DNA of 60,732 nucleotides, filler included, from Hausera hauseri (lineage: Eukaryota): NCBI GenBank assembly GCA_046269625.1. It is 11 parts of 11 records of this genome, joined end to end, with 100 filler letters (N's around TTAATTAATTAA, not from the genome) between each part and the next. Parts side by side here need not be neighbours in the genome. Positions count along the whole stretch, not along the records: positions 40,812 to 45,397 come from JBJURY010517015.1; 10 more parts are not named here. The stretch is one strand, 5' to 3'. Both the position numbers and the translations under genes were made by a program. The notes under the pieces are model-generated. The model was not told the DNA's origin. It ran no database searches and saw nothing but the letters and a program-made list of their open reading frames with translations. Positions within the stretch are counted from its first letter, which is position 1; each line of letters starts with the position of its first letter. This document shows positions 1 to 60,732 of the stretch, piece after piece.

Positions 1-934
1 AATGTAAGTAAATTGAAGTTTAGGCCATTATGATTGACCATTTACTATCATTAGATAGTTGTAAACAAATCTGATATTTCATATCTAATTTCATATGTTG
101 TACATATTTGAACGAACAAACTAATTTGTAATTTATGGAATCATTGGGTCCAAACTTTAAATTGTATACGTTGAGAGTCAACTTCTTAATGATAATATTT
201 TGTTCGAGAAAACTATTCGATGTAAGTTTTCTAATCAAGTTATCTTCACTAAATATTTGGTTGAAGATATCTACAGTATTATGAAGATACAGTTGGATCG
301 TTAATGTATGCCGATAATACATTACCGAAAAGATATCAGATATTCAAGAGCAATAGGAAATGCCGATATTATTGTAAAGGTATGAATCAGATACTGGAAT
401 GCTATCAGAGAAGAGTATATTTGAAAGTGTTACAATATTGCATGTATTCACAATAAAGCCTCCCGTTCAGACAGAAACGAATTTTGCTGTGAATTTGGGT
501 TTTTATAACAAATAGTCAGAAAAGTGAAAAATATAATATGAAAACAATTTTTGCTAAGAAAGCCGAAATGACGTATTTCGAGCCTTTAAATGTAACATTA
601 TTTGGCACTTGTTCAAATCCTTCTACTACGTTAAGAAATTTTGAACTTTTACAACATTTTCGTTACTTTTCGCGACCTTATGTTTTTTTAATATTCGATT
701 TATAGCATTTCCTTTATGTCCTGATGAAATAAAAAATGTCCATCGAATATAGCCTGTGGTTAGTCATGTGGTGACCAAAATTTATACACGAGGGAATGTG
801 CTATTGCGAATTAAACCAATACAATTTCCATTGACAGAACATCAAGAAAACAAATTGAATTTTAAGAAAAACATTATCTGAAGAAGCGGAATGAAAATTT
901 TGTCAAAATTCAAAATTTCTAAACATTGTGGGGG

Positions 935-1500
935 AGTAGGTAGAAGTGTCAGCTCGATACCACTTTCAAAAATTCTTTCTAAATCGGTTTTCTATATAAT
1001 TTCCCGACATATCGTACTATAACAAACATTTTACTAAAATTTTTGAGTGACAACCCCCCGGTGGGAAAAGCGTTTCGTATGTTAGACATAGGACCGACTG
1101 AAATCGGTAGAGCTCGACGAGGCCAGCAAAAGTTTATGGCGCGAGTAAGTCGGCAAATGTAAGGGAGAGGAGGTAGAAGACGAAAAACAAAAACAGGAAA
1201 TGCATCACCAGAAACGCGTCACACATTCATGGCGTACTAATACGATGGGCATACGTCAAATCGATGTCGACAAGTCGAATGGAAACACTTTCAACGTTGT
1301 TCAAATATGGGAACATGGGGAAAAATCGATGGGAAAAATTCAAACTCTAAAAATTTCCCATTGTTCAAGTCCAACGGCGACGGAAATTCAATGAGCACGT
1401 AGCCCGTGATCAGAAGCACATTTCGTATTATAATTGCCTCACGATTATACGATTGAAAATTGGTGAAAAATAATGCGAAAAGGCGTTGTTAAAATCTAAA
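935..1500 (+). repeat. Dispersed non-coding repeat, copy 1 (candidate Polinton terminal region)
   Basis: Begins AGTAGGTAGAAGTGTC, identical to 14761-14776. Colinear shared blocks with 14761-15335: TAGARCTCGAYGAGG, ATGGGAAAA..AAACTCTAAAAATTTCCCAT, TGAGCACGTAGCCC, GCCTCACGAT, TTGTTAAAA. Confidence 0.75.
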
Positions 1501-1990
1501 GTTTTATTTTGTGGTTGTCATATCGTGTCGTGTCGTACAATAATCGAAATGGAAATTTTCAAAATTATGAGCAACATTATCATCGTCATAATTCTCAAAC
1601 CATGAGCACGTAACCAGGTACTACTGCTACCTTTGCTCACAGTGAACAAGGGGCGCGAGAATGTAACTGACAACAACCGACCTGCCTGGCTGCATGCCTG
1701 TGTGCATGAAACTGTTTGCTGCAACAACTGCACAAAATAAAGAGTTGTCGCGCCCAACAAAATATTTCTGTGTTCGCGTGTTTTTAGAAAAAGTGCTGCG
1801 AAAAATAACACACATGTATAACAGAATACTGTATTTCCCAAAATAAACACAAAGTAAATAAGTCAGTAAGTAGTGGTAGTAGTAGTAGTAGTAGTGTTCA
1901 ATACATGATAATCATGACCATTGTTCATCCAAGTGTCTGTAATTTAAGCCAAAATAAGTAATAATGTCCACACAATACGGTCAGTGGATG

Positions 1991-2330
1991 TTAATAATGA
2001 AGTTTGTTGTATTCGACACGATATGACGACTGTCTTTCAATTTGAGAAAGTAACGATGACGGATAGTAAAATCCGAGCCGATCGAATACCTTGACGGCGA
2101 AGGTGGTAGAATATACGTACACAGCAATCCGATGTTTGCCAGGTAACGATGATGTGTGTATTGACAACGAAGCCGCCGCCACCATTAGTTTTTTGTAAGT
2201 TGCGCGGTACACAATCCAGCGGAAACACTGCGAAATTTCTCGCCCATGAGCAGTTTTCCGTAGCGATTGATCTCGATGGAACAAAATATAAAACGTGGGA
2301 TTAAAGCATAACAATATTAATAATCAATTA
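1991..2330 (-). pseudogene. Polinton/Maverick adenain-like cysteine protease, frameshifted fragment
   Basis: Joining two frames gives VFPLDCVP...FVVNTH/TSSLPGKHRIAVYVY...VFDRLGFYYP, matching the Polinton protease pattern GVFPxD..NTxxSxxPGxHW..FDSxG. Lies immediately downstream of the capsid fragment. Confidence 0.75.
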
Positions 2331-2377
2331 CTTCATATTATTGAGTAGTAGTATGGCAAGAGTGATTCATTAAATTT

Positions 2378-2630
2378 ATTTATACAATGACGGTTCCGTA
2401 TTTTGTTATTTCCACCTCGGAATCAAATACACCGTAAATATACATCACGGTAGACTGTTCCAACGCTTTGACAAAATGAACCTCCAGTCGCAGGTTTCCC
2501 TGTTGAGGTAATTGAACCTACTCAACGTCGAAGATTGGAGTCAGGACAAATGTGAAGAATAGGTAGGTGGACTTGAACAAATCCATCGATATGCCATTAT
2601 TGACATTTAAGTTCAGCAAGCCCATGATGC
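2378..2630 (-). pseudogene. Polinton/Maverick major capsid protein C-terminal fragment
   Basis: NNGISMDLFKSTYLFFTFVLTP...*VQLPQQGNLRLEVHFVKALEQSTVMYIYGVFDSEVEI (read through one stop) matches the C-terminus of the Polinton double-jelly-roll capsid (F54H12.2-like). Confidence 0.8.
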
Positions 2631-5267
2631 GCACGATTGATTGCCTATTTGTGCAAACATAATCATTTGACTCAGAGTCTTGTTTGTACGTATTATGTGA
2701 CCCGAATGGAGTAATATGACCCTTTCTATGGACTGGAGGGACAGCATACATGGGATAACTGAGACCGCATTCTCCAACGAAGTGAGGTAAAGTTCCTAAA
2801 TGACGAACATCAGCGAGTGATAGAAGAACGGAATTGATCCTTTTAGCGTCCTCTGTTGCTTGATTGACATGAATTGCTAAAATTTGAGTACCATCCACAG
2901 TTAAGTAAACAAATAAAATTATTTATCTGTAACAGATACCAAGACGCTTCATTTTCGCCTGTTCTAGAAAAAGTACGTAAATTAATAATCGTAGTTGTCA
3001 TTTTCGCGGCCATAACAGTAAAAATCCACAACTTCAAATTACGATATAGTTTCAAAAGTTAAATTCAAATCGAAACTGAAAATTTACAAATTACCACTGA
3101 CAACAAACTCGTTGATCATGTCCAGAATGAAACAGAAACTGATCGATTTATTTTCTAATGTCTTATTATTTACAAATTTCAAATCACCAATTCTAAGTTT
3201 TTTATTAAAACAAAGTCCTCATGAATAACGTTTGACAAAAAAATTAATATCATAAATATCGTGTGCTGTTTGGCGATGAAGTATATCAATCCTCTGATTC
3301 AGAAGTTCGATATATTTGTCGAATGTAATTGTAGTGAAAGAAATTCGAGAAAAAATACTCATGTCATGGAAGATACAGAATTTATACACAATTAGCATTT
3401 GACAGCTTTTTGTACTTTCAGTAAGTGATATAGTTGAATTCATCTAAACACTCAGCTCACTCCGCCACACGCACACAAACTGGACAAAGGCATGCTTTCA
3501 TATCTTGATTTTTTCAACAAATGTAGCTTGAGATTGTGCAAAACTGCCAAATGTCATATTAATTCAAGTACAGGAAGTCTCGGTATTCTGGTCAATTGCC
3601 GACTCGTCAATTACAAGTCAACAACAGACATATGCAAAAATACAACAGGATCAGTTAATTGATGAGAACAAAACAAATCTGAACAACATATACAACCACT
3701 GAGTAGATTCGAAAACAAGGTCTTATTAAAAAACCAAGGTGTAAGCAGTATAACACTTCAATACTCTGTCGCATTTTACAAATAACAGACAACCGGCGTC
3801 ATAATTTACCTAATCGACAATGAAGAATCAGCATAATAAACTCTTCAAGAATTCTCTGTCAATAAATGGCCAGTGCAGCATAAAAACATTTATCAAAAAA
3901 GCAATCACTAATCGTTAGCCAACGAGACCGGTCAATCAACTGCTTTTTAGAAATTCTTCAGTGCATTGTCAAGCACGAGAATTAAATGCCAATCGCATTT
4001 CACTCATTCTGTGTGTTTGAGCTTTTGTTATCAAAAATGAAATGTCCTTTTTAAAATTAGCACAGAGACAGCGAGTACGTCGGGCATTGATTTCACAACG
4101 AACGACAGGCAGTAGACCAAAACACTAATTCCTGATTTTCACTTTCGAGAATGATTGTATCGTAAGGATAATTGCTAAATATTTGTCTGAAAAGTTTTGC
4201 ATTTTTCAAACGTTTGTGCCTTGAAGAGATGCCATTTTGAAGTTGTCGTCCAGGTCCTTCTCTAAATTGAATCTCAATAAATTAGAGAATTCAGTGATTT
4301 GCAATGTAAAGGTCGAATAAAGTCTTCTCGAAAATTCCTTTTTATATTCACTATGCTGGAAACATGTTTGTGCGATTGTCTTGGCCACATACAATACCAT
4401 TTTACTTTTCGCGTCATCACTCGAATGGACGGCTTGGTTCATTCTTGGTTCCTATATGATTCTCGCATATCACTTGCCATATTAAATGTGGACGAAAAAA
4501 CAATGCATTGGTAATACGAACACGAAACTGCAGTTTTCTTTAAAATTGAGTTTGCACCTTTAAATTCAATGGATGATATGTTTTAAACAATTGAGAAATT
4601 ACATTAAATCTTGGTCCATAAAATATCAGTTTGACAAATATCACGACAAGATAGAGTTGTGCCATTTCCTGTTGTTGACGTGATAATGGAATAAAGGCTA
4701 AAGTCAAAGGAATGAGAGTTATGTACAATGTTGTTTTCTAGCAATATGTACAAATGGTCAACAACAACAAAATGAAGCAGGTATCGACCATATGCAACCC
4801 AAGTTGTTGCCTGTAATCGCAGTAGGCCAATTCCCTTCTAAGCTCATCTGGACACAATTTATGAATGATCTTCTTTGGTACTTTGTTCGACTGTTGTTTG
4901 GGTGAGCAATTCTTCAGAAAGAGTATTAACTATGGTTGAATTTGTTTCATTGGCGGAAGATCTGGGCCAGACGCGGCTGCAGTGGAGGCCCGGCCGTGTC
5001 CAACCAATTGGGCCAAAGGGCACCGGCCGCTGTGGGCACCACAGTACGTCTCAACGAAATCCGCATTTCGACCCAAACTGATGTAATTCACATTGCTATG
5101 GGTAAACGTTTACGAATCGGTGGTATAACTGCCCGTTTGTTCAACAGTCGTTTGAAATGTAACGAGTACAAATTTCGGCAATCGCATGTAGCCAAACAGT
5201 GCATCTTTGTAAAACGTAGTTGAACCTTTGGGTATGGTGTAAAACACGAGTTCTGTGCGTTGTATCG

Positions 5268-5367
5268 NNNNNNNNNNNNNNNNNNNNNNNNNNNNNNNNN
5301 NNNNNNNNNNNTTAATTAATTAANNNNNNNNNNNNNNNNNNNNNNNNNNNNNNNNNNNNNNNNNNNN
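5268..5367. other. Artificial contig-joining spacer (first of ten)
   Basis: 44 N + TTAATTAATTAA (stops in all six frames) + 44 N. Same spacer at 9921-10020, 14450-14549, 19003-19102, 25183-25282, 29821-29920, 36496-36595, 40712-40811, 45398-45497 and 50805-50904. Confidence 0.99.
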
Positions 5368-5587
5368 AGTTAAAAATAAGACAACTAAAAAGCCAGTGCG
5401 AGCTGCATATAAGCATTCCCGTTTAGAAAAAATCATAATAGGTTCAATAACTCCAATAGCAATAATGATAATAGTAATAATAGCCATTAAAGTGATACAA
5501 CGACATCGACGTAAAAGGAGACAAAGCTGGGTAAGAATTAACTTACGAGAGCTAACGAATCCGTTAGCCATAAATAGTCCCAGCTGA
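5368..5587 (+). CDS. C-terminal end of a single-pass membrane protein (retroelement accessory ORF, third subfamily)
   Basis: Hydrophobic IIIGSITPIAIMIIVIIAI followed by basic RHRRKRR. Same position, just upstream of the DEDDh-like ORF, as the TM ORFs of contigs 3 and 5. Truncated by the contig edge. Confidence 0.45.
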
Positions 5588-5767
5588 CGGTGGAATTTAT
5601 GGATTGCTATTAACGCACCCTTTTGATAAAGATAACCACAAGTCACCAGGTTACCAATAGAAGTAAAATAACTTATAAAACCACAACGATTACCACTGTA
5701 TGTCTGATAACCGTTATGTGGTGTGTAGATATCGTTATTGACTTGTCATTGACATTTCTCCTTACAG

Positions 5768-7017
5768 TATCCACGTCGATATCAGTTTCGACAGCTCACC
5801 AGATACAATCAATTTTGCGATCAAAGCACTGGTTTGTAAATGCTAAGACCCACCTGATAAATGCTACGCCCAGTAATCAGTACTACGTAACTCACAGTGA
5901 CTATACCTATAGTCTAAATTATCCGCAAACGCCACAAATGCCTAACAATCTCAAGGGGTACAGCATGGGCAATAGATCGCTTGCCCTGATACAACTAACG
6001 AAGGCGACCTCTTTTCACCTCCAGGATCTAATAATTCTACCAGAATGATTTCACTTAATAAATGTATACAATATAGCCGGCAAACTCCACATCAAGACTA
6101 CGAGTTGTAAAACCTCCATTCAAGGAGATATAATCAATTTGGACCCAGATCATGCGTTAGCATTCGATTATAGCTTTATAAAAAGCCACGCCTTTAAAAT
6201 TCGGTCTCTCTCTAACTCAATCATGATAGCTTTCGAAATTATCAAACGTGAGAATTTCCAAGCGTTAATCCCAGAAGGAAAATGTTTTCATCGTTCTGAA
6301 CTGGACTGCGTCAAATACAAAACTATCCTGTACAGAAGGATACAAAATATCACGAACAAAGATGTGGTCATCGCTGCTGTTAATCTAGCATATGACCAGT
6401 GGAACCAAATGCAGCCGATCGAATGCTCAGTCATAACATTAGACGGCCAGACCCTTTTCTACAGCATTACTTCCCCACGCCAAAGAATCAACAACTTTGA
6501 TACCCATCTTACGGGTTTGGCGAAAGCAAATATAAACAACCAGATGGATGTGAACGACTTTTATCACAAATATCTGAAGTTTGTACGGATAAAGTTATAA
6601 TAGGAGCCGATGTACTCCAGATGGTAATCATGTATTGCAAATGCCCATTCAGGCGGGTAGCCGGAGTTCGCAATATTCTTTATCACGAAGAGGCTATCCG
6701 CAAATACCAATTAACCACCAATACTTATAAGGAGTTGGCTAAAAAGTTCTACGACACTCGTGGAATGCCACTCCCAAGTACAGCCTTGGTACAGTGTTAC
6801 CAGGCCATCTATAAACAATTAAAATAGACCGACGAAATTATCACCCAGTCTTCGGCCTCCGAACAGGTGCGAATAGCACCAATTTCTGGAAGGAAACGCA
6901 AGTTCCAGACGGATGAAACCGTAACAGTCAATGGTGAGATTTACGAGCCAGAGTCGATCAGGTACAAGAGTAAAACTTCAGACAAATTCATACACATCCC
7001 CTTATCGTTGGATTAGT
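5768..7017 (+). pseudogene. DEDDh (REX/ISG20-like) exonuclease-fold accessory protein, divergent copy without RING
   Basis: PNNLKGYSMGNRSL / SFHLQDLI / AFKIRSL align with PNDLKGTTEENRAI / AHSLKELI / FKFRIAAL of 20320-22728. PIECSVITLDGQTLFYSITSPRQRINNFDTHLTGL...KVIIG follows the DEDDh pattern. Stops at 6046 and 6825, frameshift near 6585. Preceded by acceptor-like CATTGACATTTCTCCTTACAG. Confidence 0.65.
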
Positions 7018-7920
7018 AATAATCAGTCATCCCCTCAACGTCACAAAATTTGGGACAATTTTCTTTGACCCATGATTCTTTCTGATGACATTTTACTATT
7101 TTTAATCCTTCAATGAAACATTTATTTTTTCTCCACTCGCTGACTTTATTTGCTGTTGTCTAAAAAAATGGGAGTGACATTTTGCTAATTTTAAAAGGGG
7201 AAGGAAAAAGATTTTCTGTCCTTTTGGTAATGTGGCGTGTAAATTTTTCATGCTGTGTATATGATTAGTTTTGTTGTATTATCCTAAAAAGGACATATGG
7301 TCCTAATATAGACATGTATACATTTTCACTAACAGCTATATAAGCAACTGTATTTGATACAAAAATTTGAAAATTGTTACTTATTATTTCTCGATTTGAA
7401 GTAATTATGTCATCCTGTAAGTATATTATATTTTTGTCTCTGAGTGCATGGTAAAAGTTTTTATTGTTGTTCGTTTGCATTTCAATAAAATACTATAGTA
7501 GTATTCATTGACGTTGATCTTCTTATTTGAGTAAAGAAAGTAAATAAATAAATCCTAATTAACTTGGTACTTGGTCGTCTAGGTCTAACTCTACCTAACG
7601 ACCGCCCGTTTAATTACCCAACTAAAGGCATAGGATACTAATCCGTAGTAAGTAAAGTTGAATAACTTCATTGACTTCTTAATACACATTACTGACTAAC
7701 AGTTAGGTAGGACCACGTACAACTTCTTTCACCAACGATTTAAAATAAACGTTAATTGTTCTCTTCACTAATTAAATATTAAGTAATCGTCATTCTGAAG
7801 AAAATTGGTGAGGGTTGAACAATAAGTTCCATGTAAAATTAGGCTAAAATATTTATCTCCAATGTACACTTCAAATTTGTTAAATTTGTTGTGTATTATT
7901 CTCGAGTTTATTTTTAACAG

Positions 7921-8410
7921 ACTGAAAGTCGGGCTAGTCTTAGCCTTATAGTGAGTTCTCAAAATAGACAAGTACTAATTAATAGGTTTGTTATCAAAAT
8001 GATCTATTTCTATAAAAATAGTACCGAGGAGGCGATGCGACGCGAATCACAAACTTGGTGGATGTTTTTATTATGTATGGAATTAGTTGGGGTTTAGGAT
8101 TTTAGTGAGTCGTCAAGAAGCGACTTGACAGCCCGTCTTCAGGTAATATCACAATGATAAAACCTGAGAATAAGAAATGTTACTTATTTATGCCGTGAAC
8201 GCAGCCCAATAACAAGAACATACAATTTCCGATACTAAAATTAAATACAATGAGAGTTTGGCAGGTAGTGCTACAAGAGCAGAACCTTTATCACAAAATT
8301 TTATGGCGGATTTTGGTAAGTAATGTCTCGAAGACAAAACCCTTTATTAGATGAAGATATCAACTTTGGAAATACTGAAATTGGTCAGTAATGTCGCTAG
8401 GACAAAACTG
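7921..8410 (+). other. Structured non-coding element with four tandem internal-loop hairpins, copy 1
   Basis: Units at 8139-8167, 8263-8287, 8319-8341 and 8386-8410 of form GT-AR-stem4-N5-stem4-RA-AC. Homologous to 31312-31810 on the minus strand. Confidence 0.65.
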
Positions 8411-9261
8411 TTATATTCAATGATTTTGCTACTTTAGTTATGGGACTGCGCACACAGAGCTGAGTAATAATATGAGGAGAACCCTTTAAAAACGATATTG
8501 GTTAAGCATATAATCATCAACATAAAAATAAACATTTCTACATACATTGTGATGATTCCAGTCATTTTCAGGTTCAGTAATGTTCTGTCAAAGTCAGGTC
8601 TGTCAGTGTCAGCTGTTCAGGAAAATCAACATACATTTTTTCTTACACTAACTGTCTAGTTGTACTTTTCTCTGCGTCTTCAGACAATCTGCAGCAGCTG
8701 AGACTCTGGGAGGTTCAACACCAAAAACTAAGCCGTCGACTGAATCAAGACGCCTTTCAAACAACTACAGTAGTTAACCTGCTCTATTGGTAGCTGTTAT
8801 GGTGTCTCCTTAATCTGTACAGACTGACCTTGGTCGTCTTTGAATACACAGCTTTATGGTGTTTTCTTTTGTTAATTGATTATAGTAAATATTTGAACAT
8901 CCATGTAAGTTTATAGACATTTAATTTGCAATTTGAACTTGTTAAAAATTCAAAAGATTTGGGCAAATATTCCATCTGCCCTTTGTGTGCAGTGAGGTGA
9001 ACATTAAAGTTAATTAATTAAACATTTTTGTCATCTTCTTTCTACAGTATAAATCAAATGATGCCTTTATTAAAAGCATTTATAAAACTTTTTTTCTGCC
9101 ATAAAGCAGTGGTCAAACTATTGGTAAATGTTAGTAATTTACTTTCAACAAATGGAAACCAAAAAGGTTTTAAAGTAAAGACGCTATGTAAACTCCTTAA
9201 CTACCACAGGTCACATTTCCACTGTATGCAAATAATTTGAGTACAATTGAGTGAAAATTGT

Positions 9262-9462
9262 ACAGCAGGGCTTCAACTCCAGTTCAGGAGGTTCGGTGAC
9301 CTCCAACCTTTGGATGTCTCTTCTTTAACACACCTGAGTCAAATCATGAGGTCAGAGGTCATTAGCACGACTCTGGAGAACTTGACTGTCCTAAGCTACA
9401 ATTTAATTCAGATGTGTTGGACCAGGACGTATCTTGCAGGACACCAGACATCGATGCCTTGA
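9262..9462 (+). repeat. Teleost-type short interspersed repeat (MITE-like)
   Basis: TCATTAGCACGACTCTGGAGAACTTGACTG...ATTCAGATGTGTTGGACCA...TTGCAGGACACCA is shared with 55333-55440 in the fish-like contig 11. Confidence 0.65.
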
Positions 9463-10799
9463 TCTGAGGATCCTGTCAGAGGATCAGTGAGTTCCTGCAG
9501 CAGCTCCATCGGATCAAAATGTAAATGAGATCTGAAAGATCCTGATCCTCCAGAAAGTGAAATAACACCAGACCTGATCCATCAGTCAGCTGTTTCGTCC
9601 TGTGTAGAGATAAATATAAACTGTTATTTATACACATAGAAAGTCACTAAACTAAAATCAAAATGCAATGCATTTCACTTAATTATATTCACTTAGTGAA
9701 ATATTATGTTGACTAAATAAAAGATTGACATTTTTCAAGCTTTTATTTTCTGCTTACATCTAATGAAAACACAACATTTAAGATTAAAATATTGCATCAG
9801 ACTAATTACATTTTTATTACAGAAATGTAAAAAAACAACTAAGAAAAAAACCTTTAGAGTTTATGCTAAATGGGACAGCTTATAGGAATGCTATCGTTTT
9901 AAAAAAAGTTATCTTTTATCNNNNNNNNNNNNNNNNNNNNNNNNNNNNNNNNNNNNNNNNNNNNTTAATTAATTAANNNNNNNNNNNNNNNNNNNNNNNN
10001 NNNNNNNNNNNNNNNNNNNNTGTTCCAAGAGCACCTGCAAATCGTGAAATATTTTGGACGAGGTAAAATTGTTTTGTATTTTTATAGTTTGATGCCTCAA
10101 ATATGCCTCCAATACATATTACCCTTAAAAATAATATAAAGTGGTGCTAGAATTCTGTAGTTATGCCAATGTGAACTAATTATTCATTTTATTATTATTA
10201 TTGTTATAATTTTCTTTTTTGGGTCACTATAACTGTCTGTTTGTTTTTTGTGCTCTCCCACTTGTCTTGTAGAATTAATGAATGGATTGCAGTTCCACTG
10301 GTAGATTTGACTGGAAAGCAAAGTGAAACAATCACAATGATTATGGCGGGGCAGTTGTAAATCCATTTTCTGTCAGTCAGTTAAAAGGTTTTGATGTCAG
10401 GAATCATATGCTGAAATGAGCCATTTTCATTTCTCCCTATTAACACGTCACAATGGGAATATTTGCATATGGCACCATCGCTCACAGGTCAAACCCTACA
10501 AAATCCTAACACAGATCTGCCATTTTGGTACACTGGTTTTTACATCTGTACCAGATTCACAATTTCCCGTCGTCATTTCGATTCTGTTCATACAGGACAG
10601 CTTTAGTTTAAGATCCTACACCTGACAGGGACGGTCTGCGTTACTCGGAAAGTTTTATCATCAATGTTTGACTCCTCCCAAATCTCCAAATCACAGGAGG
10701 CTATGCACTCCAATCGTCTTGGCACAAGTGTCTTGCAGACTCAAGGCTAAGCTAAACTTAACACCACATCAGCTTTTGTTACCACATTTGTCTCACTAA

Positions 10800-11254
10800 T
10801 GAATAATATAATAATTACAACACAAAACACGAATCGTCAAGATTTGGAATCACGTTAGAAAATGTCAATTTTTCGTCCACAAGAAATTTTTTTAACTCTT
10901 CAGCAAGCTTTCGTTTCTGCTACTATTCGACGCTACAGTCGAAGTTATTCTGTCCTTTTGTCATTTACTACTATATTTATATACTATATCAACTTGTAGA
11001 CAGCTGCGTATTATCTACATATTTTATTTACATTTTCAGATTACTCTCACATTTCCAACATATGTTTCGATTCTAAATTAACGGATTTTTATGCAACAAC
11101 TGCGGAAACAATAAATTTTCTACTCAGTAAATTTCTAATCTAATATTGGTTTACTTTCACCAATTTCTAATATTACCATAATGTATTTACAATTGGAATA
11201 TTTATTCAACCACTATGGTGCTATTTACAAACCACTACAGTGCTATTCACAACA
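10800..11254 (-). repeat. 3' LTR, partial (distal boundary uncertain)
   Basis: Minus strand reads PPT AGGGAGGAGAAA (11255-11266) then TGTTGTG. TATA-like GTATATAAAT near 10975-10985. Confidence 0.6.
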
Positions 11255-13564
11255 TTTCTCCTCCCTGAGCCACATGCTCGGATGTGCCTATTGCGTTAGG
11301 AGAGGTGACACCATCATTTGGACGTTGTAAGGCATTTAACCTCTCTCGTAAGTCGCTTTGGAAATTTATTCTTCTACTGGTTTGGGGATTTTGCTCCAAG
11401 TAATAAGCAGTAGATGCTTTTATCTCGACTACCCTATTATTTTCGCCACGAGAAAAGTATTTTAACTGGGATGCTTCTGCTCGGCATACTGGGCATGTCG
11501 TTTTTCCATTAATCAGCATCCATTGTTGCAAACAATCTCGACAGTGACGATGTCTACGGTTTTTGTTTGCTAGAATTACATAGCCTTGCCATAAATTGGC
11601 TTCGCATACGGGGCAAAGGTTTCCAGTGTCATTGTCCAGATCGCAATCTGTAACCTAATTTATCTCCTGAAATAATAATCCTTTTGGGTTCTTATACAGA
11701 TATCCATGCAATTGTTTCTGGTCGGTATCAATTGAACTTTTCCGTGGGTCTCCATTAACGGCTATTAGGGTTTACTCAATCACGGGTTGGACGTCTAGGT
11801 CTGGGATTCCCATTTTCTTATACTGTTTCTTTATCTCTATTTTGGTCTGGTTGTCAACTGGTACAGTTATTCTCTTAGTTCCTGTTTTCGACTTAAATAC
11901 TGGAGTTAGATATCTGCCTAACTTGAGGTCAATTTGCGCATAAGCATTTTCATGTAGTTCCAATACTGGCACTGTATGAATGTAAAATACCGCGTCTTTG
12001 ATCTTCCCCCGACTTACATATTCTGCCATTATCATGATGCTAGGGTGTTCTGCCGTGTCCTTACGGGCTTCTGTGGTAATTATTTCTTTGTCTTGTCCCC
12101 TTTTTAGAACATTCACTTCCGTAAGTTTCTCTGGTATATTTTCGGTAGGATGTTTTCTGATCTGTTCAGTTTGGGATGATCTTTTTTCTTTCCTCTTTAG
12201 AAATCCGAATATTGATTTCTTTTTCTTTTCTGGAGATGGGTCTCTCAGTTTGGGCTTTTTGGTTGATGCTCCTTGGTAGCTTTCCTCTCCTTTCTTTGTT
12301 TTTGTAGGTACTTGGAATTCATATGTAATAGTACTTGTTTTATGTTTGGTGGCATCCTTTTTGCTTGATGTTGTAATTTGCATATTATTGTCCCTTTTAG
12401 GTTCGACAATCCGTATTGGTGAATACGGTTGAAATTGTTTTCGGTAGCGGGAATCCAACTCCTTCGGTTTCCTGCTGCTTTGTAAGTTATTTTTGGGATT
12501 TAGTGACGACTATTCATGATCCCATTTGATCGTAGCGTAAACATCACGCAAATATTGGGTTCTTTTGGTAGCTGACAACTGTCGATTGATTCTGTGTTGG
12601 GTTTCGTTCATAATTTCTACAATTGCTTTGAAATGTGCTTCCATGGTCATGAGAACTAGTCGATTTACACTGTCAATCTTCTCCTTGATCTTAGGGTGAG
12701 CCCAAAATTCTCGTATCCCTGCTATATTTTTAGTATTTATTTTCAGTTTGTCTATTTGTTCCTGGACTTAAAATCCTGCGATCATACATCCGTATAAGCA
12801 GTGGTTTAGCTCCATTTCTACAATTTTGATGTCTTTCCCATTTACCAAATCTTCTTTTCTTATGCCTGTTATTTCCGCAAACGTTTCTTTCACTCTTTTC
12901 CGAGGGATAATCAATCTAGAGTAAACTTCTATCCCGTTCATATCTCTAATCAAAACTTCAATGGGAATGGAATTTCCGTCATCCCCTTCTCCTTAATTTG
13001 TTGAAATAATACGGACGTTCCGTCTGTCTTGTACCCGTTTGTATGATCCCAAATATTGATCTATCTCATCTTCTGTCGGATACTGATAGTATATCAGGGG
13101 AGGCAGGGGTATAGTTGGAATTTCCTCACAGGTGATTTCCATAATAAATTTTACAGGTAGGGATGCGATTCTTAACTCCACTTCTTTTGCCAAACTTTCT
13201 CCTTGTATCTTAAAGGTGCTGAACTTATACTGTCGTCCTTTGTTGGAATCCCAGTTTTGTTCAGTCAGTCGATAGTAAATTTCTCCTTCCGTCAAATGTA
13301 TGTATATATCATTGTTATGTCCTAGTTGGAATTTCAATAATTTTCTCAGATTATAAGCTCTGGCGTCTTCATTGTTCCTCATTGCATATAACATCAATAC
13401 TCGATTTTCTTTAACGATCCCACTTTATTATATTCAATCGCTATCTTGTTCTGTAGATCCATGTGGATATGTCTGTAGATGGATTTGGAGCTCGGGGTGA
13501 TTATGATTGCATTCTCTTACAAAAATCCGTCAATGTCCATACAAAAATTGCTGCTGGTCGCCAT
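11247..13564 (-). pseudogene. DEDDh-like pseudo-nuclease / RING finger fusion, disrupted
   Basis: Fragments 12993-13397, 12768-12953, 11772-12458 and 11247-11531 are colinear with the contig 5 protein. RING reads CPVC..RHRHCRDC..CPVC. Several stops and at least one frameshift. Confidence 0.75.
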
Positions 13565-13675
13565 ACTACTCACAAATCTGAAATAAAACAAATAAAGGTT
13601 AATCCTAAGACAGATCCTTGTTTCATTACAAAACAATTTTACTGTCTGATGATAGAATAACCTGACCTGTAGTTG

Positions 13676-14449
13676 TCAGGTTATTTTATCATATAAATCA
13701 CTTTGGTAAACCACCTTTATCCCTCCATCCTTATTTTTGCGCTGTTTTCTACAATTTTTGGTAACTATATAAAATGACGCAATTAATATTAATAAGACGA
13801 ACGCTGACACTCTAATAGTCGATATAATAGATGAAGTTGTTAATGCAATTGGTTTCTGTGTTATCATATATGTAGTAATTATGTTTTCTGTCTTGACTTA
13901 TTTGTAAATCTGGGTAATTACTTTCTGCTAAGGTGCGTAAGGTTATTGTCTTATTTTGCTTTCCTGCTGCATTAATTTGTATTATATATTCTGTCTGAGG
14001 TTTTAATGTGTTACATTCTGCTTGTCGTGTATTCTGTATAAGTTTTACTTTTTGTCTGTCATATAAGGTTCGACAGTTTATTTCTATATCGTAGTTCAGT
14101 CCTTCCTCAACAAAGAACACTATTCTATACTGATGGATCGAATATCTGATAGGTATGTTTTCAAATTTTACTTTACATATATTGTTAGTTGCAATAATTC
14201 GGGCGGCCGACTTTTTAGTCGAGGTTTCCATTGAAATTTTCAAAATTCTATTTTCTGGATAGTAGATTCGTAATTGTATACTTGGTTGATTGGGCCGTAT
14301 CTTGTATAAGTCGAATCTTATTTTGAATTCTTAATTCACGGGTATTTTACAACATGGATGTTGCACACCTGCACGGATGGAACAATATTCCATTTTCGGA
14401 GTTGGTCCTATTACTGCCTCGAATACGATGCTGATTTCCTGATTGACAG
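13676..14449 (-). pseudogene. FN3-like type-I membrane protein, frameshifted
   Basis: NTLKPQTEYIIQINAAG..ITLRT resembles the fibronectin type III LxPxTxY signature. Followed, in a shifted frame, by TM VSAFVLLILIASFYIV and basic tail KNCRKQRKNK. Confidence 0.6.
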
Positions 14450-14760
14450 NNNNNNNNNNNNNNNNNNNNNNNNNNNNNNNNNNNNNNNNNNNNTTAATTA
14501 ATTAANNNNNNNNNNNNNNNNNNNNNNNNNNNNNNNNNNNNNNNNNNNNATAATTTTAATAACGGGAACAATTATTTTAAATCATTTTGAATCAAAATTT
14601 CTTTAATAAAAAGGAATTACCGCAGTTAAAATTTTGGTAGAATTTTTATAATATTGATATCTACATACAGGACAAATTTTATTGAAATCTTAGTCGGATA
14701 TCTCAATAAAGTTTGTTATAATTTATTTGAGTTCGGCACAAAATTTTAGTTGTCAATATT

Positions 14761-15335
14761 AGTAGGTAGAAGTGTCTTCTCCGCCCAAAATCCCAAAAGT
14801 GCTCAGATTGACCTGGGACCAAGTTTTCTCCACCTATCTCACAATTCTGAGCATTTCATGTCTCATCGTCGGAGACCCGCTGGTCGGAAGCAAATGTCAT
14901 ATGTCGCATATGTCACGGACTGAAATATAGTAGAACTCGATGAGGCGACAAATTTTTATAGCGCGGTGGAGAGTCAAAAATTCTACTGGACGACGGTAGA
15001 AGCAAAAGTAGCAAAAGTGAAAATGTTTTACGAGAAACGATACACAAGTTACGAATTGCGCAATGTTTGGTGCAAACGTCAAATCAATGTTGCGAAATCG
15101 AATGCGCACAATTTCAACTTCGTCTGACCGTGAGAACATTGGGAAAATTTATGGGAAAATTTTAAACTCTAAAAATTTCCCATAGTTCAAATCTGCTGGT
15201 TGTGGAAATGGGTTGAGCACGTAGCCCATCAGTAGTTGAGCATTTTATATTATAGCCGCCTCACGATCGGACCAATGGATCCGGGTGAAAAATGCAACCA
15301 ACCGACCGACCGAAAAAACGCATTGTTAAAAAGTC
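14761..15335 (+). repeat. Dispersed non-coding repeat, copy 2 (candidate Polinton terminal region)
   Basis: Colinear homology to 935-1500. Lies on the same contig as a pPolB pseudogene. Confidence 0.75.
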
Positions 15336-17394
15336 AAATTCATCATCATCATTATTGTTGTAAATGCGTTCGTTTTGTAAAAATCGTATATTTTATTTTG
15401 TACAACGACGACGGCGACAAACGTACAAATTACCACGAGCTCATAATTGAGTACTATTACTACTCATAAGGAGAATGATTGTGGTGACGGTGATGGTGGT
15501 GACAGTCTGCCTACAAACTAATGAGTACCACCAAATGTGAAGCTAAAATTATTGAAAATATCATATTATTTCTCATGATTTTTTAGCTCTTTAGTCTGAA
15601 GTTCAATCCTGAAATATTGGACATTTGAAGTCGAGACTGTGTTGATTTTTGGAGGCACTGTTTTTTAAATCAGCAATGTGTGTCAATAAATTATGATCAT
15701 TACACATACTAACATATAAAATACCATGGCACTTAGTTTATCGTCATTTCGAAAATTTGCGACAACCGAAGATGTATCATCCAGTGAACGTTCGTTTTTT
15801 TTCTTTTAATAATTTTTTATATTACTATTTTATTATTAATTTTAATATTTTATTAATTTTGCTTTTCATTATTAATTTTTCTAAATGACCTAGTTTTGGA
15901 CATCTGCACAATCGTACTCACCGCACTGAGTTCAGTCGGAAAAGTTTTGGACTAACCCAGTTTGGGACACCGGCATTTCCCCACCTATCTAACTATAAAA
16001 GATCATTTTAATTTTTCGTCAACCTAGTTTTTGGTCGGACCACACCTGTCTGGCTATAACAATCAGGTATGCTGCCAAGTCAAGTCTGAATCGAACATTT
16101 ATTTCCCTGTGTTTTGTACGACAACAACAAGAACAATTACATTTTTTAGTGAATTAGGAGCACACAAACCACATGGGTTAAGCAATTCCGTAGGAGAATG
16201 AACGAGTCCATCGGAATTAGTTACATTGCAATGTTGCTTGAAACAAATCCGATCTGATGACTGCCACGTTGGAATGTAATCACCTTTGACAAAATCTTCC
16301 ACAAACCGTATTTGACATGGATTGCCATCCAACGCATAGTAATCCGCCAATTTCCGATAGGTGCGAAACAACTGACTGAATATTATATCCATGTCTCCAA
16401 CAACCTGCTTCATATGTCGTGGATAAGATTTTCGTGCTCTCCAATTTTCCTCAGCTCGCCGGAGTATCTCTTTTGGAGAGCAGTATCGTGATCATGTAAA
16501 GGTCGATCAAGATTGTAAAGGTGACTTCGGCGGCTATCGAACGAATGATATAATCGAATGAGTTCTGTTAAATAGGACATGTCGTAATGTCATACTGTAA
16601 AGAAGCGCATGTATTTATACTGAAATGTAACAACAAAGACACGTAAAATATATTATATTGATTCACGAAAACAAACATAGCAAAATAATACATATTTGTG
16701 ATTAAATACGGTCAATCAACTTTTTCATTACTATAAAAAGCTAAGCAGTAAATACAGGTCCAATGAGGAAATTAATATGTCGTTGTCGTTTTCGTCTCAT
16801 TTCATCCTCGATACGTTTTGCGAAGAGAAATCTGACCAGTAATTCAATATACTCTTGCCTGCTGATTATTCTCGTTTCTGTGAGCTCACATGAAACCGTA
16901 CATCAAACACACGTCCTGTCAAAATGTCATAGGTCAATCTCTGAATCACACTTTCAGTATACTCTTCCATTTGATTTAGAGTAGTAGTAGTAATGTTGAT
17001 AAACGTTTATAGCCGATTTAGGCGACATTTTTATTTGATTTAGTTTAACATTTACTTTAATTTGTATATCATTCAAAAATGTTCGCAATATCCCATGTAT
17101 TGCGTGTCCCACATACAAGAGGATGGACAATGCCACAAAGAAATGGCCAAATGTTATGCAGTGACCGAGGACACGTACCTGTGTCCCGTGTGTTTTATTC
17201 AAAACACATGCCCGTACGCCGATTTTTGTGAGATGCACAAGCATCACCTAGGTTCGTTCACGCAGTCCAAGAAGATGATGCATGGGCATTGCCCCACATA
17301 CCCACGTTAGTGTACTTGTAAGGTGCATGACGTTGATTGTTGCTATAGTGGAGCAGTACTATGGTACAACAACAACAGCAAACACAATATTGCA

Positions 17395-19002
17395 TGCAGC
17401 AAAGGCATATTTCTATATGACTTTGCAACATCATATGAGCGAATTCGGAGAGCAGAGAAATTACCGCCGCGATGGACAGGTATCGCAGAAGATAAATATC
17501 AAAGAGTACAAGAATCTTGGACAGAACCGGGCTGTAAAAACACGTTGGATTACATGCACCAGTATCTTAAACCGGACCTGTACTTATTAGCCGAGGTGTT
17601 CGAAGCATTTCGGACCAAAGCGCTGGCGGAAGATAGGTTGGAGCCACTCAACTTTTATTCCATACCGGGAATGAGTTGGGTGTTAATTCTAGTGTCACTG
17701 GATCGAGACATTGAGCTGTTGCAAGACCCGGAAATGCACCGGCTGTTTGATGTTGGTATTTGCGGCGGCATGATATTTGTCAACAAGCATCAGGCCAGTG
17801 CTACCGATACCACATCACTGATGTATATTGATATTAATAACCTGTAGGGCTGGGCGCTTTTGCAACCCTTGCCGTAAGGTTAATTTGAATGGGTAGTCGA
17901 CAGACAAGATCTGAACGACATAATGGTCAACCTACCACGAGCAGACACGGCAGTCTCAGTTGGAGGTCGATCTTAAAATACCAGATGAGCTGCATGACGT
18001 TTTGGACGATTTACCGGTCGCACAATTTAACCAATCTCCGCCAGGCTCAAAAGTGAAGAAACTGCTCATGACACATGAACCCAAGCTGAATTACGTGGTC
18101 CATTGGCGTCTGCTACAGTTCTACATTCAGCTCGGTGTACGCGTCACAAAGCTGCATCGTGCAATCCGATTTGCTCAGGTTCTCATATTCAAGGCGTACA
18201 TAGATGGAAATGCGGTGAAACGAGCCGCAGCTTGTACAAAATTTGAAAAGGACTATTACAAGCTGAAAAACAAATCCCTGTACGAAAACAGTGGAAAATC
18301 TGAAAAAGCGGCTCAATGCGTGCCTAAGTAACTCGGAATAGCGGATAGTTACGTATACCAACAAGGCACAGTTTCGGCGGTCAATGCACATCGCCGGTGG
18401 ATTGGTTGCCATGCTTTTAAACAGTAAAGAAGTCTTACTGGACCGGCCAAGTTATACAGGACAAGTGATATTGGATCTGAGCAAGTTGCGGATGGATGAG
18501 CTGCAGTATCGCGATTTGGCATGTTACGGGTAAATGTTCGGCAGCGGATGCAAGATCAATTTAATTTCCGGTGACACAGATAGTATTTTCTTGGAACTGG
18601 AAAACGTCAGTCGCGAACAACTACTGCGGCAAATGATAGCAGACGGATTACTGGACATGTTTAATTACCCACATAATCATCCATTGTATAGCAACGCCAT
18701 CACAAACAAAATCGGCTGCTTCAAGGATGAAAGTGAAGGTAGTGTCCGGTATCGGAAATGGATACTCCTACGCTTAAAGTGCTACAGTCTTCTGACGGAC
18801 TGTGGACCGAAAGTGTGGACAAAAGGAGTCTAGCTGAGACAGACGGGAATCGGCCACGGTGATTATCGACGCATATATGAAGCAGCAGCAGCAGCAAAAG
18901 GAGGACAATCAGAGAGTGTTGTGTCTCAAACGATCATCCGATCAATTGAGCACCAGCTGTATACAATAACTAGTGCGAAAGTCACTTTGTCATATAACGA
19001 AA
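17395..19002 (+). pseudogene. Protein-primed family B DNA polymerase of a Polinton/Maverick
   Basis: KGIFLYD..LPP, YLKPDLYLLAEVFEAFR, motif A YIDINNL*GWAL, motif B KLKNKSLY, motif C SGDTDS, IGCFKDE, LRLKCYS, KGV. Multiple stops and frameshifts. Confidence 0.92.
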
Positions 19003-19102
19003 NNNNNNNNNNNNNNNNNNNNNNNNNNNNNNNNNNNNNNNNNNNNTTAATTAATTAANNNNNNNNNNNNNNNNNNNNNNNNNNNNNNNNNNNNNNNNNN
19101 NN

Positions 19103-19404
19103 TTTAACCCGTCTGGGTCTCCGTCGTATGCCGGTAAATTCAAAGAATCAAACGTAAATATATCCAGTTTCTGTGCCAAAACTAGGTTATCCACTGCCAT
19201 TTTAACCTTGTTTGGTTTGTCTACTTTAATTTTAGGAACTTTAAATTCTTTGCCAGAGGGTAATTCAATATCAGATAAACAGTGTTTATCTATTACCTTA
19301 TCTTTGGTATAAAGTTTATTACGTGTTTCTCTTTGATTGAGTTTCTCCTTGTCGTTTACTAATAAGTTTTGATTTGAATTGAACCTATCAATGTTTGCTC
19401 TCAA
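19103..19404 (-). CDS. gag: Probable gag N-terminus (truncated by contig end)
   Basis: Open frame downstream of the PBS containing LPAYDGDPDGL, like the LPxFDGxP start of Gypsy capsid domains. ATG candidate at 19200 (MAVDNLV). Confidence 0.55.
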
Positions 19405-19554
19405 TTTAATTTACTTAGTCCCTTCTAACCACTTATAAACCAAATTTAGATTCTCTTAACTCTTATTGCATAACGATTATTTGGTGTAATTGGCGCTATT
19501 CGCCATTATGTCTTTAATTGACTCTCAAAAGTAATGTCTAGAGAGGTAAAAGCT

Positions 19555-19572
19555 GTCCTGCTAGGGTCGCCA
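19555..19572 (-). promoter_or_regulatory. Primer-binding site, tRNA-Arg-like
   Basis: TGGCGACCCTAGCAGGAC, 18 nt, 2 nt after the LTR-terminal CA. Complementary to a tRNA 3' end GUCCUGCUAGGGUCGCCA resembling animal tRNA-Arg. Confidence 0.8.
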
Positions 19573-19574
19573 AA

Positions 19575-20324
19575 TGTTACAGTTGGGGTGCCCCTTACCG
19601 TCTCCCACTATAACAATATTTATTAAAAGTTTAGTTTCTCGTGAGCCGGTTAGGACTATTCGTTCTCGAATAGTCGAATGTACCTTATATTTTAAGACGT
19701 TAGGTAAATTATTCACAACTGCTGGTACTGCTTGATAAAACACTGCGTGCTTTAGTTAATAAATTCTAGTCCTACTTATGGAGTTTAAGTAAAATTTTAA
19801 CCTTAGGGTAGTATAAATCGTATGGAAGAGACGATGGAAAAACTATATAGAAAGTTGAAAATAATAAACTTAAAATAACCTTTATTCAGTGAACCCGGTA
19901 ACAACTTCAATATAGAAAAACACAGCTTCGATTGGATTAGTCAATAACAATAAAGTCTTTTAGAGTTTCTTGAATCAACTCTAAAGTCGTCCGACAACTA
20001 ATTTCGAAATTCTAACTTCTCATTCTCGTCTCTAATGGGGCTGTTTATATAGTTGAAATCAGGAATTCCATTACTAATTTTTCTAAATTTATTTACATTA
20101 CTAATCTAATTTTCATGGTTTTTATCCATTTTCTAAATTTATTTGCATTACTAATATACATTCCGACTATTCATATGTCAATTAAATTCTGTGTCAGTCT
20201 TCGTATATCTGGAAATCATTCGCTGAATGCAATTATATCTGATTACAAATTTTCTAAATATATTTCAATTACAAATTTTGTGTTTGAACTATACATTCCT
20301 TATGTTTATGTCGACTCTGCTACA
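19575..20324 (-). repeat. Complete 750-bp LTR
   Basis: Starts TGTAGCAG directly after PPT AGGGAGAAGAAA (20325-20336) and ends CTGTAACA before the PBS. Contains TATATAAA (about 20043-20050) and a downstream AATAAA (19881-19886). Confidence 0.88.
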
Positions 20325-22728
20325 TTTCTTCTCCCTGAGCGGCATCCTCGAAGGAGCCTATTGCGTCAAAAGAGGTGGCGCCCAATGTTCTAGGATGTCT
20401 CAAGAGGACTAGTCTTTGTCTCAAATCACTCTCAGAATCCGTTCTATTTTGATTATGCGCAGGGTTTGTTTCTAGATTATAACTAAGATGGGGTTTAATA
20501 CGTATCACTCGAGTGTAACTTCCATCCGCATAATATTTCAGGTCCGTGGCCTCCGCCCGACATACTGGACACGTTGTTTTTCCATTTTCGAGTGTTTATT
20601 TCTCTAAACAATCTCGGCAGTATTTGTGGCGGCAGATTTTATTATCTAATACTACATATCCTTGTTTTAGGTTACCGTCACATACAGGACATTCGTTGTC
20701 TTCTTTGTCTTAATCATCTCTATCCAAGTCTACCTGGATTGTGAATTCAATCGGTTCAAATACAAGACCGTCCTTGTCTTGATATAGATATCCATGGATC
20801 ACTTTTTGTTGAGGGTTAATTGAACTTTTCCTTGGATCTCAATCCACTTGTATTAATGTCCAGTCCGCCAAGTAGTCTCGATCTATATCTGGAACTTTTC
20901 CTTCTACACGATACTTTTGATATTGTTTTTTCAACAGTATACGGATTTGCTTGTCCACTGGGACTATTATTTTTCCTGTCCTCTTTGAACGGAAAATTGA
21001 GGTAAGGTGGTTTCCTAACTTTGGGTTTTCCCAGACATACGTATTTTCAAAAACCTCCCTGGCTGGGACAATTTTAATATAGAACATCGCCTCTTTAATC
21101 GTTTTCTTGCTACAATACTCAGTGGTTATCAGCATCCTTTGGTAATTTTGAGTTGTTTTGTGGTGGATATTTTCTTCAGTCCTTTTCTGTAGCAAAACAT
21201 TGATCTCAGTTATCATCGATTTCGTTTTCTTTACAGGATTATGCTTTTGGGAGATATTTGGTTCAATTCGTTGGTGTTCTCTCTTTTGTTTCTCCTCTTT
21301 TCTTTTCTTGAATAGATAGTTATAAATAGATGGCTTTTTCTTTATTTGTTGCTCGTCTTCCAATTTTTGTCTTTTCACTTTTGTTTCTGATTTTAATTCT
21401 TCTTTGCGCCCTTCTAAGAATTTTGGTGTTTTACTAGGTATTTTATCTTCCTTTCCAATTTCTGGGACTTGTGTTTTGTTTTCTTCCTGCTGTTGTATAG
21501 TGATCATAAGACTACGCTCATTCATTTGTAAAACAGCTTTGATCGGGGAGTAAGATTTAATATTCCGTCTATATCTGATATCTATTTGTTCGGGTTTTAG
21601 GGAACTATGTAAATTATCTGTGGGGTTTCTCGGGGCCCATTCATGTTCCGACTTTAACAACTTGTAGATTTCTTGTAAATATTTGGAACGCTGACTAGCC
21701 GTCAAGAGTCTTGGAATTTTGTTTGAGTCCTTTTTCATTGCTTCAATCATTAGTTTAAAGAAGGCTTCTGGGGCGGTTGGTCGATTTCTCCCTTGTACGG
21801 TCCTCTCCATTCGTTCTTGAACTATTGGGTGGGTGTCTATTTCCCTAAGTCCGGCAATATTCGCATCGGATATTCCTAATAGCTCGATTTCTCGTTTTAC
21901 ATTGTATCCCGTTATCATACACCCGTAGATGCAATGGTCTAACTCAGAACGGACCTGTTGAATATCTTTCCCGCTTATAAGTTGTTCTTTTCTTAAACCG
22001 GTTACTTCCGCGTATGATTCTTGAACGTGTTTTCGGGGATTTATAATAGTGGAGTAAAGCTCCGTTTTATCCCTTTCTCTAATAGATACTTCGATAGGTA
22101 CCCCATAACCATCGTCTCCTCTGCCACAACTTATTGCCATAATTCTTATGTTGCGGCTATCTTTAACTAATCTATATGACTGACGGTGTTTGTTTTTTTC
22201 TACTTCGATTGGAATTTGTTCAAATTCTAGAACTGGCAAGCCGAAGTTGCAGTTCTCTCTATAGGTTACTTCAAACATATGTTTAACAGGCAGGGCTGCA
22301 ATTCTGAATTTAAAGCCGTAGTCAATGTGTTCTAACCTTTTTTTACTTATTCTAAATGTACTAAAGCGATATTGGCGCCCTTCGTCAGATTTCCATGTTT
22401 GACTTTCTATTTTATAATATAGTTCGTTGTCGGCTAAACGTATGTATATATCCTGAATTTTCACTGGTCGATATCTGATTAATTCCTTTAAAGAATGTGC
22501 TTTTGCTTGGTTACCTTCACGCATCGTGTAGAGGTAAATCGCACGGTTTTCTTCTGTGGTGCCCTTCAAGTCATTTGGTATTTCGTTTACATTCCGATAT
22601 TCGACGTACATTTCTGTTCGTAGTACGTCATTTATCCTTCTGTATATAGCTTTTGATTTGGGAATAAAGACTGTAGCGTATCCTTGTAGGAATTCGTCGA
22701 CTCTAATTCGGCTGATCATACTTACCAT
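20320..22728 (-). pseudogene. About 800-aa protein: novel N-terminal domain + DEDDh-like domain + basic linker + C3HC4 RING
   Basis: The 629-aa ORF continues in frame through three stops into CPVC..CRHKYCRDC..CPVC and ends AQGEEM* over the PPT (2409 nt, one frame). DEDDh-like core IEVSIRERDKTELYSTIINPRKHVQESYAEVTGL..DIQQVRSEL..MITGYN. Confidence 0.78.
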
Positions 22729-22762
22729 TCTGAAAGAAAATACAAAATAAGGGTCAGTCCTA
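22720..22762 (-). promoter_or_regulatory. Splice acceptor (branch point, pyrimidine tract, CAG) followed 4 nt later by a donor consensus
   Basis: ACTGAC CCTTATTTTGTATTTTCTTTCAG|AATG|GTAAGT. The homologous site in contig 3 (13568-13605) reads ATTAAC CTTTATTTGTTTTATTTCAG|ATTT|GTGAGT. Confidence 0.65.
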
Positions 22763-22830
22763 AAACAAAGTATTGTTCTGAATCTGAACCAATTCTTTGT
22801 CTGATGGTGGAATAACCCGATCTGTAGTTG

Positions 22831-24200
22831 TCAGATTATTCCATCATTGATTTCGTTCTGTGGTACCATCACCCTTAATTCCCTCTCGGTGATTTTATGA
22901 CGCTTACTACAACAGTTTTTGGTGACCAATTGGCAAAACGCCATAAGAATTAAAGAGCAAATATTGATGTCTCAATAATTAATATTACTGAGAGTTATCC
23001 CCTTAGTTAGTTTTTCAGTTTTAACGGTAGTTGTAATTTCGCCTTCCACTTCCTCATTAGTTAGCAATTTCATTAATACAATCTCGTTTAACGTTCGTAC
23101 CGTAAAGGTTTTACTTCGTCTACTCTCTGCACTTATTTGTATTACGTAGTTGGTTTTTGGTTTCAATTAGGTACATTTGATTCGATGACTGTCTTTAACT
23201 AATGTTACTTTCTGATTATTATGCACTGTTCAAAAGCTTATTTCTACGTCGTAATTAAGTGCTTCTTCCACAACGAACGTCATTTCATATTGCTGTGTCC
23301 AATATTTTATAGGAATTGCTTCTAGCTCCTTTTAAGGTAATCCAGTCGTTTGTAGGAATTTTGTGGAAGTTGAAGTAGGTTTATTCATTTTCGAAGTCGT
23401 AATTCTTCTGGTTGTTGTTTCAAGTGGAATTCCTCAAATCGGATTTTTCAATTGGTAACTTCCTAAGAATATACTTGACTGGTTCGGCCGAACTTCATAT
23501 AGGGCCAGTCAAATTCTATATTTATATCCCTGAGATAACTTACAACATATGTTCGGCCTTCCGGCGTCGATCTGACAATACTGTTGGTTATAAGCTGTTT
23601 TGTCCACTCTCAGGAATTCAACCGTAATTACTCGTCCTTTAATCAACCGTCCTTTTGTGTTTATTTGGATACAATTATCTTTTAGGTTTTCCATTATACT
23701 CGCTATATTTTCGTCTAATATCCGTTTTAATGGGTCAGTGGATTTAAACATGTCTTCCAGTTCTATATTTAGATAATATCCATAAGTTTGTGGTATAACT
23801 AATTGTGAATTCAAATTTATTTCGGATTGTACTTCATTACAGTTCGGTAAATATGCACGATAGCTGAGAGCGTAAGAATGTCCTTACTCTACGTTGCAAC
23901 AAGTTGTATCGTCCTCTGGCTCGAATTTACAATCAGACTAGGTTTGGCTTAATAAGTCACGGAATAGTATCCGGATTTGCCCCTCATGTAATCCTGGTAA
24001 CCTAAACCCGACACATGGGGCTTCTGGCGAAAAATAATCTAATTTTATTGTTCGTAAAAATTTTTCGTCCTTTTGTTCTGGTTTATGCTCGGGAGTTCCC
24101 TCCTTTTGTGGCGGCGGTTTTAATCCGACTTTCCTGATTCCATATATATCGCTCAACGAATTTTCATCTACCCACCATTGGGCGTTAGACTTAGGCGTTA
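22831..24200 (-). pseudogene. Post-integrase ORF ending in FN3-like domain and TM helix, disrupted
   Basis: Fragments 23938-24156 and 23509-23814 are in one frame across stops. LKPKTNYVIQISAES..FTVRT (FN3-like), then ISIFALLILMAFCQLVTKNCC. Homologous to 13676-14449. Confidence 0.6.
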
Positions 24201-24213
24201 GGGCAGCAATTAA

Positions 24214-25182
24214 TTATAAGGCTACGATTATCTGTGCGTAAGATGTCGGTCTTGTGGTGANNNNNNNNNNATGTTTGGCCGGTTTTATATTTGTTTTAAC
24301 CACTTTTTGGATTGATACGACTTCTTTACCATTTTTATTAACATGGACTGTTGTTGGCGTTGTACGGACGATTACATACGGTCTTCTTCCGGTGCGTGTT
24401 AATTTCAAGGACGTGACTTTCTTCGCGACTGGGTAACGTATATAAACCCAATTTCTTTTTTTCAAATCATGAGGTTTAATCTTTTTATCATATTGTTTTT
24501 TAAATTGTTCCTGATACTCGAGCGATAATGTCTTCGCAACCTCCCAGCACTTTTGTAATCTTGTCTGTAAAACTTCTGCGAAGTTTTGTTCTAGAGCCTC
24601 GAGGTTCGTTTCATATAGTGTCATACCTAGATCCGTGGGTAAGATTGCTTCTCGTCCGTACATAATAAAGAACGGTGTAAACCCCGTTGCTGGATGTGGG
24701 GTCGTATTGATTGCAAACTGTGTCCCTTCTAGGAATTCATCCCAATCCTTTTGGTCTTTTGTCACTACGGTTGATAATATTCGAATAACTGTTGAGTTCA
24801 TCCGCTCGACCATTCCATTACATTGGGGGTGGTACGCGGTAGTGGTTAAACGTTCGATTTCGAATATCTTGGTAATTTTTTCGCATAATTCGCTTGTGAA
24901 ATTCCTTCCTCTGTCCGTTAAAATTTGTTCTGGTGGTCCATATCTGCAGATAATTTTCCTTACCACTGCATCGGCAAGTATTTCTGCCTTTTGATCTAAT
25001 AGTGCCACCAGTTCGACGACGTGAGTTAGTCCATCCACGCATGTTAGGATGTATCTGTTATTTTTGTGAGTTTTCGGCAGGGGTCCTACTATATCCATAG
25101 ACATAGCTTGCATGGGTCTATCCGGTACGTTTATAGGTTTTAGTTCTGCTACGTAGCCTTTCGTTTTCTTCTGTTTTGTCGC
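24214..25182 (-). CDS. pol: Gypsy integrase (catalytic core and C-terminus; 5' truncated)
   Basis: MDIVGPLP, TDRGRNF, TTAYHPQCNGMVER (D,D35E), TGFTPFFIMYGRE, GPY-like RPY. Confidence 0.95.
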   Translation of the reverse strand, partial: ATKQKKTKGYVAELKPINVPDRPMQAMSMDIVGPLPKTHKNNRYILTCVDGLTHVVELVALLDQKAEILADAVVRKIICRYGPPEQILTDRGRNFTSELCEKITKIFEIERLTTTAYHPQCNGMVERMNSTVIRILSTVVTKDQKDWDEFLEGTQFAINTTPHPATGFTPFFIMYGREAILPTDLGMTLYETNLEALEQNFAEVLQTRLQKCWEVAKTLSLEYQEQFKKQYDKKIKPHDLKKRNWVYIRYPVAKKVTSLKLTRTGRRPYVIVRTTPTTVHVNKNGKEVVSIQKVVKTNIKPAKHXXXXTTRPTSYAQIIVAL

Positions 25183-25325
25183 NNNNNNNNNNNNNNNNNN
25201 NNNNNNNNNNNNNNNNNNNNNNNNNNTTAATTAATTAANNNNNNNNNNNNNNNNNNNNNNNNNNNNNNNNNNNNNNNNNNNNTCAAACGGTCAAATAATC
25301 AACTCGACGAAGGAGAACACGGTTT

Positions 25326-26162
25326 TCATGTACAACATGACTTGGAAATAAATGGTATTGCACAGACTCCGCGTTTCGTCCCATATCTCAACTCTAACAC
25401 CATGAATTTACCACGATCATGAAGTTTTGCCTTTGTTACCATATCAATAAAATTCAAAATGAAATTAGGACACTGTTTCATTGTAATTGCCGCTTCATCA
25501 TCATCCAACAGAAAAGCTAAACATAAAATTGAAATAACTCCAATCAATTCTTCTTCACGAGACGTAAAGTCAATCAAAGCTTCTGTTACTTTATCAGATT
25601 TGAAAAGATATCGGTTACCTGGATATCGACACAAATTGTGCATTATACTCAAGGAAACCTTTGTTACAAAGTAAATATTACGGTTGGACAAATTCTCCAA
25701 ATAAGGTTTGTGTAAAATATTCATTATGACCAAACTTGCCAGTCCGGCATTCGCAAGCGATGTAGTGAAATCAAATGTGCATTCGGAAAAGTTCCACCAG
25801 ATATTATAGAAATAAGAACAAAAACGAAAACCAAATGTCGTCGTTTTTGAAAATTCCCATATTGTTCAGTTTTTTTATCATATTTACAACATATTTTGGG
25901 AATTTTAATTTAATCAATTTTGCACTAATTTGAGGTCGAAATTCAGCACAATCGAAATGCAATCGACGGAGTTGTTTTCTATTTCGTAGAGATTTTTCAA
26001 ATCATTCAATTCACAGAGCGATGTGAAGATTTTTATACCTTTCAATACAAACGACTCAGCTTCACCGAGAGTAAATGTTTTATATTGTAAATCTTTTTGA
26101 GCGGCATGATTTTCTGACACCGTTGTTATTTCATGTATAAATTGGGAAAAGATTAATTCCAA
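25326..26162 (-). pseudogene. Armadillo-like helical repeat protein fragment (resembles the N-terminal region of invertebrate ARM-TIR proteins)
   Basis: WNFSECTFDFTTSLANAGL..SLSIMHNL..ILCLAFLLDDDE pattern. No TIR domain is visible in the contig. Confidence 0.4.
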
Positions 26163-26328
26163 AATAGAGAAGGACGTAACAAATAACGAAAACTAATTGT
26201 TTTATTAACTTTTTAAATTGTCAAATCCATAATTAAAATCTATACATTTTCTTTGTACAATGAGGAAGCATATAAAATCAGTCAAAAGTACCGAAATTAT
26301 CAATGTAAAAATATTGTGTGGTCAATCT

Positions 26329-26520
26329 TCAGTGTTTATCATTGGGTGGTATGAGAACTTCAACATAGTTGATTGGGAAAAATCCTTTTTTACCATTGTG
26401 CTCTCCTCCAAGCCAACTGTCGTCAACCTGCTGAAGAAGTCGGATAATGTCACCTTCCGAAAACTCCAATTCCATTGTATTCCCTGCCTTGAAATCAAAA
26501 GTGTGCAGACATTTCGGTCG
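26329..26520 (-). CDS. C-terminal SH3 domain exon of a host gene (missed by the ORF track)
   Basis: RPKCLHTFDFKAGNTMELEFSEGDIIRLLQQVDDSWLGGEHNGKKGFFPINYVEVL then stop: canonical SH3 motifs. Confidence 0.85.
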   Translation of the reverse strand, partial: RPKCLHTFDFKAGNTMELEFSEGDIIRLLQQVDDSWLGGEHNGKKGFFPINYVEVLIPPNDKH

Positions 26521-27134
26521 GTGGTTTGTTAGTGTTTTCGTTTCATCGATATTACTTATGGATTCAATTCATCTTTTATGATTTCATAGGATTAAGATAA
26601 AATATTTTCAATATTCAGTGTTTTATTAATGGTACCACTGCAGATCTTATTATGTTGTTCATAGTTTTCGTCACATGTGAAATCCAGTTCATCATATTTG
26701 CTATACATTTCATTTTGAATATTATCAACATTCGATTTACATTTCTTCACCAATGCATTATATGTTGGCTTGCATAAAAGCTTACATTTTACGTTCAACA
26801 GGGTGGACATTTTTTGCAATCTTCTTCAGCCAATTTAATAACAGCTGTGGCCTTTTGTCCGGAAATTTTGGTGGTCTTATCTTTGTAATGTATTTATTGG
26901 ATGGTTTAAAACAGAGACTGATACCACTAAGAATGATACAATTTACGAATAATTCTTCTGGCTATTGACACTATCGAGATTGAGTGGGGCTTCGTTGCGG
27001 ACGAATTGTTTTAGCGACAAATTTCGTCGAATGAAACTGGTGAATCGTTGTGAACTTCTTTCTGATAACATTTGCAATTGGACTGTGGTGGCGCCCGAGT
27101 CCGCGGCACCACACCGTCATATTCTAAATACCAC

Positions 27135-27655
27135 CAAAAATTTCCATAATTAAAAATTACAGCCAAATCAAAATGGGTGCCATATTCAAAATAACACCCA
27201 AAAATCAATCATTAAAATTACCGCCAAACCAAAATCGCTTTCATATTCAAAATATTACCCAAAATATCAATAATTAAAATTAGAACGAAATCAAAATGGC
27301 TTCCATATTCCAACAACACTCCAAAATATCCACCATTAAAATTACCGCCAAATCAAAATGGCTGTTATTCAAAATATCAACCATTAAAATTACCGCCAAA
27401 TCAAAATGGCTGTTATATTCAAAATATCCACCATTAAAATTACCGCCAAATCAAAATGGCTGTCATATTCAAAATATTACCCAAAAATATCCATCATTAA
27501 AATTAGAACAAAATCAAAATGGCTGCCATATTTCAATAACACTCAAAAATATCCACATTAAAATTACCGCCAAATCAAAATGGCTGTCATATTCAAAATA
27601 TCACCAAAAATATCCACCATTAAAATTACCGCCAAATCAAAATGGCCACCGCATT
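27135..27655. repeat. Minisatellite, about 9 degenerate units of 49-62 bp
   Basis: Recurrent AAAATATCCACCATTAAAATTACCGCCAAATCAAAATGGCTGTCATATTC. Confidence 0.9.
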
Positions 27656-30600
27656 TTAAATGTTTACCACTTCAAATATTCATCGAAAAGTCAATTAAAT
27701 TTCTCCAATTTGACCAAAAAACAAACACTGGTGCATAACAACACATTTTATTCGTCAACAAACCATCCAAATTAACAACAAAAACTATCCATGTATGTCG
27801 TACTACCCACTGACGAATTCTCCTTTTCCCATTTAATTCGTTTGTCGTGCAGAAGACCCCAATTTAAATCCGATCCTGTGCCAATTGTCGTCAATACGAC
27901 ATCAAACAAATTTACCCCATAAATCCGGCCGTTTAGCCTGTTCTTTTATTGCAGGCATCGGATGATATTGAATATATCTCGTCTGCCATGCCTGACACAA
28001 CCGTTGATGGCCTACAATATCCGGCACAGCGGCCTCTCTTTGGAAGAATTCGTACCGTTGATGATGCCCTGGTTCCAACACATGCTGCTTATACTGATAG
28101 ACAATAAATAATTATTTGTTCAATAATTTACTGTTAGTCTGTCCTCATACCAGTTGTGCAGTAATGTACTCGGTTCGTAAGTTTTCTTTGGTTTCCAATT
28201 ACCTTCTAACATTTGCAAATTTCAATTATCGTTGATTGGTAACAGAATTATTCAATTCACATAAACAAACGATATAATATATGATTTTGGATAATGGAAT
28301 CCGTGAAAAGGTGAAAGTTATTGAATTTAATTCAGATCACGCTTAAAATTGTTTAACTTATAATTAGATTTACTAATCCATTAGATTTACTAATTCTTGT
28401 CATTTCGTCTTTCAAAATAAGAGTATAATAAATGGCGAATTATTTTAATTGTAAATGTAGGAAATTATTATACTGTGTGGACCTTTTTAAGTGTTAAGTA
28501 TAAGGTAAATTATAGCACCTTATATTGCATAGGGCAGGAGCGAATTAAATTAGTAATTAAAATTAAGTAACAAAACTTTGAGCATAACGCTTAAAAAGAT
28601 ACACAGAGTAGATTCCACGAAAGGGAACGCAACACTATGAATCTTTATTAATGCACTTCTCTCGTGTAAAAGATAATTTCTTTTCATTTATAGTGCTTCT
28701 TACAACCTATTGTATACCAACGTTCGAAACTTTAGTAAGCCTGTTTCGATGTGACGATTTAACCTAAAAATCGATTTGTTTCACAGGAAAGAAGTTATTG
28801 TTTAAAATTTATCGAATTACAAAATGTCAGTACAAGTTAGAACACTCGACACGGGATTTTTTGATTGATCGTTCATTATTGGATCATTTTTATTTTTACA
28901 CCGAATTATTTTTGGATAGAACTGACGTATGAGAATCGTCAAAAAATGGTTTGAAAATATGTGATATTCTGAACTTTCAGTTTTTGAAAGTGTACTGAAG
29001 ACCGACATTTTGTATACTAGAAGCATTTGGAACAAATCGAGTTATTCCGAGCTTTGTTCAAAAATTTTATAATTGATTCGCTAAACCTCATTAAATGGTA
29101 TCGTTTTTGGTTATGTTGCAGGAATTGATGGCTTCTTTAATCTGTGATCTAATATCTGTCAAAAATCATAAATTCACGTTTGCATTAGGATCATAAGTCA
29201 GCTATCAAGTAATTTAGTGGACCATAAATTTCAAAATTTTGTTTGACAAAATATTTTTTTCATTTTTTATACTATAGAGTATAAAAATCTTTTTGAGGAC
29301 AATAATGTTGCAAATTTTTCGAAGCTGATATTTCGATCTTACTAAGATTTTCGTCACAGCACTAGTGTTGTTCATAATCCTTAAACGACCTCATGTGACG
29401 GGGAATAAATTCCAATTCATCCAATCGTCAAATTGACTTTTGTTTCAACTCATCAATTTAATTAAGGAGTGGGGTAGTGTACTGTTGCGCATAGCACGAA
29501 CTGCACTTGTAACATTGTTAAATACGTGAACGGAGTTTACGAATGTTGCTCACAAACCAGGGATAACTCATTCATGACATGTGACGTGTAACGCACTTTC
29601 CATTGGAAAGGTGCAGAAATCAAACAACAAAAAGAAATGCACACTACTGAATTTTCATTAGTCGTATGCACATAAAATGTGACATATGATATGTGACGAT
29701 TGAAATTCCAAATTTCAAATTGAAAACTGGCAAAATGAAATCAGTGGTTGTTTAGTACTTCATTAGTTGGTGGAAATGACACCAATGAAGTAGAAGTGCC
29801 GTCATCTTTTGCGATAACTTNNNNNNNNNNNNNNNNNNNNNNNNNNNNNNNNNNNNNNNNNNNNTTAATTAATTAANNNNNNNNNNNNNNNNNNNNNNNN
29901 NNNNNNNNNNNNNNNNNNNNACAGTTTACGTTCATTATTTGTTCATTCATTATCGATAGTTAATATTTATTGAAACATATACTATTGATAACAAATAGTA
30001 ATATATATAACAGTTATTCTTTTATATTCACTATTCAGAAAATATGCATTCAATTTTTAATGTGTTGTTGATATTCTGTGGAACTAAATTGTTATAATTT
30101 GTTTAAATATGCAGAATCTGATTTACTATTCAGATTCGAATATTCATTGAATAAAAAATTAATTAGTTTATTTACTACAAAAGTAATATTCAATGTCTAA
30201 TTTGTAATTGATGTTTTGTATTACTAACTAGATACCGGATATCATTGTTCTGATAGAAGTTTTGAAGAATTTCGCTCACGCGAATGGTTCTGTGCAAAAG
30301 CTTCACACTGATGTAAGTAGTTCGGCCATATTCCAAAATATCAAGACCTGTTTAAGTGTTACCATTAAATTATACTGGCCGTCGATTGTACTGTCGACCT
30401 CAGTGGTGCAACAGATAACTATTCAAGTACTTAAATGGAGAATATCTTTATCCGACGTAAAGCACTTTTTATGCAGTGTACGTGGAATTGGATGAGATTT
30501 CGGTAATCTTACAAGGGACACTAAGTTTACTTCTAAGAACAGATTTGATTGAAATTTTGCATGGTGGTGTAATTTGTTACGTTGATTCCATATGTGTAAA

Positions 30601-31311
30601 TTATTTTTGCTCGTATTCAGAAATTTTTGAGTTCTGGATTATAGTTTTTGTGTTATCGGTACTTCTGGTATAAGTAATTCCCAATATGAAACCAAATACA
30701 TAAAATTACAGTGTTTTTATTTACATAATTATGAACATATGAAGGTCAGATATTATACGCAACTTTGTACAAACTCTCTTATATTTGAAAAGTATTTCTT
30801 TTCAATGGTACAGGAATTCTTTCGAGTTTGATGTTGAATTGAGTAAAACAAAGTGATAAATTTGTTTCAACAGGCAAATTTTTGTATTCATATATTGGAA
30901 ACTACTTATGGAGAACATTTTGTAATAATAAATAAATTATTTTGATACACAAACTTATTTATCACTTTGTTTAATTAGTTTCAATTTGAAACTCCAGATT
31001 ATGTGCAATTACTGTGCCACTGGCCAATAATACTATCCAGATATAGAATTGATAAGGTCTGTGCGGCGGAAGTTTTGACAGTGGCGCCGCCGCACAGTCG
31101 TCAAACATTTCATGATATGTTATCTGATAAAAAAAGAATATAAATAAATGAGACTATTTTCATTGAACGAACAATTTTTTTTGAGAATATTAGTTATAAA
31201 ATAAATCTTGATTATGAGTGAGTTTTTTTATTGTCGTTATTTCATTTTATTTTGTTGGTTATCAGAATAAAACAAATAGTTTGATAGTTGGGGTTGGAAA
31301 CTTTTACAATA

Positions 31312-31810
31312 AAGGTTTTGTCTTATTGGCATTACCTGCCAATATTCGAAATAAACTTTCACAATAAAGGTTTTGTCCTAGTGGCATTACCTGCCTATAT
31401 TTGAAATAAAATTTTACGAGAAAGGTTCTGCTCTTGTAGCACTACCTGCCAAATTTTCATCCTCAATTTGATTTATAGTATCGAAGTTAACTAGCCCCCA
31501 CTGTCAATTTACGTTTAAAAATTTGAATAAATAAAATTCTTGGAACTCAGGCTTTATCCTTGTGATACTACCTGAAGACGGGTTGTCAAGTCGATTCTTG
31601 ACGACTCACTAAAATCATTGACCCCAAGTAACATATTGAATAACAGAAACGAGAGATATACTTTGTGTTTCGCACCCGTATTGCCGCCCCGATTTTAGTG
31701 ATACACAGATAAATCGATTCTCGATTACAATCTCGCTGATTCTTATATACGAAATAGTAATTCTGATATTGAACTCACTATAACGCTAAGACTAGCCCGA
31801 CCTTTCAACT
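31312..31810 (-). other. Structured non-coding element with four tandem hairpins, copy 2
   Basis: Reverse complement shares AAAGGTCGGGCTAGTCTTAGCGTTATAGTGAGTTC, TTTTAGTGAGTCGTCAAGAATCGACTTGACAACCCGTCTTCAGGT and TTGGCAGGTAGTGCTACAAGAGCAGAACCTTT with 7921-8410. Confidence 0.7.
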
Positions 31811-32271
31811 ATCTAAAGAAATACCAAATTTAACATAAGAGATATTTCAATTCATAGAAGGTATCAGATTTAGAGACTTGCATCAAAGCTGAAATGGAAT
31901 TCCAAACGACCTGAAAACATTAGTTAGGAAAATCCCAGAAAAATCAGATGTCTTGTGACGAGATAATGTTGATTTTTGTTAATGAAAACACAAATAGTAC
32001 AATCAGTTGTAAAAGCCTCTAAATCCAAATGAGAATTACTTAGGTTAGATTAGAAAGTCAACAGAATAAATGATAGGTTATTGTGTAAAAGCCTTAAATT
32101 GCAACAAAATTTCCTATAACTGGCATAGTTTGGAGGTTTCTGACAATGAAGGACATTCGATGAAGACAATAAATCTAATCACACCCACAAAATGTTTCCC
32201 TCTTGTTTTTGAAACACGCACTATGTCTCTAATGCTGTAGTAGATATTTCAGCATTTCTATTATTCCTTAA

Positions 32272-33536
32272 CCCATTTTCTACCATCTCCTAATATTGGA
32301 CCATAGAATTTTTTAGCCCACTGATACATAACTATGTGACTTAGGATGCAAAAAATAATAAATGTATAATGTAGAAGATGCTCAGTTCTTCTACATTGTA
32401 TATATTTATACTGTTAGAAAAAATTAATTTTTTTCTTATTATTGAAATTCGAGAATCAATTTATTAGTCAAAATTTGCCCGAAATTTTTCAAATGAGATA
32501 TTGCAACCCTTTTTATGAATGTCCTTAGAATTAGGTTGACACAATGATTTGAACCAACATTAGTCTCTTTTTTGAGGAAAAGAATTATATATAAAATTTC
32601 AAGATTGGAAAATCCTTTATATTAAAATATGAATTTATTTATCATAGTTTTTAAAATTTTATAATTCTTTAATTGATTGTACAAGTGCGATAGAATTACA
32701 TTTTAACAATGTTCATTACATTTTATTATGTTCATATTAATAATATATGTAAAGAAATGATATTGAAATAGTATAAGTTTATCAAAAAACTTTTATCGTC
32801 ATCCTCTTAATTAATCAAATTTTGTAGTATAAAAATCGGGAAAGCCATTTCTTAAAGAAAAATTTAGAAAAATTGAAACCCGTTAAATTTTAAATGAAAA
32901 TTTTTACCAAAGTCAACCGAATGTTCTGAATCATTATAACTTTGAAGATATATGTGAAAAGGCAAACAACATACGCAGTAATCAGATAGAAAGAAGATAT
33001 TTTCGTTAAAATAATACAGTATGTCGTCAATCCTCACACCTTTGGGTAAGTTGAGCATATAAATTCAATAATTGTAAATTTCCTTCAAATTTTCTTGCAA
33101 TTTTATGCATGAGGTAAATAGTGTGATTTAAATTAAAACTTCACTGACGTTGTTTTTCAACAAGACACTGATATTCACCGAACGATGCAATCGATAGGCG
33201 ACATGCTATATTATGTTTACAGTAACCGATAAAGCTAATCCCAGGTTTTTAGAATTGTAAAGTAATTTTCAACAATATATAGTATATTTTATGTAATTTA
33301 TTAAGGCGCACCAAATTCTGAATGTGTATTACATAAATTATTTACATTTTCTTGTTTTAATTTTGTTTTAAAACGATATAATTTTATTTTCAATTTTTGT
33401 TCACATTGTTCACATGTAGAAGATGCTCAGTTCTTCTACATTGTATATTTATTATTTTTTCACCCTAAGTCACATGGTTATGTGTCAGTGGGCTAAAAGT
33501 TCTATTTTCGAATATTGGAACATGGCAGTAAAAGGG
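32272..33536. mobile_element. piggyBac-like non-autonomous element (TTAA target duplication, about 130-bp inverted arms) with a 1-kb internal insert
   Basis: TTAA|CCCATTTT at 32268 and AAAAGGG|TTAA ending 33540. Arms share TTTTAGCCCACTGAYACATAACYATGTGACTTAGG in inverted orientation. Confidence 0.8.
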
Positions 33537-33981
33537 TTAAGTTGAAAAGTATAGTTAAATTCGTGTATAGTCCAACTTGTTTCTTTTTCGTGTAGTTGCT
33601 TAGTTACGTCATATAAATATACAATTATATGTACCCAGTAATTTGTATTTATATTTTTTCTAATATTCCACTCTTATTTTTCCTGTACGGATCGATGTAA
33701 CAAGATTTGTGTTACTCTGGTTTGTTTTTATGACGAAATTGATTAGAGAATATTTACATCTCTACTATTTTCCTGGGCCATCAAAGAATGAATAAATAAA
33801 ACAGTATCTTCATGTACTATTGAAACTGTTATCTTACTCTACTGAATATCTATACAATATACACATTTGCAGAATATGTATTTGTCATGTAAAGAATAAT
33901 ATAGATACACAGTGTATTCAAAAGTTGAAGGACAAATCAAACACAGACCATATAACATAGGAAATATACGTATAGTTGGTA

Positions 33982-34555
33982 TCAGGCTTCTATATAGTCT
34001 CCCCCCAATTCGATACACTTCTTGGAACGAGCATACAGGTTCGTAAACATCTGAAAAGCCTCCGATTTAATACTGTTAAGGTCTGTTGTCGCTGTCGCTT
34101 CGATCACCTCCACCGACTCGTACCGCTGTATCTTTATCTTCAGTTTCCACTTGTTAAGTCCGGCAGGGATAGATCTGGAGAGTATGGGAGTGGTCGATGC
34201 AAGCAACCTGCCTCCTTGTGAAAAATAGCTACACAAGGATGGACTTGTGACATGGTGCATTGTCATGCAATAAGAACCTATCTCTATTGTCGAACAATTC
34301 GGGCCTCACAAGCCACACTTTTCAAAAATCGATCTAAAACATCTTTGTAGAATATCCAACTAGGCGGAACTTTGACGAAAAAATTATTGATGAATAATGC
34401 CCCTATTGTCGAAAAAGCTGATCAACGTTGTTTTGGTTTTCGATTTGAAAGCGCCAACTTTCATTGACCGGCTCTTTTCCAGACTTGACCACTCAGCACC
34501 TTGGTGTTTTTTTTCTGGATCATATTCGAGACACCACGCTTGGCATCGGTCTTAA
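33982..34555 (-). pseudogene. Mariner (DD34D) transposase catalytic-domain remnant
   Basis: YDPEKKHQGAEW, SFFDNRGIIH, LLHDNAPCH, PYSPDL, KKCIELGGDYIE across several frames. Confidence 0.85.
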
Positions 34556-34561
34556 TATATA

Positions 34562-36495
34562 TTAACGCCTTATGATTGTTATAAGTGTGATGTGCTTACC
34601 ATACAGATACTGTTTAAAATGCAGCATAAAGTCTTGTAATGACAAAAGTTCCTTTCTTGTGACGCAGTAGCCTTTCTCAAAAGATGAGAGTGTTCTAGAT
34701 GCATAGGCTACTACCTTTTCTTCATTTCCTATTTTTTGGCTAAGTACTGCTACTATTGCACCAAACGGTGCATCTGTATCCAAAATAAAATCCTTCGTTG
34801 GATCCATGAAGGTTAATTAATTCAATCTCATATACTTCCTTATCCCATTCCACGTAGACTTTTATCTTTTCCAAACAACCATCAGTTTTCGAAAAGGCTC
34901 CAGTCAATATTAGAGCGCACTTCGTTAGCTTATGTTGCCCTATCGCTTTTCAAATCTTTTCACTGCTTACTGACACACTGGATCCACTATCCAACATTTC
35001 TATTCCACTTTACTCCACCACCGTCCGTCTTTCCCCACTATTATTGTTGCATCTCGGTTTTGTAGATTTTCTACGCCAACTCCACTGACGAAATGCTCAC
35101 AGCACAGTTTCTGGTGTTTAAAGTTTCCTGCACGTCGTCTTCATAGGGCGCAATTTCGTCTCCGTGGTCTTCATACATGTCTTCCACACATATCGGGTTT
35201 ACCTCTCAAAATTTGAAACAGTTTCTAAATCCGTGTCCACTTTTCCACATATCAAACATAAGTTGTTTAAAGGGCAGTTTCTTCCAATGTGCCCATGTTT
35301 TCCACCCTTAGATAGCACTTCCTCTTTCGGTGCTGGTAGGTGGTTCACGCGGCAGTATATACTCTAGGTATATACCTGGAGTACAACAAATTGTGTGTGT
35401 GAGATTCAAAAAGTTGAGTAGACATCGCTTAATTCGTGTCGAAATATCTGCCCGACTTATGTTCTCTGACGAAGATCTTAGTAAGACCGAAATATTAGAA
35501 CGTCAAACAAATAACGCTAGACATATCCTTCAACATCATTGTCCTCTAAAAGACATGTATGTATAGTTTATAAACTTGTATGGTGCTCCTAAAGAACCCT
35601 ATTCATAACTAAAACAATATTGTTGTGATTTCGTGCAAAAAGCTGTTTTATCTTGAGAATCTTCATCAAACGCGACTTGATGTTATGCCTTACCGAGGTC
35701 TATACTTAAAAAAATTCTTGAACCGCCTAATGCATCAAATAAGGTCTGCTTTCAAGCATTGGAAATGAATTTTTCTTTGATATTTCATTTAAGTTCCTAA
35801 AATCCAAACACATCGGATTTACCTGTCGTAATTTGAAACAGTTTCTAAATCTGTGTCCACTTTTACCACATATCAAACATAAGTTGTTTAAAGGGCAATT
35901 TCTTCTAACGTACACAAGTTTTCCTCAACAAAATAATCGCCTTTAGATAACACTTCCTCTTTCGGCGCTGGTAACTGTTTTACGTGCGGTAGAGTTTTCT
36001 TGTCCTGAGCAACATTATTGATCATTGACCTCTTTTCGAACCTTTCTTTTCTATAATATTCTGTTCCATTGTTGTGTATGAACGGTCTTCTGTAATATTC
36101 CATGGGTTCCACGTACAGTATCTTTCCGAGGTTTCTGTTGAGAGCCTTTACCGCATCCCGCAGGGATTTTTACTGGCACCACTTCTCTGTACTCCTCTAC
36201 AGTTTGGCTATCCTCCAAAATTTTAGCCTCTTCCCTCGTCTTTTCTACCGCCATTTTTGATTTCAAAACAAACCGATGTCTTAGTACTTTTGAGTTAATT
36301 CGTTTTCTAAGAACTTTTTGAACGAATTCTTCTTTGTTCAACTCGAAAACTGTATCGGTAGTTTGACGCACCCAGATCTTGAAAGTCAAAATTTTTCTCC
36401 TTCTTTTTGACACATGTCCCATTCAATCACGTCATCGAAAGAGTTCACCTTCCTCATACACGTAGTTTTAAACCATATTATGGCCTCTTCGTCCG
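34562..36495 (-). mobile_element. Decayed, rearranged Ty3/Gypsy element (gag CCHC knuckles, RT and RNase H fragments)
   Basis: CLICGKSGHRFRNC; MCLDFRNLN..SIDLGKA*HQV..DKTAF; FILDTDA..AVLSQ..VAYASRTL..YCVTRKELL. The knuckle segment is duplicated (35210-35345 vs 35830-35985). Confidence 0.85.
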
Positions 36496-37220
36496 NNNNN
36501 NNNNNNNNNNNNNNNNNNNNNNNNNNNNNNNNNNNNNNNTTAATTAATTAANNNNNNNNNNNNNNNNNNNNNNNNNNNNNNNNNNNNNNNNNNNNCCAGG
36601 CCGCCGCCACACCCGGGGCACAACATTACCTCCTCCCTCGTGGATGAAATGAAAACTATAAAAGCAAGATAGAAGTGAAATGAAAGGCACCAAGAAAAAA
36701 TGTTTATTTTCGTCACGCTTAGTACGGACAAGATGTTGAATACCTTCTAATAATTTTCCCTACTGTATGTGCTGAATGTTATTTGCTTGTTTTGTTTGTG
36801 TGCGTTGTGTTAGGTTGCAGAGAGGTATATAGCGGGGTAAGATTTTCCAGATCTTTGGATTTAGTGTTTGACGTTGTGTCTGTCGAAGAGAATGAAGATT
36901 ATGAAGGAAAATAAGTCAAAGACAAAGTGGAGGAAGGTAAAGTAGGTTTGAAAGATTGAAGGTCTGAGGAAGATTGAGGAAAGGCATGACGAGAGCTGTC
37001 ATTGTGAAATGAAGAAGAATTAGAACATTGTGCGTTTGACGAAGGTTGAGATAAAGTATCAGGACGGGATTGAAGGCTTAGTGAAGGCTGAGACGAAAAG
37101 TCAAAGAGAGGTTTGTTGTGAGGTGGATTAGAAGGCTTGGTAAAAACATCAAGAAAGGAATTGCTGCAAGGCGAAACAGAATAATCAGGGTTGTCATCGA
37201 TAAAGAATGCTGGTTTGATG

Positions 37221-40200
37221 TTAGTGATGTGCATAGAACATTATCTTCCGTTTGGGCCTAACGTACTGAGGTTGGAACCCATGCGACACTGGATTCTTCA
37301 TCCAGACAAATTGGGTTGTACATAGAGTGTACATAGAGTTGTGATTTAGTATTCTGCAGAAAAAATCGCTATTCAACGCAACAAAGTGCTCCTGCGCTGT
37401 CCGGATTGTTTCGTCAGTGGGTGTTTCATCGCACTCCGCCAACTCCAACAATGTGCGCACTGGTGTACCAAAGAGTGCCTCGGATGGAAAGCAGCCAGTG
37501 GTTATGAATGGGGTGTTCCGCCATCCCAGTAGAATGTAAAGAAGAAAGTTTAGCCAGTATTGATTGGAGTCGGCTAGAATTTTTAGGGAGATTTTCATAG
37601 TACAATGAAAACACTCCAGTAGCCCATTCAACTGAGGATTATAAGGTGTTGTGTGAATATGCTTGATCCCCAGTCGATTTACTAATGATTTGAAAAAATT
37701 CGACTCAAATTGGGGCCTTGATCAGTGATTATGTACTTAGGTGAGCCGAATATGCTGAGCCACGTGCGAATGCAGACATCTGCAATTGTCTCAGTGTTAG
37801 TTGAGTAAAGTGGGATAGCTTCTAGCCATCTAGAAGCACGATCCATCATTGTGAGAATAAATTCATGGCCGTTGTCAGGTGGAAGAGGTCCGACTATGTC
37901 CATGTGGATGGTGTCGAAACGTGATGTGCAGGGAAAATGATAGGGTGACGGCTTGAGGTGTTTTTCATCTTTAAACTTCTGGTATGCCGCACACTCCCTA
38001 ACCCAATCCTGCACATCTGTTCTTACTGATGGCCACATAACTTGGCGTTTAAGAAGGCGATAAGTAGCTTTGGATCCTGGATGATGCAAGGAATAGATAT
38101 TGGTGAATGCAATTTTTTGCAAAGGAGGTGATAGAATAATTTTAATAAACCCAGGATTAGAGGAGTCCAAAGATACTCCATCAATGATTTTGTAAGATTT
38201 GAAGGCGGAGAGAATCAACTCGTCTGGAAGGTTCTTTCGGAGTAACTCATTATTAAAAATGGTTGCAAATGTAACCGAGTCGACGGAACGCGACAATAAA
38301 TCAGCCGCTAAATTGTCAACCCCCGAAATATGTTTTATTTCGAACGCGAACGTTGAGAGATACGAAATCTGTCTCTCTTGACGTGGTGATGGGGATTTCG
38401 TGGTGAGAATATGAAGTAGGGGCTTGTGATCCGTTTGAATGGTGAATGTGCGTGAAATTAGAATATGTTTAAAATGCTTTAATGCTAGGACCACTGCAAT
38501 AAGTTCCATGTCTAAAGTCGAATGGCGTTGTTGGACTTTCGAGATATCTTCTTGAGAAGAATTCAAGAGGTTTATGGGAACCGTCCTTCAATTGATGCAG
38601 TACTGCGCCTGCTGCTATTGTGGAAGCGTCAGTTGTTAAGAAAAGTTCTGAATGTGGATCAGGGTATGCAAGGATTTCCACAGTTCTTAAATTATCCTTG
38701 AGGTGATGGAAAGAATTGACTATGTGGGCAACCCAGTGAATAAACTGTTTCTTTTTACCGGAGCTCAGTGAGGCAAATGGTGTCGTTAGTGTTGAACAGT
38801 GAGGCACGTACTTGCGCACGAAGTGAAGCGTTCCAAGGAAAGCGCGCATTTCTGTTGATGTGCGTGGTAGTTGGACATTTTTGAGTTGAGTGATGCGATC
38901 TTGCTGGGAAGAGTGGCCAGATTGGGTGATAACGTGTCCAAGAAAGTTGATTCTATGTTGAAAAAACAGCATTTAACAAAGTGTACTTAAAGGTTGTTCT
39001 GGTGCAAGCGTTGGAAAGTTATGCGGAAATGTTCGGCATACTCTGGGGGTGATGACGCGATAAGAGTGTCATCTATATATTGAAAAGCAAAGTCTAGTCC
39101 GGCAAAAATTGTATCAATGTGTCTCTGGAATGTCTGTGAGGCACAGCGAAGCCCAAAAGCCATATAGACATTTGAAAAAACCTCGTGGTGTTATTACAGC
39201 CGTTTTCGGTATGTCAGCCGGAGCAACAGGAATTTGGTTATATGCCTTATGAAGATCGATGGACGAAAAAATTGTTTTACCATGCAGTCTTTGCAGGATG
39301 TCGTTGATCATAGGTAATGAATATTCGTCCATGATTGTAATGGTGTTTAGTTGGCCATAGTCACCACAAGGTCTGAAGGTGCCGTTCTTCTTGGGCACGA
39401 CGTGCAATGTTGATGCCCATGGTGATTTGGAACATCCGATGATGCCAGCGTTCTCTAAAGTCTGAAATTCATTAGCAACGGCTTTTCTGCGACGTGTTGA
39501 AAGAGGTCGCACTTTATGCCGAATTGGACGTTGATGAGAGGTAACAATGTGGTGAAATGTGTTGGAGTAATGCTTAAAGAATGGATATTTTTTGAGAGTT
39601 CTTTGGCATTGAGTGGTGACAAATGCTTGAAATTGGATGAGAGTTGGATAAAGGATGATGATGACATGGACACTTTATCATTGGGTACGGTAGTTTTTGA
39701 GATGATGTTGCCCGAAGAGGAAAACTCATTACTCTCAACGCTCGAAATATAGGTATTCGAGGTGTCATAATGTACAAGATTATTTACAAAATTTTTATTT
39801 TTTGAAATTATTTTGATATTCGGTCTTATAAATGAATCGCACGCTGGTGAAATTGAATGTAAAACTGATGAAACTGATAAAATTTTGGAGGAAGGGCTTT
39901 CCATCAAACGATGGTGTCTACAATCGACCAGTAAATTGTAATGTGAAAGAAAGTCTGATCCAAGGATTGGACTTTGCGCACTGGCTATTGTGAATTTCCA
40001 AGAAAAAAGTTCAGAGAAACCTGATATGGAAAAGGAAAGATTTGTTGTGACAATGGTGCGCAATGGTTCACCATTGGCTGTAAATAAGGGTTTTCTGATT
40101 GAAGAAGATTTTTGCGATTCATAAGAAAGAGGAAGAAGTGAGACTACAGCTCCAGTATCAATGAGGAAAGAGATGGAAGAATTTTTAGAAATAATGGTAG
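37221..40200 (-). pseudogene. pol: pol (PR-RT-RH-INT) of the CsRn1-clade element
   Basis: ORF fragments 39455-40063, 39114-39512, 38469-38972, 37682-38566 and 37221-37631 carry consecutive pol motifs. Confidence 0.88.
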
Positions 40201-40293
40201 CTTGCAGTGTGAAGACAGCAAAGAATGCATTACGGCTGTTTAATGAGGCGCTTTAGCCTTGATCAAAAGTTGCCGTGACTTCTGGTGGTGTGG

Positions 40294-40653
40294 TTAGTTT
40301 TTTGATGGCGTTGTTGGGTTTGACTGTGCCGATGAATTGTAAAATTTACAGCCTTGTATGCACTTGCGAGCATTGTCGCGAAATTTATTGTGATAAATGC
40401 AGACGGCCTCGTTTGATATCAATCTTTGATTGTAAAATCTGCATCCTATGCAGCATTTATTTGCGTTTTTCTTATATTTGGAGTGAAAAAAGCAGGTCAG
40501 GCCGCGCATAGGAGAAATGTTGCACGAATAACAACACGATCTTGTGGGGAGCTGTTGATTCTCAGAAAAAAATTTGCATCGCACTGTCATTTGTTTGAGC
40601 TTATCTTTGATGGCTGAAATTGCTTGTCGTAGTGCGACATTCTCTATGTGCAA
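40294..40653 (-). CDS. gag: gag C-terminus with tandem CHCC zinc motifs
   Basis: CFFHSKYKKNANKCCIGC and CIYHNKFRDNARKCIQGC. Confidence 0.75.
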   Translation of the reverse strand: MHIENVALRQAISAIKDKLKQMTVRCKFFSENQQLPTRSCCYSCNISPMRGLTCFFHSKYKKNANKCCIGCRFYNQRLISNEAVCIYHNKFRDNARKCIQGCKFYNSSAQSNPTTPSKN

Positions 40654-40811
40654 TGATTGAAGCTGATTATCAGTGTTTGTTATTGTGTTTTGATTATGTA
40701 TTACTAGCTTTNNNNNNNNNNNNNNNNNNNNNNNNNNNNNNNNNNNNNNNNNNNNTTAATTAATTAANNNNNNNNNNNNNNNNNNNNNNNNNNNNNNNNN
40801 NNNNNNNNNNN

Positions 40812-41850
40812 TCCGAGGACCACGGATTGAAATTCATTAAGAAGCAAATGCTCTCTCGATGCAACGTAGTAATGTATGCCACTAACTATGAAGCATTTTT
40901 TGTGGCAGAGGCCGAAATCACTACCTTCACTTTGGAAACAAAAGACGTAAGAATAGAAGATTATTTAAAGAATAGAGACGACTTCTTCTATTATAAAGGA
41001 CAAATTGGACTAGGAGAATTATATCACAAGATGATTGCAAATGATTGTAAATTGGATATGGAAATCATGAAAACTAAACTGGCCGTAATCTATGCGAATC
41101 CAGAACTAGCATCTCCCTTAATTCCAATGAAAGAAGGTATTTTTGGAAGAGTCACCGGAGAGGTACTGTTGACCTACGAATGCGAAAAACTAAACGTATC
41201 CTTAAATGTGGAAGAAAAACGCTGTATCCAAGAATTGCCAGTCATATATCAAAACGTACCTCGATTGGCTATGCCACTCACTAGAGTCTTACTAGAAAAC
41301 GCGACACAACCAACTATTTTGAAAGAATGCAAAGCAGGGTTAGGCGAACCCATGTTTAAGAGAAGTGAGACAGATTGGGTAAGTCTGCCAAATGGAGGAA
41401 TCATAGCTACACCTAGCAAATTAACCGGAACGAACTTACTAAAAGGTATAACAGACGACAAGTTCGCTGACACCGCGAGTAAAGGGATTTACAGACCAAA
41501 AGAGATTGGAGCTTTTAGACAATTTCTAGCCTTCTCTCGACAGCGTACACATGAGCTAAATAGAGCCATGTCTACGGTGATGGATGACACTCGCTACCAA
41601 GCAAAATTGAAATCCTTACTTGGCGTTAACCATTATCAGAGAGTTACTACAGAAATTTTATATAAGATCTGGGGAAGATTTCTAATTTTCGGACAAGCTG
41701 CATCACGATTTTTAGCCATCTACTTCATGGTACAACTCGTAAAGGCTATAATACAATCTATCATAAATGGATATGAAATATTTACTCTAACCGGATTTTC
41801 GTGTAAAATCTTAACGGCAATCATAACGCCGTTTGGAAAATTTCTGAAAG
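40812..41850 (+). CDS. env: Chuvirus-like envelope glycoprotein (C-terminal ectodomain and TM), N-terminal part of the polyprotein
   Basis: LYHKMIANDC..EGIFGRVTGEVLLTYEC..CIQELPV..PLTRVL..C..W..GIY..IWGRFLIFG + hydrophobic segment + IINGYEIF..GFS follows the conserved motif order of chuvirus/jingchuvirus glycoproteins. Confidence 0.8.
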
Positions 41851-42485
41851 CTTACGAAGAAAACAAATGGAAAAGCGACGTGGAGAGACATGTCGGTTAC
41901 TATAATCGAAAACGGAAGAGAAAATCTATATTTTTTATAAGCCAAAGAAGCACAAAATCTCGGAAAAACAATTCAGATGATGACGAGCCTAAGGGAGGAA
42001 ACGCAGTCTCTAAGATGAGCAATCGTAAGGCGCTTAGGCCGCCTTTACCAATGCTTCCCCCTTCGGCGCCGCAATACGAAGACAGCGACAAGAGATCTAT
42101 TAACTCTTACAGCTCAGACATCTACCGGAAACCCTTCAATTATGAAGATCCCTATGAAGGGACAAAACAATACGGCGTGTTACGGAAAATGTACCGAACC
42201 AGAGAAAAATCCGAATTATGTCGCCAACCGGCAGATGATCGCAAGATAATATATTCTCCAAGGATTTCACGGAATATAGAAACTAAGTCATTAATTTGGG
42301 ATAGTCCACGAATGCAATCTTTCCAAGAACCACTAATCAATACGCCAGATCGAGACAATGAAAACAATGTAACTAATGGATTGTATCCCATTGAAGAGCT
42401 AAGACAAGTAGCCGAGAATAAAGCACCAGAAATTAGTATAAATGGATATAAGATATCCGTCGTTAAACAATCTAAGATAAAAGAA

Positions 42486-43916
42486 GGTAGACCCTTCGCC
42501 AAAATCAGTATTGAGGATTGGGAGGTTTACGCACTAGTAGATACCGGATCAGAAAGATCATTTATAAAGGACAGATCGATACCAAAAACGTTGCGAAATC
42601 AATTGCGACCACCACTTGCAACTGATCCCGGAAGTATAGGAGCTTTCGGACAAGAATCAAGGCCAAAATTCAAATGGAACCCTAACCTAAAAATAATGGG
42701 ACAGAAGTTCCAGCATGAATTCTCTATAATGGAACATTTAACGGACGACGTAGTAATCGGGTGTGATATATTAAGACGTCTGACAAACGTCGCAATAGAT
42801 CTAAATACCTCGAAGTTAATCGAACTCGGACCGATAAAAGGGACTAAAGTCAATAAAGAAAGAGAATCCGGAGAAGTATGGATTCCGGTCGACGAAAACA
42901 TTCCGCCTAGAACGGAATTGTTAATATTTGCACAAATCTGTCAAGACGATGACATACCAGTATATTTCGAACCAAAAGAAACGCTAAACCCGAGTGTAAT
43001 ATTAAGCAATATATTAACCCGAGTAGCATCCGGTCGAATACCTGTAAGAATAGTGAATAATGCTCAAACTCCAGTAAAATTATATGCCAATACTACTCTA
43101 GGACATACTTACAAAGCATCAGCCATAACAGTCGAAGAGAAGCCGTACAAATACGCAGAATTTCCACCGCACGTCGACACAAAGTTTTCGCCAGAAGCTT
43201 ATTGCCAATTTTACGAATTATTATGTCGATATAAATCAATTATTGCAAAAGACGAAGAAGACATAGGCCGAGCAAAGGCATTGAAACTAACGATACCACT
43301 TAAGAAAAAGCCTGAATCCAATGATGAAATTGATCTCGAGGAACAGAAAATGCCAAAATGGTATCCGCCACCGCATTCCCTAAGACCGGAAATAACCAAG
43401 GAAGTAGAACGTATGTTAAAGGCCAATGTAATTCGACCCAGTTTCAGATCATGGTATTCACCTATTCTAATGGTTAAAAAGAAAGGAACTACGAAACATC
43501 GATTTTGTATCGATTATAGAGCATTGAATACACTCATGTTGAAGGACTCTTTCCCTCTACCATCCGTAAAAGAAGCGTTAGATAGACTCTCGGGTGCAAA
43601 ATGGTTCACTACGCTGGACTTACAATCAGGATATTGGCAGGTCGAGATCGAAGATGAGGATCGTTATAAGACCGCGTTTAAGACGCATGACGGCGTATAC
43701 GAATTCAACGTTATGCCATTTGGAATTACCACTGGACCAGCCATATTTACCAGGATGATGAACAAGATGTTAATGGGACTTGAACATGCATTTGCGTACT
43801 TAGATGACGTAATGATTGCATCCAAAGACGAAAAAGAGCATTTAAAGGATATTGAGGACACTCTAATGAGATTAGAACAAGCTGGGTTGAAACTAAACCC
43901 GAAGAAATGTAAATGA
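42486..43916 (+). CDS. pol: Aspartic protease, dUTPase-like spacer domain and reverse transcriptase
   Basis: ALVDTGS (42531), VVIGCDIL; IPPRTE..IPVRIVN..KLYANTTLG; RFCIDYRALN, LDLQSGYWQ, MPFG, YLDD (43797). Confidence 0.95.
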   Translation, partial: GRPFAKISIEDWEVYALVDTGSERSFIKDRSIPKTLRNQLRPPLATDPGSIGAFGQESRPKFKWNPNLKIMGQKFQHEFSIMEHLTDDVVIGCDILRRLTNVAIDLNTSKLIELGPIKGTKVNKERESGEVWIPVDENIPPRTELLIFAQICQDDDIPVYFEPKETLNPSVILSNILTRVASGRIPVRIVNNAQTPVKLYANTTLGHTYKASAITVEEKPYKYAEFPPHVDTKFSPEAYCQFYELLCRYKSIIAKDEEDIGRAKALKLTIPLKKKPESNDEIDLEEQKMPKWYPPPHSLRPEITKEVERMLKANVIRPSFRSWYSPILMVKKKGTTKHRFCIDYRALNTLMLKDSFPLPSVKEALDRLSGAKWFTTLDLQSGYWQVEIEDEDRYKTAFKTHDGVYEFNVMPFGITTGPAIFTRMMNKMLMGLEHAFAYLDDVMIASKDEKEHLKDIEDTLMRLEQAGLKLNPKKCK

Positions 43917-45397
43917 GCTCAAAACGCCGTATCCTACCTTGGTCATATAGTTGGCGAAGGAGGATCAAAACCAGATAAATCATTACTGAACAAAATTTCT
44001 GACTGCATGGAACCGCAGAACCAAAAAGAACTAAGACATTGGTTAGGTCTATGCGGATATTATGCGACCTATGTGCCAGATAACTCAAAAATCAACGCAC
44101 CATTATACCGATTGTTAAAAAAGGGAATAAAATGGAAATGGACCGACGTTGAACAAAAGGCATTCGATGAAATGAAGAAAATATTAACTAGCGAACCAGT
44201 ACTGAGATACCCCGATTTTAACTTACCATTTATTATTAAAACCGACGCAAGCAAAGAAGGTATCGGATATGAACTAGCACAAAAGCGCGAAGACGAAGAA
44301 TTAGAACACCCAATTGCTTATGGAGGACGCTCCCTAAAGAAAGCAGAGAAAAATTACTCAGTGACAGAACTAGAAACTCTAGCAGTAAAAGAAGCACTGA
44401 GACATTTCAACGTATATGTATATGGACAAAGGATAATAATAGTTACCGACCATAAGGCAGTGACAACTCTAAAAGGACGAGCAAATAATCCTACATGTAG
44501 ATTAAATCGGTGGATCGAAGAAATATCAAGATACAATATAGAATTCCAATATAAACCTGGTGCAAAACACGTGGATGCAGATGCATTGTCCAGGTTGAAG
44601 ACAAAGGCAAGTGCCATCATGACAATGAGGAAAAATCAACTTGAAGAACTGATTGATAGACAACGAACTTTAGCATCGGACGGAGCAATCAGAATTTCGA
44701 ATGAACAAAGGACGGACCGAGTTATTCAACAAATCATTGAATATGCCGAAACGGACGTGATGCCGAAGGGACACCAGTTAAAGAAACATTTACAACGATA
44801 TGGACACAAATATTGTGTATCTGAGGACAAAGACAATGAAAAAGTGCTGTACTACCAGCGAAAAGGAAGAAAATTGGTAGTTATACCCAAAATTCTACGA
44901 ACTGAAGTTCTAATGGCCGAACACGATTCGTATCTAGCTGGTCATATGTACTGGAAGAAGACGTTAGAAAGGGCAATGAACAAATATTATTGGCCTAGTA
45001 TATACATTGATGTGAAAAATTGGGTAAGCGCCTGCGAAGTATGTGCAACGAAGCAAAGGAAAATGCGAAATTACATAGCAGAGTTGAAACCGATAGCTGT
45101 ACCGGACAGGCCGATGCAAGCCATGACGATGGACATAGTAGGACCACTGCCCACGACGCACAAAAATAACAAATATATATTAACATGCGTCGATCGTTTA
45201 ACTCACTTCGTAGAGTTAATAGCGTTATATGATCAGAAAGCAAACATTAGCTGAAGCCGTAGTAAGGAAGATTATTTGTAGATACGGACCACCCGATCAG
45301 ATACTAACCGATCGAGGAAGGAATTTCACTAGCGAACTATTCGATAAAATTACGAAAATATTCGAGATCGAGAGATTAACTACAACAGCTTACCATC
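43917..45397 (+). CDS. pol: RT connection, RNase H and integrase (same frame, after the premature stop)
   Basis: YLGHIV, TDAS, YSVTELE, TDHK, ADALSR, HHCC (EHDSYLAGH..CEVC), MDIVGPLP, TDRGRNF. Confidence 0.93.
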
Positions 45398-45658
45398 NNN
45401 NNNNNNNNNNNNNNNNNNNNNNNNNNNNNNNNNNNNNNNNNTTAATTAATTAANNNNNNNNNNNNNNNNNNNNNNNNNNNNNNNNNNNNNNNNNNNNAAA
45501 TCAAACAATCCTTTTCTGCATCACACAAATGAATTTTAATTTATTATTTAAAAATTTTAATTCGTTTTTTTCATAATTTAAAAATATGCCTAATTAAAAC
45601 AATTTCCAAAAAATAAAAACCAATAATATTTCATATAAATAAAAAATCAATAAATAAA

Positions 45659-46369
45659 ATGACCATTTCCATAAAAATCGTAACAAAACATTTTACAATG
45701 TACAAAATCATTTTATTCATTTTACTCATTTCAACTGAAGCCGCAAAATCAACATACCGTTACGAATTGGTCAAAAGTTTTCCATTGACCAAAAACGAAC
45801 CATTTCGATTCAAATTTTTTTTCTCCGATAAAATGGATAAAAGAAATTCCGATTTAATGTTTGTACTTTATTCAAATTGGCCAAACATAGTCGATTATAT
45901 TTTGTGTACAGAACATAAAACTATTCAATTATTCAAATTTGGTAGTAACTACATACGATCAAGGAATTGTGAAAGAACAAATAAATCCATCAATGTTGAT
46001 ATTACATTCAAACATTATGCTGAGGGTATGAGATTGAAAGTGTTCTACATAAATAAAGGATCTGTGACAAATCGCAGGAATTTCATCATGAGTGCAGATT
46101 ATTTCACAAAGAATGAAGTAATTGAATATGACATTTCTCTAATGCATCTAAATGACAAAGTAGAAACTACAATCAATACAACAAAACCATTTGTCAAACA
46201 ACCAAACAATTCCAACACAATTTTATTCATTCCAATAATTGTTGGATGTATTCTGATTGGTGTGCTAATTGCATTGATTATTGTATTGATTATTGTCTGT
46301 ATTTATCGACAGAAGAAAATGATCAACAAAAGTGACGTTCCAGAAATGAAATATTCAATCAATGTATAA
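45659..46369 (+). CDS. Hypothetical type-I membrane protein
   Basis: Intact 236-aa ORF in very AT-rich DNA. Signal-peptide-like MYKIILFILLISTEAA and long C-terminal TM ILFIPIIVGCILIGVLIALIIVLIIVCIY + RQKK. Confidence 0.65.
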   Translation: MTISIKIVTKHFTMYKIILFILLISTEAAKSTYRYELVKSFPLTKNEPFRFKFFFSDKMDKRNSDLMFVLYSNWPNIVDYILCTEHKTIQLFKFGSNYIRSRNCERTNKSINVDITFKHYAEGMRLKVFYINKGSVTNRRNFIMSADYFTKNEVIEYDISLMHLNDKVETTINTTKPFVKQPNNSNTILFIPIIVGCILIGVLIALIIVLIIVCIYRQKKMINKSDVPEMKYSINV

Positions 46370-47050
46370 GAAAAGTTGATCAAGTAATCATGTCAAATGA
46401 AATAACAGAAATTTACATTTTTATATGATTGAAATATATTTTTTGTGAATTTATTCTTTTTTAATTGTTCAATAGTAGATGAAAGTGAGGACATGGTACC
46501 AACGCCTACATTCTAATGAGAGTTTGAATTGATGTGGCCTGGGAATGAGTAATGGGTGAGAGAAAATGATACACGCATGCTCGGTTAATAGGACGGAAAT
46601 AGGAGAAATAGTTTCAGAAGTACAAGCAGCCGTACTGTATGGATTTAAAAAGATTTTAAAAATTTAAATTTCGCACCAAAATTTTATTTGTCTAAATTTC
46701 ATGAAAATGTAATCTAATTGCTCGGTTTGTAATTGGTTGAATTGTTAAGAAACTATAAATAAATTATATTGTGTATATAAAAATAATCATGGAAGTACAA
46801 GGAACAGTTAAGACAATTACAAAATTTTTGATACACTAATATTTTCACAGTTGGCAAGATTGTGGAAAATAGTTAAGAATGACTTAGCTGCAAAAGCAAC
46901 AGATTTATTGATTTAACAAAGATTTAGTAACAGTAAAATGTACATTCACCGATTATATGATGCAAATAATTTTAATACTGTTGAAAAATTACGTGTTGAA
47001 TTAAAGAACGTAAAAAAATAAAGAAAAATGTAATAAAGTATCAGTTTGTG

Positions 47051-47208
47051 TGTGTACTATGTAAAGAAAATAAAGTAGACCGGTATTCTTAATGTGCGGT
47101 CACCTGGTTGTATGTCATAAATATTGTAATGTAACGCTATGTCCGGAGTGTAAATGCATAATAAAGGAAATTGTACATATTTACTATGAACAAAAATCTT
47201 ATAACTAA
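47051..47208 (+). pseudogene. IAP-type C-terminal RING finger, frameshifted
   Basis: CVLCKENKVD / VFLMCGHLVVCHKYCNVTLCPECKCIIKEIVHIYY matches the IAP/MDM2-type RING. Confidence 0.7.
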
Positions 47209-47276
47209 TAAAAAACAAATAAGCAGATTGAAAACTTTTATTAAAATAACATCAAAAATATGTACCAAAATCAAAT

Positions 47277-48050
47277 CATATACAATAAGCGATACTTTCG
47301 TTTTTGGATATCCAGTGTCATTTGTCATCAAACGGGTCCAACATCTCCTTTTTTGTATTGATTGCCGTTAGCTGATGGCTTTTTGTTCAAATTCGTTCCT
47401 GATCAACTAATGTTACACAACCATTCTCACATGCCTGTAGATAATTGCTGAACTGTAAATCAGTTTGTTTGAGTTTTACTCCTTTGCATTTAAGGACTGG
47501 TCTGTTTCGGTTTTTCAGCGCATAACATTTTGGTCTTAAGAAAAAACCTTTTTGGTACTCGACACAGCCCTTAGTTTCATCCTTAAATTTGCCTATTACA
47601 GACGAGAAACGAGTGTACTAAAGCGGGTCGCCGGAATCATAATTAGACGTGTCCAATTGTTCATTGGCTATCACTGTCGGTAAAAGTTGTGATCTTAAAT
47701 CAACTCCACGGCACTCAAGAAAAAGCCGTCCGTGTCACCAGCAATTAAATTGATGCCTATACCTCTCCAACTCTATATAATTTAACTCATACATCCGTAA
47801 CTTGGAAAGATCAAGTACGGCTTGACCGATAGCGCAACCATATATTTATCAAGGAGAACGACAACCAGATCATTGGCTATGATAATGCTCTCTTTAAATC
47901 GTGTTTTGCTAGCATATCTGATAAGCTTCTTAGCATTATTACACCGTCTCAAGTTGCACCTTTTCAACAGTTTTACCATACAACCTGTTATTCTTCAGTC
48001 TAAAATGTCTTTTCAAAAGGATTATTCGCTTTTTTATTATTTGCATTTTC
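47277..48050 (-). pseudogene. Second Polinton pPolB, C-terminal fragment
   Basis: LKNNRLYGKTVE, LIAGDTDG, IGKFKDE, LRPKCY, KGV, PFDDK. Clearly related to 17395-19002. Confidence 0.88.
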
Positions 48051-48320
48051 ATTATTTGTTTTAAATTACTGCAAAGAAATATCTACCTCAAATATTTTTC
48101 AAATTTTCCGTACTTTTTGTTGTGTCAATCGATTATGTACGATTCATAGAGAATGAAATAATAATTCAAAATTTGAATAATGAACAACCATTTATGCAGG
48201 ATGTATCAATTTTACAAAAAAATTTCATCCAACATAATTTAAAAGTAATTATTCCATATTACACTTATTAACTCATTTAACAAAGCCAAACGAGTATTTC
48301 ACATAAAATTCATTGAAAAA

Positions 48321-48767
48321 ATGTACAGTCAAAATGTTTCAGTCATCAAAAATTTAGTCAAAGAAGTTGAATTAGAACGCGAATTATTTTCTCGAGAATG
48401 GTTCTCCAAATGCAACGAACTACATGAAAAATTTAATAGCATTATTAAAGACGAACAGGGCGATATTTGGTCAATCAGATATTCGATAAAATCTTTATGG
48501 AAACAAAGTAATCGAAACCAACTTATCGATGAAATGGAACTCGAACGATTGATGAAGGAATGTTTGAAACGATTGAATTTCTTTTCTTGGGCGTCAGGAG
48601 TCCTAACAAAAATTGTTGTAAATTCTACAGTTTACGAAGTGGATTTTGTCAATAAAGAGATAAATTTGACCCAGAAATCATCCAGAAAGATTTTGAAACA
48701 TTTTCAGATACTCCATGAGAAATATCGAAAATACTTGGGGAAATGTGAGAAAATTATTGATTTATAA
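48321..48767 (+). CDS. Hypothetical protein
   Basis: Intact 148-aa ATG-initiated ORF with protein-like composition in AT-rich DNA. No recognised motif. Confidence 0.45.
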   Translation: MYSQNVSVIKNLVKEVELERELFSREWFSKCNELHEKFNSIIKDEQGDIWSIRYSIKSLWKQSNRNQLIDEMELERLMKECLKRLNFFSWASGVLTKIVVNSTVYEVDFVNKEINLTQKSSRKILKHFQILHEKYRKYLGKCEKIIDL

Positions 48768-49720
48768 TTAGTGTATTGATTGTTATAAAAATATAAAGTG
48801 TTCATATTGATTTTGTGGTTTAAAAATTTGCTTAAATAATAATGATTTTTTGTTAAATGTTTATTGGCTTTTTATAACGATACAAATTTATTGTGCAGTC
48901 GATAATTTTATATGAAAATAATTAACTTAATTTTACAACAATTCTTTCAATATCAAATGCTGTTGTGAGGTGCAATTCCTGTAAAAATAATCACATGACT
49001 GTCATTGCTTACGTACAATTTTTGTCCTTGACATGCAAATTATTTCATCATACAAAAACAATAACTCGAATTGGTAAAAGTTTTAAAAAATTTCGCAAAA
49101 AAGTCTGACTCAAAAAATTTTGCTCGAATTTCGAAGATTCTCGTTTTGAGTAAGTCCAAAATTTGCCAAGAAATTTGTTAAACAAATCATTCTTTAATTC
49201 GCTTATTTATTCCGGATTTTTATAAAAATTTTGGACAAAATTCCAAATTTATAAATTCTAATGGCACTTCTTCATTAAATTTCTTGTTTCGTGCCATTCA
49301 AAAAAATATGTCAATCAAATCTTGAATTTTGATGAAACAACGCGGGAAGATGTAATTACAAAAATTGTGCATTAAAATTCTATATTGAAATATGAAATTT
49401 CTGTGCACATTTCCTGAAATGTATACGTATATTCAATTTTTAAAAATTTCCGTGGGAGTATATTCAATAAATATTCAATTTCCTAGTTTAGTAAAAATCG
49501 ATAAAATCAATTTCAAAATTAATAAAAATACTATATAGGTTTGGAAATAGTTGGGTAAAACGAGAAAATTATCTCGTTACATTTGTCATGATTATGAGGA
49601 ATCAGTACTAAATTTATCAAAGATCGTTTTCCAGAAAACTTTCCCTTCTTCAAAAATAAATCTGACCATAAAAATGAAAGCCAAAAAATTGTTTTAAAAT
49701 CAATATTTTTCACCTTTTAA

Positions 49721-50512
49721 ATGGATCAAAAATATCTGCAATTTTTAGCCCAATATACAGAATCACTACGGGTACCGGCATGGTTTGAGTTATGTGGGTT
49801 TAAAAGTATTGAGATATTCAAATATTTCGACGACAAAACTATAGATTCGATCGAAGAAAAAGTGAGGATCATTTGCAAATCGATACTAAAGGACGAGAGA
49901 AATGTGTACATTGACGAGAAATATGTAGAGAATCCGGATAATTTCGAAATTGCACCAGGAATAAGAAGTAAATTGCTGAATGCTGCCGGATTATTTGCAT
50001 CATTTCAAACCCTTCAAATTAACCAATCACCAAATTCGGTTGTTCCTCAACCGCAATTAAATCTGATCGATTTGACGAAAAATCCAAATATGTTACCAAT
50101 TGCCCAAAGTACCCCCTATGCTCAAGCTAAAACGGTACAACCCACGGAAAATGAATACAAACTCAGAAGTCAAATGCGATCCAATCAAGAACGAGTTCAA
50201 CAACCCACACAACAACCAAAAATACAGAAACCCGAAGAAAACGAAATTTTTCCAAAACTGAAAATACCGATTCAACAATTTTACAATGAGGTCTCGACTA
50301 CCCTTCGAACTTTATTTCCGAAAGGTCGATTCATCCCGAAAAAAGATTTCGAATTGGAATTCTATTACATTGATGAAGATAATGCTAGTAGTTCCCATGG
50401 ATTTTACCTTTGTGGGATTTGTGATTTCAAACGACTGAAATTCCGATTCACGCCGAATTTCCAGAACATCAAATTTGAGAATATAAAGGCCCATATTAAA
50501 CGACATAAGTGA
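49721..50512 (+). CDS. Hypothetical protein with Q/P-rich linker and C-terminal C2H2/BED-like zinc motif
   Basis: Intact 263-aa ORF; CGIC...HIKRH at the C-terminus. Confidence 0.55.
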   Translation: MDQKYLQFLAQYTESLRVPAWFELCGFKSIEIFKYFDDKTIDSIEEKVRIICKSILKDERNVYIDEKYVENPDNFEIAPGIRSKLLNAAGLFASFQTLQINQSPNSVVPQPQLNLIDLTKNPNMLPIAQSTPYAQAKTVQPTENEYKLRSQMRSNQERVQQPTQQPKIQKPEENEIFPKLKIPIQQFYNEVSTTLRTLFPKGRFIPKKDFELEFYYIDEDNASSSHGFYLCGICDFKRLKFRFTPNFQNIKFENIKAHIKRHK

Positions 50513-50904
50513 AACTGAAGGTGACTTTCGGAAATACATGCGTTGATAATTTTGTATTGATTTTATCTGCATAACTGCCTAAAATAATCAATGAGGCGAT
50601 TTGAAATGGAAACGAATTTTACTGTAAATCTGGTCAGAGAGACGTACAAAATATAATGCTGATTAAAAATATGAAAAGTCTGTTTGCCGAGAAACTCAAA
50701 AAAACGCAAATGGTGCCTTTACATGTAACAGCATACTAAACATAGGGGCAGATTTGAACAAGTGCGAAATGCCGTTACATTTTTTCATATTATTAGTCAT
50801 CATTNNNNNNNNNNNNNNNNNNNNNNNNNNNNNNNNNNNNNNNNNNNNTTAATTAATTAANNNNNNNNNNNNNNNNNNNNNNNNNNNNNNNNNNNNNNNN
50901 NNNN

Positions 50905-51677
50905 AACAACATCTGCTATAAGATTACTTGTCTCCTCAACTGGCACCTGGTGAAGGATGCATGAGTATGCCGCAAGTCTGTATGATGACGAATACATTTT
51001 GGAGTTCTTCTTCACAGAGACAATGTCACAATCATTTGAAGTTTCGCACTCAAATAACAACCCCCCAGTCTGTCATTATCTAGTTCGAGTTCTTTGATTT
51101 TTTTTTTGTGCACAGTTCAGTTCTTTTCTGACATCTCCCAACAGTCTCCGATATTGACATTTATGTTTACTTTTCTTCTTCTGCACTTTTGGACAAACCA
51201 GCTCAATAGACCGTTTTAATTTTCTAATTTCAGCATCCTTTTGCAGTACAATCTTCTTTAATTTCTGTCTTTCGTCTCGTAGTTTTGATACTATGTTTGC
51301 TTTGCGTTCATTAGCTTGCTTAATTCTTCTATTCCTATCACTAGACAAGAGCAAACGATCAAAATCGTTTTTAAGCTTTTGTTTGCTTGACACTAATGTT
51401 TTAAGTGAAGCCCGTCTGTTCACACATTTTTTGCAGTCTGACTTCAGTCGCTTAGGAGAGGGTGCTGTCACATTTATAGTTGACTCAGAGTTTATGACAC
51501 AAAAGGGAGGATGGCTGGCTGGTCGTTTGACTGGTGTAACAGGAGGGACTGAGGAAACTAGATGCTGAGAGCAAGGCAAGTCAGGGGTGGACCCTGCTTC
51601 TGAAAAGGTACCATCAGTAACATTAACCTTCTTGACTGGAATACTGAATGTTTCTTTTAGAAGACACAATAATGTGG
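50905..51677 (-). pseudogene. Basic coiled-coil protein fragment, possibly from a DNA transposon
   Basis: ORF 51076-51702 and frameshifted continuation 50905-51060. Interrupted upstream by a SINE tail. Family not identified. Confidence 0.3.
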
Positions 51678-51900
51678 CCATCCCATCCATCCATCCATCC
51701 ATCCATCCATTATCTATACACGCTTAATCCTTGAAGGGTCGCGTGGGTCACTGGTGCCCATATCCAGCAGTCACAGTGCGAGGGGCGGGGTACACCCTGG
51801 ACAGGTCGCAAGTCCATCACAGGGCCACACATAGAGACAAACGAGACAGACAACCATTCACACACTCATTCACACCTAGGGACAATTTAAAGTTACCAAT
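51678..51900 (-). mobile_element. 3' part of a teleost SINE (V-SINE/Mermaid-like) with (TGGA)n tail
   Basis: (CCAT)n then GGCGGGGTACACCCTGGACAGGTCGCAAGTCCATCACAGGGCC..CACACCTAGGGACAATTTA, typical of this abundant fish SINE. Confidence 0.75.
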
Positions 51901-52018
51901 TGGCTATGTGCACAATATGGCTTCCGCTAACTTCCGGCCAAAGGTTGTGAGGTCGAGAACTTCCGGGTAAACGTCTATATCATTCAGGTTGGATTGTTTT
52001 GATAGAAAACGGTTGAAA

Positions 52019-54472
52019 ATGAGCATGTCAGGTGTCCAAAGAAAGAGATTGTGCTATCAGCGAGTGAGCGGATCATCGCTACACTGTTGTGTACCTCGAT
52101 GTTCGTGTTCCTCACGTTATAATTCAAAAGTTAGCTTTCATAGCTTCCCTGCTAATAATGTAGTGCGTCAGCAATGGCTAGCTAAAATCCGGAGAGAAGA
52201 TTTTAGTCCCAGACGAGACACACGGGTATGTAGCCGACATTTCCTGCCTGATGATCTGGTAGATACACCGGGGGGGAGGAAGTGGTTAAAAAAGGGTGCT
52301 ATTCCTATTTTATTTGAGTGGAACAACTACTCATTGCCTGAGAAAAGACCCGGTGTGTGGGAACGGAGGGTTCGAGAGGAATGTGCCGCTGCAGATCCGC
52401 ACGTAGACACTTCAGAGTCGGAGGTGGTGTTTGTTGCTCCTGACCACGATTACTGTGTTTCACCGACAACTGGAGTAATGGCCAACGAGTTACAGACTGA
52501 AAACGAGGTCCTGCGCAAAAGAATCGAACTGCTTCAAAGCCAAGTCGAGAGGCTGCAGCTGCGGACCCGTTTTGGTCTGGAGCGCTTTGCAGGCTCAGAT
52601 GACGAAATCCGTTTCTATACCAGGTAAGTTTGTATTATGGGGAGCTTATTTTGCTGTGTTAACTGTGTATTGTACTGTAGTAATCCGTACATGAATTGGC
52701 TCAGTGTAAACAATATATCTAACCACAGATGTGTGCTGTTACAGTTGAATTACTTTAACTGAGTCAATGGACATTTCACTCATTTAATGCGGTGATAAAT
52801 AAGCTGCTAAGTACATAAGTAATCCACCAACAAATCAGTATGATTGAATATAATCATCTAAATACAACTCCTACATTTATTAACGACTATTTATTATTAA
52901 ACTAATTTGATAGTTATTTTGTTTTGGATTGAAGAGTTTTGGATCATCCTGCTGAACAGCTAATTTTGTTTGTTTACTATATACAGTTGGTATGCCTGTG
53001 TAATCCAGCAGGCTGACATATTTGTTATGTTCCACATGAAGCTAAGATGCTATAAGAGCTCAAAACTGAAATTTAATGAAATAGTTGTTTATGCTCTTTA
53101 TCTATCTATATGATTATTTATTAAGGAAAATAAGAAATTAAGATTTGCTTGCAGTGTTCTTGCTTCAGATTTAGTGTTATGGTAAAATAAATAATTTTCA
53201 AACAGTCCTTCATTTAGCTTAACAGTGGGACTTAAACTAGAAGGTACTGATATCAATTACTGTTGTATTTTATGTAGTTGTTTTTATTGTCACAGGTTTG
53301 CTTCATACAAACATTTCCAATATTTCTGGAAGCTTGTGGAGCCTGCAGTGAAGACCAAGATGATTCGGGTCACCAATCCCAAGGCCTCCATAGCTGGCTC
53401 TGACAGATTTCACACATCCACGGTAGGATGTATTATTTTATAGATCAGTGTGTGACAGTCAGATCTGGAGTAATCCATGCAGTTTGTATGGTCAGATCTC
53501 AGAGCTGACTGAGCATGGAGCTTTGGGATTATGCTCTCTTTTAGTGCAGTAACTAGGAACTACATAATTATAAATTAACATAATCTGGAGAAAAATAATA
53601 AATTTTGTTATTTTTCGTAATTATAACCTAAAAACAGGATTTTTAAAAGCATTTATAAACAGCTTAGAAGTTTTATTGTAAGAGTCGTATTTTAATTTCT
53701 GTTCATTGTTTTTGTGTCTTTGAAGAAACTTCCTCCTATCGATGAGCTGTTCCTTTTTTTGATGTACCTGTCCTTGGGCCAGCCACAACAAGATCTTGCT
53801 GAAAGGTTTGGCATTCACCGAACAACAGTAAGCAGGATCATCACCACATGGGCCAACTTCCTCTACCAACTGCTTGGAAGCAAACGCCTCTGGTTGCCCA
53901 AAGAGGTGGTGCGTGCACGACTTCCAGCCGAGTTTGCTTCATACCCTGACACCCAAGTAGTGCTTGATTGCACTGAGATCTACTGTCAGACGCCATCGGA
54001 TCTCCTGTTGCAGAGTGAGGTGTTTTCTACTTACAAGTCCCACTCTACACTCAAGGCCATGATCGGCATGGCACCTCATGGTGCGATCACATTTGTCTCT
54101 GCCCTTTTTGCTGGATCCATGAGTGATCGTGAGATCTTCAAACAGTCAGGCATTGTCAGGTTACTACAGCCTGACATGGCAATAATGGTTGACAAGGGCT
54201 TTCTAGTGGAGAGTCTGGCTACATGTAAAGTATATAGGCCAGCCTTCCTCTCAGGAAAAAATCAGATGAGCCCACATGATGTCCGTGAGACTCAATCCAT
54301 TGCTCGGCTAAGGGTCCACGTAGAGCGCTGCATCAGGAGAGTGAAGGAGAACAAACTTTTTGACCATGTTCTCCCGGTGTCTGTGTGTGGGATAATTGAT
54401 GAGCTCTTCAATGTGGCTTGTTTCCTGGTAAATTACCAGAATGGACCCCTTGTGAAGGCATGGGCAATTTAA
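52019..54472 (+). CDS. THAP + HTH + DDE_Tnp_4 transposase, 3 exons (52019-52623, 53296-53422, 53726-54472), 492 aa
   Basis: THAP CCVPRC..FHSFP..W..VCSRHF..AIP; catalytic LDCTE, VDKGF, RVHVER. GT-AG introns join in frame. Confidence 0.92.
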
Positions 54473-54544
54473 AGCAAGTATGTCAAAGTCCTGTCATCGA
54501 GGCCTGGTGTCTCTGATTTAACTGATCTTAATTAAATAATCCTG

Positions 54545-55328
54545 GCACGTATTTATCAAACTTCTTAGAATTACTTCTAAGAATGCTGTTAAGAATGGAC
54601 TAAAAGTTAAAAAAATCTTAGTTTAACGCTGAGCCTAAAATTATTTTTTTCTTTTTTGAAATTAACAGATTTCGTTGAGTTTGAGTTAAAGAGAAGTTAA
54701 AAGAAAAATTCAATTAAATCCTAATCAGTGTGGGGGGAAAATGACATCCAAACTTTTGACAGCATCATGTCACCTGCTTTCACTCACCAGATGATAGTTT
54801 AATATTCTCTCCAAAAGCTCCATAGAAATGTCCCCCTTTTAGTCCAATATTAAGACCCTGGTAATCATTTTTTCTATCTTTCTTTCTTTTGCTTTGATGA
54901 ATAAACTTGTTTTTCACACCTTATTTTAGTTACTCTGTACATTGTAACTGAAAACACTCAGGTGGGGGACCCCGGACCACTTAGTGCCATTTAAGAGGTG
55001 GTGCAGAGTATTCTGTCCTCCTCTGCACCACCTCAGAAACTGCACTAAGTGGTCTGGGGTCCTCCACCTGAGTGTGAGGTTTCTGAGGTTGTGCAGAGTA
55101 TTCTTGAGGAGGACACACCTGTGATCTCTATCTTTCCAGTCCATCTGGCAACTTTTAACCACTTAAGAGTCCTCTCTGCAGTCTTAACTTTTTGGGAGAG
55201 TGATTCTTAGTCTTAAGAGTCTTGATAACTGGCACTTACACTTAAGGCTGAGAGTAGGAGCTAATCTAAGAAATTTTTCAGCACTGAATTCTAAAATTCC
55301 GCTATAAGAAGTTTGATAAATACGGGCC
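54545..55328. mobile_element. Harbinger-like MITE nested inside a second short repeat (about 54475-55445)
   Basis: TIRs GCACGTATTTATCAAACTTCTTA / TAAGAAGTTTGATAAATACGGGCC flanked by CTG on both sides. The right flank resumes the repeat also seen at 9262-9462. Confidence 0.75.
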
Positions 55329-56285
55329 CTGATCATTAGCAGGACTATGCAGAACATGACCGCATACCGAGGAGTTATTTCATTCAGGTGTTTTGGACCA
55401 TGAATACATCTAAAAGTTGCAGGACACCAACTCTTGAGGCCTTTATTTTTACACCCTCAACTCATAGTCCCGGATGTTTAATGAAATCATACAAATTTAA
55501 ATGACATTGTGAAAAGCAAAATGTGGGTGTTGGTTATTTTTGTTTCTTAAATTGTTATAAATTTTCTTATAAATGTGATATTTAGGATTGTGTGCAACAT
55601 AATTGTAATTACTGATTTAGCTTATGATTTAGTTTTATATTCAGGTTGGATGTTTATCCATGTTATCACATTGCTTAACTATTGAAAAAACATCACACAT
55701 TGCCAATGAAATTGCAGTTTTGATTACCGTAGATTGTGATAAATTTTCTACTGTGAACTTAAGTATTACATTTTATGTTCAAGTAAAATACTTCAAACTA
55801 TGCAAATATGTCTCCTTTCTTATTCAATAAAAACATGTAAAATATTTAAGCCTGTAGCTGCCCCACTAAGAAAAACTCCATTAATCATTATTTCCATTGG
55901 GTGACTACAATTTAGTCACAGCATCATCTGTCTGATCTTTTTAGCATGAAATACTTTAACTAGTAAGTTTCAGTTAGTTTGGGCACTGCTGTCTTTGAAG
56001 TTTAGTGACTCAAAATGTGACTGAAACAGTTAAAAGGATTAACATGTGCACTCATATCAGTTTATTTTATTTGACATGTTAACAGCTGAAATTAGTGATG
56101 GTTGAGTTTTTCATAACATGGGCTCTTGAAATTCTCAAACACAGTTAACATTTCTTATAGTTAAACGTTTGAAAACACTTGAACAGAGTAGTGCTAATAA
56201 AATACCAGAAAAACACTGAAAAGAACAGAATGACTGCTGATACAATGACAGTGAAGGAGGAAGCATGCACATAGCATTGAAGAAT

Positions 56286-59200
56286 CTATGCACTGGAAAG
56301 ATAAACATAAAAGTAAAAATGGTCAACCTTTTCTCTAATTGTCTGAAACACGCTAGGGTCTCTATAAATGCGTTGGACAAGAATGTCTTCCTCTGCATAG
56401 ACTACAAAATCACACCACTCCATGCCTGTGATCAGGAGCTGCCCCTGCACCTGCCAGTAGTAACAGTGACTCGACAAAAGTTTCATTGTGCCATTACATT
56501 TTTTTAAGTACTTGCAATCAACATAACTTTTAGCATTTGGACATTTAATTTCTAATAAACCAAAAGGTGGTCTCTCTGTGGGATCAAAAACCACACCATC
56601 CGGGGAGGATCCCAACCATGGAGCATCAGGATGAATGACGAAGCCACACGGCCAACAGCTGATGTTCTTGATTCTGGAATATTCCTGAATTGCAGATGGT
56701 TCGAGCGCAAGGCCTCTCTTCATAGCCGCCGTGGCTGCTGTTCCCTTCTTTATTCGCTGTGCCAAACTCAGAGCAGAACTGGACCCTTTAACATGGCAAA
56801 CTTCCCGGAAGCGAGAGGAAGTAACTCGGGGTCTCCTGACATTATGCCATTCAGTTGTTGCGCTCTGCTCCCTGGTGGCAACTTCAATTTGTCTGGACTG
56901 CTCCAGCGTTGTTGAAAGACACTCCAGTTCTAGTTGCTGCTGGTGGCTGCAGACAAACTGGACACAGGTGGGCTCAAGATGGTAGTTGTCCAATGGCAAT
57001 GGAGGAGGGGCATCCACGTGGCGAATGATCACTCTGCTGACTGGTAGTGGATGCTGCAAAGCTATAGGACTGCCTTCCTGGACTTTTCCAAAGGTTGACT
57101 CAACTACTGGCACATCAGCACTGATGGCCATGGTGGTAATGAGAGGAGCAAGATCTGCAAAGTCCTGGTAAACCTCTGCCACTCTGAGGACGTCAGGGTC
57201 CGGCAAGTCTCCCTGCACAGCCTTGTAACTTTTGCTCCTTTAAAAAAGCAAGACACCAATTTAAAACTTCTGCTCCTAAGAATTGTTAATTTCAAAGTTC
57301 CTACATACAATGACTTCCTAAAGTATTCAAACTCCACATTTTGTCACATAAACAAAAATATATTTTATTGGACTCTTATGTGAAAGACTAACACAAAGTG
57401 GTATACAATTGTGAAGTAAAAAAGTACAAAAATACATGATAAAATTTTTTTTTACAAATAACCTGAAAATTGAAGACTCTGAAGACACCATCGCCACTGT
57501 CAAATATGGAAGAATTGATTCTGGTACGAAATACATTTACATAAAGCCCCTTTCAGTTTTTTATTTAAAAACAATTTAAATCATGTATAATTTTCTTTCC
57601 ATTTCACAATAGAATACCACTTTGTGTTGGTCTCTCACATAAAACTCAAATGAAATATATTTATGTTTGTGGTTGTAATAAAAAAAGTATATAAAAGAGG
57701 TATGAATACTTATGAAAGGCCCTGTAATTTAGAACACTGATAAGAATTACCTTACTCCATTTCCAACTGTGCGCTGTTTTGGCCTTGCGGAGACAAAAAC
57801 CATGTCACGTACACGGCCTGGTTTCACACCCTGTAAAACAATAAACAGAAATGCCACAATGAAAAATTGTAACATGAACAATACCACATACTTTCAGAGA
57901 AGGCATGATATATTTAAATGTAGTGTATAGGAATTTAATCACAAAACAGGCTTAAAATGGAGGAAACTGAACTTTTGACAGAACTGACCGACTCCCGGAT
58001 AGGTGTTGAAACATTTACAGAAAAAAAAAGAGTGAAAGTCTGATTGCCTCCTATTTAAGCTAGTTTTGTGGTTGCCATGACCTGGACGACAGAGAATTTG
58101 CATAGGCATATGAGGATTTATATGTTCAATTTAATTAACAGATAGACAGACAGACAGATATGTCTTTAGACTAAGAAGCCTTCAATTTTACTAAAAATTC
58201 TAGAAAAGCTTTTGTTTTTCTTTGGGTGGTGTCAATGTTTTTTTTTGGCTCAGCAAGAACTTGAATTGTGTGACCTGACAATATGAACTTGTGATTTCTC
58301 TTACCATGTTGTTTAAAATAAAAATGTAGGACATGTTACATCAACGGTCTCAATGTGATGCACACTTACCATGGTCCTTGGTTTGTGCCAGCTCTGTTCT
58401 GATTCTGTACAGCTAAGTACAGGCGGCACAGCAGTCAAATTCAGAGCAGAGTAGTGTGCGGTCTGATACAGTAGTGCAACACTGTGATTGCACAGGACTG
58501 TTCCAGCTACACAAGAACACTCAACTTCTGCGATCTCTACTGGATAGCAGTCTTCAAACTTCATCTAAACATACACACACACACACAAAAAAAAAACAGT
58601 CAGCAAAAACTATGAAAATGTTATTTTCTCATTTTTAGCTAGCAAAAAATTAAAATATGGTTGCAGCCAAGTAAAAAAAAAGAAGCCTGGAACAAAATGT
58701 AGGATGTCAGAGTGCTGGCTGTTTGTATATTGATATGCATTCTGGGTTTACATTTGCAATTTCAAACCATGTTTTTATAAGATTTAAATAAAGACATTTA
58801 ATCCACACAAATGGCATAGCTACACAAAAAGTACTGCGTTTTCAGTATAGTGTAATTCTGATCAGAAGTGTTAGTGTGCATTACACGAAAAATAATAATT
58901 AAGAGATCAGGAAAAACATTTTTCACAGAGTAGCCAAATGTTTCTCTGGGGTTGTAATAAATCTGTGACTGAAATAAACTGAAGACTGAATTCATCTGCT
59001 TTCTGCCTACCAAACACGGTAGAAAACAACAGCGATCACTCTTACAGGAACCTGTTTAAAGATTGAACTCTGTTCAAAATTTAAACAAAAAAAAGCCAAA
59101 GAGAAGAACAAAACTGGCCCTTGAACTGGCCTTAACACGAACAATACACTCACAAACAGAAGAGACTAACTTATGGGGTTCACATGCTAGCTAATGCTAA

Positions 59201-59768
59201 AGCTAGATAGGCTCAAACTCCGTCATTTTTTTTCAACAGCTAGAAATACTTCCTACTTAATTTAAACATCGGTGACATGAGAACCCCAAAAATATAGTCA
59301 TCTCTTTGTGAAACCGATCAACATTTCTTGTTGTTCCTACTCTGAGTTCATGAGGCTTATCAGACTTTCGCATGGATCTGTAACAGACCGCCCTGATGCT
59401 CACTTTCCCTGAAGAGTCTTTGTTGGACACTGTGGTGAATAAAAAAGGGTAAGAAAGAAATCTGAAAGTACAACTTTGTGGTTTAAACAGACGTTACATA
59501 ATTGCAGAAAGCAAGACTCCATTAGTTATAATGTAGAAAGAAGAAATAGGTTGTAAAGTAGATACGAGCTAAAGCTAGTTAGCACAACAGTGACTGGATG
59601 TATTTATTGCTTACCTTCATAGTTGTCAATGTAATTCGACACGTAAAATTTGAAGCCCTTTTCCTTTTTGCAACGTGGAGCTGATGATAACGTTCGAATC
59701 AAGCGGAGAACATCGCTGATCGTCACTTTTGGGAGGTCCTGAAGGCAGCGGGTGTAAAACAACGCCAT
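56286..59768 (-). CDS. SWIM zinc finger + YqaJ (lambda-exonuclease-like) protein, 5 exons (59768-59615, 59429-59341, 58564-58370, 57830-57751, 57237-56286), 489 aa
   Basis: CSCVAGTVLCNH (SWIM); EWHNVRRPRVTSS, SPDG, EIKC, YYWQVQGQL. All four GT-AG introns splice in frame. Confidence 0.9.
57565..57726. repeat. Tc1-like terminal repeat remnant in an intron
   Basis: CCACTTTGTGTTGGTCT..TTTGTGGTTGTAA..TATGAATACTTATGAAAGGCCCTG|TA resembles fish Tc1 ends followed by TA. Confidence 0.55.
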
Positions 59769-60460
59769 TGCTCTCCGTGGTGAACGGGCGGACCGGAAGT
59801 ACTTGCCCTCACAACTTCCAATTAGCGGAAGTCACGTAGCCACATCGTGCAAAGAGCCAATTTAAAAAAAACTTGAAACAAACGGTTTTGCAGTAACCAT
59901 AGGAAAAAATACAAATAAAATACCAAAATAGGCCTTTACATCCGGTCAACTAAAATAAAACAGGAAGTGGTTTCAAAATAAAAGCATAATGTTTACAATT
60001 TCTGTAATGAACATTGAAACGGTTACAGAACATTGTCAGAACATCCGTCCAATATGGAAAAAAGTTTTAGTATACACTCAAATTCCTTCAATAAAATAGT
60101 AATATTTATTTGATTTTTTCAAATAAATATTACAAGAAGGCCGGATGTGCGGCTGAGATCCACACTCCTTACCAGTAGGCGGCGGTAATGCACACCGATA
60201 AGTTGCTTGTTAACCGCCATTAAAACAAGAAGAAGAAGAAGATGTGCGGCTGAGATTCTCGCGAGACGCTGTGCGTGAGTACAATGAGACACTGGTAAGC
60301 TAAAGATATTCATAGCAAACATTTAAGAAAAACAAACATAAAAGTAAAATCTTCCTGTGAAAACTAACAACTGTCTTTTTCGATAAATACAAACAAACTG
60401 GAAGAGGATACGTTAGAGAGCTTGGAGTTTTTCGTGGACGAATACTTTGACCGATTCGTT

Positions 60461-60732
60461 ATGGGAAAGCCGAAGTTAGCCGCGGCCGCTAGCACATCAA
60501 CACCCGGTTCTAAGCGCGTTCGGTCGGATGGCTCGGCATCCAGCCCCACGACAACTCCTGAAAAAAGCTTCACGGATATCCTGGAGTCCATTGATCAGAA
60601 GCTAACTAGCTTGGATGGCCGACTCGCTCTGGTGGAGGCTCTCCACAAAGAATTTCAGAGTCTTAGAGAGTCTCTGGAGTTCAGTCAGCAACAGGTAGCC
60701 GAGTTGGCTAACGACAACCATCAGCTGAGAGA
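60461..60732 (+). CDS. Probable non-LTR retrotransposon ORF1 N-terminus (coiled coil), runs off the window
   Basis: MGKPKL..KRVRSD..ILESIDQKLTSLDGRLALVEALHKEFQSLRESLEFSQQQVAELANDNHQLR: heptad pattern typical of teleost LINE ORF1. Confidence 0.55.
   Translation, partial: MGKPKLAAAASTSTPGSKRVRSDGSASSPTTTPEKSFTDILESIDQKLTSLDGRLALVEALHKEFQSLRESLEFSQQQVAELANDNHQLR

Follow-up and report, generated by a model that had tools for sequence, protein, structure and literature searches.

A decayed Ty3/Gypsy element with a selected 3' accessory cassette of a membrane protein and a pseudo-enzyme/RING fusion, probably a relative of enveloped Burro-type elements

Do the pieces of a retrovirus-like element found on separate contigs of Hausera hauseri (GCA_046269625.1) belong to a single type of Ty3/Gypsy genome that carries both a viral fusion glycoprotein and 3' accessory genes? 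The window, the whole stretch of DNA that was analyzed (60,732 nt), consists of 11 contigs joined by N-linkers. The first-pass annotation had combined several of them into a composite element with the order LTR, PBS(Arg), gag, chuvirus-like G, PR, RT, RH, INT, FN3/TM protein, DEDDh/RING protein, PPT, LTR. The relevant features are listed below.

24271..25182, minus strand: contig 5 integrase, core and C-terminal part, truncated at the contig edge (PF00665, E 3.4e-13)
24261..24270: 10-N scaffold gap at the integrase/cassette boundary; an in-frame fusion of ORF-A to integrase is unreadable here
22831..24260, minus strand: ORF-A, broken by in-frame stops (hydropathy, fn3 profile, model)
22720..22757, minus strand: predicted splice acceptor for ORF-B (motif and shuffles)
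20320..22728, minus strand: ORF-B, three in-frame stops in the contig 5 copy (natural unbroken homolog P0011)
22260..22701, minus strand: 2OG-Fe(II)-oxygenase-like double-stranded beta-helix domain, approximate limits (fold of the P0011 model)
21634..22146, minus strand: DEDDh (ISG20/REX4-like) fold without catalytic residues, approximate limits (fold and alignment)
20557..20697, minus strand: C3HC4 RING finger (PF13639, E 1.1e-6, above the curated cut-off)
20325..20336, minus strand: polypurine tract (PPT) of contig 5, overlapping the last ORF-B codons
19575..20324, minus strand: LTR of 750 bp, TG...CA, terminal inverted repeat 6/8
19555..19572, minus strand: tRNA primer-binding site, Arg-like, not unique
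19103..19506, minus strand: putative gag start, broken, cut by the contig end (position and one motif)
11251..14449, minus strand: contig 3, sister cassette copy from mid-ORF-A to the PPT (11266–11255)
5869..6558, plus strand: contig 2, distant ORF-B fragment (oxygenase-fold domain and first half of the pseudo-DEDDh)
40812..41876, plus strand: contig 9, C-terminal half of a Monjiviricetes-type (chuvirus-like, gB-type) fusion glycoprotein (PF24664, E 1e-39)
42483..45397, plus strand: contig 9, protease, RT, one in-frame stop, RNase H and a frameshifted integrase

Contig 5 reads, in order, integrase, the 10-N gap, accessory DNA, PPT, LTR, primer site and putative gag start. The LTR (ends TGTAG...GTAACA; the single LTR visible in the window), with a PPT before it and a tRNA primer site after it, is as expected of a Ty3/Gypsy LTR retrotransposon. 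What contig 5 preserves is the 3' end, now decayed, of a high-copy element of this kind. The accessory coding DNA extends over 3,939 nt (24260–20322) in one frame with 13 stops, compared with 107 and 115 in the other two frames. This bears out the earlier claim of about 3.9 kb of extra coding sequence between integrase and the PPT and LTR, although the gap lies between the two parts. We rejected a non-standard genetic code as the reason for the in-frame stops because all three stop codons occur and homologs are open at those sites. One public contig bridges the gap by joining 23691 to 24321 (short side 72 nt) and skips 629 nt, so variants of the integrase/ORF-A region exist. In both contigs 5 and 3 the PPT overlaps the final codons of ORF-B, and this overlap accounts for the conservation of the C-terminus across contig 5, contig 3 and P0011.

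The primer site has two mismatches in 12 nt to both an Arg(CCG) row and an Asn(GUU) row in a table of PMC13524379; the proposed arginine primer is thus plausible but not unique. No tRNA gene was found in the window. The putative gag runs for 134 codons to the contig end and is identified by its position and one short motif; its last 102 codons have no Pfam match, and no significant match to the Gag of the database protein P0001 was found. A gag start in this place would reflect either a tandem copy or an assembly that runs on through the LTR. Comparison of the contig 5 LTR with the DNA behind the contig 3 PPT gave nothing beyond chance-level words.

ORF-A is a type I membrane protein consisting of a signal-peptide-like start, a beta-sandwich ectodomain, a hydrophobic segment (about 22977–22906, hydropathy 1.4–1.5) and a short tail that ends at a stop (22833) found at the same place in contig 3. 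The FN3 domain previously assigned to it is weakly indicated. The FN3-like module (about 23256–23092) has Pfam E values of 0.032 and 0.17, below the cut-off, and an atlas value of 0.92 with 165 shared features that is flagged weak. Fold comparison gives mixed matches on a poor ectodomain model (pLDDT 53): the top Foldseek match is fibronectin FN3-6 (E 0.2), and the best VIA matches are MATH/TRAF-type sandwiches (Z 5.8 versus 4.4 for FN3).

ORF-B contains an oxygenase-fold domain, a pseudo-DEDDh domain, a linker, an unassigned third domain (model pLDDT below 50) and a RING. The contig 5 copy is interrupted at 20841, 20712 and 20598. P0011, a natural unbroken homolog of 870 aa, matches it in one frame at 38% over 829 residues. 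Residues 60–205 of the P0011 model superimpose on the viral prolyl hydroxylase 5c5t (Z 9.4, rmsd 3.5, 133 aligned) and also match ALKBH1 (Z 9.2) and, in Foldseek, a cupin (E 8e-4). The corresponding matches for five family members are moderate (Z 9.1–9.4, rmsd 3.5–6.3, 133–145 aligned; model pLDDT 58–78). As modeled, this domain has the double-stranded beta-helix fold of the 2OG-Fe(II) oxygenase/cupin superfamily. No HxD/E...H metal triad common to the close ORF-B rows was found when the alignment was read by eye.

The second domain of the P0011 model resembles human ISG20 closely (Z 20.0, rmsd 2.0, 158 aligned; Foldseek E 4e-8) and, on this model, has the DnaQ fold of the DEDDh exonucleases (ISG20/REX4). 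Alignment by eye shows that the domain lacks the ExoI D-x-E, the ExoII D and the ExoIII H-x4-D. The D-x-E is absent in all five close rows (contigs 5, 3 and 2, P0011 and P0012) and the H-x4-D in each of the three that reach ExoIII. As the catalytic residues are missing, 'DEDDh' here means a pseudo-nuclease. The more distant two-domain homologs P0013–P0016 and P0019 have kept both ExoI D-x-E and ExoIII H-x4-D (5/5, by eye). There is precedent for such a loss in Maelstrom and EXD1, described in the relevant part of PMC5408684 as inactive DEDD derivatives that retain RNA binding. The RING shows a C3HC4 Cys/His pattern above the Pfam cut-off, and an E3 ligase role is predicted. The DEDDh/RING protein of the first-pass annotation stands as to fold and RING, but the nuclease is a pseudo-enzyme, and the oxygenase-fold domain and the predicted splice acceptor had been overlooked.

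The predicted acceptor lies just before ORF-B. In contig 5 it comprises a branch-point-like motif, a pyrimidine tract, CAG (22732–22730), four nucleotides and a donor-like GTRAGT, and the same arrangement occurs in contig 3 with CAG at 13580–13578. The combined acceptor-plus-donor motif is found once in each contig and in 8 and 5 of 2,000 shuffles, although the motif was defined after being seen. The ORF-A/ORF-B junction just upstream is the best-conserved of 66 100-nt DNA windows (0.71 versus a median of 0.56). These features suggest, with reasonable likelihood, that ORF-B is expressed from a spliced mRNA.

Contig 3 shows the same order as contig 5, to which 1,107 of its residues align at 37% identity, and has the same PPT; it contains stops and frameshifts near the ORF-A/ORF-B junction. 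The contig 2 fragment matches P0011 by tblastn (E 4e-10) and is also matched by a profile (iE 2.4e-11), but covers only the first half of ORF-B, and no FN3, RING or PPT was found in this contig. Diverged versions of the module are therefore present as claimed, but as two near-complete copies and one fragment rather than as a module retained in three subfamilies. When contigs 5 and 3 are compared, each of the six accessory segments has a pN (0.28–0.43) much lower than its pS (0.74–0.84). This includes the DEDDh fold (0.33 versus 0.80), in which both copies lack the catalytic residues, and the RING plus tail (0.28 versus 0.84). The 3' accessory cassette is under purifying selection, as had been proposed for the accessory genes.

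Contig 9 provides the glycoprotein. Its G covers positions 265–605 of the 653 in PF24664 (Monjiviricetes fusion protein, E 1e-39), which substantiates the earlier identification of a chuvirus-like G, and is in frame with protease and RT. The pol order PR-RT-RH-IN is that of Ty3/Gypsy elements, and the gB/chuvirus-type glycoprotein lies upstream of it. Only the C-terminal half of G is present; the N-terminal half and the upstream region are outside the window, and the contig stops inside the integrase. The integrases of contigs 5 and 9 differ at 22 of 122 residues (82% identical), not at the roughly 13 of 95 estimated by eye. Silent sites show saturation (pS 0.80–0.82) and DNA identity is 76%, so the contigs represent separate families, sister families rather than the sister subfamilies first suggested. 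The two integrases form a clade with 100/100 support among 35 rows, while the best of 32 database proteins is about 50% identical over the same stretch. A longer-protein search with the integrase gave 31 matches, all at most 43% identical and none containing PF24664. Each of contigs 5 and 9 is covered in 30/30 bins by thousands of divergent contigs from the same two runs. Run X1, possibly related to the source sample, contains 8,103 such contigs for contig 5 and 12,316 for contig 9, although this depth is not a copy number.

Among 27 proteins, the best RT-RNase H match of contig 9 is P0001 (48.6%), its sister at 90/90 in a tree where contig 9 forms a long branch; the integrase tree does not firmly group P0001 with contigs 5 and 9. 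P0001, which has five near-identical members, is a single 4,057-aa ORF with Gag, a ubiquitin-like domain, G (34% identical to that of contig 9), ankyrins, PR-RT-RH-IN and a signal-ectodomain-TM tail, and neither DEDDh nor RING was found in it. The contig 5+3 ectodomain profile scores 5.2 bits against the P0001 tail, a value reached by 1 of 1,000 shuffles. However, the match is weak and involves one FN3-type strand motif (25 and 5 of 300 shuffles in pairwise comparisons; hhalign 1.7%). Unlike P0001, contig 9 has no ankyrin match between G and protease. A longer-protein search with G yielded 2 of 1,413 candidates; P0002 from this search, a mosquito protein with PF05380 and PF03564, was set aside. 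Scans of IMG/VR with five queries (ORF-B, integrase, G-PR-RT, the G alignment and the distant-homolog alignment) returned no relative.

Within the window, the family nearest to that of contig 5 bears a viral fusion protein, so the contig 5 family is likely a variant of the known flatworm Burro-type (enveloped, gag-env-pol) elements with an added 3' cassette, the G half being seen in the sister family of contig 9. As the two contigs are from different families, the 5' half belonging to contig 5 itself is unseen and loss of env in one lineage is possible. No contig, read or protein with both G and ORF-B was found, the longest listed pieces being under 600 nt. The composite is therefore unobserved, and what stands in its favor is the kinship of contigs 5, 9 and P0001. 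We nevertheless consider it probable that G and the accessory cassette are linked in one element. The part of the proposal that describes a Gypsy element with a selected 3' cassette holds on the pN/pS values, and close kinship of contig 5 to the G-bearing contig 9 holds on the integrase clade. As to size, predicted at well over 10 kb, the summed parts give an estimated length of at least about 12 kb (about 12–13 kb or more), well below the 30 kb of Burro.

The favored reading as a whole is an enveloped Burro-type element with a selected 3' cassette of two accessory genes, to which we assign a probability of roughly 0.55. In such an element, translation of the genomic RNA would yield a Gag-G-PR-RT-RH-IN polyprotein in which G would be a class III fusogen. 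ORF-A would be a type I surface protein, either cut free by signal peptidase or produced on its own, and would aid attachment of particles or producer cells to target cells. Splicing to the conserved acceptor would generate a subgenomic mRNA for ORF-B, whose pair of dead enzyme folds would serve as RNA- or protein-binding modules and guide the RING E3 ligase to a target in the host. This target would most likely be a factor of silencing or restriction and would then be ubiquitinated. This counter-defence role of ORF-B is tentative, and we place it somewhat short of even odds. Complex retroviruses have spliced accessory genes that recruit ubiquitin ligases. The likeness is in logic only (an entry protein combined with an accessory gene at the 3' end that is spliced and for which an E3 role is predicted); the polymerase here is Ty3/Gypsy-like and we claim no sequence relationship. 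A bolder version, doubtful at present, is that an invertebrate Ty3/Gypsy lineage independently acquired the full complex-retrovirus program, with a class III fusogen, a second attachment protein and a spliced E3 accessory mRNA, and that dead RNA enzymes (oxygenase and ISG20-like) act as substrate receptors that capture or mimic silencing factors and lead to their degradation. If true, degradation of small-RNA silencing factors would explain the very high copy number of the family.

Several alternative readings compete with parts of this one. G and the cassette may occur in different lineages, the contig 5 family having lost or never had G and the contig 9 family being without the full cassette. 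This would fit the saturated silent sites between the two contigs, the absence of any molecule linking G and cassette, the P0001 ORF with its G and membrane tail but no ORF-B domain, and the integrase/ORF-A variants implied by the public contig that skips 629 nt. However, contig 9 and P0001, the nearest relatives with a visible 5' half, both carry G, and env has largely stayed with pol according to the text of PMC13524379; we regard separate lineages as unlikely. It is slightly more credible, yet still on the improbable side, that the halves are linked and ORF-B serves the RNA or particles of the element itself (in packaging, export, 3'-end protection or ubiquitin-dependent release) rather than acting on host defence. 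Both dead folds come from nucleic-acid-binding enzyme families, and the G tail of contig 9 has a PSAP motif that we take to be late-domain-like. On the other hand, RING proteins that include binding modules more commonly serve as substrate adaptors. The extra domains of Burro have also been linked to apoptosis and ubiquitination of host systems, as proposed in the Burro section of PMC6431247.

LTR elements are known to capture genes, and the broken state of both window copies (13 stops in contig 5) would suit a cassette that came from host DNA by passive capture and does nothing for the element. This reading is largely refuted already and very improbable, given the low pN in the six accessory segments, the PPT written into the last ORF-B codons, and the unbroken P0011. 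Moreover, the best matches of ORF-B are unnamed proteins with the same two-domain layout, and named cellular exonucleases match only its DEDDh part, weakly (E 4.5e-4). There is also little likelihood that contig 5 is a collapsed-repeat assembly path whose gene order mixes copies or families, as might be suspected from the scaffold gap between integrase and ORF-A, the LTR directly before a primer site and gag-like start, and the thousands of divergent copies in run X1. Contig 3 independently repeats the order ORF-A, acceptor, ORF-B, PPT, and the integrase end and ORF-A also adjoin on an independent contig, albeit with a short side of 72 nt; a collapsed repeat remains an explanation only for the LTR-to-gag join.

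An env gene in frame between gag and pol is already known, and the layout of G between gag and pol with accessory domains had been published for Burro and for the GAG-ENV-POL errantiviruses. In planarian Burro/GYPSM1, a mononegavirus-like fusion glycoprotein lies in frame between gag and pol (PMC6431247); on contig 9, G is in frame with PR-RT and the gag-G junction falls outside the window. The high copy number and accessory domains tied to ubiquitination are shared with Burro. P0001, the nearest RT relative found, carries Burro-type ubiquitin-like and ankyrin domains. Burro measures 25–30 kb, lives in planarians and has a polyprotein with ankyrin repeats and SUMO-like, BCL2-like, BIR and MATH domains; no FN3/TM, DEDDh, oxygenase-fold or 3' RING gene is mentioned for it in its section of PMC6431247. 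From G to the protease region, contig 9 has only about 110 residues, P0001 about 490 with ankyrins. The GAG-ENV-POL 'ancient errantiviruses' of Platyhelminthes, Bryozoa and Nematoda, whose ENV is of the HSV/gB type, share the order of G before pol and a chuvirus-like glycoprotein (PMC13524379), and the start of the contig 9 G resembles, by eye, the end of the Schmidtea C1a rows given there. The main text of that study does not mention exonuclease, RING, fibronectin or accessory. Its search for LTRs reached only 3 kb past pol, and neither an LTR nor a PBS is called in 8 of the 9 flatworm rows; an LTR placed as in contig 5, 3.9 kb after integrase, would presumably have escaped it.

Juno and Vesta, bdelloid LTR elements, place a DnaQ-fold exonuclease (ORF3) 3' of pol, and other families have TM-protein genes there, like ORF-A (relevant part of PMC5408684). 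Their ORF3 is of the DEDDy type with intact catalytic residues and no RING, whereas the protein described here is ISG20-like DEDDh, dead, and joined to an oxygenase fold and RING. Orchid Ty3/Gypsy elements with an AlkB m6A demethylase ORF share a 2OG-oxygenase-fold accessory domain (PMC9289625), but that ORF is functional according to the title, while here the domain is without the metal triad and fused to a pseudo-nuclease and RING. Full-text literature searches found no description of the 3' cassette. Enveloped Gypsy elements with env before pol are known while their 3' ends have hardly been examined, and a selected 3' cassette with a second surface protein and a pseudo-enzyme/RING fusion offers candidates for target-cell choice and silencing counter-defence.

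A fold search of BFVD gave only generic DEDDh and RING rows. A word-based homolog search with ORF-B retained 0 of 1,125 candidates, and none of 261 pattern matches from a JGI metagenome scan with the close ORF-B alignment was confirmed. One locus, L010 (GC 0.63, E 7e-5 over 35 residues), was dropped as a chance match. At another, L008, a signal-ectodomain-TM ORF lies upstream of an active-site-intact ORF-B homolog, but its ectodomain resembles the contig 5+3 profile weakly (score reached by 184 of 1,000 shuffles; probability 0.4%). All 10 loci of this set (1.1–5.7 kb) are without pol, and the active-site-intact relatives are therefore not shown to be retroelement genes. The unbroken P0011 makes ORF-B testable for RNA binding and ubiquitin-ligase activity, and the homologs form a series from active to dead that may be used to follow pseudo-enzyme evolution inside mobile DNA. 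The source records measure 16.2 kb for P0011, 12.4 kb for P0012 and 12.6–15.1 kb for the P0001 cluster.

We find that contig 5 (19103-25182) continues from an integrase into a 3' cassette of two genes: ORF-A, for a membrane protein, and ORF-B, for a protein with an oxygenase fold, a pseudo-DEDDh nuclease and a RING. Gene order, folds, lost catalytic residues, selection and kinship are shown by the analysis. The 11 contigs of the window are separated by linkers of the form N44-12 nt-N44. The features of contig 5 are as follows.

contig end to 24271, minus strand: integrase (PF00665)
directly after the integrase, no strand: scaffold gap of 10 N (from the sequence)
20336-20325, minus strand: purine tract (PPT), 12 nt (from the sequence)
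20324-19575, minus strand: LTR, 750 bp (from the sequence)
from 19572, minus strand: primer site (from the sequence)
19506, minus strand: ATG, putative gag start (from its position)

From 24260 to 20322 on the minus strand one frame contains 13 stops, compared with 107 and 115 in the other two. The integrase and the cassette are adjacent in independent data too, because one public contig connects 23691 with 24321, with 72 nt on the short side. This contig, from sequencing run X1 (depth 135.6), omits 629 nt that form the front of ORF-A, and the skip suggests that an amplified variant lacking this region exists. The PPT overlaps the final codons of ORF-B; it is identical in contig 3, another copy of the cassette, and the C-terminus of P0011, a database homolog of ORF-B, matches as well. 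The primer site, annotated at first pass as Arg, is indeed Arg-like, but an Asn(GUU) row in the PMC13524379 table is equally near (2 mismatches in 12 to each). The gag gene proposed for the element is putative in contig 5, where it is assigned by placement only. The order LTR, primer site, gag reflects either a second copy in tandem or a path that the assembly took through the repeat.

ORF-A opens with a signal-peptide-like start, continues into an ectodomain and then a hydrophobic segment (score 1.4–1.5 in contig 5 and 2.3 in contig 3), and closes with a short tail. One of the 13 stops, at 22833, has a counterpart at the equivalent position of contig 3 and is read as the natural end of ORF-A. 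The ectodomain model is all-beta (pLDDT 53). Its top Foldseek match is a fibronectin FN3 domain (E 0.2), and its top VIA match is a MATH domain (Z 5.8, with FN3 at Z 4.4). Pfam reports FN3 at E 0.032 and 0.17, and the atlas at 0.92, flagged as weak evidence. Support for FN3 is consistent across the methods, but weak. Of the FN3/TM protein originally described, the membrane protein stands and the FN3 part is weak, with VIA preferring MATH; ORF-A is best described as a beta-sandwich type I membrane protein, possibly of the FN3 class.

An exhaustive HMMER search with ORF-B returned eight matches. P0011 (870 aa, 39% identity) is unbroken and carries the RING, and P0012 (40%) is a partial protein. 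Four others (P0013–P0016, 23–28%) have the N-terminal and nuclease domains in common with ORF-B, and in P0017 and P0018 the match is restricted to the nuclease part. Since P0011 reads open across the corresponding places, the three stops inside ORF-B represent decay. The AlphaFold model of P0011 has a mean pLDDT of 49.5, rising to about 70–89 in the nuclease domain, and superimposes on human ISG20 with Z 20.0 (158 residues aligned at rmsd 2.0). Residues 60–205 of the model match 2OG-Fe(II) oxygenases (Z 9.1–9.4; cupin E 8e-4). Judged by eye, the alignment shows that P0013–P0016 and P0019 retain both ExoI D-x-E and ExoIII H-x4-D. D-x-E is missing from contigs 5, 3 and 2, P0011 and P0012, and H-x4-D from all three close rows that extend to ExoIII; no common metal triad was seen by eye in the aligned oxygenase fold. 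The C3HC4 RING scores E 1.1e-6. With these catalytic motifs and the triad missing, ORF-B comprises two pseudo-enzymes, an unassigned third domain and the RING, so that the proposed DEDDh/RING protein is retained as to fold and RING but not as to nuclease catalysis.

Six segments compared between contigs 5 and 3 show 37–56% amino-acid identity, with pN 0.28–0.43 and pS 0.74–0.84. Identity by codon position in ORF-B is 0.58, 0.68 and 0.41. Because silent sites are saturated, no numerical dN/dS is given for this pair; the substitution pattern nevertheless points clearly to purifying selection on the cassette, the dead nuclease included. The first-pass annotation had three subfamilies retaining the module under selection. 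This holds for contigs 5 and 3, where pN is well under pS, but contig 2 contains the first half of ORF-B only (E 4e-10).

In contigs 5 and 3 alike, the stretch that separates the stop of ORF-A from the start of ORF-B holds a branch-like motif and a pyrimidine tract, then CAG, 4 nt and GTRAGT.

22720-22732, minus strand: predicted acceptor (22730) and donor-like GTRAGT (22725), contig 5
13568-13580, minus strand: predicted acceptor and donor-like GTRAGT, contig 3

The motif occurs once per copy and in 8 and 5 of 2,000 shuffles, counts that are optimistic because it was defined after inspection. The junction just upstream contains the best conserved of 66 DNA windows. At the same place P0011 and P0012 have an F/L-rich stretch and a V-S pair, as would be expected if such a signal were translated. 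In both copies the predicted acceptor is only 4 nt ahead of the donor-like sequence. This spacing may represent a micro-exon or a recursive splice point, an arrangement paralleled by multiply spliced retroviral mRNAs.

The composite first proposed for these families ran LTR, PBS(Arg), gag, G, PR, RT, RH, INT, FN3/TM, DEDDh/RING, PPT, LTR, G being a chuvirus-like glycoprotein. In contig 9, PF24664 (a Monjiviricetes-type fusion glycoprotein) is in frame with protease and RT; a stop comes next, then RNase H and an integrase with a frameshift. The contig 5 and 9 integrases form a clade at 100/100 in a tree of 35 rows, and the best of 32 database proteins is about 50% identical to them. They belong to sister families rather than to the sister subfamilies first proposed: 22 of 122 residues differ, not about 13 of 95, and pS is about 0.8. 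Among 27 proteins, the nearest RT-RNase H relative of contig 9 is P0001 (48.6%, 90/90, with a long-branch warning). This single 4,057-aa ORF encodes Gag, a ubiquitin-like domain, G, ankyrins, pol and a signal-ectodomain-TM tail, so G and a post-integrase membrane protein co-occur in one natural element. The tail may be distantly homologous to ORF-A: its score against the ORF-A profile was matched by 1 of 1,000 shuffles, pairwise scores by 25 and 5 of 300, and hhalign gave 1.7%. By eye, P0001 also has a degenerate, protease-like stretch separating G from the ankyrins and, ahead of G, a helical stretch that carries a Bcl-2 BH1-like motif.

Nine metagenome loci (L001–L009), on short contigs with no pol on any, contain oxygenase-fold genes with an active-site-intact DEDDh. 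In L008 a membrane ORF resembling ORF-A, and perhaps weakly related to it, lies upstream of such a gene. Small coiled-coil ORFs immediately precede the oxygenase/DEDDh gene in L008 and L009. Contigs 5 and 9 represent large repeat families, with 8,103 and 12,316 contigs in X1, a run possibly related to the source sample, and 603 and 1,136 in a second run, X2; the matched contigs cover 30 of 30 bins of each but are too short to span G to ORF-B. Searches of IMG/VR and JGI metagenomes, and word-based and longer-protein homolog searches, did not turn up a sequence that combines G with ORF-B. The P0001 precedent and the kinship of contigs 5 and 9 favour the composite, and we put the probability that G and the cassette are linked in one element at about 0.7. 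Allowing for the missing G half and gag, we estimate its length at 12–13 kb or more.

Much of this headline is already published. In Burro, an env of mononegavirus type lies between gag and pol in the same frame, and the accessory domains are linked with ubiquitination (PMC6431247). GAG-ENV-POL elements with gB-type proteins occur in flatworms, bryozoans and nematodes (PMC13524379), and by eye the start of the contig 9 G resembles planarian rows in that paper's alignment, a likeness suggestive of a flatworm host. Bdelloid elements carry TM ORF3s and intact DEDDy ORF3s (PMC5408684), whereas ORF-B has an ISG20-like fold with its catalytic residues missing. Full-text literature searches found no description of the 3' cassette. 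The window adds the pairing of both accessory genes, with the RING, the predicted splice signal and the PPT overlap, in a family that is sister to a G-bearing one.

We propose that the element RNA would yield a Gag-G-Pol polyprotein supporting enveloped entry, with ORF-A as an attachment protein. ORF-B would be translated from a spliced mRNA and work as an E3 ligase, using its dead folds to bind RNA or host proteins. Its targets could reasonably be silencing factors, by analogy with the piRNA factors Maelstrom and EXD1, dead DEDD proteins that still bind RNA (PMC5408684). Nearly as likely, ORF-B acts on the element's own RNA.

At about 42100-42135 (plus strand) contig 9 has a PSAP late-domain-like motif, located in the cytoplasmic part that follows the membrane anchor of G and precedes the protease. 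Contig 8 (36596-40755, minus strand) contains an unrelated decayed Gypsy element with protease, RT, RNase H as well as integrase, about 27% identical to P0001 and without G. Contigs 4 (14550-19002) and 10 (45498-50804) have decayed coding pieces in common (tblastx E 8e-23) with no Pfam match, which resemble the protein-primed DNA polymerase found in Polinton-type elements. A 250-aa signal-peptide/TM ORF (45617-46369) and a DUF6387 ORF (48249-48767) are also present on contig 10. Contig 11 (50905-60732) carries a DNA-transposon cluster with no relation to the contig 5 element: THAP (51971-52627), DDE_Tnp_4 transposase (53696-54472) and YqaJ (56286-57239), with inverted repeats nearby. Contig 6 has units of about 60 bp repeated in tandem (27116-27660), and dispersed repeats link contigs 1 and 4 (1093-1471 and 14915-15293, 68%) and contigs 2 and 7 (7923-8348 and 31363-31807, 71%).

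Follow-up and report, generated by a model that had tools for sequence, protein, structure and literature searches.

The window analysed here, a stretch of 60,732 nucleotides from Hausera hauseri (GCA_046269625.1), consists of 11 contigs joined by N-linkers, and the reading frame of interest, which joins a dead nuclease to a RING finger, is located on contig 5 (19103-25182). Read along its minus strand, this contig passes through the end of an integrase, a broken FN3-like frame, the accessory ORF, a purine tract, an LTR-like stretch, a site resembling a primer-binding site and a putative gag (Table 1). A high-copy Ty3/gypsy element carries the accessory ORF (22728-20320, minus) as its last gene. 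This agrees with the preliminary description, which had called the gene retroelement-encoded: an rve integrase lies upstream, and a polypurine tract (PPT) adjoins a TG...CA repeat downstream. This putative LTR is seen once, no second copy being present within the window. The last codons of the ORF overlap the PPT and the first bases of the putative LTR; the overlap had been assigned to the RING, and it belongs instead to the tail that follows. A total of 8062 related contigs from one DNA run align to this stretch at 80% likeness, and thousands of matching contigs in a single run indicate a repeated family. The fn3 match in the broken upstream frame falls under the cut-off (E 0.012), so that its FN3 identity is a weak match, and the gag-like piece is without Pfam support. 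The position of a primer-binding-like site and a possible gag directly behind the LTR (19105-19575, minus) may mean that tandem elements have one LTR in common or that the assembly has collapsed there.

Contig 5 ends inside the integrase; the order protease, reverse transcriptase (RT), RNase H, integrase is present on contig 9 and in the related locus L014. The contig-5 integrase is 79% identical to that of contig 9 over 68 aa and 41% identical to that of L014 over 289 aa, and the pol of contig 9 shares 76% nucleotide identity with contig 5 in the common integrase part. In front of this pol lies a gB/Monjiviricetes-type env (PF24664, E 1e-39). Since env and RT are on another contig, they are tied to the contig-5 element by integrase similarity and L014 only. 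Contig 9 and L014 share this placement of a gB-type env ahead of pol with the GAG-ENV-POL errantiviruses of nematodes, bryozoans and flatworms, described in a paper whose main text contains none of the words exonuclease, RING or fibronectin (PMC13524379).

Table 1. Features of the contig-5 element and of related copies in the window
Feature	Position	Strand	Basis or remark
C-terminal gypsy integrase (rve), cut by contig end	24271..25182	-	PF00665, E 3.4e-13
Scaffold gap beside integrase	24261-24270		10 N
Broken FN3-like frame with hydrophobic, possibly membrane-spanning end	22851..24213	-	translation; same frame as integrase
Conserved non-coding segment with small hairpin, branch-point-like site and pyrimidine tract	22720..22847	-	75% nucleotide identity with contig-3 copy
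Conserved hairpin, loop ACAACTA	22787-22847 and 13632-13692	-	about 80 nt upstream of acceptor
Acceptor-like AG	22731-22730	-	one base before ATG
Donor-like GTAAGT	22725-22720	-	just after ATG
Accessory ORF, 802 codons, ATG to TAG	20320..22728	-	single frame; homologue P0002, E 2.5e-112
N-terminal domain, aa 1-190, predicted AlkB/cupin-type double-stranded beta-helix without conserved HxD/E	22159..22728	-	model of relative L002
DEDDh-fold pseudo-exonuclease, aa 191-365	21634..22158	-	AlphaFold block, pLDDT 70-91
Basic linker, aa 411-525, net charge +11	21154..21498	-	poorly conserved, 23-31% identity
Conserved pre-RING domain, aa 526-672 (147 aa)	20713..21153	-	48-49% identity to both other full versions
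C3HC4 RING, aa 680-724 (Pfam match aa 678-724), one stop inside	20557..20691	-	Pfam; eight ligands
Internal stops of the ORF	aa 630 (20839-20841), aa 673 (20710-20712), aa 711 (20596-20598)	-	
PPT within last codons of ORF	20325..20336	-	sequence; layout repeated in contig-3 copy
Putative LTR, 750 bp, TG...CA	19575..20324	-	inferred from ends and neighbours
Possible gag start behind LTR and primer-binding-like site	19410-19105	-	position
Second subfamily (contig 3), domain order unchanged, more decayed	11250..13534	-	tblastn, 43% over 752 aa
Third, distant version (contig 2): barrel, dead nuclease, short tail, without RING	5902..7016	+	tblastn, E 5e-6; profile searches
Env of gB/Monjiviricetes type sharing a frame with protease and RT; one stop; RNase H and integrase follow (contig 9)	40812-45251	+	relative of contig-5 element

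Architecture of the accessory protein

All three versions of the gene in the window, on contigs 2, 3 and 5, are broken. A single stop had been reported for the contig-5 ORF, which in fact holds three; the contig-3 version has five stops between 13421 and 11250, and near its start another stop and a frameshift. As first described, the stops differ, none coinciding between the two contigs. These two versions are subfamilies rather than the two copies of one ORF for which they had been taken, because their proteins are 45% identical. In contigs aligned from one run (X1), 1936 of 2041 depth units differ from the contig-5 copy at the stop at aa 630 and 1349 of 1385 at that at aa 711, both positions being among the 40 rows listed of 244. 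Most other aligned copies hence do not have these two of the three stops, and among the listed rows a fixed stop before the RING is not seen. The expectation of an ORF of about 800 aa ending in a C3HC4 RING holds for its length and for the presence of the RING, which ends about 78 codons before the end of the ORF. A non-standard genetic code was considered and rejected, as the stops vary in type and place and the homologue P0002 is open.

P0002 is an intact natural homologue of 870 aa, 40% identical to the contig-5 protein, and is the only intact full-length homologue found; it is known as a protein sequence. It carries the barrel-type N-domain, the dead nuclease, the pre-RING domain and a RING above the Pfam cut-off in one frame, open to the same C-terminal end as the contig-5 protein. 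Judged by its sequence, P0002 is the decisive evidence that these domains form one protein and that the fusion of nuclease fold and RING, as originally proposed, is real.

The nuclease domain has the DEDD fold that had been suspected. An AlphaFold model of aa 1-380, confident for about aa 191-360 only, gives ISG20 as its best structural match (Foldseek E 8.8e-9; Z 19.7, rmsd 2.2, 158 aa aligned), a match that is not fully independent, since the alignment behind the model held ISG20-like relatives. A single-sequence search of the PDB returned five weak matches, four of them DEDDh enzymes, and in an Atlas search 28 of 30 matches (best 0.94) were to RNase_T clusters. The Asp-x-Glu of ExoI, described as missing from all three window versions, is indeed absent from each of them and is replaced by Ala198 and Ser200 in the contig-5 copy, with similar substitutions in versions that are 40-48% identical. 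The His and Asp of ExoIII are also lost, being Leu342 and Arg347 in the contig-5 copy and Leu and Cys in P0002. At ExoII an acid persists in the contig-5 copy alone (Glu280), the contig-3 copy having Gln and P0002 Met. With its ExoI and ExoIII residues replaced, the contig-5 domain has the fold of the DEDDh family and is predicted not to be an active member of it; mapping of the catalytic positions thus supports the claim of a catalytically dead enzyme, and the intact P0002 does not keep the acids either. The net charge of the domain is +3 in the contig-5 copy and 0 in P0002, unlike the charged patch of the corresponding domain of PML.

The N-terminal domain is predicted to be an AlkB/cupin-type barrel. 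In the contig-5 copy's own model this region stays under pLDDT 60, and the assignment of the fold comes from profile similarity (hhalign probability 88, E 2.9e-6 over 100 columns) to the domain of the relative L002, whose model (19 rows, pLDDT 79) is a double-stranded beta-helix. The best matches of this L002 barrel are Ofd2 (Z 11.2) and ALKBH6 (Z 11.0), with plain cupins close behind (Z 10.2-10.3), at 6-14% identity to structural matches; RNA-virus replicases and 2OG oxygenases make up most of its top viral matches. Across 23 rows, no HxD/E of an iron triad occurs at a shared position. Sequence searches of Pfam and PDB with the N-domain gave nothing convincing, and the Atlas search gave no usable match.

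The RING exceeds the Pfam cut-offs for both PF13639 (29.5 versus 27.3 bits) and PF00097 (24.1 versus 21). Eight zinc ligands in RING spacing are present in the contig-5 copy and in P0002, and seven in the contig-3 copy, where the third is missing. Its profile matches the RINGs of RING2, RLIM, TRIM5 and listerin, with a best E value of 3.9e-5 and many solved E3 RINGs among the matches. The motif ends in Pro-x-Cys-Arg, the final Arg of which we take to be the 'linchpin' Arg of active RINGs. Outside the RING, the pre-RING domain has no convincing match in Pfam or PDB, and a word-index protein search with the alignment of pre-RING domain and RING yielded none among 2036 candidates. Within the window, the pre-RING and RING profile matches contigs 3 and 5 only, which upholds the earlier view that the contig-2 version is without a RING and that the gene is modular.

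Comparison of the contig-5 and contig-3 versions identifies the RING as the most constrained part (68% identity), with the lowest pN/pS, 0.25, followed by the nuclease (0.44), the pre-RING domain (0.47), the N-domain (0.54) and the linker (0.79; 0.60-1.06); synonymous sites are saturated between the two, and for this reason only the ranking counts. By this sequence comparison, all folded parts are under constraint relative to the linker.

Upstream signals, relatives and order of events

The segment upstream of the ORF bears features that point to splicing. A pattern of acceptor-like AG, 4 nt and donor-like GT(A/G)AGT occurs in the window only at 22720-22735 and 13568-13583 (minus), the gene starts of both subfamilies; it may mark a micro-exon or let splicing switch to an acceptor further downstream. 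The hairpin lies in the stretch with the highest aligned contig depth of the ORF region; it has one two-sided change in a two-sequence fold and no Rfam match, contig 5 as a whole giving one chance-level Rfam match. Across related loci, a YAG ends 0-4 nt from 25 of 29 first ATGs, as against 19 of 213 internal ATGs and a background of 333 of 2887 upstream positions (11.5%); this rule was chosen after the data had been seen, a stricter first rule gives 12/29 versus 8/213, and the loci are related to one another. These signals suggest that the accessory genes are likely expressed from spliced subgenomic RNAs, and the acceptor signal offers an indication of how gypsy relatives express up to six downstream genes.

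Relatives of the protein came from a HMMER search over 1.84 billion proteins (8 matches) and from scanning metagenomes, which yielded 15 mutually related loci in two data sets. They share the N-domain, for whose homologues a search had been proposed, and the nuclease with the contig-5 protein (hhalign probability 98.9 over 309 columns). In the tree set, all 18 related rows keep the catalytic motifs (DxE, the ExoII acid and HxxxxD), versus none of the five rows of the dead group. A word-index protein search with the full contig-5 reading gave no match among 5392 candidates, and one with a mixed alignment gave two matches; viral contigs held no relatives for either alignment searched, and metagenome contigs no match for the dead group.

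In L014, the active nuclease gene directly follows the env-pol polyprotein, whose gB-type env is matched at E 5e-94. In L011 and L012, the active nuclease comes after separate RING and TRAF-like genes (RING, zf-TRAF, MATH), which indicates that ubiquitin cargo and nuclease already travel together in these loci. The L012 RING genes were considered as the source of the fused module; such an origin is unsupported, the profile match being confined to the RING.

Several further observations concern the layout of these loci. Positions 1-9645 of L014 form one 3215-aa frame that holds the gB-type env, three aspartyl-protease-like stretches, RT, RNase H and integrase, together with further extracellular-looking segments with hydrophobic ends. 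L012:300-6727 and L011:54-4652 are arrays of up to six accessory genes, most with an AG just before the ATG, comprising RING-H2, unknown, RING, TRAF-like with MATH, coiled-coil and active nuclease genes. In L013, an LTR-like stretch and then a gag gene come after the same gene end.

L005 (truncated) and P0006 and P0010 (duplicates or near-duplicates) were left out of the tree, in which the dead rows cluster on a single long branch (88/95, not starred) amid the active ones, with the RING-less contig-2 row first. None of the 18 scanned relatives that keep the nuclease motifs has a fused RING. This topology fits a loss of catalysis before the fusion of the RING; the order is unsure, because this branch, besides its length, carries no star, long-branch effects are possible and the contig-2 row is partial. 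An active barrel-plus-nuclease gene would accordingly have lost catalysis first and gained the RING later. Together, these forms make up a natural series, in which the nuclease is active and alone, active beside separate RING and TRAF genes, dead without a RING, or dead and fused to one, and this series opens to experiment the question of how an enzyme turns into a targeting module.

Precedents and possible function

LTR elements are already known to carry each of the principal components singly: nucleases (PMC5408684), RING or TRAF domains (PMC6431247) and AlkB cargo (PMC9289625). The Juno and Vesta LTR retrotransposons of bdelloid rotifers encode a DEDDy protein in ORF3 and so, like the contig-5 element, bear a DEDD-superfamily exonuclease as an extra 3' gene; however, their ORFs are described as being of the DEDDy/RNase D type with intact residues, whereas the contig-5 domain, of the DEDDh/ISG20-REX4 type, is dead and joined to both a predicted barrel and a RING (PMC5408684). 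The same paper notes a change from DEDD to DEED, and 17 of the 18 active relatives found here likewise have Glu at ExoII; the word RING does not occur in its main text (PMC5408684). Burro/GYPSM1, a giant gypsy element of planarians, resembles the present lineage in having env in frame between gag and pol and in its ubiquitin-linked cargo (RING-type AIR1, MATH-TRAF and BIR), but this cargo is mostly part of the polyprotein and, as far as that account goes, includes no nuclease-RING fusion (PMC6431247). Gypsy elements of Phalaenopsis carry an AlkB demethylase ORF with an active domain and thereby a 2OG-dioxygenase-type domain as an extra gene; unlike it, the barrel predicted here is without a conserved HxD/E and is fused to a nuclease fold (PMC9289625). 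A DnaQ-like exonuclease is also listed as a known accessory domain (PMC6338049).

The closest functional parallel comes from a host protein. PML-1 (TRIM19) contains, in PXL, a DEDDh pseudo-exonuclease reported to bind RNA without cutting it, and thus combines, as the contig-5 protein does, a RING and a DEDDh fold without most catalytic acids in one protein (PMC13659232). In contrast to the contig-5 protein, PML-1 is a host restriction factor with an N-terminal RBCC and a TREX1/Exu-like EXO-SAM domain, whereas the contig-5 protein has the reversed order, with a C-terminal RING, an ISG20-like fold and an element-borne gene (PMC13659232). Neither the contig-5 protein nor P0002 has a B-box match in Pfam or evidence of a SAM domain, and the likeness to PML-1 is analogy rather than homology. 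No paper on a fusion of a dead nuclease to a RING in a retroelement was found in the open-access literature, supplements aside. The present analysis further adds, as new findings, the active relatives in their genomic surroundings, the unfused RING and TRAF genes that neighbour them, and the acceptor signal. To our knowledge, only a small number of proteins from animal retrotransposons are known to act against host control.

The preferred reading, to which we assign a probability of roughly 0.4, is that the intact protein serves as a ubiquitin ligase directed to RNA or RNPs, by which host factors acting on the element are removed or disarmed. The protein would be made from a spliced subgenomic RNA through the acceptor beside its start codon; its dead folds would bind RNA, its RING would recruit an E2, and its targets would be host silencing or restriction factors. 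The low net charge of the nuclease domain, at most weakly basic, counts against this reading. A more specific version of this account is doubtful on present evidence: an env-carrying gypsy lineage with retrovirus-like spliced accessory genes might, in one branch, have turned an active nuclease into an RNA-reading module and, by adding a RING, into an E3 that degrades small-RNA silencing or restriction factors. If true, such a transposon-encoded, RNA-targeted E3 would be the selfish-element mirror image of the host's PML-1. P0002 provides an intact natural protein for assays.

Alternatively, the dead folds could be protein-binding modules of an adaptor or decoy that brings host nucleases or signalling proteins to the RING, an explanation considered tentative. 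The weak net charge of the nuclease domain would suit it, as would the long branch that follows the loss of catalysis and is consistent with an altered surface, and substrates could in fact be received by the conserved pre-RING domain of 147 aa. Nevertheless, the nuclease core is whole in its fold and about as conserved as the pre-RING domain (43-46% versus 48-49% identity), and DEDD pseudo-nucleases such as Maelstrom and EXD1 (PMC5408684) and the PXL of PML (PMC13659232) are reported to keep RNA binding. It is also conceivable, though unlikely, that the ligase serves the element's own cycle, in particle assembly, budding, turnover of Env or Gag, or RNA packaging or export. The lineage has a gB-type env (PF24664), and the different subfamilies have retained the gene at the 3' end, preceded by a conserved RNA segment; against an essential step, however, accessory sets vary widely among relatives and the contig-2 version is without a RING.

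Manipulation of host cell survival or immune signalling, with the nuclease part incidental, has a precedent in the planarian Burro cargo (BIR, BCL2 and MATH-TRAF) (PMC6431247) and would fit the TRAF-like genes (RING, zf-TRAF, MATH) of L011 and L012 and the additional RING genes there. This explanation is quite unlikely, given that the contig-5 RING is without a BIR, TRAF or MATH partner domain and that the dead nuclease and the barrel are themselves constrained. That the gene is a functionless relic, in which captured pieces hitch-hike and the lost catalytic residues are mere decay, would agree with the broken state of all window versions, but it is very improbable. The intact P0002 is without the same residues, and an open frame with a dead site contradicts a relic; in addition, the ExoI substitutions are alike across divergent versions and the pN/pS values of all folded parts are well below that of the linker.

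Other features of the window

Positions 50905-60732 and about 9250-9920 contain frames of the THAP, Harbinger-like transposase and YqaJ-like kinds along with DNA that resembles repeats. These regions look fish-like to us, and the window may mix two organisms. A further set of segments, 17311-18830 (+), 37221-40710 (-) and 27148-27655, includes fragments that we take to resemble a protein-primed DNA polymerase B element, one frame of which was scanned without a Pfam match. Also in this set are a second gypsy pol, which is decayed, and a satellite of the 62-bp type.

Follow-up and report, generated by a model that had tools for sequence, protein, structure and literature searches.

Envelope genes that precede pol are already documented among Ty3/gypsy elements. 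The GAG-ENV-POL "ancient errantiviruses" of Nematoda, Platyhelminthes, and Bryozoa carry an ENV of the HSV/gB type, and the available part of the source describes their ectodomains as "flanked by two transmembrane domains" (Chary & Hayashi, eLife 2026; PMC13524379). To judge from its title and from the sentence citing it in PMC13524379, a second study concerns a nematode metavirus with a captured RNA-virus glycoprotein before pol (Sacco et al. 2022, J Gen Virol; pmid 35550022). Because the available text of PMC13524379 places GAG-ENV-POL elements in three phyla, the first-pass annotation's premise of a separate env ORF located 3′ of pol does not hold as a general rule, and the novelty that it implied for the design is not supported, since the same Env type and gene order are in print.

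A chuvirus-type glycoprotein in an LTR retroelement is also known from the Anakin BEL/Pao elements of mosquitoes (Dezordi et al. 2020; PMC7642597), but these belong to the Pao family, whereas the copy studied here is of the Ty3/gypsy type. Membership in Anakin was rejected, as no Pao-type Pfam family was found at E values up to 1 and the reverse transcriptase (RT) is closest to Ty3. The one Pao-type row in our comparison (P0042) has its glycoprotein after DUF5641 and lies on the opposite side of the Env tree. Troyka elements, which lack an Env and have CG...CG termini according to the available part of PMC12440569, were likewise excluded, because an Env is present and the LTR of a sister element ends in TG...CA.

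The window, a stretch of 60,732 nucleotides from Hausera hauseri (GCA_046269625.1), contains at positions 40812-45397 one entire contig (4586 bp; JBJURY010517015.1) with spacer runs on both sides. Its plus strand has a frame that is open from the contig edge and stop-free for 1034 codons (40812-43913), while the other two frames contain 101 and 71 stops; within this single frame, the C-terminal half of Env is followed by a transmembrane (TM) segment, a linker, a protease, and an RT (Table 1). The uninterrupted run from glycoprotein to protease that the first-pass annotation had noticed is thus real, and not one of 5000 base shuffles kept the 218 codons from the TM region to the protease free of stops. 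Past an in-frame TGA, Pfam detects RNase H in the same frame, followed by the zinc finger of the integrase and the beginning of its core; the core then moves to another frame at about 45241-45254 and runs to the contig end in the three-frame translation. The annotated succession of DTG protease, RT, RNase H, and integrase after the glycoprotein agrees with the order of the Pfam domains. Together with the best PDB matches of the RT, 4ol8 (E 7e-41) and the Ty3 Gag-Pol structure 7q5b (E 2e-40; next best E 1.6e-28), the PR-RT-RH-IN order identifies a Pol of the Ty3/gypsy type.

Table 1. Features of the contig at 40812-45397 and of the sister element in the window.
Feature	Position	Strand	Evidence and remarks
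Env, C-terminal half of chuvirus/gB-type class III fusion glycoprotein	40812..41867	+	5′ end truncated by contig edge; Pfam, model, and fold matches
Single Env TM segment	41679..41765 (about)	+	Hydropathy; in present copy broken by a charge at 41706-41708
Short conserved amphipathic segment	41778..41837 (about)	+	Predicted cytosolic, no second TM; uncharged run 9-11 aa in 13/15 rows
Env cytoplasmic tail = linker to protease	41868..42482	+	0 stops, in frame
PSAP, late-domain-like	42060..42071	+	Motif scan; PSAP-type late-domain motif class treated in PMC5217368 (available part)
LYPxxxL, late-domain-like	42381..42401	+	52 aa upstream of protease DTG
Aspartic protease	42483..42782	+	Pfam RVP aa 558-657, E 2.5e-7; DTG at 42540-42548
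Reverse transcriptase up to stop	43347..43913	+	Pfam RVT_1 aa 888-1034, E 1.8e-34; YLDD at 43797-43808
In-frame TGA inside RT	43914..43916	+	Breaks Pol in present copy
RNase H	44139..44534	+	Pfam RT_RNaseH_2 E 2.9e-35, RT_RNaseH E 5.6e-32
Integrase, HHCC zinc finger and core	44883..45397	+	Pfam Integrase_H2C2 E 5.3e-18, rve; frameshifted, 3′ end lost at contig end
3′ part of sister element, separate contig	20842..25182	-	Integrase; broken signal/FN3-like/TM region; 663-codon ORF with exonuclease-like stretch
Sister-element LTR, 750 bp, TGT...ACA	19575..20324	-	Purine tract before, TGGCGA primer-binding-like site after

We consider it about 75% probable that the contig represents one decayed copy of a Ty3/gypsy element that is present in multiple copies and has a class III Env in frame upstream of PR-RT-RH-IN, likely encoding a single membrane-spanning Gag-Env-Pol polyprotein. 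This reading draws on which domains occur and how they are ordered and framed, on an identical arrangement among relatives, and on the hydrophobic, signal-like segment that precedes Env in full-length relatives.

The chuvirus-type class III glycoprotein proposed for the N-terminus is well supported. Amino acids 11-352 of the frame match positions 265-605 of the 653 in the Pfam profile Monjiviricetes_fusion (PF24664; E 1e-39), and a Foldseek comparison with the AF2 model of Env (pLDDT 87), a check against chuvirus G and class III fusogens that the first-pass annotation had proposed, recovered a chu-like G (E 6e-14) and herpes gB (E 6e-4). The VIA alignment of Env with gB residues 393-735 adds a Z of 6.9, which taken alone is middling. 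The TM region annotated at about 41664-41846 holds up only in its first part, which is a single TM segment; the rest is the amphipathic segment, modelled by AF2 as two short helices (331-336 and 339-344), and the range as a whole is not one long TM. As had been claimed, Pol continues in the open frame after this one TM. Gag, the signal, and the fusion-loop domain I lie off the contig, and their presence is suggested by relatives whose Env is 29-34% identical.

The present copy is disabled, and both lesions annotated earlier, the TGA and the frameshift, are private to it. At the TGA codon, 43449.6 of the 43726.5 aligned depth (110 contigs) reads otherwise, and near 45241-45254 there are 7 aligned contigs of different length. 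A third lesion has to be added, the charge in the TM at 41706-41708: the uncharged run of the TM is 11 aa in the present copy vs 18-23 aa in 14 of 14 homologues, and most of the aligned depth of contigs from run X1 differs at position 41706. Because of the RT stop, the integrase frameshift, and the TM charge, this copy can itself make none of the steps proposed below.

In a search for the same glycoprotein-protease junction elsewhere, which yielded 158 other database proteins, 12 distinct clusters placed Env ahead of PR/RT within a single chain, with an RT identity to the present copy of 45-57% where the RT is whole, which makes the Env-Pol fusion a family trait and no one-off deletion. The Env-Pol, possibly Gag-Env-Pol, polyprotein suggested by the first-pass annotation finds its counterpart in P0002 and P0026, which are full Gag-Env-PR-RT-RH-IN chains; a capsid-like domain precedes Env in these two and in P0011 and P0012, and the protease motif of P0011 follows the TM. 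A signal-like segment lies upstream of Env in all 12 full-length rows checked, with a small-residue cut site at most 10 aa away in 11 of them. One TM follows the ectodomain and no extra TM-like segment intervenes before the RT in 7 of 8 rows; P0157 has an additional hydrophobic segment there. A word-index search (lengths 568-1810) found no Env relative, although several of these lengths were recovered by an HMMER scan. A quick Env tree was built from 85 of the 143 rows left after exclusion of 16 short or duplicate rows. One group of 23 rows in it (SH-aLRT 92, below the mark of 95) contains all 14 rows with Env before Pol, and the three Pol-then-Env rows lie outside this group.

Other copies of the element are visible through the contigs of run X1 alone, which may be the source sample. 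There, 1778 contigs together leave none of the 30 bins between TM and protease empty, and the indels listed occur in 1-2 contigs each. The repeat family was assembled as short contigs, and among the X1 contigs listed none bridges the entire TM-protease junction, as would be expected if the junction were a mis-assembly or a one-off deletion; however, divergent X1 contigs overlap and tile 41631-42568, the identical order recurs in the 12 other clusters, and Env before Pol is in print in the available part of PMC13524379, which leaves this explanation with hardly any probability.

The linker, for which BLASTP found no match among the other stored proteins, looks like an inherited glycoprotein tail that carries PSAP and LYPxxxL as late-domain-like motifs, and these would likely help particles to bud. 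The pattern [LIVMF]YPx1-3[LI] occurs in 7 of 14 Env-Pol linkers vs 0.36 expected after shuffling, a test that is post hoc because the motif was first spotted by eye in the same linkers. Among 70 tails of stand-alone chu-like glycoproteins, YPx[LI] is present in 27 (2.0 in shuffled tails) and P[ST]AP in 8 (0.5 in shuffled tails). The motifs might instead serve in sorting or endocytosis, or might persist from the donor tail without a function, with budding driven by Gag. YxxL is a tyrosine sorting signal that the YPxL sequence also matches, and the absence of even a loose late-domain form from 5 of the 14 linkers speaks against a role in budding. Yet the enrichment is specific to a proline at +1, since Y[^P]x[LI] is no more frequent in the same tails than in shuffled ones (17 vs 16.7; n=70), and P[ST]AP is enriched as well, both of which argue against this alternative; we regard this alternative as the weaker one, though it deserves consideration. 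If the motifs act in budding, their occurrence in stand-alone chu-like glycoproteins would suggest how both the elements and viruses that, to our knowledge, have no matrix protein could recruit ESCRT. In its available part, PMC6394706 assigns late domains to ORFs other than G.

In the proposed life cycle, an internal signal would guide the ectodomain of Env into the ER, and cleavage at this site by host signal peptidase would leave Gag anchored on the cytosolic face. The single TM would stop transfer, so that Pol would be made as a cytosolic extension of Env and held at the membrane. That Pol would stay at the membrane until the protease frees it, as the first-pass annotation proposed, is a sound expectation, and the steps of processing and budding are inferred from sequence: the YPxL and PSAP motifs of the tail, in this view derived from a chuvirus-like donor, would recruit ESCRT for budding, and Env trimers would gather the protease domains, which would release PR, RT-RH, and IN inside the particle. 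The class III trimer would then fuse the particle with a new cell.

Known retroelements have far less Pol and Env per Gag than 1:1:1. A 1:1:1 polyprotein would therefore supply both in excess, and splicing or early termination probably operates too. Taken further, the same stoichiometry would make the full polyprotein a minor product of a real frame, with Gag, Env, and Pol stemming mostly from spliced or prematurely ended messages and Pol not usually tethered to Env. Relatives that begin at Env or at PR (P0010, P0160, P0158) or end just past the TM (P0009, P0017) are in line with this scenario and may also be products of gene calling or decay. By contrast, 12 clusters with an RT identity of 45-57% keep the frame open although their linkers are long and cannot be aligned, which implies translation through the junction. 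A slippery-type heptamer occurs in the linker only at 41931, where it consists of a T run and there is no stop that it could bypass. We consider a minor polyprotein improbable and retain the Gag-Env-Pol polyprotein as the preferred reading.

The LTR and the primer-binding-like site lie in the contig of a sister element, the present copy's contig being internal. The integrases of the two are identical at 76% of nucleotides and 79% of amino acids. What may be the start of gag in the sister contig (19410-19105) had no match among the database proteins, and the label is weak because position is its sole basis. Pfam assigned no family to the 663-codon ORF of the sister element or to the FN3-like ORF, and the Atlas matches, 0.89 at a recognition of 2215 and 0.92 at a recognition of 1635, are weak, each lying below the mark of 2300. 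Downstream of the integrase, four relatives encode a further signal together with an FN3-like ectodomain and a TM, which may be an attachment or immune-decoy protein; by title and abstract opening, none of the literature retrieved dealt with such elements with an FN3-like protein after integrase. Pfam scans of 22 ORFs of the window yielded only mobile-element or weak families and no marker of the host, and no tRNA genes were found in the window.

The present copy has both env upstream of pol and an HSV/gB-type class III Env, and it shares with the elements of PMC13524379 (available part) a Ty3/gypsy Pol, a Chuviridae-like gB-type Env before Pol, and multiple copies. It differs in being broken, and the source describes the ORF order without stating an in-frame fusion of Env and Pol; the words "fused", "single ORF", "fibronectin", "exonuclease", and "frameshift" are absent from its main text. 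The curation rule of its "intact" catalogue calls for full-length RT and integrase in continuous ORFs, which the TGA and the frameshift preclude here. Nearest by motif are Smed_errantivirus_1-6 of Schmidtea mediterranea (configuration C1a in the available part of PMC13524379). The YATNY of the present copy recurs in two rows of supplementary file 2 of that study, both from Schmidtea, and YQEx[DG][FL] occurs in 6 of 6 Schmidtea rows. Of the 23 proteins that group with the present copy, 8 contain the latter motif, against 1 of 130 others. The nearest relatives are similar to the Schmidtea elements. The endogenous retroviruses of nematodes reportedly have one continuous gag-env-pro-pol ORF and are said to be restricted to nematodes. 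In the present copy, env, pro, and RT are continuous, and the contig begins inside the Env ectodomain, past the place that gag has in relatives.

The available part of PMC13524379 contains no treatment that we found of Gag:Env:Pol ratios, membrane crossing, or budding. More tentatively, the family may encode one polyprotein that passes the membrane four times in the manner of flaviviruses and comprises Gag, signal, class III fusogen, TM, an ESCRT-recruiting tail, Pol, a second signal, an FN3-like attachment protein, and TM. Its budding signal would reside in the tail of Env, not in Gag, and would have been captured with the glycoprotein from chu-like viruses, whose glycoprotein tails would be their own late domains. 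The structural polyproteins of flaviviruses and alphaviruses, which are split by signal peptidase, resemble this layout in their succession of capsid, internal signal, envelope, TM, and cytosolic enzymes, and HIV-1 p6 resembles the linker in having a PTAP-type and then a LYPxL-type motif just before the protease; both likenesses are analogies for which no homology is expected. The gene order is already known and, being published, is of little consequence alone; the additions are the late-domain-like motifs of the tail and the second, FN3-like membrane protein in four relatives, which provide two testable handles.

The contig at 40812-45397 (+), one of the 11 short contigs of the window and bounded by spacers as one entire contig, carries a decayed Ty3/gypsy element with Env fused in frame before Pol. 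The single frame from glycoprotein through protease (PR) to reverse transcriptase (RT) proposed in the first-pass annotation is borne out by 1034 codons without a stop from the contig edge (40812-43913; 101 and 71 stops in the remaining two frames) and by the Pfam domains in the table. None of 5000 shuffles kept the 218-codon stretch from TM region to protease open. Among solved structures, the RT is nearest to 4ol8 and the Ty3 Gag-Pol chain. The two lesions expected in this copy, a TGA and a frameshift, were both located: beyond the TGA, the same frame encodes RNase H (RH), the zinc finger of integrase (IN), and the first part of its core (all Pfam), which resumes in a different frame near 45241-45254.

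Features of the Env-Pol copy and of related 3' regions (aa, codons counted from 40812)
Feature	Position	Strand	Remarks
Monjiviricetes fusion glycoprotein	aa 11-352	+	Pfam E 1e-39, C-terminal half of profile
PSAP	42060-42071	+	in linker
LYPxxxL	42381-42401	+	in linker
Retroviral protease	aa 558-657	+	Pfam
RT	aa 888-1034	+	Pfam
TGA	43914-43916	+	interrupts RT frame
Sister 3' end	19103-25182	-	integrase, then broken signal/FN3-like/TM region, then exonuclease-like ORF
Sister 3' end, distal	19103-25182	-	RING-like remnants, purine tract, 750-bp TG...CA LTR, primer-binding-like site
Possible gag start	19103-25182	-	last in order
Third related 3' region	10021-14449	-	FN3-like ORF, accessory ORF pieces, RING finger

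The N-terminal part belongs to the class III fusogens. For aa 1-345, AlphaFold2 gave a model with a mean pLDDT of 87 from a 127-row alignment in which cysteines 79, 124, 138, and 173 are each at least 90% conserved. The structure search agrees with the glycoprotein assignment made earlier: among viral structures, chu-like glycoproteins match best (E 6e-14), and all 38 PDB matches listed are herpesvirus gB (best E 6e-4). A second aligner maps residues 1-270 onto gB 393-735 (rmsd 13) with Z 6.9, a middling score that carries weight only together with the Pfam and viral matches.

The Env-before-Pol layout of this copy is well supported as real. The same glycoprotein-protease junction had been proposed as something to seek elsewhere. 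The comparison covered 158 further stored proteins (the top 150 of 512 HMMER matches, word-search matches, and cluster members), of which 18, in 12 distinct clusters, carry Env ahead of PR or RT within a single polypeptide. In two, Pol domains come first and Env follows; in the stored relative P0042, a Pao integrase tail precedes Env. P0002 (4057 aa, 5 cluster members) and P0026 comprise Gag, Env, PR, RT, RH, and IN in a single chain. In a quick Env tree (85 of 143 Env pieces), one group (SH-aLRT 92) unites the 14 Env-then-Pol rows with 3 Gag/leader-Env rows and 6 fragments, and the Pol-then-Env rows sit apart from it. The Env-Pol fusion is a family trait.

Extra cargo is present inside the polyproteins of P0002, P0003, P0004, P0009, and P0157, including repeated protease domains (P0003 has 4), ankyrin repeats, and a ubiquitin-like domain (E 4e-5); P0009 has a Bcl-2-like segment (E 1e-3) immediately ahead of the Env signal. 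One Env-Pol polyprotein of the family, P0005, appears in NCBI under a Flavobacteriaceae MAG as a hypothetical protein; the sequence is likely animal DNA that was binned with bacteria.

Sequencing run X1, the one run with the stretch and possibly from the same sample as the source, yielded 12316 contigs aligned to the element, covering all 30 bins; 1778 contigs cover the stretch from TM to protease (30/30 bins). Depth here does not measure copy number. Overlapping pieces tile 41631-42568, with indels listed in just 1-2 contigs each; none of the listed pieces spans the whole TM-protease junction. At the TGA codon and at 41706, most of the X1 depth disagrees with this copy, and at the frameshift site 7 contigs have a different length; the element is therefore one decayed member of a large family, with lesions private to it. 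One X1 contig omits most of the Env part (41070-41864), possibly an env-deleted derivative.

By a simple topology rule with a hydrophobicity scale, a hydrophobic signal-like segment lies just ahead of the Env start motif in all 12 full-length relatives checked, preceded by 148-1364 N-terminal residues and, in 11 of them, with a small-residue cut site within 10 aa. The ectodomain is followed by one uncharged run of TM length (18-23 aa in 14/14 homologues; 11 aa in this copy). The uncharged run of a second segment reaches just 9-11 aa in 13 of 15 rows, and from there to RT, 7 of 8 rows are without a TM-like segment (exception, P0157). We infer a single pass, which would leave Pol cytosolic and joined to Env.

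The linker between TM and protease had no BLASTP match among the relatives. Its PSAP and LYPxxxL belong to the TSG101- and ALIX-binding motif classes described in PMC5217368. The pattern [LIVMF]YPx1-3[LI] occurs in 7 of 14 linkers (0.36 when shuffled; post hoc test). As an independent set, we took the C-terminal 70 residues of 70 stand-alone chu-like glycoproteins (600-720 aa, from the HMMER matches listed; endogenous copies may be included). Here YPx[LI] occurs in 27 tails (2.0 when shuffled), P[ST]AP in 8 (0.5 when shuffled), and Y[^P]x[LI] about as often as chance predicts. In the same tails, [LIVMF]YP occurs in 38/70 (3.4 shuffled). These tails possibly hold late domains. Most simply, the linker would be read as the cytoplasmic tail of the donor glycoprotein, fused to protease and carrying budding signals. 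That the motifs instead serve in sorting or endocytosis, or are inert remnants, is the less likely reading. A narrow search of partly accessible literature found no published report of late domains in a glycoprotein tail.

From the observed domain order, frame, hydrophobic segments, and motif enrichment, we infer the following processing and budding steps: one message would yield Gag-signal-Env-TM-tail-PR-RT-RH-IN, signal peptidase would separate Gag from Env, Pol would stay hanging on the Env tail, whose motifs would recruit ESCRT, and protease would release the enzymes inside the particle. Because the stoichiometry of a single polyprotein is a problem for this scheme, production of most Gag via splicing or early termination is a serious rival.

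Sister 3' regions lie on two other window contigs. The integrase of the first is 79% identical to that of the element, and the order of its parts suggests tandem copies or a collapsed LTR. Part of its 663-codon ORF resembles a DEDD exonuclease (Atlas RNase_T 0.89), which is no more than a lead; rotifer LTR elements are described with DEDDy ORF3s (PMC5408684). The second shares pieces of this accessory ORF and has an FN3-like ORF (14330-13815; Atlas fn3 0.92, recognition weak) and a RING finger (11654-11250; Pfam zf-RING_2 E 2e-4, below cut-off). Four relatives (P0002, P0005, P0007, and P0157) carry a signal-ectodomain-TM unit in frame behind integrase. Its ectodomain bears CxxLxPxTxY, with 5 matches in 116154 stored residues, all in these regions; mutual phmmer similarity is weak, and the FN3 assignment rests on a motif and a weak Atlas match. 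A second membrane protein after integrase is possible.

Elsewhere in the window, 36596-40711 (-) is a separate, frameshifted gypsy Pol (PR, RT, RH, and IN) that looks env-less and shares just 24-33% identity with the Pol of the element. A 250-codon ORF (45617-46369, +) has a signal-like N-terminal segment and a C-terminal TM; Pfam gave no family over cut-off. The stretch 50905-60732 contains a THAP domain, a Harbinger-type DDE transposase, and a YqaJ-like nuclease, and its end resembles what we take to be the start of a fish-type LINE-1 ORF1. The assembly may mix two animals.

A continuous gag-env-pro-pol ORF was reportedly described by Sacco 2022. In Nematoda, Bryozoa, and Platyhelminthes, Ty3/gypsy elements with an env gene are described as having an HSV/gB-type ENV like Chuviridae envelopes, in the order GAG-ENV-POL (Chary and Hayashi, eLife 2026, PMC13524379), and the same paper credits Sacco 2022 with the flipped order in nematodes. 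Its supplementary file 1 includes 10 elements from bryozoans, 9 from flatworms, and 72 'Nematoda' matches, two per row; shared motifs link our group to its Schmidtea rows. The single frame and extra ORFs may already be recorded in its figures or deposited annotations. The gene order itself is not new, matching the layout published there; the interest lies in the motifs of the tail and in a possible second membrane protein. As far as the accessible parts of these sources go, no clear capture by gypsy elements was found in arthropods (PMC10084718), Anakin is a Pao element (PMC7642597), and Troyka is without an envelope (PMC12440569).

Follow-up and report, generated by a model that had tools for sequence, protein, structure and literature searches.

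The window analysed here, 60,732 nt in all, strings together short contigs with N-TTAATTAATTAA-N spacers between them, so adjacency across a spacer carries no meaning. The features described below are encoded on the + strand of one 4.6 kb contig (40812–45397; Table 1), which reaches neither gag nor either LTR and also stops short of the glycoprotein's first half. A single reading frame, uninterrupted from position 40812, where the contig begins, ends at a stop at 43914–43916 and encodes, in order, the second half of the glycoprotein, a membrane anchor, a linker of 210 aa, a retropepsin and most of the RT. RNase H and integrase are located after this stop and the copy is broken, both by the stop and by a frame change near 45240.

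Based upon Pfam matches the contig displays the PR-RT-RH-IN order of Ty3/gypsy (Metaviridae) elements. A gB-like env precedes the protease in frame, as it does in the GAG-ENV-POL gB-type errantiviruses and Burro-like elements, and by its sequence the element is a broken, Burro-like env-pol Ty3/gypsy element. Assignment to the Troyka LTR elements was rejected, since Troyka, in the part of its description available to us, is without an envelope protein (PMC12440569) and the window element has a glycoprotein.

Table 1. Features of the env-pol contig, in window coordinates (family counts are from the best 150 of 487 relatives)
Feature	Position	Strand	Basis
Env-pol fragment contig	40812–45397	+	N-TTAATTAATTAA-N spacers flank both ends; tblastn match of relatives begins mid-glycoprotein at 40812
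gB-like (class III, Monjiviricetes/chuvirus-type) fusion glycoprotein, C-terminal half	40839–41867	+	PF24664, E 9e-40
Predicted transmembrane helix, single	41709–41765	+	Sole segment with mean hydropathy >1.6
Amphipathic helix and basic cluster RKRKRK, after the transmembrane helix	41907–41924 (RKRKRK)	+	Helices in structure model
Disordered linker, ~210 aa, putative cytosolic glycoprotein tail	41850–42479	+	pLDDT <50; no Pfam family at E 10
PSAP, TSG101-type late-domain motif, in proline-rich patch	42060–42071	+	Sequence; family enrichment, 22/130 tails
LYPIEEL(RQV), ALIX-type YPX3L motif with predicted helix	42381–42410	+	Sequence; [LIVM]YP in 67/130 tails
Retropepsin protease (RVP), catalytic DTGS 42540–42551	42483–42782	+	PF00077, E 2.6e-7
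Conserved spacer, protease to RT	42852–43151	+	Alignable among 8 relatives and the window
RT, RNase H, integrase	43473–45396	+	Pfam RVT_1, RT_RNaseH, Integrase_H2C2, rve; tblastn

Related elements, copies and other contigs

The gag-env-pol order is already published (PMC6431247, PMC13524379). In the planarian giant Ty3/gypsy elements Burro/GYPSM1, a mononegavirus-glycoprotein-like Env is described in frame between Gag and protease, and Burro proper as exceeding 30 kb, with an ORF of ~4,900 aa carrying MATH, BCL2-like, BIR and ankyrin domains (PMC6431247). The window element resembles Burro, as described there, in having env before the protease, and may share its extra domain between protease and RT. 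The candidate is the conserved spacer, which gave neither a Pfam nor a PDB sequence match and by its position corresponds to Burro's dUTPase-like domain. It differs from Burro in that Gag, the BCL2-like and other upstream domains, the LTRs and the full size all lie beyond the window contig. GAG-ENV-POL errantiviruses with an HSV/gB-type ENV have been reported from Platyhelminthes, Nematoda and Bryozoa by Chary and Hayashi (PMC13524379), and these share with our element a gB-type env ahead of pol in a Ty3/gypsy background; as available to us that study analyses ectodomains, and the window copy is broken and partial.

The element was matched in one public run (X1) by 12,316 contigs at at least 80% identity, including many diverged copies; no RNA run was listed as containing it. 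The 3′ end of a sister subfamily is present on the − strand of the window (19103–25182; ORFs 24214–25230 and 20839–22830), its integrase DNA being ~76–79% identical to 45045–45395. The integrase is followed by an ORF of 663 aa which has no Pfam match, resembles by eye a nuclease-type accessory protein and contains a PTAP at 21780. A decayed paralog of this accessory ORF occupies 11247–14330 (− strand), with a RING-like cysteine pattern at 11247–11654. The contig neighbouring the env-pol fragment carries a second decayed Ty3/gypsy element (37221–40755, − strand) with no visible env. Elsewhere in the window there is a tandem repeat array with a unit of ~62 bp (27116–27660) and, on another contig, a 250-aa ORF (45617–46369, + strand) that has a membrane anchor at its C-terminus, a signal-like segment and no Pfam match above cut-off.

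The glycoprotein tail and its two motifs

Foldseek comparison of the modelled glycoprotein part with PDB gave herpesvirus gB in 38 of the 39 matches listed, the remaining one being baculovirus GP64. The best E value was 0.007 and none fell below 0.001 among the matches listed, which amounts to a weak but consistent resemblance to gB. A hydrophobic segment at the end of the ectodomain occurs once in 9 of 10 relatives examined and twice in P0011, and a signal-like hydrophobic segment ahead of the ectodomain passes the threshold in six of eight fused proteins examined. The sequence-only reading took the linker to be disordered and the model agrees, with pLDDT <50 over most of model residues 383–534; a short low-confidence helix directly follows LYPI. 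With one anchor upstream and the protease-RT region downstream, the motif site is predicted to be accessible and disordered, and is probably cytosolic.

The same reading had placed a PSAP and an LYPxxxL motif between glycoprotein and protease, and both are present there in the + frame open from 40812: PSAP inside PPLPMLPPSAPQY (42039–42077), and LYPIEEL (42381–42401) inside GLYPIEELR (42378–42404). Their description there as lying just upstream of the protease is apt for the YP motif, at a distance of 52 residues from the catalytic Asp; for PSAP, at 160 residues, it does not hold. The 108 residues separating PSAP from LYP are the longest of 16 such spacings in the family comparison (best 150 of 487 relatives). 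In the window P[TS]AP occurs on the + strand only at 42060, and on the − strand in the single PTAP mentioned above.

Both are core late-domain matches. Of the extended ALIX consensus (L)[FY]PX1-3LXX[IL], taken from PMC2803184, the window sequence misses the last position, having V for I/L. Retroviral Gag is an established case of ALIX and TSG101 binding to motifs of this kind (PMC8402826), and in HIV p6 a helix follows the LYP of the long form (PMC2803184). The linker resembles HIV-1 p6 (PTAP and LYPX3L) and EIAV p9 (LYPDL) as described in these sources in its motif classes and in their location on a disordered segment. It differs from them in that its motifs, candidate late domains by sequence, stand 108 residues apart on the tail of a fusogen, in one chain with the protease, and vary in order and presence within the family. 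In HIV, p6 ends Gag, a chain that does not include the protease.

Residue shuffling of the 210-aa linker yielded P[TS]AP with a probability of 0.005, LYPx1-3L with 0.005 and both with 1.5e-5, and both anywhere in the ORF with 1e-3; these single-locus values are post hoc. The caution that short motifs can arise by chance was well placed, as 35% of the linker shuffles contained some loosely defined late motif and 15% contained [LIVM]YP, and a single copy thus cannot decide the matter. One may ask whether both motifs are accidents of a linker rich in proline and tyrosine, a view that also accommodates the failure of PSAP to be retained in the nearest relative, P0002 (33% identical). This protein has PPSAY at a weakly alignable spot in the first third of its linker (alignment p 0.007, uncorrected for 14 comparisons). 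Against this, only 2% of shuffles place YP in the zone used by the fused relatives, and P[TS]AP, expected in 0.5% of window linkers by chance, has a family rate of 7–17% (best 150 of 487); we consider coincidence very improbable. Among the copies in run X1 the motif codons showed no variants in the 40 of 1,526 variant rows listed, a small sample, and one contig skips 41934–42072, PSAP included.

Motif frequencies across the glycoprotein family

Relatives numbered 487 in a full HMMER search with an E cut-off of 0.001, and the analysis used the best 150. The end of the glycoprotein was located by profile, and 130 proteins with a tail of at least 25 residues were kept; 20 that were truncated or too short were dropped. 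The 130 comprise 14 glycoprotein-protease fusions and 116 stand-alone glycoproteins with no protease behind the tail. Two long stand-alone tails were cut at 250 aa, and P0023 was not counted as fused, its DSG protease match being false. Since the glycoprotein part by itself retrieves all 130 at E <1e-8, the motifs of the query did not select the sample. The null model was residue shuffling, which ignores natural dipeptide bias, a doubt that the natural-sequence controls reduce but do not remove.

Within this sample (best 150 of 487), 21 of the 116 stand-alone tails contain P[TS]AP compared with 1.0 in shuffled tails (maximum 7), 58 contain [LIVM]YP compared with 4.3 (maximum 12), and 14 contain P[TS]AP and YP together compared with 0.3. 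The 14 fused linkers gave [LIVM]YP in nine (0.7 expected), YP in 12 (3.2 expected) and P[TS]AP in one (0.04 expected). Relatedness does not explain this enrichment. The glycoprotein halves of these relatives have a median identity of 26%, and the excess persists with one pick per 40% identity cluster (P[TS]AP 9.7 versus 0.4, [LIVM]YP 25.8 versus 2.3; 50 clusters, from 125 proteins with a near-complete glycoprotein half). In addition the tails are mutually unalignable, with one pair among 131 at E <1e-3, and the P[TS]AP carriers are dispersed over the glycoprotein tree. Comparing linkers across related elements, to which the sequence-only reading had looked, bears out YP as above chance but finds PSAP in a single fused linker, among tails that largely cannot be aligned.

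The 88 YP sites of the best 150 relatives have L, I, V or M at position −1 in 66 cases and L, I or V at position +3 in 60, a pattern of the EIAV LYPDL type as described in PMC2803184 and PMC8402826. The long form of the window, YPX3L, is a minority form (2 of 14 fused, 9 of 116 stand-alone), and the strict pattern YPX1-3LXX[IL] is found in 2 of 14 and 0 of 116, respectively, in the same set. In stand-alone tails PTAP precedes YP in nine cases and follows it in four, so the p6-like order initially proposed is not fixed; 40 of the 130 tails possess neither YP, P[TS]AP nor PPxY (both counts again from the best 150 of 487). The motifs were also seen in named viruses among the 30 proteins looked up: the G of Neuropteran chu-related virus OKIAV150 (PSAP, then LYPKI), gp2 of Fushun oxya chinensis chuvirus 1 (PTAPLYP) and the G of Amblyomma dissimile mivirus (PTAP). 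The fused relative P0010 has PSAP followed by LYPHL.

Natural-sequence controls were flat. Reversed motifs showed no excess in the tails of the best 150 relatives (PA[TS]P 0, PY[LIVM] 1), nor did late motifs in the ectodomain halves (0 and 14 versus 0.7 and 21), upstream of the glycoprotein in 5,583 aa of 12 polyproteins (0 and 2 versus 0.06 and 1.8) or downstream of the first protease over 13,895 residues (1 and 9 versus 0.2 and 7.0). Many of the upstream regions are partial, and the lack of late domains in Gag is for this reason a hint only. PPxY was not clearly enriched in the tails of the best 150 relatives (8 versus 3.1, maximum 10), and the same holds for SH3-type proline motifs and basic clusters in the tails. 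In alignment A3 the LYP position seemed to show an almost unchanging proline; this was discarded as an aligner artefact, Y preceding it in just 12 of 109 rows. The YP peptide, searched against PDB sequences, gave chance matches only; word-based homolog searches returned none for the window and, with P0010 as query, only P0010 itself, and scans of metagenome, genome and viral contigs for related loci found no relative.

As many viral glycoprotein tails carry YxxΦ tyrosine endocytosis signals, LYPIEE and the YPxL sites might be of this ordinary kind. YPx[LIVM] is a subset of YxxΦ, and YxxΦ is enriched overall (67 versus 31 of 115; best 150 of 487). The whole excess, however, has proline directly after the tyrosine, as Y[^P]xΦ in the tails is at the shuffled level (28 versus 28.4; best 150 of 487), and the window motif, with E at +3, is not YxxΦ at all. 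Since P(T/S)AP would also be left unexplained, we give the endocytosis signal very little credence.

The window sequence shares 31–33% identity with its best-matching relatives and takes a basal position among the best 150 of 487, within a clade of 13 that includes fused relatives (SH support 0.88). In a set of 15 distinct fused proteins that counts the window element, 12 have YP 29–56 residues ahead of the first catalytic Asp. Retropepsins cleave aromatic-Pro bonds, and from this position one might suppose that Y-P is the site at which the element's protease releases itself, PSAP being incidental. Yet none of the 15 protease-like sites further along these polyproteins is preceded by [LIVM]YP (a count with two near-duplicate rows and one probable false site), so the YP motif tracks the glycoprotein and not the later protease copies. 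In the best 150 of 487 relatives it is equally enriched in the 116 tails that have no protease behind them, while [LIVM]FP is not enriched (1 of 14 fused, 1 of 116 stand-alone). A cleavage site as the sole function of YP thus appears quite improbable; dual use, as late domain and cut site, is possible.

Budding, sorting and the possible role of the tail

Given the family enrichment, the unalignable tails, the flat controls and the fact that YP follows the glycoprotein, the tail motifs look selected, most likely for binding of ALIX and TSG101. YP appears to be their conserved core, and P(T/S)AP a second motif that is gained and lost. With moderate confidence we suggest that PSAP and LYPIEEL, which recur far above chance in the tails of gB-like glycoproteins, recruit TSG101 and ALIX to cut the necks of budding particles. 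The sequence-only reading saw in the linker an ESCRT module attached to the glycoprotein tail; the family statistics lend this strong support, on a broader scale than was claimed, although the likeness to p6 is looser.

Such a module might operate as follows. An internal signal segment of the Gag-Env-Pol polyprotein would send the ectodomain into the ER lumen, and the one anchor of the predicted topology would return the chain to the cytosol, so that the tail, with protease, RT, RNase H and integrase, would hang from the glycoprotein. Clustered tails would then present YP and P(T/S)AP late domains to ALIX and TSG101 at the assembly site, ESCRT-III would cut the neck of the budding particle, and the protease would later free Pol.

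The main rival to a role in budding is that the motifs do bind ALIX and TSG101, with the effect of sorting the glycoprotein, and Pol with it, into multivesicular bodies, exosomes or lysosomes and not of releasing virions. The cellular receptor PAR1 is a described case, in which ALIX binds a YPX3L motif and sorts the receptor into MVB vesicles (PMC3341166). Here too the motifs are on the tail of a membrane protein, every enrichment result fits equally, and sequence by itself does not separate sorting from budding. What tells against sorting is the pairing with P(T/S)AP (14 of 116 versus 0.3; best 150 of 487), which mirrors the combination described for viral budding (PMC8402826), and the Gag regions without late-domain excess, which leave the tail as the only visible carrier. 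On balance we regard sorting as unlikely and prefer recruitment for budding.

Late domains have been seen on a viral membrane protein before. NS3 of Bluetongue virus is described as a membrane glycoprotein whose cytosolic PSAP serves for TSG101 and which drives budding (PMC6949946); it differs in being non-structural and unrelated, whereas in the window the carrier is the fusion protein itself. In foamy virus, budding is reported to need Env and yet the PSAP is on Gag (PMC3705266). Chuvirus glycoproteins and the env of the BEL/Pao element Anakin belong to the same family, PF24664, and the named chuvirus proteins share the tail motifs; they differ in that, as described, their glycoprotein is stand-alone and ends in the tail (PMC7642597, PMC10084718). 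The layout reported for chuviruses is NP-Gly-RdRp, to which some add another particle protein (PMC7642597), and with such a layout a self-budding glycoprotein would be useful.

More tentatively, and with rather more doubt than confidence, one could suppose that budding, a role of Gag or matrix, has passed to the cytosolic tail of the chuvirus-type gB-like fusogen. The tail would then be a platform of ALIX and TSG101 motifs with fast turnover, through which chuviruses and Gag-Env-Pol retroelements would exit as enveloped particles and which in the retroelements would also carry Pol into the particle.

Neither the type of element nor the classes of motif are new; what the literature searched does not report is their union. 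No report of late domains in the tails of gB-like retroelement or chuvirus glycoproteins was found in that literature, subscription journals being outside its scope. The words "ESCRT", "late domain" and "budding" have no occurrence in the main text of PMC13524379 and are likewise absent from the main texts of PMC7642597 and PMC10084718; the account of Burro, in the part of PMC6431247 available, mentions no late domains. Recruitment for budding is normally the task of a capsid or matrix protein, and here, if our reading is correct, it would be that of a fusogen tail. To the capsid, matrix and accessory proteins that carry late domains a fusion protein would then be added, and this throughout a viral order and the retroelements related to it. 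This bears on whether env-bearing Ty3/gypsy elements outside insects release particles and on chuvirus budding, of which no description was found in the literature searched; the tail motifs offer a concrete lead for both.

Several of the relatives have peculiarities of their own. Behind the glycoprotein tail P0002, P0003, P0005, P0006, P0007, P0011 and P0152 have two to four tandem retropepsin-like domains, and some fused relatives have a further one after the integrase; P0152, of 4,844 aa, also contains ankyrin repeats. Just ahead of the glycoprotein signal segment P0002, P0009 and P0016 display, by eye, a WxxxxGGW motif, which we take to be BCL2-like, as described for Burro. P0004 (HBK71150.1) is a Gag-Env-Pol polyprotein recorded from a Flavobacteriaceae MAG and probably represents animal DNA in a bacterial bin. 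In P0125 the family glycoprotein stands behind immunoglobulin domains and has PTAP and LYPNL in its tail, which may reflect either host co-option or a gene-model fusion.
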